Source of the DNA: an uncultured bacterium
GTDB taxonomy: Bacteria > Zhuqueibacterota > QNDG01 > JAGLOF01
Direction: 5' to 3'
Length of the DNA: 64,000 nucleotides
Assembly: GCA_964621645.1 (NCBI GenBank)
Contig: CAZUMH010000003.1
Span: forward strand, 14,485-78,484
In this document: positions 1 through 64,000 of the stretch, one piece after another
Numbering within the stretch: the first letter of the stretch is position 1
Layout: each line of letters begins with the position of its first letter
The notes under the pieces: generated by a model
The model's database searches: none
What the model was told of the DNA's origin: nothing
Seen by the model: the letters and a program-made list of their open reading frames with translations, nothing else
Translations under genes and position numbers: made by a program

Positions 1-392
1 TAGGTAAACTGGAGGAATATGGCTTTTCCTCGGGCTATATTGATTTTACTGACCGAGGACGCCTCTGGGGCCATATCAGCATCGGGGCTCAGATGGTAAA
101 AGAGTGGATCGATAATCTGCCTGACGCTTTTCCCGAGGAGCTGAAGAATCTGGTCGTCCATATGATTTTAAGCCATCAGGGCGAACTGCAACACGGCTCT
201 CCGGTGCTGCCGGCAATAGTGGAAGCCATCATCCTCTATTACGCCGACGAGATGGATTCCAAAGCTAACGCCGTCAGCCATATCATCGAAAGGGATTCCG
301 GACCGGGACGCAGATGGAGCCAGTACATCAATCTTTTGGATAGATTTATCTATTTGGGTGAAACTAATCCGGAGGAGGACGGTTCCCCCTGA
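1..392 (+). CDS. HD-domain phosphohydrolase family protein, C-terminal fragment (gene begins upstream of window)
   Basis: The frame of ORF 93-392 stays open back to position 3 (..GKLEEYGFSSGYIDFTDRGRLWGHISIG..). It ends at a stop at 390-392 and is followed by a strong terminator. Family assignment is weak. Confidence 0.4.
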   Translation, partial: GKLEEYGFSSGYIDFTDRGRLWGHISIGAQMVKEWIDNLPDAFPEELKNLVVHMILSHQGELQHGSPVLPAIVEAIILYYADEMDSKANAVSHIIERDSGPGRRWSQYINLLDRFIYLGETNPEEDGSP

Positions 393-432
393 GCTTCATC
401 GAGGAACCGGATATATCCTGAGATGTCGCTGC

Positions 433-476
433 AAAAAAAATGGCGGGCTTCAAAAAGCCCGCCATTCTCATTTTTT
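433..476. terminator. Rho-independent terminator, bidirectional (A-run / 10-bp GC stem / T-run)
   Basis: The stem tggcgggctt (441-450) pairs with aagcccgcca (455-464) around a caaa loop. It is flanked by aaaaaaaa (433-440) and tttttt (471-476). It sits between convergent genes. Confidence 0.8.
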
Positions 477-483
477 CTTTATT

Positions 484-1827
484 CTATAGGAAGGATCCTA
501 AAAGAATGAGTAGAATCAGAAGCGGTGAAATGTACCGTATGGTAACCATCCAGAGTGTGGCCCCTTTGAAAGTGTGACCGCTAAGCTCAAGTTCCTTAAT
601 CGCGTTCGTTGTCTTCCAGCTCCAACCCACAAAAAGAGCGATAAAAAGCGCTCCGATGCTGAGAGAGAAATTGCCCCAGATCAGCATCCAGAAATCCAGA
701 AAACTCATATGCAGGAGAGGCAGATTGGTGAAGAAATTCACCGCTCCCTGGCCAAGCGCGGAAGGGATACCCACCAAGAAAGCTATTCCCCCCACCAGCA
801 TGGCGGCCTTCTTGCGGTTCCAGCTGCGTTCATCCACCACATAGGCGACCGGCACCTCAAGGATAGAAATAGTCGATGTGAGAGCGGCAATGGCCAGAAG
901 CAGGAAGAAAAGCGGTCCGAAAACAAACCCTCCGGGCATTTTAGCGAACAGTACCGGAAGGACATTGAACATGGTGCCGGAACCGGCAGCCGGATCCATA
1001 CCCTGGGAGAAGACAGCCGGGAAAATAATGAATCCTGCAATAATGGCGATGGCAGTGTCAAACAAAGCGATCCATCCACCCGCTGTGGCCAGATTTTCCT
1101 TTTTGCTCACGTAGGAGCCGTAAGTAATCATCGTTCCCATGCCCAGACTGAGACTGAAGAAGGCCTGTCCCATGGCCGCGATAATGATCTTCGGTTCCAG
1201 GGCTTTCAGATCCGGCTTTAGATAAAACTCCACTCCTTTGGATGCTCCCGGCAGTGTTAAGGCGCGGAGTAAAAGGAGAAGCAGGATTCCCAGGAGCATG
1301 GGCATGAGAATTTTGGAGAACTTTTCAATACCGCCCGCCACTCCCCGGGAGACCACATACACTGTCAGAAAGATAAACACAGCCAGCAGCAGTATCTGTA
1401 AAAATCCGTTGGCCGAAAAAGCCGTATAGGCTTGAACAGCCTCGGCACTCTGGATTCCCTTGAAATGGCCCAGTACCGCTTTGGCGAAATACCCCACCGT
1501 GGCTCCCGCCACTACCGAGTAGAAGGAAAGGATCATGAAACCGCTGGCAACGCCCAGGTAACCTACCAGTTTCCAGGCTGATCCGGGCTTAATGGCATTG
1601 AAAGCCCCCACCGGATTCTTGCCGGTATGGCGGCCCAGTGTGATTTCGGCCAAAAGAACCGGAAAGGCGATAATTACGACTGAAAGAAGGTAGATGATGA
1701 CAAAGAGCCCCCCGCCGTTCTCGCCCGCCGTGTATGGGAACTTCCAGAGATTTCCCAGTCCCACGGCCGACCCGGCCGCGGCAAGGATGAATCCCATTCT
1801 GCTGAAATTACCGCGATCTGCTTGCAT
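484..1827 (-). CDS. Sodium-dependent transporter, neurotransmitter:sodium symporter (NSS/SNF) family
   Basis: The N-terminus GFILAAAGSAVGLGNLWKFPY is the classic NSS signature. The 447-aa product is polytopic and hydrophobic. Confidence 0.85.
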   Translation of the reverse strand: MQADRGNFSRMGFILAAAGSAVGLGNLWKFPYTAGENGGGLFVIIYLLSVVIIAFPVLLAEITLGRHTGKNPVGAFNAIKPGSAWKLVGYLGVASGFMILSFYSVVAGATVGYFAKAVLGHFKGIQSAEAVQAYTAFSANGFLQILLLAVFIFLTVYVVSRGVAGGIEKFSKILMPMLLGILLLLLLRALTLPGASKGVEFYLKPDLKALEPKIIIAAMGQAFFSLSLGMGTMITYGSYVSKKENLATAGGWIALFDTAIAIIAGFIIFPAVFSQGMDPAAGSGTMFNVLPVLFAKMPGGFVFGPLFFLLLAIAALTSTISILEVPVAYVVDERSWNRKKAAMLVGGIAFLVGIPSALGQGAVNFFTNLPLLHMSFLDFWMLIWGNFSLSIGALFIALFVGWSWKTTNAIKELELSGHTFKGATLWMVTIRYISPLLILLILLGSFL

Positions 1828-1830
1828 AGA

Positions 1831-3537
1831 TTAATCCTTAAATTTCAGGTTAAGTCGTTTCGCCTCATCGGCATGTTCTTCTTTAAACTTGGCCCAGTAG
1901 TCGATGACGGAAGTCTTCATATCCCGGTGCAGGATGAGAATGCCGAAAAGATTCGGGACGGCCATGAGTACAATGGCAATATTGGCGAAGGTCCAGATTA
2001 TGGTAGTATCCGCCAACGCCGCAGCAAAGAAAGCGATGACATAGACAATGCGGTAGGGCAATACGAACTTCAATCCCAACAGATAGGTAATAGCGCGGTC
2101 GCCGTAGTAGGACCAGGAGATCACCGTTGAGAAAGCAAACAGAACTAATCCGATCGAGACCAAAAACTTGCCCCCTTCTCCGAAGAAACCGCGCCTGAAG
2201 GCCTCCGTGGTAAGCCGGGCGCTGTGCACCAGGGACCGCCCCTCTATCTCCAGGGAGGTGTCCACCGGTTTTCCCTCATCAATTTCCAGTTCCCCCGAAT
2301 AGGGTTCACCTTCTGATAAGAACTGGACATCCTCGGCCACCGAGCGGGCGTGAATGATAGTAAACGGTACATCGGAAGAGATACTCCCATCCTGCACCTG
2401 CAGGGTGCCGGTGTAAGGAAGGATCGTATCGTCGGATTCATGGTTGAGATGCCGGGTTAATGATTGTACGCCAGCGGCATCATGCTCATCCCAGACACCC
2501 TGAACGATCTCGAAATCGGCCCTTTGGAACGTGTTTGGGACCTTCTCGTTCCAGGCCCCCGAAGCCATGATTGCCAGGCCCGTCAGTGTGCAGATGATTA
2601 AGGTATCAATGAACGGCTCAAGCAGCGAGACCATGCCTTCCGAAACCGGCTCGTCCGCTTTGGCCGCGGAATGGGCGATCGCGGCGGAACCCTGTCCCGC
2701 CTCATTGGAATAGATGCCCCGGCTGACACCGTTGGTTAGAGCGAAGGAGAATGATGCTCCCAGGAATCCTCCCATAGCCGCCGTACCACTGAAGACATTC
2801 TTCAGAATACTGCCGAAGGCATGAAGGATATTGGAGGGATGCGCCAGGATCACCGCCAGGGCCCCGATTACATAAATAATGGCCATAAAGGGAACAATCT
2901 TCTCCGTCACTTTCGCGATCCGCCTGATCCCGCCGATGATGATCAGCGTGAGGATGACTGCCAGAAAGCCACCTGTAGCCCAGGGGGGGATTCCGAAGGT
3001 GGCATCCACGGAAACAGCCATATTATTAATCTGAGGCAAATTACCGGTTCCGAAACTGCAGATCACCGTGGCCACGGCAAAAATTACTGCCAGCCATTTC
3101 ATACGCAGCTTTTTCTCCATGTAAAACATGGGGCCGCCGGCGATACTGCCGTCCATTTCCACATCACGGTATTTATGAGAAAGAGTACATTCCACGAATT
3201 TCAGAGTCATACCGAAAAACGCCGTGGCCCACATCCAGAAAAGGGCCGCGGGACCTCCCATGAATATGGCCAGGCCCACTCCCGCGATATTACCGGTGCC
3301 CACGGTCCCGGACAGAGCCGTGGTCAACGACTGGAAATGGGTTGTATCGCCCTCAAAAGTATCCTTCTCATATTTCCCAGTAACAATTCTGGTAGCATGT
3401 TTGAAAAAACGCACTTGGGGAAACTTTAAATAGAGGGTAAAAAAGATACCTGTTCCCAGAAGCACAAAGGGAAACCAGTCGGAGTTGCTGCCGATTAATC
3501 CATTTACTGTAACGAGAAAATCATTGATGACATCCAT
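1831..3537 (-). CDS. Alanine/glycine:cation symporter (AGCS) family transporter with a ~100-aa acidic insertion
   Basis: AGCS-type motifs are present ([13 protein letters not shown]; [16 protein letters not shown]). At 568 aa the product is longer than typical. A hydrophilic, acidic segment lies between TM helices (see findings). Confidence 0.8.
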
Positions 3538-3686
3538 AATCTTCCTTTCAGTTTGAACGGCCGTTATCCAAGCGGAACTCCGGAATCAGGAAAATACTCG
3601 TGGAATCACTCTGACACGAGAAATCTGTGTTTTAATGCAGAGGAAGGGGGGCAGCAAACACTGTCCCCCTTTTCCTCTTCAGATAG

Positions 3687-4038
3687 TGGAGACGGTGGGA
3701 ATCGAACCCACGTCCGAGAACGCAACCCTGGAGACCACTACGTGCGTAGTCTGTTATTAATCTTCGCCGTTACAACCCAACAGACAGGATCGTTTCCGGC
3801 TGAGCCTGAGTGATATTCACTGTTTCCCTTCAGGCGAAGGAAACAGCTAACCCGCCGATTGCGACGTTCTTACCGGAACCCGGCAGGTGCGGTGCCGGCA
3901 GAACGGGCTACCTTTTAGGCAGCCAGTGCGTATGAATAATCGTTGCCGATTATTATGTGTTCTGGTTATTTACCAGGTGCCAGAACCTGGACACGCGCTC
4001 TCCAACACCGCAGAACCCGTCGAATCCAATTCGTCCCC
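3687..4038 (-). ncRNA. ssrA: tmRNA (ssrA), tag peptide reading (G/A)NDYSYALAA-stop
   Basis: The reverse-complement 5' end GGGGACGAATTGGATTCGACGGG matches the tmRNA acceptor/5' consensus. The 3' end GGTTCGATTCCCACCGTCTCCA is a tRNA-like T-arm plus acceptor. An internal reading frame GGC AAC GAT TAT TCA TAC GCA CTG GCT GCC TAA encodes NDYSYALAA. Confidence 0.9.
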
Positions 4039-4107
4039 GATGTTTTAACGCAGAAAAAAATTACTAAAAATCCTTCTGAATGTCAATTGAAAAGTCGTTT
4101 CGTTTAT

Positions 4108-5208
4108 CTATATATTATCAAGAGCTTCCAGGGCAAAGGCATAGGCTCCTACGGACACGGCCTCACTGGTGCCCAGCCTGGAAAGTCCGATTCCAATGCG
4201 CTTATGAGGATCATACCGGATCATCCTATTCTTTCCGGGCACGGCGACATCTTTAGCCTGCCCCACGAGAAACCGTTCCAGTGAGCCCGGTTCTTCCAAA
4301 TCGTACACCTTGGCTACCAGACGATTCATCTGCTGGCCCGCCAGGGTTTTCAAATAGCCATTCATCTCTTCCAGGAGTGCCGGTACAATGAGTGGATAGG
4401 CCCCGGAGAGCCCCCCTCCGACCACAATCAATCCATCCAGGATGGTCATTACCGTCGCCAAGGCGTCCCCCACCGTCTTACCCAGACGCTGAAAGGCCAG
4501 TCTCGCCGCCTTGGCATCACCGGGAGCCTGTTCCAGGGCGATGTCACGAATGGCTTTTGGATCGGGTGGATTATCATCTCCCGACTCCTCGGCGTAGACC
4601 CGTTTCACCGCCCGGATGCTGACACCCTCTTCGGCATAAGAGTGGGGCAGCAGCAGGTTTCGCAGGATCCAAATCTCGCCTGCGGCCGAATTGTCCCCGA
4701 TATAGAGACGGCCTCTGTGGACAAGTCCCCCGCCAAATCCAGTACCCAGCGTTATTCCAAAAAGATTACCGTAACGCTTGGGGCTGCCAGCCTCTTCCAG
4801 TAAACTGTTCACAAAAGGAAGGAATCCGGATATGGCTTCCCCCAGGGTAAAAAGATCACCGTCGTTGTTGATGAACACCGGAAGGCCGAACTCTTCTTCC
4901 AGAAACGGCCCCAGGGGCACGCCGCCCCTGAACGCGGGCAGGTTCACCAGATCACCGATAACCCCGGCCGGATAGTCGGCCGGTCCGGGAAAGGCAAAGC
5001 TTATCGCCACCGGTTCTTCCGGAAGGTTCTTCAGCACTTCCCTGAATCCCTCGACCATAGACAGTAAACAGCGCTCCAGGTTGTCGCCGTGGGCCTCTCT
5101 GCGAACCGGATCGACCACCGTCTTGTTTTCCCTCATGGCTGAGAAGATGAAATTTGTCCCTCCGGCATCCAAGGTCAGCACCGTCCGTCTGTCATTACGA
5201 TAATCCAT
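4108..5208 (-). CDS. ROK family sugar kinase (glucokinase/N-acetylglucosamine kinase-like) or ROK regulator
   Basis: The N-terminus LTLDAGGTNFIFSAM is the ROK/ASKHA phosphate-1 motif. Later glycine-rich motifs (GITLGTGFGGG) are also present. Confidence 0.7.
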   Translation of the reverse strand: MDYRNDRRTVLTLDAGGTNFIFSAMRENKTVVDPVRREAHGDNLERCLLSMVEGFREVLKNLPEEPVAISFAFPGPADYPAGVIGDLVNLPAFRGGVPLGPFLEEEFGLPVFINNDGDLFTLGEAISGFLPFVNSLLEEAGSPKRYGNLFGITLGTGFGGGLVHRGRLYIGDNSAAGEIWILRNLLLPHSYAEEGVSIRAVKRVYAEESGDDNPPDPKAIRDIALEQAPGDAKAARLAFQRLGKTVGDALATVMTILDGLIVVGGGLSGAYPLIVPALLEEMNGYLKTLAGQQMNRLVAKVYDLEEPGSLERFLVGQAKDVAVPGKNRMIRYDPHKRIGIGLSRLGTSEAVSVGAYAFALEALDNI

Positions 5209-5212
5209 TCAC

Positions 5213-6367
5213 CTATCTCCCGGCAGCAGGGCGTTGATGACGCACTGCTACATAGCCTATAAAAAGAAATGCCAGCAATGGAACAATAAATCCTACTTCC
5301 ACCGAAATCCTGTCAGCAATAAGCCCCATTAGAGGAGGCAGGATCGCTCCTCCAACAATTGCCGTAACCATAAGACCGGATAATTCATTCGTCTTTTCCG
5401 GCATTCCGTCAACGGTAATGGAGAAAATGAGCGGGAAAATATTGGCAAATCCCAGCCCAACCAGAATCACCGACACCAGCGCCACGATCTTTACCCCAAA
5501 AAACAGCCCCACGATCGCCAAAAACGATATCAGGGTCGTCAATAAGAAAAAACGCTTGGGCGACATCCAGGTGAGAATGACTCCCCCCAGGAGGCGTCCC
5601 ATAGTAAGCATTAGGAAAAAAAGGCCCGTTCCTAAAATGCCGATCTTCTCGATGTTTATCCCAAAGGCTTCTTCCAGATATAAGGGAATACCGGAACTCA
5701 TGCACACCTCTGCCCCGACATAGAGAAAGATGGCTGAAACCATCATAAACACGTAACGGTTTTTCAGAAGCCCCAGACAGGATCGGAACGTGGCCAGGTT
5801 TTCGGCACTTCCCTCCTTTTCTTTCACCTTCAATAATCCCACTGCTGCCAGAGTGACTATTATCGCCACACTGTATATAGGGAAAATAACGGACCAGTCC
5901 AATCCGAAGAAACGGGCCGCCAGGACCGGGATTACCGGGCCCGAAAGCGAGCCGATTGCCTTGACAAACTGTCCCAGAGAGAGGTTGCGGGAATACTTGC
6001 CCTCTTCCGAGACATCCCGCATGATGGGGTTGCCGGCTACCTGCAGAATCGTCGCTCCTCCGCCCAGAAGCAGAATAGTGACCAGAAACCGGGGGAAAGA
6101 CGTCAGGCCGAATATGGGGATGATCAAACCGACGAAGGCAACGATTAATCCTAAAAGGAGGATAAATTTCTTGCCTTTATGGGCTTGCAGAACTCCCATT
6201 GGCACAGAAAGCAGCCCGAACATAATAAATCCCACCAGAGGGATGAGAAACGCAAGTGAATTGCTGAGGGCGAACTGATTTTTTGCCAGCCCCACAAAGG
6301 GGCCGACTGCGTCAGCGAATCCCATAACCAGAAAAGCCAGAAAGATTGGCAGGACTCTTAGTTTCAT
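5213..6367 (-). CDS. MFS transporter, fucose/glucose:H+ symporter (FHS)-like sugar permease
   Basis: The 384-aa product has 12 predicted TM segments and MFS architecture. It is adjacent to the ROK kinase, separated by 4 nt, as a likely sugar uptake/kinase pair. Confidence 0.65.
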   Translation of the reverse strand: MKLRVLPIFLAFLVMGFADAVGPFVGLAKNQFALSNSLAFLIPLVGFIMFGLLSVPMGVLQAHKGKKFILLLGLIVAFVGLIIPIFGLTSFPRFLVTILLLGGGATILQVAGNPIMRDVSEEGKYSRNLSLGQFVKAIGSLSGPVIPVLAARFFGLDWSVIFPIYSVAIIVTLAAVGLLKVKEKEGSAENLATFRSCLGLLKNRYVFMMVSAIFLYVGAEVCMSSGIPLYLEEAFGINIEKIGILGTGLFFLMLTMGRLLGGVILTWMSPKRFFLLTTLISFLAIVGLFFGVKIVALVSVILVGLGFANIFPLIFSITVDGMPEKTNELSGLMVTAIVGGAILPPLMGLIADRISVEVGFIVPLLAFLFIGYVAVRHQRPAAGR

Positions 6368-6585
6368 GGCACTCTCCTTGGATAAGAAAGTTCAATGCGT
6401 GGATTCATTAAAATATCGAACGGAAGGGAAAAAAACAACGGCTTTTTACGGCCCGCCCAGGCATGAATCCCGAAAGAATCCGGATAAATACATGGGAGAA
6501 ACGTTCGTGGGTACCTTATCAATAGGAAGGCGCTCCTTTGGAAGCGCCTTTTAAGGGGTGGGGATAGTGGAAGAAGATGTAACTG

Positions 6586-7068
6586 CTAGTGTGTTGAGGC
6601 CAATAATAATTGGTTACTGCTTTTCAAGGACCGATAGCGGGCGAACCGGGCCGCTCCATCGACGTTAATTTTCATCGTATAGGACAAAGAATAGATTTCG
6701 TCTGACTCCCTTTGTACCCGAGCCAGGAGATTGTTATAGCGGTCGCGATATTCAAAGTGTAAAAATTGGACTCCCGTCAGCACAACATCCTGATTATGCC
6801 AAAGAGTTCCGCCTTCCAGGAAATAATCATGCAGGCCTCCATCCTCATCTCTGAAAAAGATACGGCTGGATTCCGCGTTTATAATAAAACGTACCCGATT
6901 CATTGTTCTATTCAATTCGCTGAATACCTCTCGATGGAATTCAGGAATAATCGCGCCGTTATCGTTGTTTGCCGAAAGCAGCGAATCCCTTCCCGGACTG
7001 AAAGAATAAAGAACGGTCACACCGGCTGATATAAGGATAGTAAATAAGATTATTGTTATTCTATTCAT
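6586..7068 (-). CDS. Hypothetical exported/membrane-anchored protein (N-terminal signal-anchor)
   Basis: The N-terminus ITIILFTILISAGVTVLYSF is a hydrophobic signal anchor. I recognise no family for it. Confidence 0.45.
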   Translation of the reverse strand: MNRITIILFTILISAGVTVLYSFSPGRDSLLSANNDNGAIIPEFHREVFSELNRTMNRVRFIINAESSRIFFRDEDGGLHDYFLEGGTLWHNQDVVLTGVQFLHFEYRDRYNNLLARVQRESDEIYSLSYTMKINVDGAARFARYRSLKSSNQLLLASTH

Positions 7069-7085
7069 CCCTGGTATCGAACCGT

Positions 7086-7262
7086 TTAATTTTTCCTTTT
7101 TTCTGGCGGCAATGGGTTAAAATAGAAGGCCGGACCGTCGGCGAGGAATCTCATTGTCATGACTTTTGTGTGACGGTTTCTCAGCAAGGACATATTTTCC
7201 GCACCGGTAAAGCCTTCCGGAGCGATAATGAAGTTTTTTCCTTTCGGCCATTCAAACCGCAT
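7086..7262 (-). CDS. Candidate small protein (58 aa), MRFEWPKGKNFIIAPEGFTGAEN..., with a perfect Shine-Dalgarno
   Basis: AGGAGG lies 6 nt upstream of an ATG at 7262-7260, and the stop is at 7086-7088. It lies 18 nt upstream of the 160-aa gene. It is absent from the ORF track, probably because it falls below the length cut-off. Confidence 0.4.
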   Translation of the reverse strand: MRFEWPKGKNFIIAPEGFTGAENMSLLRNRHTKVMTMRFLADGPAFYFNPLPPEKRKN

Positions 7263-7414
7263 TTCCCGCCTCCTTGTATATGGTTAACGATTTGATTAAT
7301 GCAAATATTGTACCTCTCGAGAAATCACTTTATCCTCTCTTTGAAATATCATGATAATTAATTGTTATATATCAAATTATCAAGACAGTAAAAATAAGGG
7401 ATAAAAAAGCTACA

Positions 7415-7444
7415 TTGACAAGCAGGTTTTTTTGTAAGTAAAAT
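7415..7444 (+). promoter_or_regulatory. Sigma70-like promoter consensus TTGACA-N18-TAAAAT with no obvious downstream plus-strand gene
   Basis: TTGACA lies at 7415-7420 and TAAAAT at 7439-7444, inside an AT-rich 450-bp intergenic region. Any transcript would run antisense into the 3' end of the histidinol-phosphatase gene. Confidence 0.3.
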
Positions 7445-7525
7445 CTCACATTTTGTAATCAAATATAAACAGAAAAGACTGCCTAAAGAGGGTAAATGTG
7501 GGGGATGGAAAAAGGAAAAAACGGA

Positions 7526-8338
7526 TCAAGATCCAGCCCGGAATATAGTCAGCCCCGAATCAGAGACAGCGGTACCGTATATCCCGGCCCTTTCGAGGCT
7601 CTTTTGGATGGAATCGAAATCCAGGCCCACTTCCTCAGGACGGTGAGCGTCCGAACCGGCACAAAACGCTATTCCAAGTTCTCCCGCCCGTCTGATGATG
7701 GCATCATCGGGATAGAGCCGGTTCGGTTTCTTGCGCAGGCCAGAGGAGTTCACCTCCAGAATGATATCCGCGCTCGCGATCCGGCTGAGTAACCGCTCCA
7801 GGCGCTGCTGTATTAAGGGATCGGTGAGAGAAAAAAGCCATTTAATTCCATCCATATGGCCGACAACATCCACCAGGCCGGAAGCTATCCCCTCCTCGTA
7901 CAGATTAAAATAGGTATTAACCTCCTGTCCCTGATCGAATTTCAAATCATCCAGCGGCGTTTTTAAAAAGACAAAAAGGCTGCCGAAATAATGGACCGAT
8001 CCGATGATATAATCGAAAGGATTGCTGGATCGCAGTTGCTGCAGCTGTTGCGCAAAATCCGGGAAGAGGCCGACTTCACCTCCCAGCAGGATGGAAATCG
8101 AGGGATATTTTTTTCTCAGCCTTTCTATCTCTTTCACATAGAGAGCGAGCTCTTCCCGGGTCATGGTGTGTCCATGATCATAGTCGGGCCCCAGCGGGAG
8201 GTGATCGCTGAATCCTATCTCCTTCAGCCCCAGATGCAGCGCCCGGAGCACGTACTGCTCTTCCAGACTATCGGCATGGTTGCAGCGGGCCGTGTGGATA
8301 TGGTAATCTCTTAATAGGGGAACCACAGTACTACTCAT
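7526..8338 (-). CDS. Histidinol-phosphatase, PHP family (HisJ/HisK-type)
   Basis: The N-terminal motif DYHIHTARCNHA matches PHP-domain metal-binding His motifs. Size is 270 aa. Confidence 0.75.
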   Translation of the reverse strand: MSSTVVPLLRDYHIHTARCNHADSLEEQYVLRALHLGLKEIGFSDHLPLGPDYDHGHTMTREELALYVKEIERLRKKYPSISILLGGEVGLFPDFAQQLQQLRSSNPFDYIIGSVHYFGSLFVFLKTPLDDLKFDQGQEVNTYFNLYEEGIASGLVDVVGHMDGIKWLFSLTDPLIQQRLERLLSRIASADIILEVNSSGLRKKPNRLYPDDAIIRRAGELGIAFCAGSDAHRPEEVGLDFDSIQKSLERAGIYGTAVSDSGLTIFRAGS

Positions 8339-9206
8339 CGGCAGCTAAAAGAGTCGAGATGGAGGAGAGTTTCCCCGGGTCCGTACCACTTTCTTTCGCC
8401 AACTGAAGGGTGATTTCGGCCAGAGCCTTGTAGGAAGGGAGCAGCCCGGGCAGATGGTCCCGGAGGACCCGTAGATGAGAGGCCACTGTTTCCCGATCTC
8501 CCCGTTGAATGGAACCGCTGAGGGCGGCCTCTACCCCTCGTTGTTCGATATTGTTCAGAGTGCTCCTGATCAAGGGGAACAGATATGACAAAGAGAGAGC
8601 ACTTTCGGCCTCATCCAGGCACTGTTGAGCTGCAAAAAGAAGTGAAACCAGATAATTTGAAGCCAGACTGCAGGCCAGATGATAGAACGGTTTGGCTTTC
8701 TCCGTCAGCAGGAAAGGTAATGCTCCCAGGGAATGGGCCAGGATTTTCAGCCTTTCTTCTGCTTCCGGATCCCCTTGCACAGCAATAGGGAGCCGATCCC
8801 AGGAAAGAGCCTCTCCTTCAAATGCAGGGAAGCTTAGGCAGGGATGGAATGAGCCCAACAAAGCTCCCCGCTCACGCAGAGGGGATAGCGTTTCTGCCGG
8901 CAGTAATCCGGAAAGATGTGCTGCCACAACACCTGAAGGGAACGTCAATAAGCAGGACAGCTCCGCTGCCATGAGCGCAATCTTGTCGTCAGGGAGAGCC
9001 AGGAAAATAAAAGTCGTATTAAGGGGAATTTCTCTTGCCGCGTCTGAAAAGGGGGCATTACAGATCCTGCCGCACGCTTCAGCCCGATGCTTGTTCTTAT
9101 CAACAACCAGAGAAATCTCTATGCCATGTTCGTTCAGGATTTGGGCCAGGGCCCGTCCTGCCCGACCGGCTCCCACCAGGCAAACTGAGCTGTCTTTTCT
9201 CTTCAT
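8331..9206 (-). CDS. Rossmann-fold NAD(P)-binding protein, DUF2520 family (start revised to ATG at 9206)
   Basis: The Rossmann motif VCLVGAGRAGRALAQIL is present. The ORF-track TTG start lies inside the -35 box of its own promoter. The ATG at 9206 has an AGGAAG RBS. Confidence 0.55.
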   Translation of the reverse strand: MKRKDSSVCLVGAGRAGRALAQILNEHGIEISLVVDKNKHRAEACGRICNAPFSDAAREIPLNTTFIFLALPDDKIALMAAELSCLLTFPSGVVAAHLSGLLPAETLSPLRERGALLGSFHPCLSFPAFEGEALSWDRLPIAVQGDPEAEERLKILAHSLGALPFLLTEKAKPFYHLACSLASNYLVSLLFAAQQCLDEAESALSLSYLFPLIRSTLNNIEQRGVEAALSGSIQRGDRETVASHLRVLRDHLPGLLPSYKALAEITLQLAKESGTDPGKLSSISTLLAADE

Positions 9207-9234
9207 CTGGCTTCCTTTCCGTAAAATCTGGTAT

Positions 9235-9264
9235 AGTATAACACAAACCGGCGCGATTGTCAAC
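9235..9264 (-). promoter_or_regulatory. Sigma70-type promoter TTGACA-N18-TATACT for the DUF2520 gene
   Basis: The reverse complement reads cTTGTTGACAatcgcgccggtttgtgtTATACTata. It lies 20 nt upstream of the AGGAAG RBS and ATG(9206). Confidence 0.7.
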
Positions 9265-9334
9265 AAGAAAGAGCTTGTACATGTTAGGATTATTTTTTAC
9301 ATTTATTATTATTTAAAATTCTATCCAGGAAAAC

Positions 9335-11005
9335 ATGAAAATACGAACGCCGGAAAATACCTTTACCGCAAAACTGGAAAACGGAGAGCTAGCCACTTTT
9401 CTCAAAGGGACGATACTGCAGGAAATCCTGGAATATGTGCGTCCTCCGGCTCAGGAGAAAATCGTTCTGGGAACAATAAACGGCCGGATAGCTCATCTCG
9501 GGGAGGCCATCGAAGAGGATTGTCCCGTTGGATGGATTTACGAAGGATCTGAATCAGCCGCGCGCAACTACCAGGCCACCGTCGAACTAATCCTGCTGCG
9601 GGCTGCCTTGGAACTCTATCCGGAACGGCGTCTTTTCATCGATCACTCACTAGGTGACGGTCCCTTCTGTACCTGGAAATACAAACAGCGCATGACGCGG
9701 CGACAACTGAAGAAACTTGAAAAACTTATGAACGAAATTATCGCCGCGAATGAGCCCATAACGCCGGTTGTCATGACCCGCAACAACGCCCTGGAGCAGG
9801 TGCGCCGCATTGGTGAGGACCCCCTGGTGTGCGCAGGTAATCCTGACCAGACAAAATTTATCTTTTACAGATGCGGCGATTTTATCATCCCCATGCAGGA
9901 TCCTGTCTTTACCTCAACGGGACGGGCTCGAACCTTCCATATTGTCCGCTGGTCTTCGGGCATGATCCTCCATTTCCCCCGCCGTGAGAGCCGGGTGAAG
10001 CGCAGTCCTCCTACCAATCAAAAGAAATTATTCCAGGTCTTTCAGGAATACGGCCACTGGCAGAGGATACTCGGCGTTGCCAATGTGGCTGACCTAAATG
10101 CAGCCATCCAAACGGATCGTATTGAAGAACTGGTTAAAATAAGCGAAGGATTTCACGAAAAGCGAATTGTCTTCATTTCGGACCTCATTTGCGACCGCAG
10201 CAACGATATTCGCCTGGTATTGATCGCCGGTCCTTCTTCTTCAGGAAAAACCACCTTCAGCAAACGCCTTAACATTCAGCTGCGGGTAAACGGGAAAAAA
10301 CCCTTGGTTCTCTCTCTGGATGACTATTTTCTCAACAGGGAGAATACTCCCCGAGACTCCCGGGGCAACTACAATTTCGAATCCCTGGCGGCGCTGAATA
10401 TAGAGCGCCTCAACAGCGATTTGCGTGCACTTTTAACCGGTAAATTGGTTACCCTGCCCCATTATGATTTCAAAACCGGTAAATCAAGTGACAGCCAGGA
10501 ATACCGTCTGCCTCAGGGTCAGCCGATACTATTGGAGGGAATCCACGGACTCAACGATACCTTGACCCGGCGCATCGCGCCTCGCCTGAAATTGAAAATT
10601 TATGTCAGTGTGCTTACCCAGCTCAATATCATGGACCACATACCGGTTCATACCAGTGATGTGCGTCTTTTGAGGCGGCTTCTGCGGGATGCCAAATATC
10701 GTGACTATGCTCCAGCCGACACCATAAGCAAATGGCCTTCAGTCAGATCCGGTGAAGAGAAAAATATATTTCCATATCAGGAAGGAGCGGATATTATCTT
10801 CAATTCCTCACTCATCTATGAACTGGCCGTGCTCAGACCGCTGTTACTGCCGTTTCTGCGGGAGATTAACAGTGAAGACCCGGTCCGTTCGGAAACGATT
10901 CGGCTGAAAATGCTCCTGGAACGCTTCCTGCCACTGGACCAATCACTGGTTCCTTCCAATTCACTGCTTCGCGAATTCATCGGCCAAAGCAGCTTTTGCT
11001 ATTAA
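9335..11005 (+). CDS. Uridine kinase/phosphoribulokinase-family P-loop kinase fused to ThrRS-like N-terminal TGS and second-additional domains
   Basis: A Walker A motif LIAGPSSSGKTTFSKRL sits in the middle. The N-terminal 150 aa resemble threonyl-tRNA synthetase N1/N2 (TGS-like) domains. Size is 556 aa. Confidence 0.6.
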   Translation: MKIRTPENTFTAKLENGELATFLKGTILQEILEYVRPPAQEKIVLGTINGRIAHLGEAIEEDCPVGWIYEGSESAARNYQATVELILLRAALELYPERRLFIDHSLGDGPFCTWKYKQRMTRRQLKKLEKLMNEIIAANEPITPVVMTRNNALEQVRRIGEDPLVCAGNPDQTKFIFYRCGDFIIPMQDPVFTSTGRARTFHIVRWSSGMILHFPRRESRVKRSPPTNQKKLFQVFQEYGHWQRILGVANVADLNAAIQTDRIEELVKISEGFHEKRIVFISDLICDRSNDIRLVLIAGPSSSGKTTFSKRLNIQLRVNGKKPLVLSLDDYFLNRENTPRDSRGNYNFESLAALNIERLNSDLRALLTGKLVTLPHYDFKTGKSSDSQEYRLPQGQPILLEGIHGLNDTLTRRIAPRLKLKIYVSVLTQLNIMDHIPVHTSDVRLLRRLLRDAKYRDYAPADTISKWPSVRSGEEKNIFPYQEGADIIFNSSLIYELAVLRPLLLPFLREINSEDPVRSETIRLKMLLERFLPLDQSLVPSNSLLREFIGQSSFCY

Positions 11006-11107
11006 AAAAGCCGTCCAATGCTCCCGGGCTTCAGCAGGTACTGCTGGGGATCCGCGCAGAGAAACCCGTAAGATCTGGACGGCCTCGAAAGAAATGAACC
11101 TGTCAGA

Positions 11108-12160
11108 TCAGGTGGGCTTTACCTCTTTGCAGAGATAAACATCCTGAATGGCATTGAGCAGTGTGACACCCTCTTTCATCGGCTTTTGAAATGCCTTACG
11201 GCCAGAAATCATACCCATTCCGCCTGCCCGCTTGTTGATTACAGCTGTACGTACGGCCTGTTCAAGATCACCCGCGCCCGCTGAAGCTCCACCCGAATTA
11301 ATCATACCCGCCCGGCCGTTATAACAGTTCACTACCTGATAACGGGTTAAATCAATGGGATGATCACTGGTCAGGTCTGAATATACTTTATCGCTCGTTT
11401 TGGCGAAGTTCAGGGCTTTAAAGCCGCCGTTATTGGTAGCCTGTTTCTGCTTGATTACATCCGCCTGTATTGTTACGCCCAGATGGTTGGCCTGACCGGT
11501 CAGGTCAGCAGCGGTGTGAAAGTCCGCCTGATTGGTCTTGAAAGCGCTGTTACGCAGATAGGCCCAGAGAAAGGTCACCATACCAAGTTCATGGGCGTAC
11601 TGAAACGCCTCCGAAACTTCCTGAAGCTGACGGTTGCTGTTTTCCGAACCAAAGTAGATGGTAGCACCCACTGCCACGGCACCCAGTTCAAACGCCTGCT
11701 GCACACTGGCAAAGAAAATCTGATCGAATTTGTTAGGATAGGTAAGCAATTCATTATGATTGAGTTTTACCATAAAGGGAATCCTGTGGGCATACTTTCG
11801 TGAGACGGCGCCCAGCACTCCAAGGGTCGACGCCACAGCATTGCACCCTCCTTCGATAGCCAGTTTGACAATATTCTCCGGATCGAAATAGAGCGGATTA
11901 GGCGCGAAAGAAGCGCCAGCCGTATGCTCGATACCCTGATCAACTGGAAGAATCGAAAGATATCCGCTTCCTGCCAGGCGCCCGTGGTCAAACATCGCTT
12001 GAAAATTCCTGAGTACTGCAGGAGGTCGATCCGTAAAAGTGCAAACCCGCTCTATGAAGTCGGGTCCCGGTAAAAGAAGCTGATCAACCGGGAATTTCGG
12101 GGTATAGGCAAGAAGATCCTTGCTCTCCTTGCCCAACCATTTCTCAATCTGAGCTATCAT
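11108..12160 (-). CDS. fbaB: Fructose-bisphosphate aldolase class I (FbaB/DhnA type)
   Basis: Long collinear identity to E. coli FbaB ([39 protein letters not shown]..; [16 protein letters not shown]; [10 protein letters not shown]). The start is probably Met10 of the track ORF. Confidence 0.9.
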
Positions 12161-12314
12161 GACCACACCTCCATTTTTTATAACCAAATGAAAAATACTG
12201 CCATTATCATAAAACCGTTCAGTCTTTACCAGTCAGCAATGAGTTCATCGATGCTGTTCCTCTGGATATCAGGGCTATCCTTACCCTGACCATCAGCACA
12301 TAAGAGAAAGAACC

Positions 12315-13472
12315 TCATTTTTTGGCAATAGATCCCTTCAGTACAGCTTTGGCGATCACATCCCGCTGAATTTCGTTGGTACCCTCATACAGCTGGGTAA
12401 TCTTGGCGTCCCGCATATACTTCTCCACGGGATATTCCCGCATATAGCCATAGCCCCCGAAGATTTGAACTGCTTCGGTAGTAACATACATCGCTACATC
12501 ACTGGCAAAAAGCTTGGCCTGGGCTGACTCCTTGGAAAATTCCTTATGACCAGCATCAATCATCCGGGCTACCGAATAGGTAAGAGCCCGGGCTGCCTCG
12601 ATCTTGGTAGCCATCTCGGCCAGCTTAAACTGAATGCCCTGGAAATAGATGATGGGCTGATCGAACTGGACTCTTTGTCTGCTGTAGGCTACAGCATGAT
12701 CCAGAGCCCCCTGGGCGATGCCAACAGCCTGGGCGGCCACACCCGGCCTGGACCGATCCAAAGTCCGAATGGCTATGGGAAATCCCATGCCTTCAGAACC
12801 CAGGAGATTCTCTTTAGGAATACGGCAGTCTTCGAAAATCAATTCACCTGTCGCTGAGGCGCGTATTCCCATCTTCTCTTCTTTCTTGCCGTAGGAGAAT
12901 CCCGGTGTACCTTCTTCTACGATAAACGCCGAAGCCCCGCGGCTCCCTCTGGCCGGATTAGTGGAGGCGATAATCGTGTAAAACTTGGCCACTCCTGCGT
13001 TGGTGATAAAGTGTTTCAAACCGTTTAGTACATAAAAATCACCGTCTTTACGGGCAGTGGTTTGCATGCGACTGGCATCTGACCCAGCATCAGGCTCGGT
13101 GAGGGCGAATCCAGCCAGCATCTTTCCCGCGGCCAGATCGGGCAGGAACTTCTCTTTCTGTTCCTTGTTGCCAAAGAGAAGGAGGGGAAGTGTGCCCAGG
13201 GCCGTGGCAGCAAAGCCAAGTGCAATGCCGCCGCAAGCACGGGAGAGCTCCTCTGTTGCTAACACCAGCCCCATGGTGCCCAGACCGAGCCCTCCAAACT
13301 CCTCATCCAGATATATTCTAAAGAAGTCCATTTCAGACAGGGTCTTCATAATATCCCAGGGGAATTCGCCTGATTCATCATACTTGGCCGCAACCGGCTT
13401 GATTCTCTCTTCTGCTACCTGTCTAGCCAAATCTCTGATCATCTGCTGTTCTTCTGTCAGATAATACTCCAT
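12315..13472 (-). CDS. Acyl-CoA dehydrogenase, short-chain (butyryl-CoA dehydrogenase-like)
   Basis: The 385-aa product has ACAD family motifs (LTEPDAGSD; YEGTNEIQR) and the C-terminal catalytic Glu region. Confidence 0.85.
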   Translation of the reverse strand: MEYYLTEEQQMIRDLARQVAEERIKPVAAKYDESGEFPWDIMKTLSEMDFFRIYLDEEFGGLGLGTMGLVLATEELSRACGGIALGFAATALGTLPLLLFGNKEQKEKFLPDLAAGKMLAGFALTEPDAGSDASRMQTTARKDGDFYVLNGLKHFITNAGVAKFYTIIASTNPARGSRGASAFIVEEGTPGFSYGKKEEKMGIRASATGELIFEDCRIPKENLLGSEGMGFPIAIRTLDRSRPGVAAQAVGIAQGALDHAVAYSRQRVQFDQPIIYFQGIQFKLAEMATKIEAARALTYSVARMIDAGHKEFSKESAQAKLFASDVAMYVTTEAVQIFGGYGYMREYPVEKYMRDAKITQLYEGTNEIQRDVIAKAVLKGSIAKK

Positions 13473-13508
13473 TCAATCTCTCCTTTTTCCTCTCACCTTT
13501 TCCTTAGG

Positions 13509-14255
13509 CTATTTTTTCCGTACGCCAAGAACCTCCAGGGCGCTTAACGCCGCTTTTTGTTCAGCGCTCTTCTTTGTTTTACCCAGTCCTTCTCCCAGGA
13601 TTTCTCCATTTACCCTGACATGCACAGTAAACATCTTCTTATGCTCCGGACCGCTTTCTTGAGTAACCTCATATTGCGGACTTTTATTTCCCTGGGATTG
13701 CACATATTCTAAAAGCAGACTCTTATAATTACGGTTGAATCTGCTTTCCTCAGGAAAGCGTCCTCCGTCCAGCAGCAGACGGCTGATGAAGCTTTCAGCT
13801 GCCGGCAGCCCTCCATCTATATAGAGAGCTCCAATAACAGCTTCCAATGAATCGGCCAGAATAGAATCCCGTTTCCTGCCGCCGGATTGTTCCTCTCCTG
13901 CACTGAGGATAAGATGTTCACCTAATCCAAGACTTTTCGCCGCGGTCGCCAGTGATTCCCTGCTGACCAGGTAGGATTTTTTACGGGTCAAATCACCTTC
14001 ATCCTGACGGGGGAATTTCCGGTACAGACGCTCAGACACAACCAGTCCCAGCACCGCATCTCCTAAAAATTCCAGCCGTTCGTTGGATAGCCATCCCTTC
14101 TTAAGTTCCCAATTCATTGATCGATGCGTTAACGCTGTCTTCAGAACCTGTTCATCCTGAAAACGGTAGCCGATAGTATGATAAAGGGAATCCTGCAAAG
14201 GGGATTCCCCGAGAACTGATTTCTCTTTATTTTTCCGCCGAAACCAGGTAAACAT
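13509..14255 (-). CDS. rnc: Ribonuclease III
   Basis: The RNase III signature ERLEFLGDAVLGLVVSERLY and a C-terminal dsRBD are present. Confidence 0.9.
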   Translation of the reverse strand: MFTWFRRKNKEKSVLGESPLQDSLYHTIGYRFQDEQVLKTALTHRSMNWELKKGWLSNERLEFLGDAVLGLVVSERLYRKFPRQDEGDLTRKKSYLVSRESLATAAKSLGLGEHLILSAGEEQSGGRKRDSILADSLEAVIGALYIDGGLPAAESFISRLLLDGGRFPEESRFNRNYKSLLLEYVQSQGNKSPQYEVTQESGPEHKKMFTVHVRVNGEILGEGLGKTKKSAEQKAALSALEVLGVRKK

Positions 14256-14290
14256 GGCAGGTTTCTCCGGATGTACCCTTTCCAGGATGG

Positions 14291-15535
14291 CTAATCGACG
14301 AATTTCTTTATGCAGAGACAGACATTGTGGCCGCCGAATCCGAAAGAATTGCTGATGACTGCCTTTACCGGCATGGTACGTGCCTCGTTGGGGACATAGT
14401 CAAGATCACAATCAGGATCAGGCTCTTCGTAATTAATGGTCGGCGGAACAATACCGTGCTGGATGCTGAGAACACTGGCGATAAATTCTACACACCCGGC
14501 CGCTCCCAGCAAATGGCCCACCATGGATTTATTGGAGCTGATAGCTGTCTTGCGGGCCGCTTCACCCAGCGCCACCTTGAGGGATATCGTCTCGACCCTA
14601 TCATTATGGGGAGTGGAAGTGCCATGGGCATTCACATAATCAACTTGATCGGGATTCAATCCTGCCATGTTGATGGCCCGTTTCATTGCTTGGGCCTGAG
14701 CGGCGCCATCCTCACGGGGAGCCGTCAGGTGAAAGGCGTCTCCGGAAAAGCCGTATCCTGAAAATTCGGCATAGATCCTGGCGCCTCTTTTTTTGGCATG
14801 TGCCAGCGTCTCCAGCACCACAACTCCGGCGCCTTCTCCCATAACAAAACCGTCCCTGTTTTTTTCAAAAGGCCTGCTGGCCTTTTCCGGCTCATCGTTC
14901 CGAGTAGAGAGGGCCTTCATACTGCAAAACCCTCCCATGGCCATCTCGTTAATCACAGATTCGGTCCCGCCGACGAGCATTACATCCGCATCACCGGCCA
15001 TCAGGTGCATAAAGGCTACGCCCAAGGCGTGGGCCGAAGATGCGCAGGCCGATACGGTGCAGTAGTTGGGCCCCATAAATCCATATTTAATAGACAAGTG
15101 CCCTGCAGTGATATCCGGAATCATCATGGGGATAAAGAAGGGACTGATACGACGGGGACCTTTATCCAGCAGTTTTTTATGCTCATTTTGATAAATGTCC
15201 ATTCCTCCGATGCCGGAGCTGATGATCACGCCGACACGGTGTGGGTCCTCTTTATCCGCATCAAGTCCGGAATCCTGCATGGCCATAACCCCCGCCGATA
15301 CTCCTAAAACGGTGAAGGGATCCATGCGCCGGGCTTCTTTGGCGTCAACAAAATGAGTTGAATCAAAGCCCTTTACCTCAGCCGCTATTTGTGAAGTGAA
15401 CTCTGTTGCATCGAACTTGCTTATATGTGAAATGCCGCTCTTGCCTTTGATGAGCCCCTCCCAGAAAGAGGATACATCATTGCCAATGGCTGTCACTGCG
15501 CCCAAACCAGTGACTACGACACACCGATCACCCAT
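14291..15535 (-). CDS. fabF: 3-oxoacyl-[ACP] synthase II
   Basis: The 414-aa product shows KAS II motifs (VVVTGLGAV.., active-site Cys region CASS, HGTSTP, NSFGFGGHN). Confidence 0.9.
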   Translation of the reverse strand: MGDRCVVVTGLGAVTAIGNDVSSFWEGLIKGKSGISHISKFDATEFTSQIAAEVKGFDSTHFVDAKEARRMDPFTVLGVSAGVMAMQDSGLDADKEDPHRVGVIISSGIGGMDIYQNEHKKLLDKGPRRISPFFIPMMIPDITAGHLSIKYGFMGPNYCTVSACASSAHALGVAFMHLMAGDADVMLVGGTESVINEMAMGGFCSMKALSTRNDEPEKASRPFEKNRDGFVMGEGAGVVVLETLAHAKKRGARIYAEFSGYGFSGDAFHLTAPREDGAAQAQAMKRAINMAGLNPDQVDYVNAHGTSTPHNDRVETISLKVALGEAARKTAISSNKSMVGHLLGAAGCVEFIASVLSIQHGIVPPTINYEEPDPDCDLDYVPNEARTMPVKAVISNSFGFGGHNVCLCIKKFVD

Positions 15536-15595
15536 ACTTCCTCCTTGAAATGGAGTCCCGTTCCATGGAACGGGACTCCATGTTGTTTCGGGACC

Positions 15596-15829
15596 TTATT
15601 TGGCTTTTTCTTTCAGATAATCCAGGGCCTTCCCTACGGTGGTCAGTTTCTCGGCTTCTTCATCGGGGATTTCGATATCGAATTCCTCTTCGAAGGCCAT
15701 GATCAGCTCAACCGTGTCCAGAGAGTCAGCACCGAGATCATCGATGAAAGAAGCCTCGGGAGTAATCTCGTTGGGATCCACACCCAGACGGTCGACGATA
15801 ATCTCCTTGAACTTATCTTGGTCGATCAT
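15596..15829 (-). CDS. acpP: Acyl carrier protein
   Basis: The 77-aa product carries the phosphopantetheine site [11 protein letters not shown]. Confidence 0.95.
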
Positions 15830-15871
15830 TATTCTTTCACCTCCTTTTTATCATTTTTTTCTTCGGGGTTT

Positions 15872-16609
15872 CTAAGCAATTAATAATCCACCATCAACAT
15901 GTATCGTTTGTCCTGTAATATAATCAGATGCTGTAGAGGCAAGAAATCCAACTACCCGGGCCACATCCGCACTGCTCCCCTCTCTTTTTGCCGGAATACT
16001 TTCCAGAAAAGCTTTCTTGACATCATCACTCAGGGATTTGGTCATTTCAGTAGCGATGTATCCAGGAGCCACCGCGTTAACCTGAATATTGCGGGCTGCA
16101 ACTTCGCGGGCCACACTCTTGGTCAAACCGATCAACCCAGCCTTCGAGGCTGCGTAATTCGCCTGCCCGGCATTCCCCATGACTCCCACAACTGAGGCGA
16201 TATTGATTATCTTTCCGCTTCTCTGCCGCATCATGCCTCGCACCACCTGTTTTGTGCAGAGAAACGCCCCTTTTAAATTAATCTTCATCACCAGATCCCA
16301 CTCATCCTCTGACATCCGAACCAGCAGGTTGTCCCGGGTAATCCCTGCATTATTGACCAGAATATCAATGCGGCCGAATCTTTCAATAGCAGTCTCAATC
16401 AGCTTCTCCACTTGGCTACTGTCGGAGACATCTGCCTTTATTGCCAAGGCTTCCGTCTCCAAGGCTGATGCGGTCCCGCGGGCTCCGGCTTCATCAATGT
16501 CTGAGATCACTAGCTTGCACCCACGACTGGACAATTCCTCGGCGATGGCCCGGCCGATTCCGCGCGCCGCCCCGGTAACGAGAGCGACTTTGTCCTTAAG
16601 ATCCTTCAT
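15872..16609 (-). CDS. fabG: 3-oxoacyl-[ACP] reductase
   Basis: SDR motifs are present (ALVTGAARGIGRAIA; NAG; YAASKAG). Confidence 0.9.
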   Translation of the reverse strand: MKDLKDKVALVTGAARGIGRAIAEELSSRGCKLVISDIDEAGARGTASALETEALAIKADVSDSSQVEKLIETAIERFGRIDILVNNAGITRDNLLVRMSEDEWDLVMKINLKGAFLCTKQVVRGMMRQRSGKIINIASVVGVMGNAGQANYAASKAGLIGLTKSVAREVAARNIQVNAVAPGYIATEMTKSLSDDVKKAFLESIPAKREGSSADVARVVGFLASTASDYITGQTIHVDGGLLIA

Positions 16610-16695
16610 ATCCAGTTCCTTATATGCAGTATGCAGTTCAACTCAGAGTGCAATTAAATATTATACGAATAATTGTTGAAGACTTCAATAACAAT

Positions 16696-17613
16696 TTACA
16701 AGCGTTCCAGATCTTCCAGAGAACCGCATGTCTCGATCTCGAGGTCGCGGCTGATTCTTTTTGCCAGGCCTGAAAGCACTTTCCCGGCTCCCACTTCGAT
16801 AACACGGGTAATCCCGTCGCTTACCATGTTCTCAATGGTTTCCACCCAGCGGACCGAATGGGTCAGCTGATTATGCAGCTGTGTTCTTGTCTCTTTCACG
16901 CTGCTGACCGGCTTGGCCGTCACATTGGCATATACCGGAATACCGGCCATATGTATTTCCACCTGCTCGAGCGTGCGGCCGAACTCCTCCACTGCGTCGG
17001 TCATAAGGGGCGAATGGAAAGCCCCGCTGACCGGCAGCGGCAGCACTCTTTTAGCGCCACGCTCCTTGGCAAGGCGGACGGCTTCTTCCACTCCCTTGAG
17101 TGAACCCGAAACAACGATCTGCTGAGGTGAATTGTAATTTGCCGGCTGTACCACACCGAGTTTTCCCGCTTCGACACAAATTTCCATAACAGTAGGGACA
17201 TCGAGGCCGATGATAGCAGCCATGGTCCCTGCTGCCTTTTCTCCTGCACGCTGCATGAGTCTGCCCCGCTCCTGAACCAGCTTCAGACCCGCCTGAACAG
17301 AAAACGCTCCAGCGAAGGCCAGGGCGGAATATTCTCCCAGACTGTGCCCCGCCGCAGCGTCTGCACTAATCGAGCGTTCCTTCAGTGCCGCAGCCAGCAC
17401 CATACTGTGTATATAAAGGGCAGGCTGAGTATACATAGTCTGCTTCAGTTTATCTTCCGGACCTTTAAAAGAGATGTCGCTGATGGAAAATCCGAGCAGG
17501 TCGTCGGCTTCCTGATACAGTTTTTTTGCCTGGGGAAGATTTTCGTACAGGTCTTTCCCCATACCAACGATCTGTGATCCCTGACCAGGGAAAAGAAAGG
17601 CTGTTTTTCCCAC
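16696..17613 (-). CDS. fabD: Malonyl CoA-ACP transacylase
   Basis: The active-site motif GHSLGEYSALAFAGA is present. Size is 305 aa. Confidence 0.9.
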   Translation of the reverse strand: MGKTAFLFPGQGSQIVGMGKDLYENLPQAKKLYQEADDLLGFSISDISFKGPEDKLKQTMYTQPALYIHSMVLAAALKERSISADAAAGHSLGEYSALAFAGAFSVQAGLKLVQERGRLMQRAGEKAAGTMAAIIGLDVPTVMEICVEAGKLGVVQPANYNSPQQIVVSGSLKGVEEAVRLAKERGAKRVLPLPVSGAFHSPLMTDAVEEFGRTLEQVEIHMAGIPVYANVTAKPVSSVKETRTQLHNQLTHSVRWVETIENMVSDGITRVIEVGAGKVLSGLAKRISRDLEIETCGSLEDLERL

Positions 17614-17632
17614 TGTCTCTCCCGTTTCCTGA

Positions 17633-18631
17633 TTAAAACTGAATCAGACTCGCGCCCCAGGTGAAGCCACCGCCAAAGGCCACCAACAGGCATTTATCCC
17701 CATCCTTGAGTCTGCCTTCCTGTCTGGCCTGAGCCAGAGCCAGAGGAATAGAGGCGGCGGATGTATTCCCAAATTCCTGAATATTTACAAAGACCTTTTC
17801 ATCCGGCAGTTTCAGACGGCTGGCAATGGCTTCGATGATTCTGGTGTTGGCCTGATGGGGGATGAGAAGATCCAGATCTTCCGAAGATACCCCCGCCAGC
17901 TTAAGGGCGTGCAGAGCCGCGTCCCTCATGGCCCGGACCGCGTGCTTGTAGATGTCCCGTCCTTCCATTTTGATGAAGTGCATCTTGTTCTTTACCGTCT
18001 CTTCCGTAGCCGGATGCAAGGACCCGCCGGCTGGCTGCTCTAAAAGATGCCCCAGACTGCCGTCAGCCCTCACGTAAGTCGAGAGGATGCCTCGCTTCCC
18101 GTCGGACGGCCCGACCACGACAGCTCCGGCACCGTCTCCAAACAGAACGCAGGTGGCCCTGTCCTCCCAATCGGTAATGCGGGTAAGAACATCTGAGCCG
18201 ATAACTACTATATATCGGGACTGGCCGGTCGCGATAAGTGAATTGGCCAGAGTAAGACCGTAGATGAATCCTGAACATGCTGCGGATATATCAAGGGCTG
18301 CAGCCTTTTTTGCCCCCAGTTTTGATTGTACCCGGCAGGCTGTTGATGGGAACAAGGTATCAGGCGTAACCGTGCCTATCAGGATCAGATCGATATCTTC
18401 CGATTGCAACCCTGCGTCTTCAATGGCCTTTTGCGCAGCTTCAGTGGCCAAATCGGAATTGGCTTTGCCCTCTTCCAGGACATGTCTTCGTTCAATGCCT
18501 GTCCGTTCCTTGATCCATTCATCCGAGGTATCGACCATTTTTTCAAGATCATGATTTGTCAATACTTTTCCCGAGACTGCAGAGCCGACTCCCAGGATCA
18601 TCGCTACCGGTTTATTTGGCACTATTGCCAT
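17633..18631 (-). CDS. fabH: 3-oxoacyl-[ACP] synthase III
   Basis: The 332-aa product has the KAS III family layout with an active-site Cys (AACSGF) and a C-terminal GFGGGFTWGA. Confidence 0.9.
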   Translation of the reverse strand: MAIVPNKPVAMILGVGSAVSGKVLTNHDLEKMVDTSDEWIKERTGIERRHVLEEGKANSDLATEAAQKAIEDAGLQSEDIDLILIGTVTPDTLFPSTACRVQSKLGAKKAAALDISAACSGFIYGLTLANSLIATGQSRYIVVIGSDVLTRITDWEDRATCVLFGDGAGAVVVGPSDGKRGILSTYVRADGSLGHLLEQPAGGSLHPATEETVKNKMHFIKMEGRDIYKHAVRAMRDAALHALKLAGVSSEDLDLLIPHQANTRIIEAIASRLKLPDEKVFVNIQEFGNTSAASIPLALAQARQEGRLKDGDKCLLVAFGGGFTWGASLIQF

Positions 18632-19652
18632 CCTTTCGAATTTTTACCAACTGTTCTTCAATGTGCTGATTTAATCTGCTGGTGATCATCCTCCACGCTT
18701 CTTCCACTGCATTTTTAATGGCCCTGGGACCAGAGCTGCCGTGGGAGATAATACAGTTTCCCTTGATTCCAAGGAGGGGGGCTCCTCCATATTCCTGATA
18801 ATCAAAAAGTTTGAAAAACTTACGCAAGCTGGGCCGCATTAGGTACATGCCCAAAGTACCAGGCAAATTGCCCCTAATAGTGCGTCTCATGGTGCGCGAA
18901 ATCATCCGGGCTAGGCTTTCACCGAATTTCAGGATCACATTACCGGTAAATCCGTCGCAAATGATTACATCCGTCTCTCCCCGCAGAATATCGCGCCCCT
19001 CCACGTTTCCGGTGAAATTCAGGGAGCTTTTCTCAAGCAGGCGGTACGCCGCCCGTACCGTTTCCGTTCCCTTGGAGGATTCCTCACCTATATTAAGCAG
19101 ACCCACCCGGGGCGATTCAATCCCCATGATGTGGTTCATAAAAATTGATCCCATCATCCCGAATTGAAAAAGATGCTGAGGCCGGCAGTCGACATTAGAA
19201 CCGACGTCGAGCATGAGGCAGACACCCGATTCATGAGGCATGAAAGATCCGATGGCAGGCCTTTGCACGCCCTGAATCGTACGCAGCTGCACCAAAGCGG
19301 AAGCCATGACAGCACCTGTATTCCCGGCACTGACCACAGCATCAACCTCACCCGCTTTATGGAGTCGGATGGCGACCGCGATGGATGAATCAGGTTTTTC
19401 GCGCAGAGATAAAGCCGGAGCATCCTTCATGGAGACTTGCTGGGAAGCATGCACAATTGATATCGGCAAGTCCTTTACAAAATGATGATGGACCAGTTCC
19501 TCCTCAATCGCCCCTTCATCCCCGACCAAAACCACTTCATAACGGCCACCGGACTTCCTGGCAGCCTCGATAGCACCCGATACGATCGCTTCGGGTGCAT
19601 TATCGCCGCCCATGGCGTCAACCGCAATCTTGATTATAGATTGAGATTTCAT
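18612..19652 (-). CDS. plsX: Phosphate acyltransferase PlsX
   Basis: The N-terminus IAVDAMGGDNAP matches PlsX. The gene sits between rpmF and fabH. Confidence 0.9.
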   Translation of the reverse strand: MKSQSIIKIAVDAMGGDNAPEAIVSGAIEAARKSGGRYEVVLVGDEGAIEEELVHHHFVKDLPISIVHASQQVSMKDAPALSLREKPDSSIAVAIRLHKAGEVDAVVSAGNTGAVMASALVQLRTIQGVQRPAIGSFMPHESGVCLMLDVGSNVDCRPQHLFQFGMMGSIFMNHIMGIESPRVGLLNIGEESSKGTETVRAAYRLLEKSSLNFTGNVEGRDILRGETDVIICDGFTGNVILKFGESLARMISRTMRRTIRGNLPGTLGMYLMRPSLRKFFKLFDYQEYGGAPLLGIKGNCIISHGSSGPRAIKNAVEEAWRMITSRLNQHIEEQLVKIRKDGNSAK

Positions 19653-19835
19653 CTACCGTTCTCGGGGAACGGTAACCAGACGGCCACTATAATAACCGCA
19701 ATTGGGACAGGCCCGGTGCGGTAGTTTGGGTTGATGACAATGGGAACACTCCGTTACCGTGACCGCATCCACTTTCTGGTGGGTCCGCCGTTTGTCTCGG
19801 CGTGATTTTGATATCTTTCTTTTTGGTAAGGGCAC
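19653..19835 (-). CDS. rpmF: 50S ribosomal protein L32
   Basis: The 60-aa product reads PKRKISKSRRDKRRTH with a CxxC...CxxC zinc ribbon. It occupies the canonical position upstream of plsX. Confidence 0.9.
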   Translation of the reverse strand: MPLPKRKISKSRRDKRRTHQKVDAVTVTECSHCHQPKLPHRACPNCGYYSGRLVTVPRER

Positions 19836-19845
19836 AACAGACTCC

Positions 19846-20376
19846 TTATTCCTTAGTGTTGAATTTTATATTTTTCAGGCCGTCCCAGCGGGAATCATTA
19901 TCTTTACCGCTGCAGCGACAGCTGGTCTTATTTAAATTGACTCCACACCGCTGGCAAAGCCCCCTGCATTCCAGCCGGCAAAGAGGCGTGGAGGGCAAAG
20001 AAAGAACGATCGCATCCCAGACATCCTGGCTGATGTCCAATGCATCCGCTTCGGGCGAGATATACCGAATCTCGCTCTCTTCTCCACCTTCCTCACACTC
20101 CTCCCGATCGGTGGTGAAGTAAGTCTGTACCGTGCCCTCGATGCGGCCGGGGAATTCACTGCCACAGCGACCACAGAAAAAAATCACCTCTCCTCTGACT
20201 ACGGTATCGGCCAGAAAACCGTTGTCAAGAGCGGTAATATCACAAACCACTGAAAGCGGCTCGTGACAAACCGCAATCCCGGAAATCGGTTCATCCGGGC
20301 ATGTATATTTCAGATTAAATGATACCCTTTCCTTATTGATGGAGGAAAAGGGTATCTGCAATACTTCTTGTTTCAC
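19846..20376 (-). CDS. yceD: YceD/DUF177 family protein (23S rRNA accumulation protein)
   Basis: The 176-aa acidic product has a C-terminal CxxC..CxxC. It occupies the canonical position upstream of rpmF. Confidence 0.8.
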   Translation of the reverse strand: MKQEVLQIPFSSINKERVSFNLKYTCPDEPISGIAVCHEPLSVVCDITALDNGFLADTVVRGEVIFFCGRCGSEFPGRIEGTVQTYFTTDREECEEGGEESEIRYISPEADALDISQDVWDAIVLSLPSTPLCRLECRGLCQRCGVNLNKTSCRCSGKDNDSRWDGLKNIKFNTKE

Positions 20377-20540
20377 TTTACTACCATTCTCCGCGTCCTG
20401 AGATCCCGCCCCGGTTGTTCAAGATCCGGACGCGTTATCCGCAGCCGGGGCCCTCTTTGCCTTAAAACCGCCGGCAGCTGGTTTAATAGCTCCAAGAACG
20501 CTAAAGGTAGCCATTTCTGTAGAATAAATCAAGCAAAAAC

Positions 20541-21983
20541 CTAATCCTGCTCAGGTGGCTCCGGAGCCTTGGATATCTCCAAACGAAGCTGACAGCGCAG
20601 ACAACGGCTGGATTCATCTACTGCGGTATCCTCTTCAAAGCAAAAATCCACCTGGTGGAATCCCTTGAGCCGTTCTTTTACCGGCAGCGTCTTGCGAATG
20701 GCCCGTTTAAGGATGGCAAAGGACTCCTTGCTTCCGATACAGGGGTTGTCGTTCTCCCGAGGCACCAGTATCTGATCAATAATACCATCCCCGCCCAGGT
20801 AACGGTCGATGCTCGCGGCGGCCCTGCGGCCCGCTGAAATGGCCTTAATCACCGAGGCCGGGCCGCTTACCACGTCCCCACCGGCAAATACACCGTCCCG
20901 GGAAGTCATCATAGTGCCCTTGTCAACCGGGATACTGCCCCATTTGTCGGTCTCAACATCGAATTTTTCTGGAACGACATGATTCTGACCGATGGCTACG
21001 ACCAGTTTATCAGCGGGAATGACAAACTCACTCCCTTCAATGGGGATGGGTCTGCGGCGTCCGCTTTCATCAGGTGGTCCTAGTTCCATGCGGATACAGG
21101 TTATATTGAGGTGATCCTTGGCGGGATCTACTTTGACCGGATTCACCAGGAAATTGAAATGCACCCCTTCATTATAGGCTTCCTCAATCTCCTCCGGATC
21201 AGCAGGGGCCTGTTCCCTGGCCCGCCGATAGAGGATGTGGACCTCGTCGGCACCCACTCGGAGAGCGGTTCGGGCTACATCCATAGCTACGTTACCTCCG
21301 CCCACTACGCAAATCTTTCCAGTGAGCCCCATGTCATTGCCATGGCTGATTCCGTTGAGCACGAAGATACCGTCCATCACCCGGGGATCATCATCTCCGG
21401 GAATTTTCATTGAACTGCCCACCGGAGCTCCCAGGCCCAGGAAGACAGCGTTATAGCCGTTATTGAAAAGAGGATCGAGATCTTCCACCTTTTTTTCCGT
21501 GTGTATTTCCACACCCAAATTCTCAATCTCTTCTATCTCGCTGTTCAGCACCTCGATAGGTAGTCGGTAGCGGGGAATGCCCGAGAACATCATACCGCCA
21601 CAGTTTTTTAACGACTCATACACTGTGATCTGATGTCCCTTGAGGCGCAGGTACCAGGCCGCTGTCAACCCTGCGGGGCCGCCTCCGATAATGGCCACTT
21701 TCTTACCAGTGTCAGGAGCGACATTCAGTTTCTTACGCCAGCTTTTATCATCTTGTTCGGCCACAAAACGTTTTATATCCCTGATGGCTATAGAGCCACC
21801 CAGATCCTGACGGCGGCAGGCAGCTTCGCAGGGATGGTCACAGACCAATCCCAGCGAATGCGGAAAAGGAACCGTTTCCCGGACCACTTCCAGCGATTCC
21901 TGGTAACGTCCCTCCGCGGCCAGCTGTACATAGCGGGGGATGTCGATGTGAGCCGGACAGGTATAGCGACAGGGAACCAGCAC
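20541..21983 (-). CDS. GltD/NfnB/SudA-family NAD(P)H-dependent FAD oxidoreductase with partial N-terminal FeS motif
   Basis: The FAD site VAIIGGGPAGLTAAWYL and NAD(P)H site ICVVGGGNVAMDVAR are present. The N-terminus reads CRYTCPAHIDIP..GLVCDHPCEAAC. It has a GTG start in frame with, and 21 nt after, the upstream gene. Confidence 0.8.
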   Translation of the reverse strand: MLVPCRYTCPAHIDIPRYVQLAAEGRYQESLEVVRETVPFPHSLGLVCDHPCEAACRRQDLGGSIAIRDIKRFVAEQDDKSWRKKLNVAPDTGKKVAIIGGGPAGLTAAWYLRLKGHQITVYESLKNCGGMMFSGIPRYRLPIEVLNSEIEEIENLGVEIHTEKKVEDLDPLFNNGYNAVFLGLGAPVGSSMKIPGDDDPRVMDGIFVLNGISHGNDMGLTGKICVVGGGNVAMDVARTALRVGADEVHILYRRAREQAPADPEEIEEAYNEGVHFNFLVNPVKVDPAKDHLNITCIRMELGPPDESGRRRPIPIEGSEFVIPADKLVVAIGQNHVVPEKFDVETDKWGSIPVDKGTMMTSRDGVFAGGDVVSGPASVIKAISAGRRAAASIDRYLGGDGIIDQILVPRENDNPCIGSKESFAILKRAIRKTLPVKERLKGFHQVDFCFEEDTAVDESSRCLRCQLRLEISKAPEPPEQD

Positions 21984-22010
21984 TTCTTCGGGATCATCCG
22001 GATTTACGGG

Positions 22011-22628
22011 CTACTTCTCCTGCATCCCACCCGAGGGGCAGACCTCAACACAGGCGCCGCAGTACTTGCAGAGAGCATCGGCATAGGAATCTCCAAAGGG
22101 AGGCCCTATCTCGGACCGATAACCACGATTAATGAATCCCAGCGTGCCCACGCCCCTCACTTCCTGACAGACAGCGACACAACGACCGCAAAGGATACAT
22201 TTATTCATGTCCCGCACGAAGAGAGGATCATCAGCGAGAACCGGCAGATCCCTCGATTTGGGCGCGTAATTGGCCAGGATTTCATCAACGCCGCAGTATT
22301 CCACCACCTTCATGAGCTGGGTATCCTTGGGCTGATCCGGGGGTAGTTCACTCAGGGTCAGCCAGATGAGCCGGCGGCGCAGTGACTGCAGCTCTTCTGT
22401 TTTCGTCTGTACCACCATCCCCTCTTTGGCCTGAGTAGCACAGGCCACAGGCAGCCCGCGCATGCCTTCGATCTGAACGACGCAGAGCCTGCAGGTGGTC
22501 AGTGGCGGCAGATCTGGGTGGTAGCAGAGGTTAGGGATATAAATCCCATTGGCCAGGGCGGCCTCCAATACTGTCTGGCCTTCCTCTACGGTAATCTTCT
22601 TATTATCTATGGTGAGATGTATACTCAT
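22011..22628 (-). CDS. NuoG/HydA N-terminal-like FeS protein ([2Fe-2S] + His-type [4Fe-4S] + [4Fe-4S])
   Basis: The product reads MSIHLTIDNKKITV..CYHPDL..C..C (2Fe-2S), then CILCGRCVAVC and CKYCGACVEVCP. The ATG at 22628 has a GAGGAAG RBS. The track ORF is over-extended. Confidence 0.8.
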   Translation of the reverse strand: MSIHLTIDNKKITVEEGQTVLEAALANGIYIPNLCYHPDLPPLTTCRLCVVQIEGMRGLPVACATQAKEGMVVQTKTEELQSLRRRLIWLTLSELPPDQPKDTQLMKVVEYCGVDEILANYAPKSRDLPVLADDPLFVRDMNKCILCGRCVAVCQEVRGVGTLGFINRGYRSEIGPPFGDSYADALCKYCGACVEVCPSGGMQEK

Positions 22629-22638
22629 AGCTTCCTCT

Positions 22639-24438
22639 TCATTCAACAGTGATGGCATCGAATCGACAGGCTTCCTTACAGGCGCCGCAGCGGGTGCAGA
22701 TATCCTGATCAATGATGTGCGCCTCTTTCTTTTCTCCGGAAATCGCTTCAACCGGACAATTCCTGGCGCAAAGGGTACAACCGGTGCATTTTTCCGGATC
22801 TATTGTGAACGTGATAAGGGCCTTGCATACTCCTGCCGGGCAGCGTTTCTCATTGACATGAGCTTCATACTCATCCCGGAAATAGCGCAGGGTGGTCAGC
22901 ACTGGATTTGGTGCTGTGTTACCGAGTCCGCAAAGCGCCGTTTTCTTGATCAAATCGGCCAGGGATTCCAGGCCTTCGACATCACCCGGCTCACCGTTTC
23001 CGCTGGTAATCTTTTCCAGCAGTTCCTTCATACGGACCAATCCGACCCGGCAGGGTGTACACTTGCCGCAGGATTCATCCACCAGGAAGTTGATGAAGTA
23101 AAGAGCGATATCAACCATACAGGTCTCTTCATCCATGACGATGAGACCGCCAGAGCCCATGATGGCGCCTGCTTCGGTCAGTTTCTCATAATCCACCGGA
23201 AGATCAAGCAGGCTGGCCGGCACGCATCCCCCCGAGGGACCGCCTGACTGTACCGCTTTGAATTTTTTCCCGCCGGGAATACCGCCGCCGATTCCGTAGA
23301 TGATCTGACGCAGCGGGATGCCCATGGGAACCTCAACCAGACCGGAATTGTTGATTTTACCGACCAAAGAGAACACCTTGGTCCCCTTGCTCTTCTCCGT
23401 ACCCAGGGTAGCATACCAGGCGCCGCTCCGCTGAATGATAATCGGCACGTTGGCCCAGGTCTCCACGTTGTTAATATTGGTGGGCTTGCCCCAGAGTCCC
23501 TTTTCAGCCGGATAGGGAGGACGGGCGCTGGGGCGTCCCGGTCTACCTTCGATGCTGGCCATAAGCGCCGTTTCCTCACCGCAGACGAAGGCTCCACCAC
23601 CGCGGATGACTTCCACCTCGAAGCTGAATCCGGTGTCAAGGATATTCTCTCCCAGAAGTCCGTAATCAGTTGCCTGTTCAATGGCGTTCTTGATCCTTCT
23701 CACCGCCAGCGGATATTCATCCCGTACGTATATAAAACCCTTGCTGGCTCCTATCGCCTTGGCCCCGATGGTCATTCCCTCCAGAACGGCATGGGGATCA
23801 GCCTCGAGAATTGAACGATCCATATAGGCCCCGGGATCGCCCTCATCGGCGTTGCAGATGAGATATTTAACATCGCCCGGAGACTTCTTGCAGAGTGCCC
23901 ACTTAATTGCCGTGGGGAAACCTCCTCCTCCCCGTCCCCGCAGACCGGAGATCTTGATCTCTTCGATGATTTCCTCCGGGGACATACCGGTCAGGGCTTT
24001 AGCCAGCGCCTGATACCCGTCAAATGCGATATACTCATCAATCTTCTCCGGATCCATCCGGCCCCGGTTGCGAAGCACCACCAGCATCTGGTGCTTGAAG
24101 AAATCTATGTCCATCAGCTTGGGTATTTCTTTCTTGGCATCCTCCGGCACATACATGCATTTTTTATAGGGACGCCCTTTGAGAAAATGTTCCTCCACCA
24201 GGAGGGGAATGTCCTTCTCGCTGAGTTCCTGATAAAACACATCTTCAGGCTGTACAATAGCGATCGGTCCTCTCTCGCAAAATCCCTGACAGCCGGTGGC
24301 GATTATCTGCACTTCCTCTTCCAGTCCCCGCTTCTTGATCTCCTGCTCGAAGGCATCTTTGATAAGCATGGACCTGTTGGAAACGCAGCCCGTCCCGGCG
24401 CATACCAGCACATGAGTCCTGTATTTTCTTGAATCCAC
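22639..24438 (-). CDS. NuoF/HydB-like NADH-binding FMN FeS flavoprotein with N-terminal Trx-like [2Fe-2S] and C-terminal 2x[4Fe-4S] domains
   Basis: The motif GLRGRGGGGFPT, an FMN/NADH site and CGKCTPCR are present, plus two C-terminal ferredoxin motifs. Size is 599 aa. Confidence 0.9.
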   Translation of the reverse strand: MDSRKYRTHVLVCAGTGCVSNRSMLIKDAFEQEIKKRGLEEEVQIIATGCQGFCERGPIAIVQPEDVFYQELSEKDIPLLVEEHFLKGRPYKKCMYVPEDAKKEIPKLMDIDFFKHQMLVVLRNRGRMDPEKIDEYIAFDGYQALAKALTGMSPEEIIEEIKISGLRGRGGGGFPTAIKWALCKKSPGDVKYLICNADEGDPGAYMDRSILEADPHAVLEGMTIGAKAIGASKGFIYVRDEYPLAVRRIKNAIEQATDYGLLGENILDTGFSFEVEVIRGGGAFVCGEETALMASIEGRPGRPSARPPYPAEKGLWGKPTNINNVETWANVPIIIQRSGAWYATLGTEKSKGTKVFSLVGKINNSGLVEVPMGIPLRQIIYGIGGGIPGGKKFKAVQSGGPSGGCVPASLLDLPVDYEKLTEAGAIMGSGGLIVMDEETCMVDIALYFINFLVDESCGKCTPCRVGLVRMKELLEKITSGNGEPGDVEGLESLADLIKKTALCGLGNTAPNPVLTTLRYFRDEYEAHVNEKRCPAGVCKALITFTIDPEKCTGCTLCARNCPVEAISGEKKEAHIIDQDICTRCGACKEACRFDAITVE

Positions 24439-24446
24439 TGTAACTC

Positions 24447-24893
24447 CTATTGATATTTTTCCAGAACCTTGCCAATATCCTTCTGGGTCAATTTACCATG
24501 AAAATTCTCGTCGATAACCATGACCGGCGCCAATCCGCAGCATCCTACGCATCTCACTTCTTCAAGGGTAAAGCGTTCATCCGCAGTGGTTTCTCCGTTC
24601 CTGATTCCCAGATCACGCTCGAGCTTCTCCACCAGTTTGGCAGCGCCGCGTACGTGACAGGCGGTGCCGGTGCACACATTAATGGTGTGCCGGCCCCTGG
24701 GTGTCAGGCTGAAGGCCTTATAAAAAGTAGCCAGGCTGTAGAGGCGGGAGAGAGGGACACTCACTTCGGCGGCCACGATCTTCAGCGCCTCCTTGGGCAG
24801 ATATCCTTTTTCCTTCTGAATATCCTGAAGCATGGCAATTAAGCTGCGCTCACGTTTGTTATATCTTTCCACTATTTGTTTTACTGACTTCAA
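24447..24893 (-). CDS. NuoE/HydC-like [2Fe-2S] thioredoxin-fold protein
   Basis: The NuoE-type cluster motifs C..CTGTACHVRGA..VRCVGCCGLAP are present. Size is 148 aa. Confidence 0.9.
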   Translation of the reverse strand: MKSVKQIVERYNKRERSLIAMLQDIQKEKGYLPKEALKIVAAEVSVPLSRLYSLATFYKAFSLTPRGRHTINVCTGTACHVRGAAKLVEKLERDLGIRNGETTADERFTLEEVRCVGCCGLAPVMVIDENFHGKLTQKDIGKVLEKYQ

Positions 24894-24914
24894 TAAAAAC
24901 CTCCCTTTTTATAA

Positions 24915-25457
24915 TCAATCTATTTGAATCTTGCGCAAATCGTTCAGTTCCCGCCGCACAAATTTTATCACGGCCGGAGTACTGCGAACTGCTTCTCCAT
25001 ACTCTTCTTCTATACGGGATGAGTGCCAGCTGAATTCTTCTCTTTCCCCATGATAGTTTATCTGAAATTCCGTCTGGGGATGGGCGGTCAGCAGCACGAT
25101 CATCATCTCGACAAGATCGCCCAAAGGCTGGCGGTCGATATGATTGCTGTGAAAAACCGCCTCAACACTGGTTCCCTGGTCCGGGATTGAGTGTATGGTC
25201 AAATCACCGCCTGTTTTCCTGGCCGCCTCCTTCATCATGGAAAGGCCCAGTCCCACTCTCTTTTTATCCTTTGTGGTTATAAAGGGATCGAGGACGGCCC
25301 GTTGCATATCTTCATCCATGCCTCGGCCATTGTCCAGAATCTGAATCGCAAGAGTAGAGTCTTCCTTTTCCTCACTCAGATCGATTACCACAAGATCGGC
25401 TCCGGCTCTCACCGAATTTTCCACGATATCGATGATATGGAGCGATATTTCAATCAT
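24915..25457 (-). CDS. GHKL/histidine-kinase-like ATPase domain protein (no sensor or DHp domain)
   Basis: The HATPase_c-like motif ILDNGRGMDED...GLGLSMM is present. Proteins of this type recur in HydABC-type operons. Confidence 0.65.
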   Translation of the reverse strand: MIEISLHIIDIVENSVRAGADLVVIDLSEEKEDSTLAIQILDNGRGMDEDMQRAVLDPFITTKDKKRVGLGLSMMKEAARKTGGDLTIHSIPDQGTSVEAVFHSNHIDRQPLGDLVEMMIVLLTAHPQTEFQINYHGEREEFSWHSSRIEEEYGEAVRSTPAVIKFVRRELNDLRKIQID

Positions 25458-26209
25458 GCCGTCTTCATCCGTGAAACCACTTTTCTGCCTTCCTGGTTTT
25501 TCAAGGCAAGCCGCATCTCAGCGGTGGTCATCTCGGCAACCGTCCATTCGGTCCAGACCCGGCCAATATCATCGAGTCGGTGGGCATCCGACGACCGGAT
25601 CAGGGGAAAGTCTGCGGCGCCAGGGAGCTTCTTTACCTCTTCCAGATCTCCCCGGGGAGAAACTTCAAGCGCGTCAAGAGCCAATCCTTCCGGAATAAAT
25701 CCCAGCTGGCTGATAAGGCTGTAACTGCCCCGGTCGACGTGTGAGGCCACTGCCAGACCGTTCAGAGCGTGAATATGACCGACCACTTCTTCCACCGTCA
25801 GTGTCGTCCCTCCGATGAGAAGCCGGTATTCAAAATACTCCACCTCGTCGTTCTCGTTTGCCACTACCTGCATGCCAAAGAGCTCATCATCATTGCGTCC
25901 GGGCAAAAGATGATTATATACGGTATCCTGCAGAGTCAGGACCTCTGCGGCCCTGTCAAACAGTGCCAGGATATGGACTTCCTCGGCGGTGCTCACTTCC
26001 ATGCCTGCCAGAATCCTGGGCCCCTCATCGCCCGCGGCGGCCGATACTCCCGCCACGTTCTTGGCGCTGTTGTGATCACTGACAGCGACGGTATCAAGCT
26101 TTTCCCGTCGGCAGCGCTCCACAATTTTCATTGGGGTCATCTCCAACTCGCCGCAGGGGGAAAGGCAGGTATGCAGATGCAGATCGGCCTTGAATACGCA
26201 AAGGCTCAT
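25454..26209 (-). CDS. PHP-domain metal-dependent phosphoesterase
   Basis: PHP motifs are present (DLHLHTCLSPCG; VAVSDHN; SDAH). Confidence 0.7.
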   Translation of the reverse strand: MSLCVFKADLHLHTCLSPCGELEMTPMKIVERCRREKLDTVAVSDHNSAKNVAGVSAAAGDEGPRILAGMEVSTAEEVHILALFDRAAEVLTLQDTVYNHLLPGRNDDELFGMQVVANENDEVEYFEYRLLIGGTTLTVEEVVGHIHALNGLAVASHVDRGSYSLISQLGFIPEGLALDALEVSPRGDLEEVKKLPGAADFPLIRSSDAHRLDDIGRVWTEWTVAEMTTAEMRLALKNQEGRKVVSRMKTA

Positions 26210-26553
26210 CCTTTCCGGCCGACCCCCAGATTGTAGAGACGTCCGGCTAATTCATAGGCGGAAAGATCCGAGGCCAGAAGAGGCACACCTTCCTTTTCCG
26301 CTTTCTCCCTGGTCTGATCCGCGGGCTGCTTACCGCCGATGATAACGATCCCGGCCAGTTCCTTGAGAGTCGCTACGGCCACGGTGTTTTCATGAACCTG
26401 CAGGGTAAGCCAAAGATCTCCTTTCCTGGAATTGGCGATCACGTCACTAAGCATGTCGCTTACATACCCGTTTTCCACTTCGGCATCAAGTTTGCCGGCA
26501 GCTGCTTCTACCGATAATTTCAGCTTTTCAACAATGTCCGCAAGTTTCATCAT
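26206..26553 (-). CDS. DRTGG domain protein
   Basis: The 115-aa product belongs to the small DRTGG family and is a paralog of 28271-28603. Confidence 0.55.
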   Translation of the reverse strand: MMKLADIVEKLKLSVEAAAGKLDAEVENGYVSDMLSDVIANSRKGDLWLTLQVHENTVAVATLKELAGIVIIGGKQPADQTREKAEKEGVPLLASDLSAYELAGRLYNLGVGRKG

Positions 26554-26559
26554 ATTTCC

Positions 26560-27819
26560 CTATTTATTCTGGGTCACGAACACGCAGTCTTCCAGTCGGG
26601 CCTCGCCCCTGACAATATCTCTGGCCAGGGTTTTGCAATCCGGGGCACCGCAGGCGCCGCACTCCTTGCCTCCCAGCTGGGGGATGAGTTCTTCGATTCG
26701 CTGCCTCTTTTTCAAGGCCTTAACCGGATCGGGGTCCAAAGGAGGCAGAGGATGGCGCTCCATCCCTTTCTCCAGAAAGAAGTAGTTCTCTTGATAGAGA
26801 CGCCGGATCACCTTGCGGCTCACCCGGCTGCGTTCCCCGAACATCTTCACCAGGTTTTCGGACCGCTTCTTGGCAATATGACGGTTTTCCACTACCTGGG
26901 GTCCACCGATGCAGCCGTCCGGGCAGACAAGGCACTCCAGATACTGGATATCCTTCAGTTTCCCCGCCTCCACATCATCCAGAATCTGAATGACATCGGA
27001 GACTCCCGAAACGGCCAGACAGTTATCCAGGTTGATCCCGTTAACCTCTCCTCCGGATTTACCCCAGCCGAGTCCAACGCCGCTTGACTGCTGCAGGATG
27101 ATATCTTCGTCCATGTCTTCAATGACCTCAAGAAGATCGGCGTAAATATCACTGATCGCTATGGCACCGTCAAGGGAAGATTTGGAAAGCCCGATGGGAT
27201 TATTGATCGACACCATCTTGGCCGAACAGGAGGTGATATGGATGATACCGATCTCCTCTTCTTTGAAGCCTTTCTCTTGCGCCAGCTTCTTGCGAAGATT
27301 CCTGGCCAGCACCTCTCTTGGAACATCGATAGGCATCATATTCTCCGCCAGCTCGGGATAGAGGAAGGAGACCAGCCGTACCACCGCCGGACAGACCGTG
27401 GAAATACGCGGCCGGGGACCTTTATCCTCTTTTAAAAAGATCTCGTAAGCGGCATTTACCTTCTCGCACACCCAGGCCAGATCAACAACGTAATCAAAGC
27501 CTATTTTGCGAAGAGCCAGCAATACCTGATTGGGCATTACCTCCCAGCCAAACTGGGTGTATAACACCGGCGAGGGGAGGGCCACTGTGTATTTAAACCG
27601 TTTCAAATCGGAAAATGAAGTCGTCTGGGGCACGACCGCTTCGTGGGGGCAGACCCGATAGCATTCCCCGCAATCAACGCAGCGCTCACTCAAAATAACC
27701 GCTTTCCCAGTGCGTACCCTAATGGCCTTGGTGGGACAGGCCTTCATACAGAGAACACACCCCACGCACTTATCTTCATCTATCGTAAGGGAGTGCAGTT
27801 TTTTAACCGGTTTATCCAT
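26560..27819 (-). CDS. [FeFe]-hydrogenase-like protein (HydS/HfsB-like, putative sensory/regulatory), N-terminal 2x[4Fe-4S], C-terminal extra Cys4
   Basis: H-cluster motif equivalents are P1 STVCP (TSCCP lacking the proton-relay Cys), P2 TSCSAKM (MPCxxK) and P3 ECLVCPDGCIGGPQ (ExMACxxGCxxGG). The C-terminus carries CGACGAPDC...C. Confidence 0.75.
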   Translation of the reverse strand: MDKPVKKLHSLTIDEDKCVGCVLCMKACPTKAIRVRTGKAVILSERCVDCGECYRVCPHEAVVPQTTSFSDLKRFKYTVALPSPVLYTQFGWEVMPNQVLLALRKIGFDYVVDLAWVCEKVNAAYEIFLKEDKGPRPRISTVCPAVVRLVSFLYPELAENMMPIDVPREVLARNLRKKLAQEKGFKEEEIGIIHITSCSAKMVSINNPIGLSKSSLDGAIAISDIYADLLEVIEDMDEDIILQQSSGVGLGWGKSGGEVNGINLDNCLAVSGVSDVIQILDDVEAGKLKDIQYLECLVCPDGCIGGPQVVENRHIAKKRSENLVKMFGERSRVSRKVIRRLYQENYFFLEKGMERHPLPPLDPDPVKALKKRQRIEELIPQLGGKECGACGAPDCKTLARDIVRGEARLEDCVFVTQNK

Positions 27820-28261
27820 TATTTACCGCTCTCTTGATATGAATTTCCAATCTGGTCCCTTTTCCGGCAGCGGTGTCTATCTTCAGCTCGTCGGAATTTC
27901 TCTTGATATTGGGCAGCCCCATCCCAGCGCCGAATCCCATCTCCCGCATTTCGTCGGTAGCGGTTGAGTATCCTTCCTGCATAGCTTTAGTCACATCCGG
28001 AATACCAGGACCTTTGTCCTCTACGATGAGGATAACATCCTCGGGATTGACTCGAAGCGTCACTTTACCCCCGCCACCATACATGACCACATTCATCTCC
28101 GCTTCGTAGGAAGCCACTGCCACCCGCCGGATAACCGAAGAGTCGAATCCCACCTCTTTAAGGATATTCTTGATCTGTACGGAAGCTTCTCCGGCACTGG
28201 CAAAGTCGTTTCCTTTTATCTGGAATGACTTCTGGAAAAGAACCTGTTCACTCATGCTCAT
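27812..28261 (-). CDS. GHKL/anti-sigma-factor-like ATPase domain protein
   Basis: The HATPase_c-like motif IVEDKGPGIPD...GFGAGMGL is present. Size is 149 aa. Confidence 0.6.
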   Translation of the reverse strand: MSMSEQVLFQKSFQIKGNDFASAGEASVQIKNILKEVGFDSSVIRRVAVASYEAEMNVVMYGGGGKVTLRVNPEDVILIVEDKGPGIPDVTKAMQEGYSTATDEMREMGFGAGMGLPNIKRNSDELKIDTAAGKGTRLEIHIKRAVNNG

Positions 28262-28270
28262 CTTTCCATT

Positions 28271-28603
28271 TCATTTCAGATGGGAGTAGAGAATCCCGCA
28301 GACTTCAAACATGCTCAGATCCGTTGCCAAAAGAGGAAAACCGCGATTTTCCGCAAGTTTAATGGTCTCCTCGCTGGGCACTTTTCCCCGCACATAGACA
28401 ATGGCACCCAGGTCGACTACTTCTGCGGTACGCACCGTCTGAGCGTTAACCAGTCCGGTAACGAGAATATCTCCGCGTCTGCTGGAGCTGAGAACATCGC
28501 TCATCAGATCGGATGCCTTGATATAGGAAACCTCCATATCGAAGTCTACCGAGTCTGTCAGGGCCCGGGCCTGGATTAGCTCCTTGATAGTTGCCAGTTT
28601 CAC
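28271..28603 (-). CDS. DRTGG domain protein
   Basis: The 110-aa product is a paralog of 26206-26553. Confidence 0.55.
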   Translation of the reverse strand: MKLATIKELIQARALTDSVDFDMEVSYIKASDLMSDVLSSSRRGDILVTGLVNAQTVRTAEVVDLGAIVYVRGKVPSEETIKLAENRGFPLLATDLSMFEVCGILYSHLK

Positions 28604-29148
28604 GTTTTTCCATCCTCGCTTCTGGATGATTCCTTGATAGGTGACTTTTTACCCTGTTCGCGGGAACTCACTATCTCTTCCCGAATGATCCGGCGGGCGA
28701 CAGCGGGAATCGCCGCCGTGACCTCCGGTGTGCAGGAGTCCCCGAAAGTGGTGACGTCCTTCACGCCGATACCGTAGATGACTATCTCTTCCGGCAGATC
28801 CATCTTCAGTCTCTGTCCCAACGCCAGTGCCTCGTTCAAGGGAACCTGATGACGTGACATGGCCGATCCTCCGGTCAAATCTTCGGCCTTCAATCTGACC
28901 AGAGAACCGGGCCCGGCCGTCCCCAAAGCATCAACAATGACGACCTTGCGATACCCGCGCATCAGATCCAACAGTTCAAGTCCACCCAGGCTGGCTTCGA
29001 TGAAGTCGACCCCGGCACCGCTGTACAATTTTTCAATCTCCCGGCTGACATAGATACCCACCCCGTCATCGCTGAGAATAGTGTTGCCCAAACCGAGGAT
29101 CAGCGTGGGGGATTCCCGTTTGGGGAGAGTATGCCCGGAGCGGCTCAC
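28600..29148 (-). CDS. Hydrogenase maturation protease family protein (HyaD/HybD/FrhD-like)
   Basis: The N-terminus LILGLGNTILSDDGVGIYV matches the HybD-like fold. It also has DALG and a C-terminal His candidate. Confidence 0.65.
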   Translation of the reverse strand: MSRSGHTLPKRESPTLILGLGNTILSDDGVGIYVSREIEKLYSGAGVDFIEASLGGLELLDLMRGYRKVVIVDALGTAGPGSLVRLKAEDLTGGSAMSRHQVPLNEALALGQRLKMDLPEEIVIYGIGVKDVTTFGDSCTPEVTAAIPAVARRIIREEIVSSREQGKKSPIKESSRSEDGKT

Positions 29149-29708
29149 GTCTCCTCACGGTTGTAGGCGGCCATTCCTTCTTTGTAAAGATCGCCGCCGA
29201 AAGCGTCGTTTACCACTACTGCGGGGAAATCTTCCACCTCGAGCCGACGGATCGCTTCCGGGCCCAGATCTTCAAAGGCTACGACCTCCGCCTTTTTCAC
29301 CGCCTGAGCCATAAGGGCGGCGGCTCCGCCGATTGCTCCAAAATAGACCGCCCCGAATTTTTTCTGTGCTTCGATGACCTCCGGAGCCCGGTTTCCCTTG
29401 CCGATCATTCCTTTCAGGCCCACTTCAATAAGACGGGGGGCGAAAGGATCCATCCGATAGCTGGTTGTGGGACCGACCGAACCTATGGGCCGACCCGGTT
29501 TGGCCGGCGCCGGTCCAGCATAATAGATTATCTGTCCCTTAAAATCCACCGGCAGGGTCTCTCCCCGGTCCAGGGCTTCGATAAGCCGTTTATGGGCTGA
29601 ATCCCGGGCTGTATAGATTACTCCGCTGATTACCACCGCATCACCGATACGGAGCTGTTTCACGGCTTCATCCGTCAGGGGAGTGGTTATTCTTTTTACA
29701 TCAGACAT
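29145..29708 (-). CDS. Fumarate hydratase class I, beta (C-terminal) subunit
   Basis: The Fe-S hydro-lyase beta-type sequence reads GKGNRAPEVIEAQKKFGAVYF. The start is probably MSDVKR at 29708. Confidence 0.8.
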   Translation of the reverse strand: MSDVKRITTPLTDEAVKQLRIGDAVVISGVIYTARDSAHKRLIEALDRGETLPVDFKGQIIYYAGPAPAKPGRPIGSVGPTTSYRMDPFAPRLIEVGLKGMIGKGNRAPEVIEAQKKFGAVYFGAIGGAAALMAQAVKKAEVVAFEDLGPEAIRRLEVEDFPAVVVNDAFGGDLYKEGMAAYNREET

Positions 29709-29752
29709 GGCCTTTTCCTCATATACGGGTGTGCATTGAATTGACTTGTTTA

Positions 29753-30595
29753 TTACAGGATGACTTCCTTGTGGCGCGCCACATGGCACTGCATATTCAC
29801 CGCAACAGGGAAACTGGCGATATGACAGGGATGAACCTCAATATGCACGGCCAATGCAGTGCATCTGCCGCCGAACCCCTGGGGACCGATACCCAGCTTA
29901 TTTATCTTCTCTAGAAGTTCTGCCTCCAGGTCAGCGTAGAACGGATCGGGATGGCGCGATCCAACCGGGCGCAGCAGGGCTCTTTTGGCGATCTGGGCGC
30001 ACTTGTCGAATGTTCCCCCGATGCCGACACCCACAATAACCGGAGGGCAGGGATTGGCACCGGATCTTCGCACCCGGTCCACCACGAATTCCTTGACCCC
30101 CTCGACCCCGGCGGCTGGAGCCAGCATCTTCACTTCGCTCATATTCTCACTGCCGCCTCCTTTGGGAGCAATGGTAATCTTGATCTTATCGCCCGGCACG
30201 ATATCGCAATACACAATGGCGGGAGTGTTATCTCCGGTGTTTTTCCGTTCAATGGGATCACTGACCACCGACTTGCGCAGATATCCTTCTGCGTATCCCT
30301 GCCGCACTCCTTCGTTGATCGCCTCACCCAGGTCACCACCGATGATATGCAGGTCCTGCCCGATCTCGACGAAGAAGACGGCGTATCCGGTGTCTTGACA
30401 GAGGGGGACCGCATCGTTTTTCCCGATTTCGATGTTCTGGAGAATTTTGCCCATCACCTCTTTCCCTGTGGGCGATTCTTCCCGTTCCATACAGGATTTA
30501 ATTCTGTCGGTGACATCATCCCCCAAATAAAAATTAGCGTCCAAACAAAGCTTCTTGACCGCTTCCGTTATTCGAGCAACGTCCAGTTCTCTCAT
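29753..30595 (-). CDS. Fumarate hydratase class I, alpha (N-terminal) subunit
   Basis: The 280-aa Fe-S hydro-lyase alpha-type product has Cys ligands (CQDTG..; ..CPP; ..C). It lies adjacent to the beta subunit. Confidence 0.8.
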   Translation of the reverse strand: MRELDVARITEAVKKLCLDANFYLGDDVTDRIKSCMEREESPTGKEVMGKILQNIEIGKNDAVPLCQDTGYAVFFVEIGQDLHIIGGDLGEAINEGVRQGYAEGYLRKSVVSDPIERKNTGDNTPAIVYCDIVPGDKIKITIAPKGGGSENMSEVKMLAPAAGVEGVKEFVVDRVRRSGANPCPPVIVGVGIGGTFDKCAQIAKRALLRPVGSRHPDPFYADLEAELLEKINKLGIGPQGFGGRCTALAVHIEVHPCHIASFPVAVNMQCHVARHKEVIL

Positions 30596-30687
30596 GAATT
30601 GGCTCCTTTAGATTGTCTGCCGTCTTTCCCGCTGCCGGGAAAAACGTATCTGAAAATTCCAGCGATATAGTAAACGGCGGGGATCGG

Positions 30688-31350
30688 TCAGCACCATCCC
30701 ACCACCTTGTTTACCAGCTTCTCGATACCCGGGGCAATATCGGAGATAGCGGGACCCAGCATATACGCAGGCGTGGACACGATTTTCATCTCTTCATCGA
30801 CCACAATCTGGTCAACTGAAGCCGTTTGGTGTCTGGCTCCGAAGTATTCAATGTCCGCGGCCGTTCCCGTATCCGTTCCTATGGTAAGCAACGGTTTTCT
30901 GGCCTCTTCCTTGAAGGCGACTGCCGCCAATACCGGCGCGATGCAGATGAAGCCCAATGGCTTGCCCGCAGCCCGCATTCCGAGAATCAAGTTCTTCACT
31001 TCCGGACGCAGCGTACAATCCCGCCCTTTAAAAGCGTAATTCGAAAGATTCTTGGCCGCTCCGAATCCTCCCGGGAGTATCAGTCCATCCAGCTCTCCCA
31101 CCTTTACATCCGTCACCGGATGCACACCGCCCCTGGCAATACGGGCCGACTCAACCAGAATATTCCTCTCTTCCCCGGAGGGAGAGTCATTCTGATGATT
31201 TATCACTTCTGACTGGGCCGCGTCCGGGGCTATAAAGTGTATCGTAACTCCAGCCTGATCCAGGAACAGAAGGGTCAACGTGGCTTCATGTATTTCGCTG
31301 CCGTCATTCACGCCGCAGCCGGAAAGCAGCACTCCGATTGTCTTCGCCAT
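30688..31350 (-). CDS. elbB: DJ-1/PfpI-family protein ElbB (isoprenoid biosynthesis glyoxalase-like)
   Basis: It is collinear with E. coli ElbB (IGVLLSGCGVNDGSEIHEATLTL..; LPGGFGAAKNLSNYA; GKPLGFICIAP; TPAYML). The start is at a Met with a GGAGGTG RBS. Confidence 0.85.
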   Translation of the reverse strand: MAKTIGVLLSGCGVNDGSEIHEATLTLLFLDQAGVTIHFIAPDAAQSEVINHQNDSPSGEERNILVESARIARGGVHPVTDVKVGELDGLILPGGFGAAKNLSNYAFKGRDCTLRPEVKNLILGMRAAGKPLGFICIAPVLAAVAFKEEARKPLLTIGTDTGTAADIEYFGARHQTASVDQIVVDEEMKIVSTPAYMLGPAISDIAPGIEKLVNKVVGWC

Positions 31351-31470
31351 GGGCCACCTCCATTCTCTTCTTATAGGATTTAAATTGTACAAAAATTAAT
31401 GACTTCATGCAAGCGGAAAAAATATTTCATGCCTCCTTTCAGCACCTGTTTGTCTGTCCCTACGGGAATG

Positions 31471-31497
31471 AAAAAACCCCGCCATTAGGCGGGGTTT
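31471..31497 (-). terminator. Rho-independent terminator downstream of icd
   Basis: The stem aaccccgcc (31475-83) pairs with ggcggggtt (31489-97) around an attag loop. On the minus strand it is followed by a U-run (plus-strand aaaaaa, 31471-76). Confidence 0.75.
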
Positions 31498-31544
31498 CCA
31501 GGTGTTAAAAACAGCAGTATCTCAGCAATATCGGGCATCCTGAA

Positions 31545-32747
31545 TCAGGACTGTTTCGCGTATGATTCCCAGCGCTGCTGCAAGCGGGCATCCTGCATGG
31601 TTTCCATAACATAGTTGCTGAATTCGGCGGCGGTTGCTCCCGTATCTCTGCCGGTTATCCGCAGTTTCTTTTCAAACACGCTGCAGATATCCAGCGCCTT
31701 TTCCAAAAGATCGGCTTTATCCTGATAGCCGATGTGCCCCAGAAGCATCACCGAAGCCCGCAGCATACTGCAGGGATCTGCGTAATTCCCCCGCCCCTCC
31801 TTCATCATACGCGGCGCCGATCCGTGGATGGCCTCAAACATCGCATAGCGTTTGCCGATGTTGGCGCTGCCGGCAGTGCCCACACCACCCTGAAATTCAG
31901 CCGCTTCATCGGTCAGGATATCACCGTATAGATTCGGCAGGACCATGACCCGGAACTGTGTTCTGCGTTTGGGATCCACCAGTTTGGCCGTCATAATATC
32001 AATATACCAGCCCTCCCAGTGAATGTGGGGATATTCCTTGCCTATTTCAGCAGCGACATCGAGGAAGAGTCCGTCCGTGGTCTTGATAACGTTGGCTTTC
32101 GTGACCACAGTCACCGAATCGATACCGTTCTTATCCGCGTAATCGAATGCCATCCGGATAATCCGTTCGGCTCCCTGTCTGGTGATGACCTTGAAATCCA
32201 TAGCCAGATCAGCTCCAACCATGACTCCCTGGCTGCCCAGTACATAAGCCCCTTCGGTATTCTCACGGAAAAACATCCAGTTGATACCCTGACTGGGAAC
32301 CTTTACCGGCCGGACATTGGCAAACAGGTCAAGATAACGGCGCATGGCAACATTTGCGCTTTCGATATTGGGCCACTCGCTCCCCTTTTCAGGCGTGGTC
32401 GTGGGTGCCTTGAGAATGACGTGGCAGGCCTTTAATGCTTCCAGCACATCATCGGGGATGGCCTTCTTATGAGCGGCCCGGTTCTCGATGGTTAATCCCT
32501 CGATGGTCCGAAAGACAACTTTTCCGGAAGCCGTCTCCTTTTCCAGCAGGAATTCCAGTACCCGCCGGGCTTCCTGGGAAATAATAGGACCGATACCGTC
32601 ACCGCCGCACACTCCGATGATAATGGGTGACAGACTGGCGTAATCGATCCAGTCAGCGGCCTGTTTCATCTTTTCAATACGTCCCAACTGTTGGGTAAGG
32701 ATGGTTTCGAAATGTTGCTTGGCCTTCTCTATCTCGGGATTACTCAT
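31545..32747 (-). CDS. icd: Isocitrate dehydrogenase (isocitrate/isopropylmalate dehydrogenase family)
   Basis: The family motifs NLYGDILTDEAA, GSANIG and FEAIHGSAP are present. Size is 400 aa. It lies in a TCA-gene context next to aconitase. Confidence 0.75.
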   Translation of the reverse strand: MSNPEIEKAKQHFETILTQQLGRIEKMKQAADWIDYASLSPIIIGVCGGDGIGPIISQEARRVLEFLLEKETASGKVVFRTIEGLTIENRAAHKKAIPDDVLEALKACHVILKAPTTTPEKGSEWPNIESANVAMRRYLDLFANVRPVKVPSQGINWMFFRENTEGAYVLGSQGVMVGADLAMDFKVITRQGAERIIRMAFDYADKNGIDSVTVVTKANVIKTTDGLFLDVAAEIGKEYPHIHWEGWYIDIMTAKLVDPKRRTQFRVMVLPNLYGDILTDEAAEFQGGVGTAGSANIGKRYAMFEAIHGSAPRMMKEGRGNYADPCSMLRASVMLLGHIGYQDKADLLEKALDICSVFEKKLRITGRDTGATAAEFSNYVMETMQDARLQQRWESYAKQS

Positions 32748-32769
32748 AGTGGATTCTCCGAATTATTTA

Positions 32770-34707
32770 TCAACTCGATTTTCTGGTGAAGTTCAGCAGT
32801 CCTCCCGCAAAAATGATTTCTCTCTGCCGGGGTGAAAGTTCGTAGGTCAGGCGGATGTCGGTCTTTTGTGTGATATTCTTCAGAATGACTTCATCACCCT
32901 GGGACAGTTTTTCCCTCAGGGAGGGTATGTGGAGCTCGTCTCCCTGCCGGATGGTATCATAATCCTTGGGATCGGCGAAACAGAAGGGCACGATGCCGAA
33001 ATTAATCAGGTTGGCGGTATGGATCCTCTCAAGACTCTTGGCGATCACCGCCTTCACGCCCAGGTACATGGGACAGAGGGCCGCATGTTCCCGGGAAGAA
33101 CCCTGCCCGTAACTGAGTCCCCCCACAATAACGTTATGCTTTCCCTTGTCTCTGTTTTCCAGGCAGCGTTTGGCGAAAGTCGAGTCGACTGGTTCAAACA
33201 CGAAACCGGCGTATACCGGAACGTTGGAACGGTATTTCAACCGCGCTCCCGCCGGCATGATATGGTCGGTGGTTATTTTATCCCCGACTTTGATGGTGAC
33301 CTCGCCGTGCAACTCCCCGGGCAGAGGATCATTGACCGGCGGATCGCCGATGTTGGGCCCGCGAAACACCTCAACTGAGGATCCGTCTCTCGGCGGAGGC
33401 AGGATGAGGCTGTCGTCTATGGTAAAGATATTGGGCAGCAGGATGTCGGGATACCGCAAGCCGGCGCCACTGGGATCGGTCATTTCACCGGTGAGAGCGG
33501 CAACGACGGCGGTCTCCGTGCTGGCCAGATATACCTGGGCGGATTTTGTTCCGGATCGTCCTTCAAAATTGCGGTTATTGGTGCGGATAGAGACGGCGTT
33601 CGTCTGAGGGGCCTGTCCATTGCCGATACAGAAGCCGCAGGCCGTCTCCATGATTCGGGCTCCGGCTGCGATCATATCGCTCAGGGCGCCCTGATCGGCA
33701 ATCATCCGCAGCACCTGTTTGGAACCGGGCGCTACGATCAGGCTGACATCCGGGTGAACCGTTTTTCCTTTAAGGACCGCAGCGACAGTGAGCAGATCCT
33801 TTAGGGAGGAGTTGGTGCAGCTGCCGATTGCCACCTGATTTACCTTCATCCCCGCCAGATCAGACACCTTACAGACGTTGTCAGGGCTGTGAGGCTGGGC
33901 CAACATGGGTTCAATTTGGCTCAAATCAAGGTCAATCTGCCTGTCATATTCTGCATCGGCATCCGCTTTGAGCTCGCTCCAGCTTTCCCTCCGCTTCTGG
34001 GCCTCAAGAAAAGTTCGGGTGATATCGTCACTGGGGAAAAGTGAAGTGGTTACTCCCAGTTCGGCACCCATATTGGTTATGGTGGCCCGTTCGGGAACGC
34101 TGAGGGTTCTCACCCCTTCACCGCCGTACTCAACTACCCAGCCCACATTTCCCTTGGTGGTCAGGATCTCCAGGACCTTCAGGATCACATCCTTGGCAGC
34201 CACCCAGGGCCGCAGCTTTCCCGTAAGGGTAACGTTAAGGACTTTGGGATAGCTGATATAGAAGGCGCCGCCTCCCATAGCCACGGCGACATCGAGCCCC
34301 CCTGCTCCAATGGCCAACATGCCTATCCCTCCGCCGGTAGGCGTATGACTGTCGGATCCGAGAAGTGTCTTCCCTGGGACGCCGAAGCGTTCCAGATGGA
34401 CCTGGTGACAGATGCCGTTTCCCGCCTTGGAAAGATAGATGCCGTATTTGGCGGCAACGGATTGCAGATAGCGGTGATCGTCCGCGTTCTCAAACCCCTG
34501 CTGCAGGGTGTTATGGTCGATATAGCTGACCGACAAATCCGTCTTCACTCGGGGGATTCCCATCGTTTCAAACTGCAGGTAGGCCATGGTGCCGGTGGCA
34601 TCCTGGGTCAGCGTCTGGTCAATATGGATCGCCGCCGGCTTTCCAGGAATCATTTCTCCTTCAACCAGGTGGGCCGCAATGATCTTCTCGACGATATTTT
34701 GTCCCAT
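32770..34707 (-). CDS. Aconitate hydratase (645-aa aconitase-family protein)
   Basis: Aconitase family regions are present (GSDSHT, CTNSS, FEGRSG-like, SRE). It is adjacent to icd. Confidence 0.75.
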   Translation of the reverse strand: MGQNIVEKIIAAHLVEGEMIPGKPAAIHIDQTLTQDATGTMAYLQFETMGIPRVKTDLSVSYIDHNTLQQGFENADDHRYLQSVAAKYGIYLSKAGNGICHQVHLERFGVPGKTLLGSDSHTPTGGGIGMLAIGAGGLDVAVAMGGGAFYISYPKVLNVTLTGKLRPWVAAKDVILKVLEILTTKGNVGWVVEYGGEGVRTLSVPERATITNMGAELGVTTSLFPSDDITRTFLEAQKRRESWSELKADADAEYDRQIDLDLSQIEPMLAQPHSPDNVCKVSDLAGMKVNQVAIGSCTNSSLKDLLTVAAVLKGKTVHPDVSLIVAPGSKQVLRMIADQGALSDMIAAGARIMETACGFCIGNGQAPQTNAVSIRTNNRNFEGRSGTKSAQVYLASTETAVVAALTGEMTDPSGAGLRYPDILLPNIFTIDDSLILPPPRDGSSVEVFRGPNIGDPPVNDPLPGELHGEVTIKVGDKITTDHIMPAGARLKYRSNVPVYAGFVFEPVDSTFAKRCLENRDKGKHNVIVGGLSYGQGSSREHAALCPMYLGVKAVIAKSLERIHTANLINFGIVPFCFADPKDYDTIRQGDELHIPSLREKLSQGDEVILKNITQKTDIRLTYELSPRQREIIFAGGLLNFTRKSS

Positions 34708-34719
34708 CGGTTATTCCTT

Positions 34720-36000
34720 TCAGGCAGCGCCTGTTTGCTTTTCCACCCAGCTGATCCCCACCGATTTCGGACGCTCAATTGGTGATCCTATAGCCCGGTC
34801 GATAATCATCTGGGAGCATATCCCCAGACACCGGGAAACACCGAAAAGAACGGTATAATACGGGAATTCCGTCAGGCCGAAATGATGGAGTAACGCGCCG
34901 GAACCGGCATCCACATTGGGCCAGGGATTTTTTGCCTTGCCGTGTTCCTCCAGAATACCCGGTACTATTTTAAACAGCTTGGATACAATGCTGAAGACTT
35001 CGTCATTGGCACAATATTTCTCACCAAAGGCATGGAAGGCTGTGTAGCGCGGATCCGTGGCCCGCAGCACCGCATGTCCATAGCCGGGGATTACTCTTCC
35101 TGAGTTAAGTGTATCCCAGACAAACTTGGCCAACTCCTCATCGGAGGGGACACCGTTATACTGGTCACGCAGAGCCAGAACAAATTTCAAGCATTCCTGA
35201 TTAGCCAGACCGTGCAACGGTCCTGCCAGTCCGTTCAGTCCGGCGCAGATGGAATAATAGGCGTCGGAGAGAGCGGAAGCCACCAGATGACAGGTATGGG
35301 CGCTGACATTGCCGCTTTCATGGTCACAGTGAAGCACCATATACAGCCTCATCAGGTCGGCGAATGTACTGTCAGGATCGTCGATGCCCAGCATGCGGGC
35401 GTAGTTGGTGCTCCAGTCCAGATTTGGATTGTAGGGAATAATCGGTCCTTTTTTAAAGCGGATGCGATAGACTCCTGCTGCAATGCTGGGAAGTTTGGCG
35501 ATAATGCTGAGACAATCCTCATACATCGGCTTCCAATAGTCTTCTTTCTTCAGGCCGCGGCTGTATTGCCGACGGAATTCCGATTCGCTTTCCAGCACCA
35601 GGATGGCGGCATTGAACATCTCCATGGGATGTGAGTCTTCCGGTAAATCCCGCAGGACATTCCAGACATAATCGGACACATGGGCTCTTTTGGTCAGGTC
35701 GTCCTTGAAATCTTCCAATGATTTTTTGTCGGGAAGCTCTCCGGTGGTGAGAAGATAGAAAATTTCCTCCGGCAGTCTGTCGGTCAATTCTGATATGGGG
35801 ATGCCCCTGATAATCAATCCCTTCATGGGATCCACTAACGAGGTTTCGCACAGCAGGCATTTGACTCCCCGTACGCCTCCGAAAAGCTGTTGTACCGTTA
35901 CCTCTGAAATGACCTTGTCTCCGTGTTCCTTGACTAATGTGCGGATTCGCTCTCGCAATCCGGGTATCTGTTCTTCCAGTACGTCTTTGATCGTTGACAT
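34720..36000 (-). CDS. gltA: Citrate synthase, eukaryote/mitochondrial-like type
   Basis: The motif VIPGYGHAVLRATDPRYTAF matches the mitochondrial-type CS signature, not the E. coli type GFGHRVY. Size is 426 aa. Confidence 0.85.
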   Translation of the reverse strand: MSTIKDVLEEQIPGLRERIRTLVKEHGDKVISEVTVQQLFGGVRGVKCLLCETSLVDPMKGLIIRGIPISELTDRLPEEIFYLLTTGELPDKKSLEDFKDDLTKRAHVSDYVWNVLRDLPEDSHPMEMFNAAILVLESESEFRRQYSRGLKKEDYWKPMYEDCLSIIAKLPSIAAGVYRIRFKKGPIIPYNPNLDWSTNYARMLGIDDPDSTFADLMRLYMVLHCDHESGNVSAHTCHLVASALSDAYYSICAGLNGLAGPLHGLANQECLKFVLALRDQYNGVPSDEELAKFVWDTLNSGRVIPGYGHAVLRATDPRYTAFHAFGEKYCANDEVFSIVSKLFKIVPGILEEHGKAKNPWPNVDAGSGALLHHFGLTEFPYYTVLFGVSRCLGICSQMIIDRAIGSPIERPKSVGISWVEKQTGAA

Positions 36001-36419
36001 GATAAACTCCTTTCTGGAACACTTAACGGTTTATGAAAAATTACCTCTGCTTGCGATCACCTTTTATCAACCACAGAGAATACAAATAAAATTCTCAGAC
36101 AATGTGTTAAATTTTACTGCGATAAAGCCAGCAGGTCCTAAATGGGAAAAAGCTTTTCGAGAGAGACTTTCGCAGAACACCGTTATTGCTAACGATGAAT
36201 AGATCTATCTGGCCGCTGATGAAAAGGGTCCCCGATTTCCGAAACAGTATGGTTACGGCGGGAACCCCGTAACCGGATGTGGAAGCTCGCAATAAAAATA
36301 ATGTATAAAAAAGTCAGAGTAAATGCAAGTTCCTCATCCACCAGGATCTCAGAGCGGCAATGAAGCGTCCAGGCTTTTCGAGCCGTCAGATGAACATCCG
36401 CCTCAGCCGTACGAAATGC

Positions 36420-36809
36420 TTAACCGGGCTCCATACTCTGGATTTCAGAGGTGAATCGGTCAATAGCCTGCTGAAGTTTTCCGGCCTCACCTTTGTCTAT
36501 CCACTCCAGGCGCAGACGCTCAGGATTAATGCCCAGCTGACCCAGCATGGTTTTTAACAGCCGTACCCGACCCACCGTCTGATAATTACCGTCGTGTTCG
36601 CACTTGTCTTTTGGACAGGCAGCCAGCATCACCCCCGCAGCTCCTTTTTGGAAGGACTGTACGATAAGCTCCGGTGAAATTCGACCGGAACACATGCTGA
36701 CCATGAATTTGGTATCATCCGAGTCAGCCGCACAGGGTCCGCAGCTGGACATCTGCAATCCCGGGTAAGAGGACCAGTTACAGAAGAAGATAACTGTTTT
36801 ATTTTTCAT
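36420..36809 (-). CDS. MvhD-like hydrogenase iron-sulfur subunit, degenerate Cys motif
   Basis: It has the MvhD fold, but its N-terminal motif is CNWSSYPG where the paralogs read C(K/N)WC(S/T)Y..ADLAG. One cluster Cys is Ser and ADLAG is absent. Confidence 0.6.
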   Translation of the reverse strand: MKNKTVIFFCNWSSYPGLQMSSCGPCAADSDDTKFMVSMCSGRISPELIVQSFQKGAAGVMLAACPKDKCEHDGNYQTVGRVRLLKTMLGQLGINPERLRLEWIDKGEAGKLQQAIDRFTSEIQSMEPG

Positions 36810-37363
36810 GAGAGGCCCCCTTCCAGGTAGGTGCTTACTTGCTCAAGCAATTCCCGCTGACTCAGGCCGAATCCTTCCCTGCTTTTGGCCGCTCCTGAAG
36901 GACAGGCCGCCACACAGCACCCGCAGCTCTGACATTTCACCTTGTCAATCACGATCTTGTCGGTTTTGGGATCATAACTCCGCGCTTCATGCCTGCAGGC
37001 AGAAATACAAATGCAGCAGCGGCTGCAGAGATCCTCATCCGTGAATGAGGTTGTGCCCGTCACATCCAATCCCGCCTCGAGAAAGTCCGCCTTGGCCTCA
37101 GTGAAGATATCGGTTACCGGAACTTTGGCCGAGCAGGAAGAGTCACAGCGCTTGCACATATAACACTCAAATACCTTTTCGGCCAGGTACTCACTGGGTT
37201 CCAGATCACCCTGCATGAGGCCATAGAGCATAATCAGCTTGCCTCGTGGTGTATCCGTCTCCCACCCGGTAATTTTGAAGATATGACACTGTTCAAAACA
37301 GTATCCGCACCTGATGCAAAGATTGAGTGTATCCTGCCATTTTTTCAGTCTGGTAAATTCCAT
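36806..37363 (-). CDS. 4Fe-4S dicluster ferredoxin-domain protein (HdrC/GlcF N-terminal-like)
   Basis: The motifs CIRCGYCFEQC and CYMCKRC..C are followed by CSRCCICISAC and CQSCGCCVAACP. No CCG domain is present. Confidence 0.6.
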   Translation of the reverse strand: MEFTRLKKWQDTLNLCIRCGYCFEQCHIFKITGWETDTPRGKLIMLYGLMQGDLEPSEYLAEKVFECYMCKRCDSSCSAKVPVTDIFTEAKADFLEAGLDVTGTTSFTDEDLCSRCCICISACRHEARSYDPKTDKIVIDKVKCQSCGCCVAACPSGAAKSREGFGLSQRELLEQVSTYLEGGLS

Positions 37364-37380
37364 AGCTCGCTCCCGCCATC

Positions 37381-38811
37381 TTAGTTGATGTTATAGCGCA
37401 GTTTAGTCGCCGTCACCCAATCGTCCGGCGCGTCCATCAGTTTACCCGGATTGAGAATATTGTTTGGATCAAGAGCCCGTTTTATCGCCAGCATATAGGG
37501 CAGTGAATCTTTCTTTTCCTTCTTGAAGGCCGGTGCCTTGGAGATGCCGATGCCGTGTTCCGCAGACGTCGTCCCTCCCACCGAGATGACATAATCATAA
37601 ATTTCGGCTACCGCCTTCTGCGCGCCGTACCACTGTTTGCCTTTGGTTGCTTCCATGAGGATTTTCGTGTGCATACATCCAGAACCGCAGTGCCCGTACG
37701 CCGTCATGATAACCCCGTTCTTGTCGGCTATTTCATGGATCTTGCGGGCCGCTTCCGCCATCTTGGAATAGGGAACAGCCATATCATCCGCCAGGGAGGT
37801 GCAGGAATAGTGTTCCATGTATTTGGATAATGCCGGGAAAAGCTTCTTACGGCCGGCGAAAAGTTTGGTGCGTTCCGCGGCGTCATAGCTCATCTGGATG
37901 TTTGAGCCGCCGTTTTTTTCGCAGATCTCTTTTATTTTCTGGATTTCGAATTCGACCGCCTCTTTGACCATACCGTCGGCCTCGAACATGAGTATCGCAT
38001 CCACATCGGAGAGCCCCATATCCATAGCCTTGTTGACAGCGGTGATGGCCACATTGTCCATCAGTTCGAGGAGTGAGGGTTGAGCTCCACTAGCCATGAT
38101 ATCGGCAATGGCCCTGCCGGCATCTTCCAGCTGGTTAAAATCGGCCTTACCCAGGCAGCGAAACTTGGGAATGGGAACGAAACGCAAGGTAGCTTCTACG
38201 ATGATGCCCAACGTCCCCTCTGATCCGACCATGAGACGATCCAGCTGATATCCGGCCGCCTCCACTCTGGTACGGCATCCCAGATGAACCAATTCACCAG
38301 TAGCCATGATTACGGTCATGCCCAAAACCGAATCACGCACCGCCCCGTACTTGACTGAACGCACACCGGAGGCGTTATTGGCGATCTCCCCCCCTATAGT
38401 CGCCACCCGGCTGGACGCGGGAGCTACCGGGTACATGACTCCATAGGGCTTCAGCGCCTTGTTCAGATCATCATCCACCACTCCCGCCTGCACCCGGCAG
38501 TATCCATCCGCGAGATTGATATCCAATATTTTGTTTAGACGTTTCATATCCAGGACAATACCGCCCTGAGAAGGAACCGCCTGACCAGACATGCCGGAGC
38601 CGGACCCCCTTGCTACCAACGGGATCTTCTCCTTATTGGCATAATGGACGATGGTTTGAATCTGTTCGTAGTCAGTGGGACGCACTACAATCCAGGCCGA
38701 AGCTTCATGTACCGATGAATCCGATCCGTATACATAGCGATCGGCTGCGTTCTCGCGAACATTCTCCTTACCGACGATATCAACGAGCTGTTTGGTGTCG
38801 ACAGTGTTCAT
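37381..38811 (-). CDS. FAD-linked oxidase (GlcD/D-lactate dehydrogenase family, PCMH-type FAD binding)
   Basis: The sequence GSGSGMSGQAVP and a FAD-binding PCMH domain are present. An ATG at 38811 is preceded by GGGAGG, so the track start at 38859 is probably too early. Confidence 0.75.
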   Translation of the reverse strand: MNTVDTKQLVDIVGKENVRENAADRYVYGSDSSVHEASAWIVVRPTDYEQIQTIVHYANKEKIPLVARGSGSGMSGQAVPSQGGIVLDMKRLNKILDINLADGYCRVQAGVVDDDLNKALKPYGVMYPVAPASSRVATIGGEIANNASGVRSVKYGAVRDSVLGMTVIMATGELVHLGCRTRVEAAGYQLDRLMVGSEGTLGIIVEATLRFVPIPKFRCLGKADFNQLEDAGRAIADIMASGAQPSLLELMDNVAITAVNKAMDMGLSDVDAILMFEADGMVKEAVEFEIQKIKEICEKNGGSNIQMSYDAAERTKLFAGRKKLFPALSKYMEHYSCTSLADDMAVPYSKMAEAARKIHEIADKNGVIMTAYGHCGSGCMHTKILMEATKGKQWYGAQKAVAEIYDYVISVGGTTSAEHGIGISKAPAFKKEKKDSLPYMLAIKRALDPNNILNPGKLMDAPDDWVTATKLRYNIN

Positions 38812-38956
38812 ACTTGGAACCTCCCTGCTGGATATGGAAAAGGTCTTTGCTTTATACAACCTACTTCTTTTACCGGCCGCTCAAACGCACCCTTTTCCTC
38901 TAAACAAGGTTGGGGACGTCTACAATTCGCCCGGGATTGGAAACAGCCTTCTATTA

Positions 38957-39382
38957 CTAATTACTGCTCGAATTCTTCACAACTTTGCCTGTGGCTTTGG
39001 CGTACACAGTTCCGGAAGCGTCGCGTATCCATGATTCCGCGAGAGAGATGCGCCCCCCGGCCTTCAAGCAGCGGCCCGAAACCTGGCAGGGGGTGCCGAT
39101 AAGAAGTGGAGTAAGGTAGCGTATAGTGATTTCAGCGGTTACGCCAAAGATGTTGTTCCTATAATAGCAGGCCCAGATGAGCGCTTCATCCAACAGAGCG
39201 CCGATTATTCCACCGTGCACGATCTCTTCATACCCGCGGTGAACCGGTTTGGGTGTGAAATCAGCTTTGACCATCTCTAATTCCCCTGGAGAAAAAACAG
39301 CGTGCAACCCCTGCGGATTTTCATGCCCGCAGACATAACAGTGGGGGAACAGAGGAAAAGTGCGATCTCCAGTCGCCTGCAT
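38957..39382 (-). CDS. PaaI/4HBT hotdog-fold thioesterase
   Basis: The 141-aa product carries the motif VHGGIIGALLDEA. Confidence 0.6.
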   Translation of the reverse strand: MQATGDRTFPLFPHCYVCGHENPQGLHAVFSPGELEMVKADFTPKPVHRGYEEIVHGGIIGALLDEALIWACYYRNNIFGVTAEITIRYLTPLLIGTPCQVSGRCLKAGGRISLAESWIRDASGTVYAKATGKVVKNSSSN

Positions 39383-39389
39383 GGAATGG

Positions 39390-40262
39390 TTATCCTGTTA
39401 GTATTCGTTTCATGGTGTACCCGATCTCTGCCGGGGAAGTGACCACCGTAACACCGCACTTCTCCAGCATCTCCATCTTTTCTTTTGCCGTACCCTTGCC
39501 CCCGGCGATAATGGCTCCAGCATGCCCCATTCTCTTTCCCTTGGGAGCCGTCTGACCGGCGATGAAAGCAACGACAGGTTTATCAAATGATTCTTTAATA
39601 TAAGCGGCGGCAATTTCTTCATCTGTACCGCCGATCTCTCCGATCATTACCACACCTTCGGTAGTGGGATCTTCCTTAAAAAGCCTTAGGGCGTCGATAA
39701 AACGGGTGCCGACGATGGGATCGCCGCCCAGGCCGATACAGGTAGTCTGGCCCAATCCCTCCCGGGTCAGCTGATCCACGGCTTCATACGTAAGAGTGCC
39801 GCTACGCGATATGACTCCTATTTTTCCGGGGCTGTGGATAAATCCCGGCATAATACCGATCTTGCATTTCCCTGGTGTGATGATTCCGGGGCAGTTTGGA
39901 CCGATCAGCCTCGTTTCTTTACCCTGAATGAAGGTCCAGGCTTTTACCATATCCAAAGTGGGGATTCCTTCACTGATACAGACGATGAGTCTCACACCCG
40001 CGTCTGCGGCCTCCATGACGGCATCAGCCGCGAAGACCGGCGGGACAAAAATTACCGATGTATCCGCACCGGTATTCTCTACTGCATCGGCTACGGTGTT
40101 GAACACCGGAATGCCTTCGTGTTTCAGGCCGCCTTTGCCCGGTGTCACGCCCGCCACTACCCGGGTGCCGTATTCCACCATCTGTGCAGCGTGAAAAGTC
40201 CCCTCTTTTCCTGTGAGACCTTGGACTACCACTCTGGTTTTATCATCAACAAGAATACTCAT
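39390..40262 (-). CDS. sucD: Succinyl-CoA synthetase alpha subunit
   Basis: The product reads [15 protein letters not shown], with the catalytic His region [17 protein letters not shown] and GHAGAI. Confidence 0.9.
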
Positions 40263-40285
40263 CTTTTCCTCGTCTTTTCAGGATG

Positions 40286-41443
40286 CTAGTTAATGGCAGC
40301 CACGGCTTTCTGGGCCGCGTCAGCCAGATTATCCGCCACGGTAAAGGTCAGGGACGAATTTTTTAATATCTCGGCCGCTTCTGCGGAATTGGTACCAGCC
40401 AGACGGACCACGATGGGAACGGAAAGATCAAGCCGCTTGGCCGCCTCGACCACCCCATTTGCCACCCGGTCACAGCGCACAATACCGCCGAAGATATTTA
40501 TCAGAACCACCCGAACGTTTTCATCGGACATGAGAATCCTGAAGGCGTTCTCCACCCGTTCCACTGAAGCTGCGCCGCCCACATCCAGGAAATTGGCCGG
40601 AACGGCGCCGTAATGCTTGATAATATCCATGGTGGCCATGGCCAGTCCGGCCCCGTTCACCATACAACCGACATTGCCGTCCAGTTTCACGTAGCTGAGA
40701 TTGTGTTTTGATGCCTCAATCTCGGTTGGTTCTTCCTCGTTGAGATCCCTCAGTTCCATAATTTTCGGATGGCGGCCCAGAGCATTGTCATCAAAATTTA
40801 TCTTGGCGTCCGCGGCCAGCAGCCTCCCTTCTTCGGTAATCACTAGAGGATTGATTTCCGCCAGAGAGGCGTCGGACTGAGTGAAAAGACAGTAAAGGTT
40901 AAGGAGTAATTTTACCGCATCGTTCAGGACTTCTTTGGGCAGATTGAGACCAAAGGCGATCTTGCGGGCCTGGAAAGGCTGCATCCCAACCCGGGGATCG
41001 ATATACTCTCGTAGGATTTTTTCAGGATTCTTGGCCGCGACCACCTCTATCTCGACTCCTCCCTCTTCCGAAGCGATGACCACAAGCCGGGAGGTCTCCC
41101 GGTCGATGACCATCCCAAGGTAGAGTTCCTTCTTGATCTTGAGAGCCTCTTCCACCAAAACCTTTCTGACCAGTTTCCCCTCAGGTCCGGTTTGATGAGT
41201 AACCAGGGTCATCCCCAGTATTTCCTTGGCCCTGGCTTCGGCGTCAGCCGAATTATCCGCCAATTTAATACCGCCGCCCTTGCCTCTCCCCCCTGCGTGT
41301 ATCTGAGCCTTAACCGCTACCTTCGCACCGATTTCTCCTGCGACACGGCCAGCTGCGGATGGTTGCTCAACTGTCTTTCCTTGTGGCACCGGGATGCCGA
41401 AGCTGGCCAGCAGTTCCTTCGCCTGATATTCATGAATCTTCAT
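40286..41443 (-). CDS. sucC: Succinyl-CoA synthetase beta subunit
   Basis: The N-terminus MKIHEYQAKELL and an ATP-grasp domain are present. It is adjacent to sucD. Confidence 0.9.
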   Translation of the reverse strand: MKIHEYQAKELLASFGIPVPQGKTVEQPSAAGRVAGEIGAKVAVKAQIHAGGRGKGGGIKLADNSADAEARAKEILGMTLVTHQTGPEGKLVRKVLVEEALKIKKELYLGMVIDRETSRLVVIASEEGGVEIEVVAAKNPEKILREYIDPRVGMQPFQARKIAFGLNLPKEVLNDAVKLLLNLYCLFTQSDASLAEINPLVITEEGRLLAADAKINFDDNALGRHPKIMELRDLNEEEPTEIEASKHNLSYVKLDGNVGCMVNGAGLAMATMDIIKHYGAVPANFLDVGGAASVERVENAFRILMSDENVRVVLINIFGGIVRCDRVANGVVEAAKRLDLSVPIVVRLAGTNSAEAAEILKNSSLTFTVADNLADAAQKAVAAIN

Positions 41444-41464
41444 AAAATTACCTTCTCCGTTCGT

Positions 41465-41896
41465 TTATAAAAAGATTTCCTTCTTTGCTGGATTTTCTCC
41501 AAGGCCCACCAACTCTTCGGTAAACTCCGAACTCACCCGGGCGAACTTGACTCCTTCCGACGCTGAAATCCACGCGAGTCTGATACGTTTCGTTTCCAAT
41601 CCAAACGAATCAAATATTTTATGTAAAATCGCGACGCGGCGCCTTGTGTGATAATTCCCCGATTGATAATGACAATCACCCGGATGACATCCTCCGATCA
41701 AAACACCATCCGCACCGCTGAAAAATGATTTGAGAACGAAAATCGGGTTTACACGACTGGAACACATCACCCTGATTGGTAATATAGTCGGCGGATATTT
41801 AAGCCGGCTCGTTCCAGCCAAATCCGCGCCAGAATACGAACACCACTTGCAAAGGAAACTGATAATACGCGGGGTAAATGTTTTCTCTGTCATCAA
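41465..41896 (-). CDS. mvhD: MvhD-type hydrogenase iron-sulfur subunit (intact Cys motif)
   Basis: It has the N-terminal motif FLCKWCSYSGADLAG and the characteristic CSSRV...GCHPGDCHY. Confidence 0.8.
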   Translation of the reverse strand: MMTEKTFTPRIISFLCKWCSYSGADLAGTSRLKYPPTILPIRVMCSSRVNPIFVLKSFFSGADGVLIGGCHPGDCHYQSGNYHTRRRVAILHKIFDSFGLETKRIRLAWISASEGVKFARVSSEFTEELVGLGENPAKKEIFL

Positions 41897-41944
41897 TCTT
41901 CTCTCCAGAGTAAATGAATCATTATGCCTGTTGTATCTTTATTC

Positions 41945-43039
41945 CTATCCGAGTTTCGACAACTCTTCCTCTTTGTACACCGTTACCGGCACAGGCTCAT
42001 CTATATCTCGACCGGGAATGTAATCAAATAATTGGGCGGTTTCCGACCCTGTTTTCATAAAAATAGATGCCACCGGAATATCAGCCGGACATACCTCGGT
42101 GCACATGCCGCATCCCACACAGGAAAAACTCATGTGGTTCATTCTCCCAAGTTGAAATAAAATTGTATCAGTCGGGAGCCGCATCCCCTCTTTTCGGGAA
42201 AATTCCTTTTCAATCACGGAGGCCTCATGATCGAAAAGATGAGATTCGAAATCACAGAGGATGCAGTGGCACATTGGGCAGACACGGCTGCATCCATGAC
42301 AGCCGACACACCTGCTAAAGACCTCAACCACACCACCCAGGTCTTTCATCACACTTCCAATTTCCTGAAAGAGTCTCGTTTTCTCAGCCTTCCTTTTTTC
42401 AAGGAGCGTATCAACGATCTGAGATTTCGTTCCCTCTTCGGAATATTCGCCTTTAAATCCCGCGGCCATTTCCTTCGCCTTCTCTGTATGCAATTCGAGG
42501 ACACATTCATCTTCATGATTCTTGCCAACCAATGAAACAGTCGCATCCGCATTCATCGGGACAAAATATTCACAGGCTTTGCACGTCGGCCTGATCTCTT
42601 TATAATTTTCTCCTTTCTCAACAGCCTTCCAATAACCAGGGAGGTTGGTATCGCCCTTCCCGTGCAATGAACTTGCAAATCGGAGAGCGCCGCCGCACGT
42701 ATAGGAAATCAGCAGAAAATGATCCGGCGTCCCCTGGACACGTTTAATAAGTTCTATGAATCCTCTCAATTCACACGGTCTGATGACTGCGGCGACCTGT
42801 TTTTTCATTGCTTTAAAGCGGGAAAGCTCCTGTCCGGCATTCACCGGCATGAATGGGTGAAGGGGAATGGCCTGCTTCAACATCTGGACATCAGTGATCA
42901 GTCCATAGTCAAAAACACCCTCTTTCCCGGTTTCTCGCAAAGTAAATACCGCACTGATCTTTCTCGTCTCAAGCAGGAATGTGAGGAAATCAATTAATCC
43001 TTGTTCCGAACTTTTTTTAATCGTTAGTTGATTAGCCAT
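41945..43039 (-). CDS. FrhB/FdhB-family protein with C-terminal 2x[4Fe-4S] ferredoxin motifs
   Basis: An FrhB-like N-domain is followed by the ferredoxin motifs CVGCHGCSRVCP and CVGCGMCTEVCP. It is a paralog of 43032-44198. Confidence 0.65.
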   Translation of the reverse strand: MANQLTIKKSSEQGLIDFLTFLLETRKISAVFTLRETGKEGVFDYGLITDVQMLKQAIPLHPFMPVNAGQELSRFKAMKKQVAAVIRPCELRGFIELIKRVQGTPDHFLLISYTCGGALRFASSLHGKGDTNLPGYWKAVEKGENYKEIRPTCKACEYFVPMNADATVSLVGKNHEDECVLELHTEKAKEMAAGFKGEYSEEGTKSQIVDTLLEKRKAEKTRLFQEIGSVMKDLGGVVEVFSRCVGCHGCSRVCPMCHCILCDFESHLFDHEASVIEKEFSRKEGMRLPTDTILFQLGRMNHMSFSCVGCGMCTEVCPADIPVASIFMKTGSETAQLFDYIPGRDIDEPVPVTVYKEEELSKLG

Positions 43040-44198
43040 CCTTACTCATCGCTCCTTCGGCTTGATGGACTATGTTTTGAACTCCCTGGATCTCTTCCAT
43101 CCGGTACCTGGTAATCGGGATCGCATCTTCTCCGCTCTCTCCGGCCCTGTATTCGAATGTCCGCTGCGTTTGGTCCGCGACATAACTGAATACCTCTGCA
43201 ACCGGTATTGAAACCGGACACGCATCAGAACACAATCCGCAAGAGACACAGGAAAGACTCATATGCGTCATTCTCCCAACATGGAAAAAAATACGATCCA
43301 TCGGGAAGGATATGCCGCCGCGTACTTCGGCTTTTTGAAAGATGAAATCAGAATCCGGTCTGGAGATCGTGGAATTGAAATAACATTGCCGACAATAACA
43401 GATGGGACAGGCACTTTGACAATTATGACAGCCGATACAAGCTGCAAAGGTTTCCAGAAGCGGCTCAAATCCTTTTGCCATGGTTTGAACCTCTTCGAAT
43501 CGCTTCTCCCGTTTCTTCTGTCTCTTTTTCGTCAGGTCTTCAATGCTTTTCTTCCATTCCGAGACGGATTCTGAAGCCTGAAGCTTCATCTCATTTAAAA
43601 CGCGCTGTCCTTTTTCGCTATTGGAAATCAAAAAAATCCCTTTTTTCTGCCCCCGCATCAGACCAAAGTGAAGGTCACTTGCAGGCTGCCAAGAGAATTG
43701 ATCGCAGATTTGACAAACGGGTTTACTCGTCTCATCACTCCAACTCTCCCCTGTAAACAGTGCTTCGAACCGCTTTTCCCCTTCTTCGGGATTTTGGATA
43801 TAGTCAGAGAGAGGCAGTGCTCCGGGGCAATCGATACTCATCAGTGTTATTTTTTCCGGATGTATCTGATTCAGTTTGGTCAACTCAATACTTGCCCGGA
43901 TTTCGCATGGTCGCATGAGAACCGCAAAGTTTAGAGTCCCCTTCCCTTTTCGAGTAAGGCTCTTCAAGGCTTTTGCTCCCTGAACGGGCATAACAGGAGC
44001 CAATGGGGATGCCTTCATGATGAGCGAGGGCTCGCGTACCAGCACCCAGGCGTAGGAATTCTTTGCCGGAACCCGCATGGGTACCATAATCCCATCGAAA
44101 ACATATTTTTCCAGTAACGTTTTCAAAAATCCCAAAATGGATTTATTGATTCCTTCTTTTTCAGGAAGGAAAACTCCCTTGCCTGCGATACCCTTCAT
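43032..44198 (-). CDS. FrhB/FdhB-family protein with C-terminal 2x[4Fe-4S] ferredoxin motifs (paralog)
   Basis: It has the same architecture, with motifs CIGCHNCQSACP and CVSCGLCSDACP. It overlaps the upstream paralog by 8 nt. Confidence 0.65.
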   Translation of the reverse strand: MKGIAGKGVFLPEKEGINKSILGFLKTLLEKYVFDGIMVPMRVPAKNSYAWVLVREPSLIMKASPLAPVMPVQGAKALKSLTRKGKGTLNFAVLMRPCEIRASIELTKLNQIHPEKITLMSIDCPGALPLSDYIQNPEEGEKRFEALFTGESWSDETSKPVCQICDQFSWQPASDLHFGLMRGQKKGIFLISNSEKGQRVLNEMKLQASESVSEWKKSIEDLTKKRQKKREKRFEEVQTMAKGFEPLLETFAACIGCHNCQSACPICYCRQCYFNSTISRPDSDFIFQKAEVRGGISFPMDRIFFHVGRMTHMSLSCVSCGLCSDACPVSIPVAEVFSYVADQTQRTFEYRAGESGEDAIPITRYRMEEIQGVQNIVHQAEGAMSKDG

Positions 44199-44228
44199 AC
44201 TCTTTTCCTCTGAAGAATAATTAATTTA

Positions 44229-45911
44229 TTATCGAATCGCTTCGATCATTTCCGTGTAGAGTTGGGGAGCCGTAAACTGTCTCGCCTGAATTGCTCCTGA
44301 CGGACAACTGGCGGCGCAGTTCCCGCACCCCCGGCACACAGCCTCGTTGACCACCGAGATCCCTTTCTCTTCATTAAAAGAGATAGCCCCGTAACAGCAA
44401 ACTTCCAAACAGGTTTGGCACCCGGTGCAGAAAGCCTCTGAAATAACCGCGACTTTGACTTCTGGAACAATCTTTTCTCCTGGAATCAAGCGGGACAGAA
44501 TTTTGCCGCTCGCGGCCTGCGCTTGCAGCATCGCTTCCGAAATCCCCATCGGTCCGTGAGCGGTTCCAATAATATAGACGCCCTCAGTAGAAGTGCCTAC
44601 CGGATTAAGATGATAATGCGCTTCCTGGAAAAAACCTGTCTCGTCCAGGGGAATCGCCAAAATATCCGACAGAGCTTCAGTGTCTTGTGAAGGCTCCATG
44701 GCGGGAGCAAGGATTACCATGTCAGCACTGTCCTCACCCTTGGATCCGTTACTCGCTGTATATACAATAGTGGTGCCCTTAACTCTTGTGTCTAATACGC
44801 GAATAAAATCAATCCCCTGTGCCTTAATGTCTTCATAAAATCGCTGATCATCTTTATGAGGAAGACAGAGGTCTCGATAGTATACCTTTATGGATGTTTC
44901 CGGGTATTGGTCTTTCAAAGATTTGGCAATGTTGATCATATACGTGCAGCATATCCTCGAACAGTACCCTTTCTCGTCCCTTCCAACACAGTGAATTAGT
45001 GCCACGGTTTTGGGCACTTCACCGGGTGTAAAATTTATCGTGCCGTCTTCTGAAATCATTTTTTCGATTTCGAGAGACGTGTATACATTATCTTCTCGCT
45101 TGTATTTGTAGGCAGGCAACCTCGTTGGATCAAGCAGGCCGGACCCAGTCGCCAAGACAATGGCGCCGACTTTCAGCTCCGTGCCGGCCTCTTCATCTTT
45201 TTTATTCTTTACGACTACTTCAAAATTACCGAAAAATCCCACTACTCTCTCAACCTCGGTCTCTGTAAAAACCTGAATATTCTCATTCTTTTCAACATCC
45301 ATGATCTTCTGTGCGACCAGCCCCCAGCTGTCTTGCTGTCGGGGGAGCAGTCTGCTGTAGAACGTTGATTTTCCACCTAAAACTTCGGATTTTTCGATTA
45401 AATAGACGGTCCGCTGTTCGCTGGCAAGTGATAAAGCCGCTTCCAATCCCGCAATGCCACCTCCTATCACCAGCACATCCGGTCTGCTTTCTATCTCCTT
45501 TTCCAATAACTCGGATTGATAGAATACTCTGCGTATACCGGCCCGGATATAACGGGTGGCTTTCTTCGTGGCCTCTATTTTGTCCGGGATAATCCAGGCG
45601 CAATGCTCCCGGATATTCACCATCTTGAAAAGGTATGGATTCATGTCTGTTTTCTTGCACACATTAATAAATGTGGATTCATGATCCCTGGGGGAACAGG
45701 CGGCAACTACCAGATGAGTAATCCCGTTCGCTTTGATCTCTTCTTCAAGAAATTGCTGACCTTCCTTTGAACAGAGCAATTTATGTCGCTTGACAATCAG
45801 TTCGATATCCTCAAATTCCTGAAGGGATGGTATGGTTTTTAAGATAGAATCGATGTCAATATGCTCTGCAATATTGGGTCCGCACTCACATACAAAAACG
45901 CCAATTCTCAT
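44229..45911 (-). CDS. HdrA-like FAD FeS flavoprotein (N-terminal Cys domain + FAD core + C-terminal 2x[4Fe-4S])
   Basis: The N-terminus reads GVFVCECGPNIA. The FAD site is VLVIGGGIAGLEAALSLA. The C-terminus carries CTGCQTCLEVC and CRGCGNCAASCP. Confidence 0.75.
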   Translation of the reverse strand: MRIGVFVCECGPNIAEHIDIDSILKTIPSLQEFEDIELIVKRHKLLCSKEGQQFLEEEIKANGITHLVVAACSPRDHESTFINVCKKTDMNPYLFKMVNIREHCAWIIPDKIEATKKATRYIRAGIRRVFYQSELLEKEIESRPDVLVIGGGIAGLEAALSLASEQRTVYLIEKSEVLGGKSTFYSRLLPRQQDSWGLVAQKIMDVEKNENIQVFTETEVERVVGFFGNFEVVVKNKKDEEAGTELKVGAIVLATGSGLLDPTRLPAYKYKREDNVYTSLEIEKMISEDGTINFTPGEVPKTVALIHCVGRDEKGYCSRICCTYMINIAKSLKDQYPETSIKVYYRDLCLPHKDDQRFYEDIKAQGIDFIRVLDTRVKGTTIVYTASNGSKGEDSADMVILAPAMEPSQDTEALSDILAIPLDETGFFQEAHYHLNPVGTSTEGVYIIGTAHGPMGISEAMLQAQAASGKILSRLIPGEKIVPEVKVAVISEAFCTGCQTCLEVCCYGAISFNEEKGISVVNEAVCRGCGNCAASCPSGAIQARQFTAPQLYTEMIEAIR

Positions 45912-45915
45912 AATA

Positions 45916-47232
45916 CTACTCCTGAATATTACCTTGGGCCGTCTCAGATGGCAAATGACTATTTATTACCGAACCCACAACCGATTCTGCCTGCACCACC
46001 GCACTTTGTGCATCTTTTGGTCCTTCGGCACATCCGGCAACATATATCCCCTCCCTAGAGGTCTTTACCGAGCCCATTGAAGGAGAAGATACCTTGATAA
46101 ATCCATGATCATCCAGCTCGATCCCCATAACCTTCGCTAGATGCGGTGTGCTCTGATCCGGTACTATGGCAACCGCGAGAATGATCATATCTACGGAGAG
46201 TTCTTCATCGATGTCATCATTCTTTTTATAAGAAATGGTAAGACCCGTCCCATTCCCAGTCACTTTGAGATCAGCCGGTTCAGACAGGTAGATGAAATTC
46301 ACATTTTCTTCCTTGACTTTCTTGAAAAATTTCTGGGAAGTTTTGCCCGGCACGCACAAATCGGAATGGAACTCGTAAACTTTTGTTTCCGGTAACTTAT
46401 GTTTGACAAAATGGGCATGTTTTAAGGAACTCAAACAGCAAACTCCTGAACAATAGTGTAATCCCTTGCGTCCCACACAGTGAACAATCGCGACTGATTT
46501 CGGGGATTCACCCCCCCTGAGGGTGAGTTCGCCGGATGTTGGACCGTTTGAAGCGAACAGGCGTTCAAATTCCATGGAGGTATACACTCCCGGGAACTTG
46601 CCATACCCCAGATTTGAAAATTGGCTGACATCGATGATTTCAAAACCGGTGGCAACGATAATCGAACCTGTCTGTATGACTACATCTTCGGCTTTCCCGG
46701 AGAAATCGATAGCGCCAAACATACACGCTTCCTGGCATGCCTGGCAACTCTTCTTTCCATTAAGGTTGAGACAATACCTGGGATCGATAACCGGGACATT
46801 CGGCAAGGCGCCGGCGCACGGCACATAGATCGCCTTCTTATCGGAGAGTTTCTCCTCCCACTCATTTTTCAAGCTCACCGGACATGGCTCATAACACATT
46901 CCGCATCCGATACAAGCTTCGAGGCTCACATATCTTGGTTGTTTGTGAATCGTCACGTTAAAGTTGCCCGCCTCACCCTCCACCTTCTCCACTGAGCCGA
47001 GAGTAATAACATCGATGTCCGAATTCTGTAAAACTGCCTGTTGCACCGGAGCTACCATACACGTTGAACATTCTAAATGGGGAAAACTCTCTTCGTTCTT
47101 AATGATATTCCCGCCGATCAGGGGCAGTTTTTCCACCAAACACACTTTCCTTCCGCTGTTAGCCAGTAGCAGACCTGCCTCCATTCCTGCGATACCGGCT
47201 CCTACAATTAACGCATCATAGGCACTGCTCAT
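45916..47232 (-). CDS. HdrA-like FAD FeS flavoprotein, core-only form (start revised to ATG 47232)
   Basis: The FAD site ALIVGAGIAGMEAGLLLA and an inserted ferredoxin motif CIGCGMCYEPCP are present. The N- and C-terminal domains of canonical HdrA are absent. A GGAAG RBS precedes MSSAYD. Confidence 0.7.
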   Translation of the reverse strand: MSSAYDALIVGAGIAGMEAGLLLANSGRKVCLVEKLPLIGGNIIKNEESFPHLECSTCMVAPVQQAVLQNSDIDVITLGSVEKVEGEAGNFNVTIHKQPRYVSLEACIGCGMCYEPCPVSLKNEWEEKLSDKKAIYVPCAGALPNVPVIDPRYCLNLNGKKSCQACQEACMFGAIDFSGKAEDVVIQTGSIIVATGFEIIDVSQFSNLGYGKFPGVYTSMEFERLFASNGPTSGELTLRGGESPKSVAIVHCVGRKGLHYCSGVCCLSSLKHAHFVKHKLPETKVYEFHSDLCVPGKTSQKFFKKVKEENVNFIYLSEPADLKVTGNGTGLTISYKKNDDIDEELSVDMIILAVAIVPDQSTPHLAKVMGIELDDHGFIKVSSPSMGSVKTSREGIYVAGCAEGPKDAQSAVVQAESVVGSVINSHLPSETAQGNIQE

Positions 47233-47286
47233 TTTGTCTTCCTCAAAAGAAATGAAAAATACATACGACAGGGTGACCAATCTCAG

Positions 47287-47724
47287 CTAATAATACGCGT
47301 TCCGATTTATCGGATTGGGGCCCAGCTTTTTAATCTTTTCCGTAAATTCATTGACGATATCTGCATACCGTTTTCCTTCCGAGGCGGAAACCCATGACAA
47401 TTGCACTCTTCCGGGATCTAATTCCAATGCCTCAAACACACTCTTCAGCATGGCATACCGTCTGCGCGCATAGTAATTCCCTTTGTCATAGTGACAATCA
47501 CCAGGATGACATCCGGCAATTAAAATACCATCGGCTCCCCCAAAAAAGGTGGTTAATACAAGATTGTAATCGACTCTGCTTGAACACATCACACGGATCA
47601 CATTGAAGGATGGTGATATCTCCATCTTGGAAGAACCAGCCAAATCGGCTGCCGCATAGGTACACCAATTACATAAATATCCGACTATTCGAGGGACAAA
47701 CTCCTCTTTTCCGTTGGATTCCAT
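47287..47724 (-). CDS. mvhD: MvhD-type hydrogenase iron-sulfur subunit
   Basis: It has the motif YLCNWCTYAAADLAG. The start is probably Met24 of the track ORF. Confidence 0.8.
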   Translation of the reverse strand: MESNGKEEFVPRIVGYLCNWCTYAAADLAGSSKMEISPSFNVIRVMCSSRVDYNLVLTTFFGGADGILIAGCHPGDCHYDKGNYYARRRYAMLKSVFEALELDPGRVQLSWVSASEGKRYADIVNEFTEKIKKLGPNPINRNAYY

Positions 47725-47836
47725 TTTACCCCCGTATTTATCGCCCCACCGGAAATTCTGAACGAGAAACCGGCCACCCTGGGCTCTTAACAAAATTGTT
47801 GAAATCAGGCATAACTCTTATTATGAGCGTCCTGAT

Positions 47837-48061
47837 CTATATCTGTATCTGTGCCGAATGTTTGCCGTTTCCATCCGTCGTGCACATGAGTAACGTCTTC
47901 CCCATCCTGCCGCACCATGCTTTTATATCACTCGGGAAAGAAGGACAATCCGCCTCAATTTCCAGTGTATCTCCAGGACTTAACTGAGGAAGCAGAGCAA
48001 CAACTTTCAGTATTGGTTGGGGACACTTCAGGCCGAGTGTATCCAATTTATGTACCGCCAT
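47837..48061 (-). CDS. tusA: TusA-family sulfur carrier protein
   Basis: The 74-aa product has the TusA active-site motif LDTLGLKCPQPILK, which fits the CPxP signature. Confidence 0.85.
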   Translation of the reverse strand: MAVHKLDTLGLKCPQPILKVVALLPQLSPGDTLEIEADCPSFPSDIKAWCGRMGKTLLMCTTDGNGKHSAQIQI

Positions 48062-48080
48062 TTTAATCCTCCGATAAAAA

Positions 48081-48440
48081 TTAAAAGGAAAACGTTAATT
48101 GAGCTCCCTGGGCTTCCGCAATAAAGGTGGTGGCTCCGACTACTTCCGTACCTTCGATGAGATCCTTTTCGGTAAAATTATGAACATCAAAGGCCAATTC
48201 ACAGACTAAAAGCCTGCCACCCAAACTGATCAATCCCTTATATAATTCTATGAGATCAGGAAGCGCCGGCGCCGCATCATTCAATTTTTCAAGAGCTCCT
48301 TTTACCATTGAAGGTGCGCCACCCGGGGTAAAAAACAGGATAACCTCATCACTGCTGGCCGCCGCCGATGATCCTAATATAAAAGGTGGATAGACATTTT
48401 TGCCCTCTGCCCCGTTTACGGTAATCGCCACTTTTGCCAT
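48081..48440 (-). CDS. dsrE: DsrE/DsrF/YchN-like family protein
   Basis: The 119-aa product has the DsrE-like fold and a Cys in LLVCELA. It is adjacent to tusA. Confidence 0.6.
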   Translation of the reverse strand: MAKVAITVNGAEGKNVYPPFILGSSAAASSDEVILFFTPGGAPSMVKGALEKLNDAAPALPDLIELYKGLISLGGRLLVCELAFDVHNFTEKDLIEGTEVVGATTFIAEAQGAQLTFSF

Positions 48441-48482
48441 GACTAGTTTCTCCTTACGCTAAAAATTAATATTAGTTTGACC

Positions 48483-49568
48483 TCACAACTGGTCTTTCGG
48501 GGGATAAAGCGCTTCCCATAAAAGATCGAGTACATTCTTTACCTTTAACCTTCCATTTAACTTTTCAGCAGCATTTTTCAGATTCAATTCGCATGTTGGA
48601 CAAAGTGTGACCAGATACTCAGCCCCCGTTTCCAACGCTTGTTTCACCCGTTTTTCAGCTAACCGATCGGCAAGCTCCCTATCTGTCACAAGTAAGCCCC
48701 CACCTCCGCCGCAACATTGTGCTTCCTTGCCATGTGTCGCCATTTCAACTACTTCAGCTCCGATTTCCTTGAGCAACCATCGAGGCTCATCAACCATTTC
48801 CAGGCCCCGTGCCACATTACAGGGATCATGATACGTCACTTTTACATTGAGTTTATGAATTTTATCCCTCTGATTTGAAAGCCTCTCAACGATTTCGTCA
48901 ATGATATACTTCGACTTTAAATCAGGATATTTTTTCTTGATAAAAAACGCACATGTTGTACAGGCACAAATAATTTCCTCATTTGCGTCTGGAATTGTTT
49001 TTCTGAATTTGTCCTGTTGATTCCGAAATCCATTTTTATCACCCAGCACTCCAAACGGCATGCCACAGCATGTTTCATCAAACGTCTTCGGTTTCACCCC
49101 GAGAATCTCAAGAATTTCCAGGTATTTCCCTGCGTCCTCTTTTCTTTCAAGCAACCGACAGCCGAGTAAAACCGTTTTTTCGCCCTGCGATGCAGGCGCT
49201 TCAAGCCGCTTTCCAAATATATTACCGCTTGTTTCAATTTTATCCAAAAGCTGCTTGTGCGAATCGTAGGAATACCCCGCTTCAAATAAATCTGCTCGTG
49301 CTGCGGATAGAATGTCCGGAATCGAAACACCAGCCGAACATCGCTGCACACAATCTTTGCAAAATGTGCATTGAAACATCTTTTCCGCGATATAGGGTGA
49401 CGGCTCCAGATCATCAACGTACAATCCATAAGCGATTACCACCTTACCCCTTGCACCGTCTACTTCCCACCCCAGATCCTTGAATACAGGACATCCTTCA
49501 AAGCAATAGGCACAGCGGATACATCTGTGCAAGTCATTCTTCCATTCGGCGATATTGTCTGTCTGCAT
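48483..49568 (-). CDS. HdrD/GlcF/GlpC-like FeS protein: N-terminal 2x[4Fe-4S] plus two CCG domains
   Basis: The motifs CIRCAYCFEGCP and CTFCKDCVQRC are present. The CCG motifs are ETCCGMPFG and AQCCGGGGG. Confidence 0.75.
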   Translation of the reverse strand: MQTDNIAEWKNDLHRCIRCAYCFEGCPVFKDLGWEVDGARGKVVIAYGLYVDDLEPSPYIAEKMFQCTFCKDCVQRCSAGVSIPDILSAARADLFEAGYSYDSHKQLLDKIETSGNIFGKRLEAPASQGEKTVLLGCRLLERKEDAGKYLEILEILGVKPKTFDETCCGMPFGVLGDKNGFRNQQDKFRKTIPDANEEIICACTTCAFFIKKKYPDLKSKYIIDEIVERLSNQRDKIHKLNVKVTYHDPCNVARGLEMVDEPRWLLKEIGAEVVEMATHGKEAQCCGGGGGLLVTDRELADRLAEKRVKQALETGAEYLVTLCPTCELNLKNAAEKLNGRLKVKNVLDLLWEALYPPKDQL

Positions 49569-49664
49569 CGAATCCGCCTATTCGATATGATCACTAAACA
49601 TAAAAAACATTGACTGGGACAAACAACGTATTAACAGTATATGCAAATAATAGAATAAATCATT

Positions 49665-49940
49665 TTAAAAAATAACATCTTCTCCCATCATTGTAATAAT
49701 TTGTTTTGCCCAATCGTTTGTGACGGAATAGCAGACCATCGTCCCTTCTCTCTCACCTTTAATAATGCCTGCCTGCTTCAACACTTTTAAATGCTGTGAT
49801 ATTGTTGACTGCGGAAGTCCCAGTTTCTTTTGTATTTCAGATACGTTGCAGCCATCCTGTTTTAATCCGGCGACGATTCTCAACCGTGCAGGATGCGAAA
49901 GCGCTTTTAAAATTTCACTCATTTCGTCAAATCGATCCAT
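49665..49940 (-). CDS. ArsR/SmtB-family transcriptional regulator with two Cys (sHdrR/SoxR-like)
   Basis: The winged HTH reads LSHPARLRIVAGL...VSEIQKKLGLPQSTISQHLKVL. Cys residues occur in DGCNV and MVCY. It is the first gene of the run. Confidence 0.8.
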   Translation of the reverse strand: MDRFDEMSEILKALSHPARLRIVAGLKQDGCNVSEIQKKLGLPQSTISQHLKVLKQAGIIKGEREGTMVCYSVTNDWAKQIITMMGEDVIF

Positions 49941-49985
49941 CAGCTTATTGTACTCTTTGTAATATATGTGATATCTTTTTTCTGC

Positions 49986-50516
49986 TTACACCTGTATCTT
50001 CTTTCCGAATTCATAGCCCTCTTCAAATGCCTTCATATTTTTATCAATAAATCTTTCAGGAACGGATTCCGGAATTGTCTTTCTCATCGCTTCCAGGGAG
50101 ACAACTCCTGTTGTGGCCGTTACAAATCCAAGCATCACCACGTTAGCAAAAATTCTATGACCCGTCTGTTCGGCAATCCGGGTTGAAGGTATGGAAAGAA
50201 TTTTCTTTTTTGTGTCGGTCTCCACCAAATCCTCATCGATAATGATCACCCCGTTATCCTTGACTTCTGGTTCAAATTTATTGTATCCCTCCTGAGACAT
50301 TGCTATTAAAAAATCTGTTTTTACGACATAGGGATACAATATTTTTTTATCAGAGACGACAAGCTGCGAGCTGCACGCGCCTCCCCTTGCTTCCGGTCCA
50401 AAGGACTGATTCATTGTGGCGAATCCCTCATCATAAATGGATACTGCCCTTCCTACAATAATCCCTGAACGGATTATTCCCTGCCCTCCGAATCCTGCAA
50501 ATCTCATTTCAGTCAT
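49986..50516 (-). CDS. 2-oxoacid:ferredoxin oxidoreductase gamma subunit
   Basis: The N-terminus FAGFGGQGIIRSGIIVGRA matches the Por/Kor gamma family. Confidence 0.85.
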   Translation of the reverse strand: MTEMRFAGFGGQGIIRSGIIVGRAVSIYDEGFATMNQSFGPEARGGACSSQLVVSDKKILYPYVVKTDFLIAMSQEGYNKFEPEVKDNGVIIIDEDLVETDTKKKILSIPSTRIAEQTGHRIFANVVMLGFVTATTGVVSLEAMRKTIPESVPERFIDKNMKAFEEGYEFGKKIQV

Positions 50517-50541
50517 GTGTAATTTCCCGCTTTATCTTGAG

Positions 50542-51261
50542 TTAAACTTCAATTTTTATGAATTTTTCGCCGATAACATCAGAAAGCTGCTTGTTGTACG
50601 ATTCGATGAATGTCGGTCTCTCCCTCTCAAAAAATTTCCCAAGGATTATTTTTTTATCGCTCTCAATTACGACATCATTAGTATCCGCATCATTGTTTAT
50701 TTCCGAGTGATCGCGGTAGAACTCAAGCAATTCAGGAGGAGGAGAAATCACATCAATGACGGAAAGGCCCGCTTTCTTTAAAGCGTCAGTTATCGAATTT
50801 GCCAATTCATTGGTGTGCAATGGTGTCCATCTGGCCACGTAGACGCTGCCGCAGGACCTTGCCATATGAGGAATATTTAACGGGTTTTCAAACAATAGGT
50901 ACGGCGAAAAAATAATTTGATCGACGTTCCCGGGGGCCTTCTCTTCGTCAACCTCCCGATAGAGAAAGTTATTAACGCAGATCACCATGATATCCATGTT
51001 CCTTCGGCAGGCATGCACAAAATGATTACCCCCCAGTGTTGCCATGTCCCCAATGAACACCACTGGTTTTAACATCGGATTCGATAGCTTCATTCCCGTC
51101 GCAAATGGGATTGCCCTGCCTCTTGATGTATGAAAGAAATCTATGCCCAGATAATCAATGGTATCGGGGCTGTAGGGAATATCCGTGACCATGCATACTC
51201 TTTGTCGCTCTATCCCAGAACTGTCAATTCCTCGATTAAAAGCTTCAATAGTTTTATCCAT
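50542..51261 (-). CDS. 2-oxoacid:ferredoxin oxidoreductase beta subunit (TPP-binding), copy 2
   Basis: The TPP motif GDMATLGGNHFVHACRRNMDIMVICVNN is present. Size is 239 aa. Confidence 0.85.
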   Translation of the reverse strand: MDKTIEAFNRGIDSSGIERQRVCMVTDIPYSPDTIDYLGIDFFHTSRGRAIPFATGMKLSNPMLKPVVFIGDMATLGGNHFVHACRRNMDIMVICVNNFLYREVDEEKAPGNVDQIIFSPYLLFENPLNIPHMARSCGSVYVARWTPLHTNELANSITDALKKAGLSVIDVISPPPELLEFYRDHSEINNDADTNDVVIESDKKIILGKFFERERPTFIESYNKQLSDVIGEKFIKIEV

Positions 51262-51279
51262 TATATCCCTGCCAAATAA

Positions 51280-52572
51280 TTAATGTTTTTCTGCCAGGCT
51301 TCCACCGAAAACCGAACGTTCCAGAGTCGTGGTAAATTCAAAAACTCCCTGATATCGTTTATTTTCGGTGGCTATCTGTTTTATCGCCTTATAAATATCA
51401 TCCGGATTATGAACCGACCCGCCTCCATGGGGAACGAGAATAACATTGGCATTTCCGTGACTGCACCTGTCCACCTCAAAAACAACCTGACCATAGTTGA
51501 TCTCGGGAACCACAAATCCCTTTACTTTTTTAGCAAGTTGAGCTATTCTCTCTTCTGGGAATGGCCAGATTGTGATCAGGCGAAGCGTGCCGACCTTTAA
51601 TCCCTCCGAGCGGGCCTGTTTCACCGCTCTGTAAGCTACCCTGGACGTGATTCCGTATGAGACGACGACAACATCGGCGTCTTCAATATTTTCTTCCTGG
51701 ATTTCGATGATATCATCCCTGTTCTTCCGGATTTTATCAACCAGGAATTGATTCGTCGATTTCTTATGCAGCACTGCAGCCTTTTCTAAATCGGGAAGTG
51801 ATTTTCCGTCCAAAATGGGATGCCCGCTCTCGTCGTGGGTTAATCCGGTGATATAGATCTTATAGCCGTCTCCCGCTTTTACGAGGGCAGGGACAAGATC
51901 TTTATCTCTTTTATATGGTTTGTATTCTTCTTTCGGACCGGTATAAAACCGCCGCGGCTCCAATTCAATTTCAGAAGCCTCTGGAATCACCACCTTCTCC
52001 GTCATATGCCCCACACACTCATCGGCCATCAGCATCACCGGCACACGGTAACGCTCGGCCAGATTAAACGCTTTAATTGCAAACTCAAATCCTTCCTGCG
52101 GGGAATCGGGCGCCAGGGCTATTACTTCATAATCGCCATTGGCACCCCATCTGGACTGCATAATATCCGCCTGTCCGGTATTGGTCGGTACACCGGTGGA
52201 AGGACCGCCCCGCTGAACATTGATAATCACAAAAGGAATCTCCATGGCCGCGCCAAGACCGATATTTTCCATCATGAGGGAATAGCCGGGTCCGGACGTG
52301 ATGGTCATAGATTTTTGTCCTCCCCACGAGGCGCCCAACACAGAAGCGATTGAACCTAGTTCGTCCTCCATTTGGATAAATCTGGCCCCAGCACGAGGCG
52401 CTATTTTCGCAAACGCTTCTGCAGCCTCGGTGGAAGGCGTTATCGGATATCCGCCTAAAAATTTGCACCCGGCAGCGAGGGCGCCGTAAGCCATCGCCAC
52501 ATCGCCATCAATATAATAGATACCCGTTAAAACATCCCGCGGATTTGCTTTCAATCTATGCCTCCCTGTCAA
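51280..52572 (-). CDS. 2-oxoacid:ferredoxin oxidoreductase alpha subunit, copy 2
   Basis: The 430-aa product belongs to the Por/Kor alpha family and is a paralog of 53420-54586. Confidence 0.85.
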   Translation of the reverse strand: MTGRHRLKANPRDVLTGIYYIDGDVAMAYGALAAGCKFLGGYPITPSTEAAEAFAKIAPRAGARFIQMEDELGSIASVLGASWGGQKSMTITSGPGYSLMMENIGLGAAMEIPFVIINVQRGGPSTGVPTNTGQADIMQSRWGANGDYEVIALAPDSPQEGFEFAIKAFNLAERYRVPVMLMADECVGHMTEKVVIPEASEIELEPRRFYTGPKEEYKPYKRDKDLVPALVKAGDGYKIYITGLTHDESGHPILDGKSLPDLEKAAVLHKKSTNQFLVDKIRKNRDDIIEIQEENIEDADVVVVSYGITSRVAYRAVKQARSEGLKVGTLRLITIWPFPEERIAQLAKKVKGFVVPEINYGQVVFEVDRCSHGNANVILVPHGGGSVHNPDDIYKAIKQIATENKRYQGVFEFTTTLERSVFGGSLAEKH

Positions 52573-52581
52573 TCCTGTCCT

Positions 52582-53412
52582 TTATTTCTTCTGCCAACTT
52601 TTCAATGACTCAGAAAACGTGGGCCTCTCTCTGTCAATAAATTTTCCCACGATGATTTCTTTTTGATAATCGATATCCAGATTGTCGGTCGACTCGCCAT
52701 GTCTGATGGTAGAATTTTCATAATAAAATTTCATCATGTCGAGTCCGTCGCCCAACTTGTTGATTCTGGAATAGTACATTGCACACGGTGAAATGACCTC
52801 GACGACGGAAAATCCCGGTCTGTTAAACGCTTCGACGATTGATTCGGCCAATCGGCGCATATGCAGAGCCGTCCATCTTGCCACATAGACCGCACCCGCC
52901 GCCTCGGCCAACCGAGGAATGTTCGCGGGAGCTTCAAAATTTCCGAACGGAGAAGTCGTTGTGTATGCGGGCATGGGTGTGGTGGGAGCCACCTGGCCTC
53001 CCGTCATGGCGTAAATAAAATTATTGACGAGAATGACCGTCAGGTCAATATTCCTTCGTGCCGCGTGAACGAAATGATTTCCGCCGATGGAAACCAGATC
53101 TCCGTCACCCGAAATAACCGCGACCTTCAAGTCTGGATTACCGAGTTTTATCCCTGTCGCAAAGGGAATGGCCCGACCATGGGTTGTGTGAAAAGAATCG
53201 ACTTTAATATATCCCGCGACTCTCCCTGTGCAACCGATTCCGGACACCACGCACAGCTTATCCAAATCAAATTCCAATTTGCTCAACGCTTCGGCGAACG
53301 CGCTGACCGCATTGCCTATCCCGCAGCCGGGACACCATATATGTGGTATCCTGTCCATCCGAAGTAAAGAATCCATCGGATGCGCTTTTTCTTTCAGTTG
53401 GATTGATTCCAT
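52582..53412 (-). CDS. 2-oxoacid:ferredoxin oxidoreductase beta subunit (TPP-binding), copy 1
   Basis: The motifs IPHIWCPGCGIG and GDGDLVSIGGNHFVHAARRN are present. Confidence 0.85.
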   Translation of the reverse strand: MESIQLKEKAHPMDSLLRMDRIPHIWCPGCGIGNAVSAFAEALSKLEFDLDKLCVVSGIGCTGRVAGYIKVDSFHTTHGRAIPFATGIKLGNPDLKVAVISGDGDLVSIGGNHFVHAARRNIDLTVILVNNFIYAMTGGQVAPTTPMPAYTTTSPFGNFEAPANIPRLAEAAGAVYVARWTALHMRRLAESIVEAFNRPGFSVVEVISPCAMYYSRINKLGDGLDMMKFYYENSTIRHGESTDNLDIDYQKEIIVGKFIDRERPTFSESLKSWQKK

Positions 53413-53419
53413 CTTACGC

Positions 53420-54586
53420 CTATTTTTTTACCAGTTTTTTAATTGATTTAAGAATATCGTCCGACTCTCCGATCTTGTCCGATGGATGGTTCAGTGAGTA
53501 AGTCACGGCCTCTCCTCTGCTGCACCGTTCGACTTCAAGAGAGATTTGTCCGAAATTGATTTCAGGGACGATAAAACCATCTATTTTTTTCGCAAGTTCC
53601 GCTATTCTCTTCTCCGCAAAGGGCCAAACCGTAATAAGCCGCAGGTGACCCGCCTTCACACCCTCCTTCCTGGCCTGCTGCACTGCTTCGTGTGCATCCT
53701 TCGACGCAATCCCATATGATACGACGATGACATCTGCGTCCTCTGTCTGGCTCTCTTCTACATCCACTATCTGATCGGTAAACATTCTGATTTTATTCAC
53801 CAGCCGGTGGACATTCCACTCCTGGCATTCGTCGTTCATGACAGGATATCCCCGCTGGTCATGGGTCAGTCCCGTCACATGAAACCGGTATCCCTGGCTG
53901 ATATCGACCATTGGAGGGACAAGATCCTTTTTATCATATGCAAAAGGCAGGTAATTGTCTTTTGCCCCTGTAAAATATTTTCTTTTTTCGACTTTGATAT
54001 CCTTTGGATCCGGGATCTCAACCTCACCTTCCAGTTTTCCGACGCCAACATCTGACATGACCATGACAGGAGTTCGATACTTTTCTGAGAGACTGAAAGC
54101 CCTGACAGTCAAATCGAACATTTCTTGTGGAGAATTTGGAGCGACAGCGATTATCTCATAATCACCATGAGAGCCCCAACGAGCCTGCATGATGTCTCCC
54201 GCTCCCGCGACATTCGGCAGCCCCTCGGAGACACCATCGTGTTGAATATCGACGATGACACACGGAGTTTCAAGCATCACTCCGAGACCAACGTGTTCCA
54301 TCATCTGAGAGAGTCCCGACCCGGATGTTACTGTCATGGATTTCTTCCCCGTCCAAGAGGCTCCCAAAACAGCGGCAAGAGCCGAGATCTCATCCTCCAT
54401 CTGAATAAATATACCATCGACATCTGAGGATCTCTCGATAAACCTCTTCACAATCTCAAAGGAAGGTCTAATGGGATAGTATCCTAAAAACCGGCATCCG
54501 GCTGCTATGGCTCCCTCGGCACAGGCTTGATACCCACTCAGCTGCTGTTTCCCCGTTAATACAGCTTTTAGATCTGCTTTCAACAA
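53420..54586 (-). CDS. 2-oxoacid:ferredoxin oxidoreductase alpha subunit, copy 1
   Basis: The 388-aa product belongs to the Por/Kor alpha family. Confidence 0.85.
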   Translation of the reverse strand: MLKADLKAVLTGKQQLSGYQACAEGAIAAGCRFLGYYPIRPSFEIVKRFIERSSDVDGIFIQMEDEISALAAVLGASWTGKKSMTVTSGSGLSQMMEHVGLGVMLETPCVIVDIQHDGVSEGLPNVAGAGDIMQARWGSHGDYEIIAVAPNSPQEMFDLTVRAFSLSEKYRTPVMVMSDVGVGKLEGEVEIPDPKDIKVEKRKYFTGAKDNYLPFAYDKKDLVPPMVDISQGYRFHVTGLTHDQRGYPVMNDECQEWNVHRLVNKIRMFTDQIVDVEESQTEDADVIVVSYGIASKDAHEAVQQARKEGVKAGHLRLITVWPFAEKRIAELAKKIDGFIVPEINFGQISLEVERCSRGEAVTYSLNHPSDKIGESDDILKSIKKLVKK

Positions 54587-54647
54587 TATCCCCTTTACCT
54601 TAATTTAATATATCTAATAATATAATTCTCTTCATTCCAGTCCATCA

Positions 54648-54956
54648 TCAACTCTCCACGGCTGCCTTTTGGGTTTTTTCCTGCTCTTGTGGTTGTGGTT
54701 TCCCCACTAAAAAGATGGCAAAATCAGGGCATATCATTTGACAAAAACCGCAATCCGCACAACCATCTCCATTGACTATTTCGGGAGGATGATACCCTTT
54801 TGAATTATATCGTTCGGACGTCTCGAGCACATCATTGGGACAATATTCCACACAAAAACCGCATCCCTTGCACCGATCCTCGATGATGACAATCTCTCCA
54901 CAAGGAGTAACAGGTTTGTCAAAGCCGAAAGGTCTTTCTCTGTATCGTATACGCAT
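54648..54956 (-). CDS. 2-oxoacid:ferredoxin oxidoreductase delta subunit (2x[4Fe-4S] ferredoxin)
   Basis: The ferredoxin motifs CKGCGFCVEYCP and CADCGFCQMICP are present. Size is 102 aa. Confidence 0.8.
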   Translation of the reverse strand: MRIRYRERPFGFDKPVTPCGEIVIIEDRCKGCGFCVEYCPNDVLETSERYNSKGYHPPEIVNGDGCADCGFCQMICPDFAIFLVGKPQPQEQEKTQKAAVES

Positions 54957-54977
54957 GAGGCCACCTATGTAAAATAA

Positions 54978-56651
54978 TTACCGCAACGTGCCCACATAAT
55001 TGGTTGTCAATTGTTTCTTTCGAACATCGGGGTTACTGTAATCCGGTAAAATCATGGGAGATACCCGTCCGCCGGTTTTAACCCCTGTCTTATCCAGCTC
55101 ATTATGATATTTCTTCACATGTTCCAAGCTCAGTTTCCCGTCTTTAAATTTATTTTTTATATACTCCGCAGCCGTCACACCGGCTATTCTGCCGAACACC
55201 GTCACATCCAGGAGGGAATTACCCATGAGTCTGTTCTCTCCATGAACTCCTCCGCTGACCTCTCCGCCGACGATAAGGCCGGGCACGATGGTCTCACATT
55301 TACTGTTTATCTCAAGGCCCCCATTCTGGTAATGAAGTGTGGGGAACACCAGCATGGGTTCCTTGGTAATATCGATCCCGTACCTGTGAAAGAGAATCCA
55401 CTTTCCAGGGAACTCCTTGCGCACATACCCTTCTCCTTTAAGGAGGTCAATCATCGGAGAATCCAGCCACACACCGAATTTGCCTGTCGGAGTGGGAATT
55501 CCCTTGTTGCGAACGGTACATTCCCTAATAAAAGCCGAGGCTTCGACATCTCGGGGCTCCCGTTCGTATACAAACTGTTCCCCATCGATGTTGACGACAT
55601 TCGCGCCTGCTCCTCTAAACTTTTCCGTAATCAGCAACCCTTCAGCCTGCTCAGGGAATACGGCTCCAGTGGGATGATACTGCACCGTATGTAAAAATTT
55701 GATGGGAACCCCGGCACGATAGCCGATGATCAAACCATCGCCAGTGGCTCCGTAATGATTGGTCGTCATGAAATCCTGGATATGAAGCCTGCCCGAACCG
55801 CCGGTGGCGATGATGGTGGCCTTTGCTTTTACAATAAGATATTCCTCGGTTTCCAGATTATAGAGAACGGCTCCGGCACAAGCGCCCTTGTCATTCAGGA
55901 TCAACTCTATCGCCGGCGAGAATTCCAGAACCTTGATATCAGCGGGATGATTCCTTGCCTCATCCCGTATCGTCCGCATGATCTCCGCTCCGGTAATATC
56001 TCCCGCGTAGTGCATTCGTTTCCGGGACGTGCCACCGCCGTGAAGCGTCTTGAACCGTCCCTCCTCAGACTTGGAAAACATCGCACCCAGTTTATCAAGC
56101 CACTGCATGACTTTGGGAGCTTCTGTTACAAGAGTCTCGACCAGCTCGGGATCATTCTTAAAGTGCCCCCCACCTATTACATCCAGATAGTGATAATATG
56201 GCGAATCTTTACCACTCTTGGTCGCCGCCTGGATGCCGCCTTCGGCCATCATCGTATTGGCATCGCCATGCCGGAGTTTTGTGGCGATGATCACTTTGAC
56301 TCCCTTCTCCCGCGCCATAAGGGCCGCAGAAGTCCCTGCTCCGCCACCGCCGATAATCAAGACATCCGTTTCAAAATCAGGATTGGAAAGGTCCAGCAGA
56401 TCTGGGTCAATCCTGCTTTTAGCATGCAGAAGGTCGACGATTTCGTTGGAAATCTTGTATCCCTTATTAGGCCCAACCTTAATCTCGGAACGTCCTTCCT
56501 GCTTAAAATCGGGATGATACTTTAATATATCCTCCCTCTCTTCGAGAGACATGGCCGGAAACTCTTTCCCCTGTTTCTTCATTTCCACCCTGGCCGGCCG
56601 CGTCTTCTCCACAACTTTGATTAATTTTTTCAACTCTGGTGTGTATGGCAT
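54978..56651 (-). CDS. Fumarate reductase/succinate dehydrogenase-family FAD flavoprotein with ~90-aa N-terminal extension
   Basis: The FAD site VLIIGGGGAGTSAALMA, the motif AEGGIQAA and the substrate-site motif QYHPTG (FrdA HPT) are present. It lacks a membrane anchor partner. Confidence 0.75.
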   Translation of the reverse strand: MPYTPELKKLIKVVEKTRPARVEMKKQGKEFPAMSLEEREDILKYHPDFKQEGRSEIKVGPNKGYKISNEIVDLLHAKSRIDPDLLDLSNPDFETDVLIIGGGGAGTSAALMAREKGVKVIIATKLRHGDANTMMAEGGIQAATKSGKDSPYYHYLDVIGGGHFKNDPELVETLVTEAPKVMQWLDKLGAMFSKSEEGRFKTLHGGGTSRKRMHYAGDITGAEIMRTIRDEARNHPADIKVLEFSPAIELILNDKGACAGAVLYNLETEEYLIVKAKATIIATGGSGRLHIQDFMTTNHYGATGDGLIIGYRAGVPIKFLHTVQYHPTGAVFPEQAEGLLITEKFRGAGANVVNIDGEQFVYEREPRDVEASAFIRECTVRNKGIPTPTGKFGVWLDSPMIDLLKGEGYVRKEFPGKWILFHRYGIDITKEPMLVFPTLHYQNGGLEINSKCETIVPGLIVGGEVSGGVHGENRLMGNSLLDVTVFGRIAGVTAAEYIKNKFKDGKLSLEHVKKYHNELDKTGVKTGGRVSPMILPDYSNPDVRKKQLTTNYVGTLR

Positions 56652-56689
56652 GATCCCGTCTCCATCAATGTATTCTATAGCCTTGTAAC

Positions 56690-57511
56690 CTATATAACTA
56701 GATGTATCTTTTCTTTGGGCTCCCAGAACTCATCAGCCGTATCGGGTTCGGTTTCCCGCGCGCTGTACACCTTCTTGAGAGCCTCAATGTCCATTTTTTT
56801 CAATTCTTCCAAATCCTTGTTGAACTTTCCCTTCTTTATATTTTCTACGACAGAATCAACATGCTTCGCTCTCGGCGATATGTGTCTTCCGTATAGCCGT
56901 CTCGTCAATATCGCCACATTATACTGAGCCTCCTCGGCCGGACAGCGGGCCGTACATAATCCGCACATGACACAATCGAAGGAAAGCTCGGCAGCTCCCG
57001 CAATGTCTCCCCGAATTGCTTTAGCAATATAATCCATCACATCGATATCCATCGGGCAGCTCCGGGTACAGGTGCCGCAGCCGACACACTTGAAAATTTC
57101 AGGATAAAGCGCCGTCACCGTAGATCCCGTTGGTTCTAATTTCTCGATATCATAGGTAGCTTTGTTGGCCGGGAAAAAGGGGATTTGCGTAATATACATA
57201 TCCGGCTGAACGACTGTCTGGCAGGCCAATCCCACCTCGATGCGGTAAGAATTGGGAAACCGGTACAGTGTTCCACAGGCACCGCATATACCTCCACGGC
57301 AGCCACACCCGCGTATGAGCTGATAGCCGGCATATTCCAATGCTTTCTGTATTGTCAGAGAGGCAGGCACTTGGTATTTCTTGCCCATGACGAATATGGG
57401 TACCATCTCATCTGCTTTTTGAGATGCCTTCTTGGTTGAAGCACTGGAGGGACTCTCCTTTTCTTTACCTTTCTGATTGTTGGGAACGGCGACTTTACTC
57501 ATGGCTGACAC
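56690..57511 (-). CDS. SdhB/FrdB-like iron-sulfur subunit ([2Fe-2S] + 2 ferredoxin-type clusters) with Lys/Ser-rich N-terminal extension
   Basis: The 2Fe-2S motif is CRGGICGACG. The ferredoxin-type motifs are CVGCGTCTRSCP and CVMCGLCTARCP. The first 35 aa are low-complexity and Lys-rich. Confidence 0.7.
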   Translation of the reverse strand: MSAMSKVAVPNNQKGKEKESPSSASTKKASQKADEMVPIFVMGKKYQVPASLTIQKALEYAGYQLIRGCGCRGGICGACGTLYRFPNSYRIEVGLACQTVVQPDMYITQIPFFPANKATYDIEKLEPTGSTVTALYPEIFKCVGCGTCTRSCPMDIDVMDYIAKAIRGDIAGAAELSFDCVMCGLCTARCPAEEAQYNVAILTRRLYGRHISPRAKHVDSVVENIKKGKFNKDLEELKKMDIEALKKVYSARETEPDTADEFWEPKEKIHLVI

Positions 57512-57932
57512 CCTCTTTTGTTAATGCTTTACTATCAAGATTAATTGGACCCAGGGCTCGTATTGTGTCTGCGAATTCGTTCATTACCGTAACAAATTTT
57601 TTCCCTTCAGCCGCAGAAATCCATTCCAATCGGAGACGTTTGCTATCGATTCCAAGATCGTCAAGCATTTTCTTGAAGAGGATTATTCTCCGAAGCGTCT
57701 TATAATTACCTTCAACGTAGTGGCAATCTCCGGGATGACATCCTCCCATGAAAACACCATCAGCGCCCTGTTTGAATGCGTGAAGAATATGCTGCGGGTC
57801 TATCCGGCTGGAACACATAACCCTCAGATTAATTCCATGGGGCATATATTCCATCCGTGACGTACCGGCAAGATCGGCCCCCGCATAGGTACACCACTTG
57901 CAGAGGAAACAGATAATCTTTGGTTCAAACAT
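57495..57932 (-). CDS. mvhD: MvhD-type hydrogenase iron-sulfur subunit
   Basis: It has the motif FLCKWCTYAGADLAG and overlaps the downstream gene by 17 nt. Confidence 0.8.
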   Translation of the reverse strand: MFEPKIICFLCKWCTYAGADLAGTSRMEYMPHGINLRVMCSSRIDPQHILHAFKQGADGVFMGGCHPGDCHYVEGNYKTLRRIILFKKMLDDLGIDSKRLRLEWISAAEGKKFVTVMNEFADTIRALGPINLDSKALTKEGVSHE

Positions 57933-57934
57933 AG

Positions 57935-59905
57935 CTATTCCTTTAACATCACTTTAACCATTGAAAATATTTGATCATCAGTCAAATTGCGCTGCTGAGC
58001 AGCTCCTGAGGGGCAGGCAGCCGCACAGGCTCCACAGCCCTCACAGAGAACTTCGTTGACCGTGACCACTTTTCTTTCTAAATCCAGTGATCTGGCACCG
58101 TATGGACAGACGGCCACGCAGATACCGCATCCGCTGCAGAGCTCTTCGTTCACCGGAACAATCGTCGGTTCATGAAGGAGCACTTCCTGAGCGAACAGAT
58201 CTCCGACCTTGGCTGCAGCCGCTGAAGCTTGAGAGACGGTCTCGGGGATATCCTTGGGGCCGTGGGCGCATCCAGCGAGGTAGAAGCCGGCGTTCAGGCT
58301 CTCGACGGGCCGTAATTTTGGATGGGCCTCCGCCAGCCATCCGTTGGCATCCGTAGAAATCTTAAGCTTTTTTAAGAGACTTTCCACACCCTCGGTCTTT
58401 ACCATGGACATGGCCAGCACGACCATATCGGCCTCCATTTCCACTTTCTTCCCGGTAAGTGTATCCGAACCCCAGACAATCAGTTTGTCTCCCTCTTTGA
58501 TAATCTTGGATACCTTTCCGCGGATATAGAGCACCTCGTCTTCATCGATGGCCCGTTGGTAGAATTCTTCAAAGGCCTTTCCGCCGGTCCGCACGTCGAT
58601 GTAGAATACCGTGGCATTCCCATCGGGCACGCGGTGTTTATAGAGCATTGCATGTTTGGCCGTGTACATACAACAGATCTTACTGCAGTAGGAATTATGA
58701 TTTTCCGGATCCCGGGAGCCGCAACATTGTATGAAGACGACATTCTTCGGCACCTTTCCGTCTGAGGGCCTGCGGACTTCACCTCCAGTCGGTCCGGACG
58801 CGGACAGGATTCGCTCAAATTCCAGGCCATTGAGGACATCTTCGTACTTTTCTCCGCCGTATTCACCCAGAGCCTGCATCGTGTACAGATCATACCCCGT
58901 GGCGACAACAATCGCGCCAACCTCTTCTTCCAGGATCTCCTCGACCGCATCATAATTGATGGCATTCGGTTCACATACCTCTTTGCACTTACCGCACCGG
59001 ACAGGAAGAAGACCGAGACAACTGTCGATGTCCAGGGTGTAGGTTCCGGGAATAGCCTGCGGGAACGGCAGATAAATTGCTTTCCTGAATGAAAGTCCCA
59101 TATTGTATTCATCGGGAACGACTTGCGGGCAAACATCTTCGCAATCTCCGCAAATCGTGCAGACATTCTCATCCACAAAGCGAGGTATCTTTCTGATCTT
59201 GACTTTGAAGTTCCCCACAAATCCGGATACCTCAAGAACTTCGTGGTAGGTCATTACCCGGATATTCGGGTGGCGAGACACTTCCACCATTTTGGGGGTC
59301 ATGATACACTGGGAGCAGTCTAGAGTGGGAAACGTTTCGGAAAGCTGGATCATATGGCCACCGATAGACGGTTCTTTCTCTACCAACAAGACTTCATATC
59401 CATGATCCGCGATATCCAAAGCCGCCTGAATGCCGCTGATTCCGCCACCAATGACCATCGCCCGGCGAGTCACGCCAACACGGATGGGCTCAAGGCTCTC
59501 ATCCTGTTTGGCCTTCTCCACCATGGACTTGACAATCCTGATGGCCTTCTCCGTTGCCATTTCCTTATCGGAATGCACCCAGCTATCCTGTTCACGAATA
59601 TTGGCAATCTCAATCTGATAGGGATTGAGCCCAGCCAGCTCGGCCACGTTTTGAAATGTTTTCTCATGAAGCGTCGGAGAGCAGGCCGCGACAATAATGG
59701 CATCTAATTTCTCTTTCTTGATCGTCTCAAGAATCGTCGTCTGTCCCGGATCCGAACACATATACACATAATGCGTCGAAAAAGCTACTCCCGGGTAGGA
59801 TTCCAGTTCCTTAGCAACCCGCTCAACATCGACGACACTGGAAATATTGACACCACAGTGACAGACAAAAAGACCGATTCGCTTTTTCTTCCCGTTTCCA
59901 TTCAT
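57935..59905 (-). CDS. hdrA: Heterodisulfide reductase subunit A (full-length HdrA)
   Basis: The N-terminus reads GLFVCHCGVNIS. The FAD site is AMVIGGGISGIQAALDIA. An inserted ferredoxin domain and C-terminal motifs CSGCGICVAVCP and CEGCGACAAACP are present. Size is 656 aa. Confidence 0.85.
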   Translation of the reverse strand: MNGNGKKKRIGLFVCHCGVNISSVVDVERVAKELESYPGVAFSTHYVYMCSDPGQTTILETIKKEKLDAIIVAACSPTLHEKTFQNVAELAGLNPYQIEIANIREQDSWVHSDKEMATEKAIRIVKSMVEKAKQDESLEPIRVGVTRRAMVIGGGISGIQAALDIADHGYEVLLVEKEPSIGGHMIQLSETFPTLDCSQCIMTPKMVEVSRHPNIRVMTYHEVLEVSGFVGNFKVKIRKIPRFVDENVCTICGDCEDVCPQVVPDEYNMGLSFRKAIYLPFPQAIPGTYTLDIDSCLGLLPVRCGKCKEVCEPNAINYDAVEEILEEEVGAIVVATGYDLYTMQALGEYGGEKYEDVLNGLEFERILSASGPTGGEVRRPSDGKVPKNVVFIQCCGSRDPENHNSYCSKICCMYTAKHAMLYKHRVPDGNATVFYIDVRTGGKAFEEFYQRAIDEDEVLYIRGKVSKIIKEGDKLIVWGSDTLTGKKVEMEADMVVLAMSMVKTEGVESLLKKLKISTDANGWLAEAHPKLRPVESLNAGFYLAGCAHGPKDIPETVSQASAAAAKVGDLFAQEVLLHEPTIVPVNEELCSGCGICVAVCPYGARSLDLERKVVTVNEVLCEGCGACAAACPSGAAQQRNLTDDQIFSMVKVMLKE

Positions 59906-60834
59906 GACGCAACCTCAGCTTTCGACTCGATTCCCAGTATGGACCGAGGGTCACAATAGTGTTGATCAAATCCTAACATTTTTTCATCGACTCCCAACGC
60001 CCATGCGAGCAATTGAGTAAAGAAAAGAACCGGCATTCCAGTGAAATCAAGAAATTTCTCTTTTATCCTGTCCTGCCTGCGATCTAAATTATAATAACAC
60101 AGGGGGCAACTCAAGGCGACGGCATCAGCCCCATTTAACTTTGCCGAACGAAGTATGTTATATGATGCCTCTGAAGCCGCATCCGGCATCGATATTGACA
60201 GGTACGATCCGCAACATTCCTGCTTGTAGGGAAAATCAATTACATCACACCCAATATTTTGAAGGAACTCTTCGAAAATCGTCGGATCATCAGGTTCATC
60301 GATCCCTACTTCGCCCTTGGGGCGAAGAAGACGACAGCCGTAATAGGGGACGACTTTCAGACCTGAAAGATCCCGTTTGATCAGTGATCGGATTTTTTCA
60401 TACCCCACTTCATTCTTGATAAATTCCAGCAAATGAAGCACCCAGACCGTTCCGTTATACTCTGCAAAACCCGTCGTCTTCTTATTCGTTAACGGATCTA
60501 TTTTAATATCATCATGGAGATAGGCGTTGATACGCTTATGTTTCAAGGGATCTTTCAACAAAGCCTCATTCGTGCGTTTCAGTACGTTGAAACAGAAAGC
60601 GCATACAGTAAAAACCTTGTCTCCTCCCTCTATTTCAACCTGCCTGAGAATGCGAGCCGGTGCTGCCAGACCGATAATCTTCTCCTCATTTAAGGGAAAC
60701 TCGGCCCCGCAACAGGTCCAGTTTTCCGGCTCGACCAACTCGTAGCCCAACGCTTCCATGGCCGCGTAGGTCGACGTATCCAAATTTACGGTCTTCTCTT
60801 TTACGGTACATCCAGGGTAATAATGAATTTTCAT
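59902..60834 (-). CDS. hdrB: Heterodisulfide reductase subunit B (two CCG domains)
   Basis: The motifs YYPGCTV, WTCCGAEF and QECCGSY identify two CCG domains. It overlaps hdrA by 4 nt. Confidence 0.85.
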   Translation of the reverse strand: MKIHYYPGCTVKEKTVNLDTSTYAAMEALGYELVEPENWTCCGAEFPLNEEKIIGLAAPARILRQVEIEGGDKVFTVCAFCFNVLKRTNEALLKDPLKHKRINAYLHDDIKIDPLTNKKTTGFAEYNGTVWVLHLLEFIKNEVGYEKIRSLIKRDLSGLKVVPYYGCRLLRPKGEVGIDEPDDPTIFEEFLQNIGCDVIDFPYKQECCGSYLSISMPDAASEASYNILRSAKLNGADAVALSCPLCYYNLDRRQDRIKEKFLDFTGMPVLFFTQLLAWALGVDEKMLGFDQHYCDPRSILGIESKAEVAS

Positions 60835-60878
60835 GCTCGCTTCTTCCTATTCTGATTTACTCATATAATCAAACAAGA

Positions 60879-61298
60879 TCACTTACTGAATTTCCGATAT
60901 ACGGCTACCAGTACCTGTTGAGGAAGTTCTTCGGCTAATTCAGCGGGTACTTCGTTGGGTCCGAAATAATCCTTCCCTTTGGGTTCGATAAGAGATCGGA
61001 CCGCTTCTGCCACACTTGCGATATTGATTCCCTTGGGGCAGCGACTCTGACATGTAAAACATGAAGCACAGAGGAAAAGAGCCTTCGATCCTATCAGTTC
61101 TTCCTCCTGGCCCATTTGCACCAATCGTATCATCTGATTTGGAAGAATATCCATTTCGAAAGCAAAGGGGCAGCCGGCACTGCACCGACCGCACTGATAG
61201 CAGCTGTACACGTTTTCACCTGAAAGCTCGTTGACTTTCTCGATGAATTTCTTTTCATCCTCGCCACGTTTTAGTTTTATCCGCATATATTTCCTCAC
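60879..61298 (-). CDS. hdrC: Heterodisulfide reductase subunit C (2x[4Fe-4S])
   Basis: The motifs CYQCGRCSAGCP and CASCFTCQSRCP are present. Size is 139 aa. Confidence 0.85.
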   Translation of the reverse strand: MRKYMRIKLKRGEDEKKFIEKVNELSGENVYSCYQCGRCSAGCPFAFEMDILPNQMIRLVQMGQEEELIGSKALFLCASCFTCQSRCPKGINIASVAEAVRSLIEPKGKDYFGPNEVPAELAEELPQQVLVAVYRKFSK

Positions 61299-61305
61299 TT
61301 AATAC

Positions 61306-63138
61306 TTATGCCGCAGCACTTTTATTGAGTTTCTTTAACGATTCTTCCGCAACTTCTCGGACCGTTTTCCTCTCTCCCTTATTCTGAATGAGTAATTTCA
61401 ATGGAGGGATCGCTCTCGTGTCACCGATTTCTCCCAATAACCTTGCTGCCCGAAAACGGGTAGTCCAGGACTTGCTCGAAAGGGCGTGAATGCAGTGGGA
61501 TACTGCCGTTGATCCGAAATTTATCAAGGCCATTTCCGCGCTCTGCCGTACGCTCCAATGACTGTCGGCAGTAACTTCCAGCAGCGGCCCGATGGACCGG
61601 TTATCCTGAAAATTCCCCAACAGACGGGCCGCCTGAGAACGAACAGTTCTATCTTTGTCCGCCAGAGCCTGGCGGGCCGTCTCAATGACCCCGCGCTTGC
61701 CGGTCCCGATGGAACGAAGGAGACGCATGGATTCCGAACGAATGTAGGGATCTCGGTCCGCGACTACCTCTTTGCGCAACGCCTGAACTGCTTTGTCGCC
61801 CCCCACACGGGCCAAAGCCCGTACCGCCTCGAGACGCACATTGCCAGAATCATCACCCAGGGAATAGATAAAGTTCCGGGCCAGACTTTCATCTCCCACA
61901 TGGCTCAGGACGATAAGAGCGCCTATTCTTCCCCAGGCGGCGCAGCCAATACGGTAAAGTGCGGACACCACTTCTTCCCGGACTTCAGGACTGGCCTTCT
62001 CCTCCAGCTTTTTCAATACATCTCTCGCTCTGTGATCTTCCAATCCTCCCAGAGCCTGAACTGCACGCATCTGTTCTCCCGGATCGGATCCCTTACGGGC
62101 CTGCTCCATCAGATCAGTGATATCTGTTTCATTATAGGCCAAAAGAGGCACCAAGGTGGGAATTACAGCCTCCCCGAACCGCACCAGTGCCGTCACTGCC
62201 GTGCGCCGCACAACAAAGTAACTGCTTCGCAGCTGAGCCGCCAACGCTCCGATGGCCCTCTCATTTCCGATCAGGCCCAGACAGTGAATGATCTGACGCA
62301 GGGTAAATTTATCTTTTTCATGAGCCAGGGCATCCAGCAAGTGATCGACGGCAAGGGAACCGAAACCAGCCAGAGCTTCCGTGGCCTGATTTTGCACCGC
62401 AGGTACCGTATCACTCAGACAGGAAACCAGTGGAATAATAGCAGTTGCATCCTGTATAAGCCCCAGTCCATTAACCGCTGTTTCACGAACCTGCCAGTCC
62501 GGATCTTCCAATAGATCAATCAGCCGCGGCACCGCCGGTTTATACCCGATACGGCCCAGAGCCAGGGCCGCGTGTCCGCGCATAAGAGGAGAAGGATTCC
62601 CCAGTGTTTCAAAAAGAAGATCCGTGGCTTCATTTCCCATGGTGATCAATCCCGCCAGGGCCAGGTCCACGATTTCCCGATTTTCCAGGGATAGAAGGCG
62701 GATCAGCTGCCGCAGATACTGCTTATTGCCGATTTCAATGATTTCCTGAATCTTGTATTTGATCTCGGTAGCCGCCTGGTTTCGCACGATCCATTCAGGA
62801 TCATCCACCCGCTGGATCAAGGTGTCGATCACATGAAAATCGCCCAAGCGGCCGATGGCTGCCAGAGCGGCCCAGCGGATATTGGGATCCAGCGACTGCA
62901 GGATATACGCCTTGCTTAGCTCATCCACCGCTTCCGGATTGCCGAAGCGTCCCAGGGAAATGACCGAGGCATGCTGCACGCTGCGATTGGCATCCCGCAG
63001 CGAAGCCAAGAGAGCGGTATAGATACGCTTCCCTTCCCGGTAACCAAGTTTGATCACCGCCTCCCGGCGCAGGCTCGCGTCCTCGCCTGAATGTGTCTGA
63101 TTGATGAGTGTGTCGATACTTTCGGCCATAATTCCCAA
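61306..63138 (-). CDS. HEAT-repeat (PBS-lyase HEAT-like) protein, 610 aa
   Basis: It contains more than 12 tandem ~30-aa repeats of the PBS-lyase HEAT-like type (..VR..A..ALG.IGD..A...L...L.D.D..VR..A..AL..). It lies 7 nt upstream of hdrC. Confidence 0.7.
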   Translation of the reverse strand: MGIMAESIDTLINQTHSGEDASLRREAVIKLGYREGKRIYTALLASLRDANRSVQHASVISLGRFGNPEAVDELSKAYILQSLDPNIRWAALAAIGRLGDFHVIDTLIQRVDDPEWIVRNQAATEIKYKIQEIIEIGNKQYLRQLIRLLSLENREIVDLALAGLITMGNEATDLLFETLGNPSPLMRGHAALALGRIGYKPAVPRLIDLLEDPDWQVRETAVNGLGLIQDATAIIPLVSCLSDTVPAVQNQATEALAGFGSLAVDHLLDALAHEKDKFTLRQIIHCLGLIGNERAIGALAAQLRSSYFVVRRTAVTALVRFGEAVIPTLVPLLAYNETDITDLMEQARKGSDPGEQMRAVQALGGLEDHRARDVLKKLEEKASPEVREEVVSALYRIGCAAWGRIGALIVLSHVGDESLARNFIYSLGDDSGNVRLEAVRALARVGGDKAVQALRKEVVADRDPYIRSESMRLLRSIGTGKRGVIETARQALADKDRTVRSQAARLLGNFQDNRSIGPLLEVTADSHWSVRQSAEMALINFGSTAVSHCIHALSSKSWTTRFRAARLLGEIGDTRAIPPLKLLIQNKGERKTVREVAEESLKKLNKSAAA

Positions 63139-63146
63139 ACCGCCTC

Positions 63147-63644
63147 TCAGCGGCGTTCGATGTATCCCTTACAGTCACCCTCCATATCGAAGGAGGTGAC
63201 CTGATAGTCTGCGTCCAGATTTGAAAGCGCCCGTACAGCCGCTCTGAAACAACCGATGCGGGCACAGGTAAGATCACGTAACCCCATCCCCTGCTCGATG
63301 AGAGTCCGGCAGCTTTTTAAATACTTACACTCATGGATGGTTATATCCACTTTGAAAGGATTCGCTTCCACCAGCTCGAAATCACTGGCGTCACGGAAAA
63401 CGCGAGCCGCTACTCCCACTTCAATGTATTTACTGATCGCATCAATAATTGATGTGGCCTTTCCTACCCGGATGCCGTACTCGTCTCCCAGCCGGTGCAG
63501 AAAATGCTGTACCGAATGCTCGTAGGCACGTTCGCAGAACATCCGCGGCCGGGTGCCGTGAAAATCACGTGCTGTCTCCTCCAGAGCGCTGAGCCAGCTT
63601 AAGGCAACGACCCAGCCGGCTTCTTCTTTATTTATCTTCTGCAT
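63147..63644 (-). CDS. Hypothetical Cys-containing protein (possible V4R-like small-molecule-binding domain)
   Basis: The 165-aa product has several Cys residues (C..., CKYLKSC, CARIGC, CKG) and no confident family assignment. Confidence 0.35.
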   Translation of the reverse strand: MQKINKEEAGWVVALSWLSALEETARDFHGTRPRMFCERAYEHSVQHFLHRLGDEYGIRVGKATSIIDAISKYIEVGVAARVFRDASDFELVEANPFKVDITIHECKYLKSCRTLIEQGMGLRDLTCARIGCFRAAVRALSNLDADYQVTSFDMEGDCKGYIERR

Positions 63645-64000
63645 GAATTCTTTCCTGGATTTCCCTCATAGTCCGGCTGGGGATCCCCTCCAATCCCAGA
63701 TTTTTCAACTCCCGGCGCACACTCTGAACGGAGTACGATTCCCCGGTTTTCTGATTTAACTCCCGCGTGATCTCCGCCGCCGGCTCACCGGGCATTTCGG
63801 CCCAAAGCATGATCAGCGCCACCCTGTCTTCCGGGACAAGATTTGCCAGTCTTGTTTTCTTTTCAATCTGGGAAATTTCCGTCTCAGGCTGTTCTCCCAC
63901 GCTGATGAGTATTTCCTGGGTGTCCTGTGCAATCGCCAGCTCCTCATTGGTGGGGATTACCAGAACGTGCACCGAGCCCGTACCCAGATCGAGCTCGTTC
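63628..64000 (-). CDS. Acetate/propionate kinase-like C-terminal fragment with unusual ~85-aa C-terminal extension (gene begins beyond window end)
   Basis: The frame is open to the window edge, reading ..NELDLGTGSVHVLVIPTNEELAIAQDT. This matches the AckA C-terminal motif VIPTNEEL(V/M)IA(Q/R)D. It is followed by about 85 more residues with an HTH-like segment. Confidence 0.4.
   Translation of the reverse strand, partial: NELDLGTGSVHVLVIPTNEELAIAQDTQEILISVGEQPETEISQIEKKTRLANLVPEDRVALIMLWAEMPGEPAAEITRELNQKTGESYSVQSVRRELKNLGLEGIPSRTMREIQERIHAEDK

Follow-up and report, generated by a model that had tools for sequence, protein, structure and literature searches.

A soluble fumarate-reductase-like pair encoded with HdrABC and MvhD: possible core of an H2-dependent bifurcating machine

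Gene array of the locus

The DNA analysed here is a stretch of 64,000 nucleotides from an uncultured anaerobe, referred to as the window. The ORF check located all ORFs on the minus strand where an earlier sequence-only reading had placed them, and the two motifs that it had pointed out, CRGGICGACG (residues 71-80 of the FeS subunit) and QYHPTG (residues 324-329 of the flavoprotein), were present. The genes are listed in Table 1. The intergenic gaps ranged from -17 to +61 nt, and no terminator-like site was found between genes. The overlaps of 4 and 17 nt described previously were correct in size but had been misplaced, with 4 nt shared by hdrB and hdrA and 17 nt by mvhD and the FeS gene. The latter overlap would be 8 nt if the FeS subunit started at the ATG at 57502, which is probably the true start; an identical database protein (P0293) starts there.

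Table 1. Genes of the array in the window, in order of transcription
Feature	Position	Strand	Remarks
Acetate/propionate-kinase gene, 3' part	63628..64000	(-)	484 aa in full; runs off window end
Conserved 165-aa Cys-containing protein	63147..63644	(-)	family without match; accessory
HEAT-repeat (PBS-lyase type) protein, 610 aa	61306..63138	(-)	HEAT_2
HdrC-like 2x[4Fe-4S] subunit	60879..61298	(-)	Fer4; TIGR03290
HdrB-like subunit, two complete CCG motifs	59902..60834	(-)	CCG x2; 8rvu_b
HdrA, full-length bifurcating-type flavo-FeS subunit	57935..59905	(-)	HdrA2; 5odc_A
MvhD-type [2Fe-2S] connector subunit	57495..57932	(-)	FlpD; VhuD
FeS subunit of soluble fumarate-reductase-like pair	56690..57511	(-)	Cys motifs, adjacency
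Short Frd/Sdh-type flavoprotein, 557 aa	54978..56651	(-)	FAD_binding_2
2x[4Fe-4S] ferredoxin, OFOR delta-type	54648..54956	(-)	OGOR_delta, OorD
OFOR alpha1-beta1-alpha2-beta2-gamma genes	49986..54586	(-)	closest = 2-oxoglutarate-type

The HEAT gene had been taken for the operon leader, which did not hold, as the 165-aa ORF and the acetate-kinase gene precede it on the same strand. The acetate kinase (ackA TIGR00016, 520 bits; cutoff 293) carries a C-terminal extension of about 85 aa, and its stop overlaps the start of the 165-aa gene by 17 nt; the gap from that gene to the HEAT gene is 8 nt. The 165-aa protein had no match in Pfam, NCBIfam or PDB, and its homologues (66-75% identical) stood at that place in about 16 related loci, all of the window type. 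The HEAT protein (HEAT_2, 2e-106, 11 stretches), whose gene lies upstream in 16 of 63 loci, every one window-type, is accessory and possibly a scaffold. The presence of these three genes in the operon is not accounted for by the mechanism proposed below and counts against it.

At the other end, the OFOR delta-type gene (OGOR_delta 1.4e-16, OorD 9e-13) begins 21 nt after the flavoprotein gene. The OFOR alpha1 and alpha2 subunits scored 470 and 509 bits against PRK08659 (cutoff 411), with models of 2-oxoglutarate synthase (alpha and beta) as the next-best matches; beta2 is degenerate (105 bits, N-truncated). The OFOR genes are 7-61 nt apart. Judged by spacing (gaps of 21 and 61 nt, no terminator-like site), the OFOR genes do not form a separate downstream operon, contrary to what had been assumed. 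The surrounding TCA genes were confirmed: the window holds an array with citrate synthase, aconitase, IDH, fumarase, SucCD and the OFOR, in which the FeS-flavoprotein pair is the sole Sdh/Frd candidate.

Cofactor motifs and classification of the subunits

HdrA, HdrB, HdrC and MvhD were all full-length with every cluster motif, and the family calls made earlier for these proteins and the HEAT protein were upheld. In the profile search, HdrA scored 816 bits on the HdrA2 model, and it aligned end-to-end with M. thermolithotrophicus HdrA 5odc_A (7-655 versus 3-651, 706 bits), with all Cys motifs matched. The HdrB-like protein gave a full-length match to methanogen HdrB 8rvu_b (134 bits), and its CX31CCX35CXXC and CX39CCX34CXXC motifs are predicted sites for two non-cubane [4Fe-4S] clusters. 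The HdrC-like protein (TIGR03290, 5e-19) has two CxxCxxCxxxC motifs (Cys33-43 and Cys77-87), and MvhD was recognized by FlpD (1.9e-51) and VhuD (9e-37).

The alignment of the FeS subunit with FrdB/SdhB revealed a [2Fe-2S]-type motif (C71, C76, C79, C97) and two 4-Cys [4Fe-4S] motifs; the third cluster should be 4Fe-4S, not 3Fe-4S, because its motif has four Cys. The description "SdhB/FrdB-like" is apt for the Cys pattern, but the family score was 26.8 bits on the dhsB model against a cutoff of 88. No SdhB or FrdB occurred among the best 60 of 104 PDB sequence matches, and FrdB stood at rank 39 in the fold search. The AlphaFold models of the FeS subunit and the flavoprotein were both moderate (pLDDT about 70); these models and the doubtful SdhB/FrdB membership of the FeS subunit weigh against the explanation preferred below.

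The segment scan found no transmembrane-like segment in any operon product, indicating that no membrane anchor is encoded here, in agreement with the sequence-only reading. We considered whether the HdrB-like protein might instead be an SdhE-like monotopic anchor in a type-E-like, quinone-linked complex II acting as a peripheral quinol:fumarate reductase. The MFR SdhE "anchor" model does give the protein 139.5 bits, nearly the 154 bits that it obtains on HdrB, and the FeS subunit shares the 4-Cys third cluster motif of type-E SdhB. However, 139.5 bits is far under the SdhE cutoff of 500, methanogen HdrB gave the best PDB matches over the full length, and no hydrophobic or amphipathic anchor segment was found. 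Moreover, HdrC, HdrA and MvhD are tightly co-encoded, and the flavoprotein and apparently also the FeS subunit lie outside the SdhA/SdhB families. A quinone-linked enzyme therefore seems hardly credible.

The flavoprotein (FAD_binding_2, 1.5e-73) has the SdhA/FrdA fold (top PDB fold matches, E 7e-25). The alignment suggested previously for the catalytic Arg/His residues showed that H326, T342/E343/R346, R367, H440 and R474 are invariant in the family, whose members are 37-89% identical, so that by alignment all fumarate-site residues, for both carboxylates and for hydride and proton transfer, are kept. The position of NadB Glu121 is Gly here and never Glu in the family, and in the PDB sequence search AprA-type proteins did no better than 2.6e-11, whereas Sdh/Frd matches lay between 1e-50 and 1e-68. 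These results agree with the earlier assignment to the fumarate/succinate type instead of NadB or AprA. Every family member has Asn132 in place of the covalent-FAD histidine, from which the FAD is predicted to be non-covalent. In E. coli, His44 variants of FrdA that have lost the covalent FAD link can still reduce fumarate but no longer oxidise succinate. Given the invariant Asn, a reductase role is expected, and the succinate-oxidising (confurcating) option of the sequence-only reading is disfavoured.

In the bootstrapped tree, the flavoprotein family formed its own clade, set off at 100% from FrdA/SdhA, TfrA and NadB, the last being a separate 100% clade; the expected separation from NadB was recovered, but not the expected grouping with FrdA or TfrA. 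TfrA of methanogens was the nearest canonical class (42% identity; 347 bits, NCBIfam), yet grouping with it had 0% bootstrap. This isolation, scores under every curated NCBIfam cutoff, the lack of the whole C-terminal (helical) domain, a conserved 93-aa N-terminal extension unique to the family and a His/Arg set common to NadB could all fit an enzyme that shares the Frd/NadB active-site scaffold but acts on another enoate or dicarboxylate (mesaconate/methylsuccinate or an amino-dicarboxylate), with the Hdr link serving that other reduction. Such a substrate is improbable given the invariant fumarate residues, the missing Glu121 and the genomic setting: besides being the only Sdh/Frd candidate in the TCA array, the pair lies no more than 10 kb from fumarase or succinyl-CoA ligase in about 30 loci, and the gene directly 3' of that for the flavoprotein is OFOR delta in 20 loci and SucC in 8.

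Conservation of the pair and exchange of its partners

All 75 related loci, which come from many phyla, had the FeS and flavoprotein genes side by side, and in one relative (P0122) the two are fused. HdrB and HdrC accompany the pair in 53 of 63 loci, some without HdrA/MvhD, which supports the earlier view of a soluble pair tightly tied to Hdr genes; about 10 loci, some of them on truncated contigs, have no Hdr genes near the pair, which counts against our preferred explanation. The gene next to the FeS gene was MvhD in 26 loci, FlxB/C-like in 28 and HdrB in 9. The mvhD adjacency proposed as a search thus recurs, and since MvhD or FlxB/C-like neighbours outnumber HdrB, the pair may dock on the MvhD side, a point against our preferred explanation.

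The sequence-only reading had placed the pair in the position of the MvhAG hydrogenase on MvhD, so that, with no hydrogenase, fumarate/succinate would be coupled only to ferredoxin and a thiol or disulfide at HdrBC. The direct succession of mvhD, FeS and flavoprotein genes, in the window and elsewhere, is compatible with this. However, a contig (L087) that is 99.97% identical to window positions 60801-64000 and reaches 3.2 kb further carries, some 1.5 kb past the window edge and in the same orientation, VhuG/VhuA-like genes (134 and 406 bits); these small and large subunit genes of a Vhu/Mvh-type [NiFe]-hydrogenase are upstream of acetate kinase. Of the related loci, 22 have hydrogenase genes next to the cluster. 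In L020 (NiFeS-NiFeL-HdrCBA-MvhD-FeS-Flavo-Fd-OFOR-SucCD-FumAB), which has no HEAT gene, they abut hdrC directly, and in L028, L047, L074 and L076 (MvhD-FeS-Flavo-NiFeS-NiFeL) they coexist with the pair. By calculation, a thiol at about -140 mV cannot reduce ferredoxin as well as fumarate. Substitution of the hydrogenase by the pair is therefore very improbable.

The input modules found with the pair were Vhu/Mvh hydrogenase, HdrL/Flx-like, HdrBC alone or, in marine Gammaproteobacteria, a NuoF-like NADH subunit. No locus combined the hydrogenase (22 loci) with an HdrL/FlxBC-like module (26 loci), while the pair stayed constant, which suggests that the pair behaves as an acceptor end and not as a donor stand-in; NADH or H2 can drive only the fumarate-reducing direction. 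The reverse operation would be a confurcating succinate dehydrogenase, in which succinate (+33 mV) and reduced ferredoxin from 2-oxoglutarate oxidation by the OFOR deliver electrons through HdrA to H2 or an HdrL/Flx partner; if true, such an enzyme would overcome the energetic hurdle of oxidising succinate, be it in an oxidative TCA cycle or in syntrophy. In its favour, Hdr bifurcation can in principle run backwards, the family is frequent among MAGs of Syntrophaceae, Syntrophobacterales and Thermodesulfobacteriota, and acetate kinase stands in the operon. From the mean potential of succinate and ferredoxin, calculated from E0' as about -230 mV, H2 could be reached, though only at very low H2 partial pressure. 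The window contains citrate synthase and no ATP-citrate lyase, which also counts against our preferred explanation. On the other hand, Mvh-type hydrogenases (group 3c) are considered to work in H2 uptake. Together with Asn132 and the NuoF-like partner, whose NAD+ is not reducible by succinate, this makes the reverse direction rather unlikely.

Proposed electron path and comparison with known systems

From the subunits, cofactor motifs, fumarate site, missing covalent-FAD His and anchors, gene order and module swapping seen in these sequences, we infer a single complex that takes electrons from H2 and has ferredoxin as its second acceptor, along with the order of electron transfer and the direction of the reaction. 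The region would then encode the core of one soluble multi-subunit machine running from H2 through Mvh and HdrA bifurcation to ferredoxin and fumarate, a reading to which we assign a probability of roughly 0.5. The Vhu/Mvh-type [NiFe] hydrogenase would oxidise H2 and pass electrons via MvhD to the bifurcating FAD of HdrA. Through its ferredoxin-type clusters, HdrA would hand the low-potential electron to ferredoxin or OFOR delta, from which it would go on to the co-operonic 2-oxoglutarate-type OFOR, the proposed ferredoxin consumer (or source). The high-potential electron would travel over HdrC and HdrB to the FeS subunit (2Fe-2S/2x4Fe-4S) and on to the short flavoprotein, whose non-covalent FAD would reduce fumarate to succinate. 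If true, fumarate as sink would allow low-potential ferredoxin for the CO2-fixing steps of the TCA cycle to be made with H2.

The complete disulfide-reductase-type site kept in HdrB counts against this path, as it may signify a thiol/disulfide co-substrate instead of a direct relay. Two enzymes could be linked by a diffusible thiol: Mvh-HdrABC would reduce a low-molecular-weight or protein disulfide and ferredoxin with H2, and the pair, perhaps sharing or borrowing HdrBC, would regenerate the disulfide as a thiol:fumarate reductase. The net chemistry equals that of the single machine, plus a free thiol/disulfide cofactor cycle of the kind that the sequence-only reading had suggested for HdrBC. 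Both CCG motifs are complete as in disulfide-reducing HdrB, methanogen TfrA is the nearest canonical class, a DsrC-like shuttle has been suggested for Endoriftia in published work, and a thiol is the sole obvious donor for HdrC-HdrB-FeS-Flavo units without HdrA/MvhD. However, each cluster has one HdrBC pair, which cannot serve two enzymes unless in one complex, the window showed no gene for a thiol carrier (DsrC or TusA type), and the flavoprotein clade never joined TfrA. We consider the diffusible thiol unlikely, though worth keeping in mind.

The idea of an Hdr-coupled fumarate reductase is not new. Published proposals of Flx-Hdr-coupled enzymes already exist for P. thermosuccinogenes and for symbionts of tubeworms, and no biochemical proof of that idea was found in the literature searched. 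Compared with methanogen TfrAB, the HdrBC, FeS and flavoprotein genes resemble a "split" TfrAB-like module, the FeS-CCG fusion of TfrB being mirrored by the HdrB and HdrC that accompany the pair. In the methanogen Hdr complex the sink is CoM-S-S-CoB, whereas fumarate (E0' about +33 mV) would fill that role in the machine proposed here.

Gene content of the operon and of its upstream extension

The ORF list gave an unbroken minus-strand series from the HEAT gene through the flavoprotein gene, and the spacing between genes ranged from -17 to +61 nt from the 165-aa ORF down to OFOR gamma. The FeS protein and flavoprotein genes were found in a minus-strand array together with genes for OFOR, SucCD, citrate synthase, aconitase, IDH and class I fumarase, in which the pair was the only Sdh/Frd candidate. 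The ORF list, Pfam and NCBIfam indicated that the sequence-only reading was essentially right in gene content, coordinates and the motifs CRGGICGACG and QYHPTG; the 4-nt overlap that it had assigned to the Hdr-Frd junction belonged to hdrB and hdrA. A promoter and terminator scan revealed no terminator-like sites in the intergenic gaps of the operon. Since the promoter and terminator counts were no higher than those of shuffled controls, the scan was informative only on this lack of intergenic sites and silent on transcript boundaries.

Coordinates of the operon genes and of the neighbouring features discussed in the text
Feature	Position	Strand	Evidence
Kinase gene, 3' end (ORF fragment)	63628-64000
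165-aa protein	63147-63644	-
HEAT protein, 610 aa	61306-63138	-	HEAT_2, 11 stretches, 2e-106
HdrC-like	60879-61298	-	two 4Fe-4S motifs (CxxCxxCxxxC x2)
HdrB-like	59902-60834	-	two CCG domains
HdrA	57935-59905	-	HdrA2 model, 816 bits
MvhD	57495-57932	-	FlpD, 1.9e-51
FeS protein	56690-57511	-	motif CRGGICGACG present
Flavoprotein	54978-56651	-	FAD_binding_2 (PF00890), 1.5e-73; motif QYHPTG present
OFOR genes	49986-54586	-
OFOR beta2	50542-51261	-	N-terminally truncated
HdrD-like protein	48483-49568		2x4Fe-4S and 2 CCG; best NCBIfam match TfrB (positions 131-487, 164 bits)
Low-GC stretch	42000-52000		GC 0.43-0.47 vs 0.50-0.55 elsewhere
Second Hdr-like set	41465-47793
Split HdrL-like pair and FlxB/C-like FeS proteins	41945-47280
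GlcD-like oxidase, polyferredoxin and thioesterase	36806-39382
Flavoprotein, NuoF-like and hydrogenase-like genes	20541-28261
GltD-like NAD(P)H flavoprotein	20541-21983
NuoF-like FMN subunit	22639-24438		57% identical to the NuoF-like gene of Zixibacteria cluster L028

HdrA was full length and carried N-terminal, thioredoxin-reductase-like, inserted and C-terminal ferredoxin domains; its residues 7-655 aligned to residues 3-651 of 5odc_A, the bifurcating HdrA of M. thermolithotrophicus with a solved structure (706 bits), with all Cys motifs matched. HdrB matched methanogen HdrB over the full length, and both CX(31-39)CCX(34-35)CXXC motifs were present. The methanogen equivalog cutoffs were not reached by HdrA (816 vs. 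1100), HdrB (154 vs. 345) or HdrC (69 vs. 160). No membrane-spanning segment was found in any product of 49986-63644 or in the extension on contig L087, which overlaps the window end, and no SdhCD/FrdCD anchor genes were co-encoded in these two regions. The sequence-only reading had allowed for an anchor just outside the window, and the extension contained no TM-like segment. A type E succinate:quinone reductase (SdhABEF) is very unlikely: the SdhE model NF042965 scored 139.5 against a cutoff of 500, and the best structural-sequence matches were HdrB.

Contig L087 was retrieved by an exact look-up of the 165-aa protein. It was 99.97% identical to window positions 60801-64000 (over 3144 nt) and ran 3.2 kb past the window end. 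On the same strand, it encoded the 3' part of a VhuG-like small subunit (VhuG, 134 bits), a VhuA-like [NiFe] large subunit of 486 aa with RxEGH and DPCFGCATH motifs (VhuA, 406 bits), and an acetate/propionate kinase (ackA, 520 bits). The HEAT gene had been taken to head the operon, which was incorrect because the 165-aa ORF, the kinase and the hydrogenase genes preceded it on the same strand. The kinase (484 aa, with a C-terminal extension of ~85 aa) was located between the hydrogenase genes and the 165-aa ORF (L087 2094-3548), its stop overlapped the start of that ORF by 17 nt, and it places an enzyme of substrate-level phosphorylation in a hydrogenase-Hdr operon. A HycI-type hydrogenase maturation protease was also encoded in the window.

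The 165-aa protein, 66-75% identical in window-type loci, contained six Cys residues, was paired there with the HEAT protein in every case, and had no match in Pfam, NCBIfam or PDB; possible roles are assembly factor, regulator or additional subunit. The HEAT protein matched NCBIfam PRK13800, an 898-aa "fumarate reductase/succinate dehydrogenase flavoprotein" model, at positions 749-869, i.e., in its C-terminal HEAT part. This match indicated that Frd-type flavoproteins fused to HEAT repeats occur naturally elsewhere, which suggests that the two may be functionally linked.

The flavoprotein and its FeS partner

The flavoprotein matched the Frd, Sdh and NadB models over the FAD and capping domains only, and its scores were under every curated cutoff: 347 vs. 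718 for TfrA (NF004900, matched at profile positions 6-426 of 546 only), 293 vs. 567 for SdhA-FrdA (TIGR01812) and 269 vs. 453 for NadB (TIGR00551). We aligned it with E. coli FrdA, SdhA and NadB. The dicarboxylate-site and proton/hydride-transfer residues were all present (H326, T342/E343/R346, R367, H440 and R474), and this catalytic set aligned with FrdA H232, R287, H355 and R390. The sequence-only reading had proposed an alignment to confirm the catalytic Arg and His residues, and these were kept. The His that carries the covalent 8-alpha-N3-histidyl FAD (FrdA H44, SdhA H45) was replaced by Asn132, which was also present in all 15 family members and in most ~400-aa relatives. The position of NadB Glu121 was occupied by Gly205 in the window flavoprotein, by G, A, S or L in the family, and by Glu in 4/4 NadB sequences. 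In the family alignment (32 sequences, 37-89% identity), Asn132 and the catalytic residues were invariant, as were P47, G60 and G64 of a 93-aa N-terminal extension. The C-terminal helical domain was missing in full, with no match to Succ_DH_flav_C (PF02910), and the protein ended ~80 residues past the NRLMGNS motif.

A search of 1.84 billion representatives revealed that the N-terminal extension was common to a distinct protein set (301-632 bits). The canonical relatives, among them the methanogen TfrA P0170 (42% identical), scored at most 255 bits with matches that began at query residue ~93. The structure models of both proteins were built from shallow alignments (78-89% and 66-81% identity) and were only moderate. 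For the flavoprotein (pLDDT 70, pTM 0.76), the best PDB fold matches of the AlphaFold model were SdhA/FrdA chains (E 7e-25), followed by flavocytochrome-c fumarate reductases and NadB. In a bootstrapped NJ tree (392 core columns, Kimura distances), the family and its ~400-aa relatives grouped apart from FrdA/SdhA, TfrA and NadB with 100% bootstrap. Membership in TfrA was rejected, with a score under the cutoff and 0% bootstrap for a grouping of the family with TfrA. An affiliation with L-aspartate oxidase or AprA, which the sequence-only reading had named as a way to fail, was likewise rejected: the Glu121 position was Gly, NadB formed a separate clade with 100% bootstrap, and the AprA-type PDB match reached only 2.6e-11. 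Collectively, the alignment, family conservation, fold and tree results indicated, at the level of sequence and model, that the flavoprotein is a fumarate-reductase-like enzyme of a lineage of its own, with a predicted non-covalent FAD.

In the FeS protein, the Cys residues formed a 2Fe-2S-type motif (C71/C76/C79/C97) and two further motifs (C142/145/148/152-P and C180/183/186/190-P). This motif order was that of FrdB/SdhB; the last motif had a complete fourth Cys, with no 3Fe-4S motif, and the loop where complex II binds quinone was shortened. The protein scored 26.8 bits on dhsB against a cutoff of 88, and SdhB/FrdB was not found among the best 60 of 104 PDB sequence matches. Its model (moderate, pTM 0.51) matched N-terminal modules of the NuoG/HydA type first, with E. 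coli FrdB at rank 39 (E 0.014). The TfrB model matched the FeS protein, HdrB and HdrC at just 36-38 bits each. Family members are publicly named "ferredoxin", "HdrC" or "4Fe-4S dicluster protein". The FeS and flavoprotein genes were adjacent in 75/75 loci with enough flank and were fused in one protein (P0122), so their partnership is firm.

Related loci and neighbouring genes

A scan of one genome per species yielded at least 508 relatives. The best 80 loci, all from MAGs, were 71-88% identical and came from Aminicenantes, Thermodesulfobacteriota/Syntrophaceae, KSB1, Zixibacteria, Fermentibacteria/Aegiribacteria, Ignavibacteria, Gemmatimonadota and Dehalococcoidia. Five architectures were observed. 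The window type reads hydrogenase-ack-165aa-HEAT-HdrCBA-MvhD-FeS-Flavo-Fd-OFOR. Compact hydrogenase types include L020 (NiFeS-NiFeL-HdrCBA-MvhD-FeS-Flavo-Fd-OFOR-SucCD-FumAB) and L047, L074, L076 and L028, in which NiFeS-NiFeL follow the flavoprotein gene; L028 also has NuoE/NuoF-like genes. The Syntrophaceae type reads HdrA-HdrC-HdrB-HdrL(1010 aa)-MvhD-FlxB/C-like-FeS-Flavo, often with SucCD next. The fourth, HdrC-HdrB-FeS-Flavo, is without HdrA or MvhD, and the fifth is an FeS-Flavo-NuoF-like three-gene unit of marine Gammaproteobacteria. Among the loci with HdrA and MvhD, 22 had hydrogenase genes, 26 had HdrL/FlxBC-like genes and none had both. Because the two modules never occurred together, the FeS-flavoprotein pair is the end that stays constant, with donor modules that replace one another. 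The proposal that the FrdAB-like pair takes the place of MvhAG was wrong, given the VhuA/VhuG-like genes on L087 and the hydrogenase genes of these 22 loci. In ~30 loci, fumarase or succinyl-CoA ligase was encoded within 10 kb.

In the marine gammaproteobacterial/Thiotrichales MAG loci L084-L086 (9366-12891), the FeS, flavoprotein and NuoF-like genes overlap, and the unit looks like a candidate soluble NADH:fumarate reductase in the clade of the window flavoprotein. Prochlorococcus sp. MIT 1201 has an annotated homologue at 45% identity.

Within the window, the OFOR alpha-beta pairs are duplicated, whereas related Aminicenantes loci have one alpha-beta pair only. By eye, neither the WCPGCG cluster motif nor the GDGD motif for TPP/Mg was seen in the truncated beta2, and alpha2-beta2 thus looks like a non-catalytic pseudo-pair. 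The second Hdr-like set, directly upstream of sucCD, comprised MvhD, a split HdrL-like pair (454 + 560 aa), two FlxB/C-like FeS proteins (388 and 364 aa) and another MvhD. The split pair corresponded to the two halves (N and C) of the 1010-aa HdrL found in L036 and L028 (30-33% identity), and the Syntrophaceae-type variant holds the equivalents of this set inside its Frd-like operon. Between OFOR and the second set was the gene for the HdrD-like protein, whose TfrB match indicated a TfrB minus the 2Fe-2S domain. The low-GC stretch, which spans the second set, the HdrD-like gene and the alpha2-beta2-gamma OFOR genes, may be laterally acquired or more recently rearranged. Further away, a GltD-like flavoprotein, a NuoF-like subunit and an [FeFe]-hydrogenase-like protein, the last adjoined by a histidine-kinase-type ATPase, look like a HydABC/Nfn-type or sensory hydrogenase module. 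A GlcD-like FAD oxidase (492 aa), a 185-aa polyferredoxin and a 4HBT thioesterase were encoded between citrate synthase and sucD.

Predicted electron flow and comparison with known systems

The most economical reading of the operon is a bifurcation of electrons from H2, through the Mvh-type hydrogenase and HdrA, to ferredoxin and fumarate. The Vhu/Mvh hydrogenase would oxidise H2, and the electrons would pass via MvhD to the HdrA flavin. There, one electron would go uphill to ferredoxin or the OFOR delta subunit, and the other would go downhill through HdrC/HdrB, the FeS subunit and the flavoprotein to fumarate. With a fumarate potential of +33 mV and a ferredoxin potential of ~-500 mV, the energetics would be comfortable (H2 at ~-414 mV vs. 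an acceptor mean of ~-230 mV). The Hdr-coupled soluble fumarate reductase of the sequence-only reading was right in kind, with catalytic residues intact and no membrane segment. Its alternative of succinate oxidation is weak: the fumarate-reducing direction is favoured by the uptake-type hydrogenase, the invariant absence of the covalent-FAD His and, in Gammaproteobacteria, a partner of the NADH type. The route through HdrBC, suggested by the HdrBC-only architecture and the TfrB precedent, is uncertain because the gene order equally fits a pair docking beside MvhD. A free thiol/disulfide shuttle may instead act at the HdrB site, which is intact.

A more far-reaching possibility, which we consider unlikely, is a single H2-driven supercomplex in which the Vhu/Mvh-Hdr-fumarate reductase is docked to an OGOR-type OFOR, with the HEAT protein perhaps as scaffold. 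One bifurcation would then power two steps in one reductive TCA branch: the high-potential electron would reduce fumarate to succinate, and the low-potential electron would be channelled directly, without free ferredoxin, into the reductive carboxylation of succinyl-CoA to 2-oxoglutarate. If true, bacteria would have a counterpart to the Hdr-Fwd supercomplexes with which methanogens fix CO2, and it would be clear what bacterial Mvh/Hdr reduces without CoM-S-S-CoB.

The H2-to-ferredoxin and fumarate reading is of interest mainly because it proposes, in testable form, an acceptor for bacterial Mvh/Hdr complexes. Such complexes are common among uncultured anaerobes expected to lack CoM/CoB. The present locus and its ~500 genomic relatives point to fumarate as their high-potential acceptor, which would be reached through a previously unrecognised, highly conserved clade (71-89% identity across phyla) of soluble proteins resembling fumarate reductase, publicly annotated just as "FAD-binding protein" and "ferredoxin/HdrC". 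If so, an H2:fumarate/ferredoxin bifurcating enzyme would join the short list of flavin-based bifurcating systems, energy would be conserved from fumarate reduction without a membrane, and fumarate reduction would be genetically linked to ferredoxin-dependent CO2 fixation by OGOR.

Compared with MvhADG-HdrABC of hydrogenotrophic methanogens (for example 5ODC), the operon has the same full-length HdrA, HdrB, HdrC and MvhD with all cluster motifs and a co-encoded VhuA/VhuG-like hydrogenase (outside the window, same genome). The splitting of H2 electrons between ferredoxin and a high-potential acceptor is the logic expected here too. Unlike the methanogen system, its subunits are all under the methanogen equivalog cutoffs, and the FeS protein, Frd-type flavoprotein, OFOR, HEAT protein and acetate kinase are added. 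CoM-S-S-CoB is probably missing from the bacteria with this operon, as noted for Zixibacteria. In the Zixibacteria genome paper, Castelle et al. described the Mvh/Hdr + OGOR cluster without assigning its acceptor or linking it to the FeS/flavoprotein genes. The literature searched for the cluster in Aminicenantes, Zixibacteria or Syntrophaceae yielded only generic mentions of Hdr beside "succinate dehydrogenase" in STRING-type tables, and Hdr/Flox or Mvh/Hdr clusters without a Frd link.

By score (347 bits) and identity (42%), TfrAB comes nearest among the canonical classes. It is likewise soluble, with non-covalent FAD and no His at the covalent site, and it combines a 2Fe-2S + 2x4Fe-4S module with CCG (HdrB-type) domains. 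However, its CCG module is fused in TfrB, whereas the window has a separate HdrB plus HdrC; the TfrA model includes a C-terminal domain that the window flavoprotein is without; and the window pair, unlike TfrAB, is joined to HdrA/MvhD and a hydrogenase. Complex II (SdhABCD/FrdABCD) has in common with the pair the FAD-binding and capping fold, the full catalytic set and the FeS motif order. Its covalent-FAD His, C-terminal flavoprotein domain, 3Fe-4S motif and membrane subunits are absent from the pair, its quinone-site loop is shortened there, and both window subunits are under the family cutoffs. Hydrogenobacter thermophilus reportedly has a soluble NADH:fumarate reductase, FrdABCDE (Miura and co-workers, 2008), which is also multi-subunit, set in a reductive TCA context and free of a membrane anchor. 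By description, it has a GltD-like NADH subunit and is without HdrA/MvhD or hydrogenase; the gammaproteobacterial FeS-Flavo-NuoF-like unit is its closer functional analogue.

An Hdr-coupled fumarate reductase is not a new concept; it has already been proposed, and the window operon would be a further version of it. One proposal, by Koendjbiharie and van Kranenburg in 2019 (cited in PMC7282089), concerns the succinate operon of Pseudoclostridium thermosuccinogenes, which comprises fumarase, Flx-Hdr and a two-gene fumarate reductase and was proposed to bifurcate. The rTCA cluster tfrAB-korABCD-flxABCD-hdrABC of Endoriftia/Thioflavicoccus, with tfrAB and korABCD interleaved with flxABCD-hdrABC and co-expressed in tubeworm symbionts, was proposed to form an electron-delivering complex (PMC6315080, PMC11636981). 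A 2018 review of bifurcation lists no fumarate-reducing system, and we found no biochemical proof of Flx-Hdr-coupled fumarate reductases in the literature searched. By their descriptions, the published clusters resemble the window operon in that two genes for a soluble fumarate reductase (a putative one in the window) stand with HdrABC and a connector of the MvhD/FlxD type, and in Endoriftia a four-subunit OGOR is likewise co-encoded. The window operon contains only MvhD (FlxD-like) of the Flx module and no FlxABC; FlxB/C- and HdrL-like genes are located 8-13 kb downstream and are inside the operon only in the Syntrophaceae-type variant. What is new is the module swapping around the FeS-flavoprotein pair, the recognition of this pair as a distinct, very conserved clade in many uncultured phyla under generic annotation, and the hydrogenase-driven version of the system. 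The operon is also a concrete, purifiable target for the Flx-Hdr proposals, with which it shares the proposed logic of an exergonic electron to fumarate and an endergonic electron to ferredoxin; the donor in those proposals is FlxABC/NADH, whereas in the window operon it would be a Vhu/Mvh hydrogenase.
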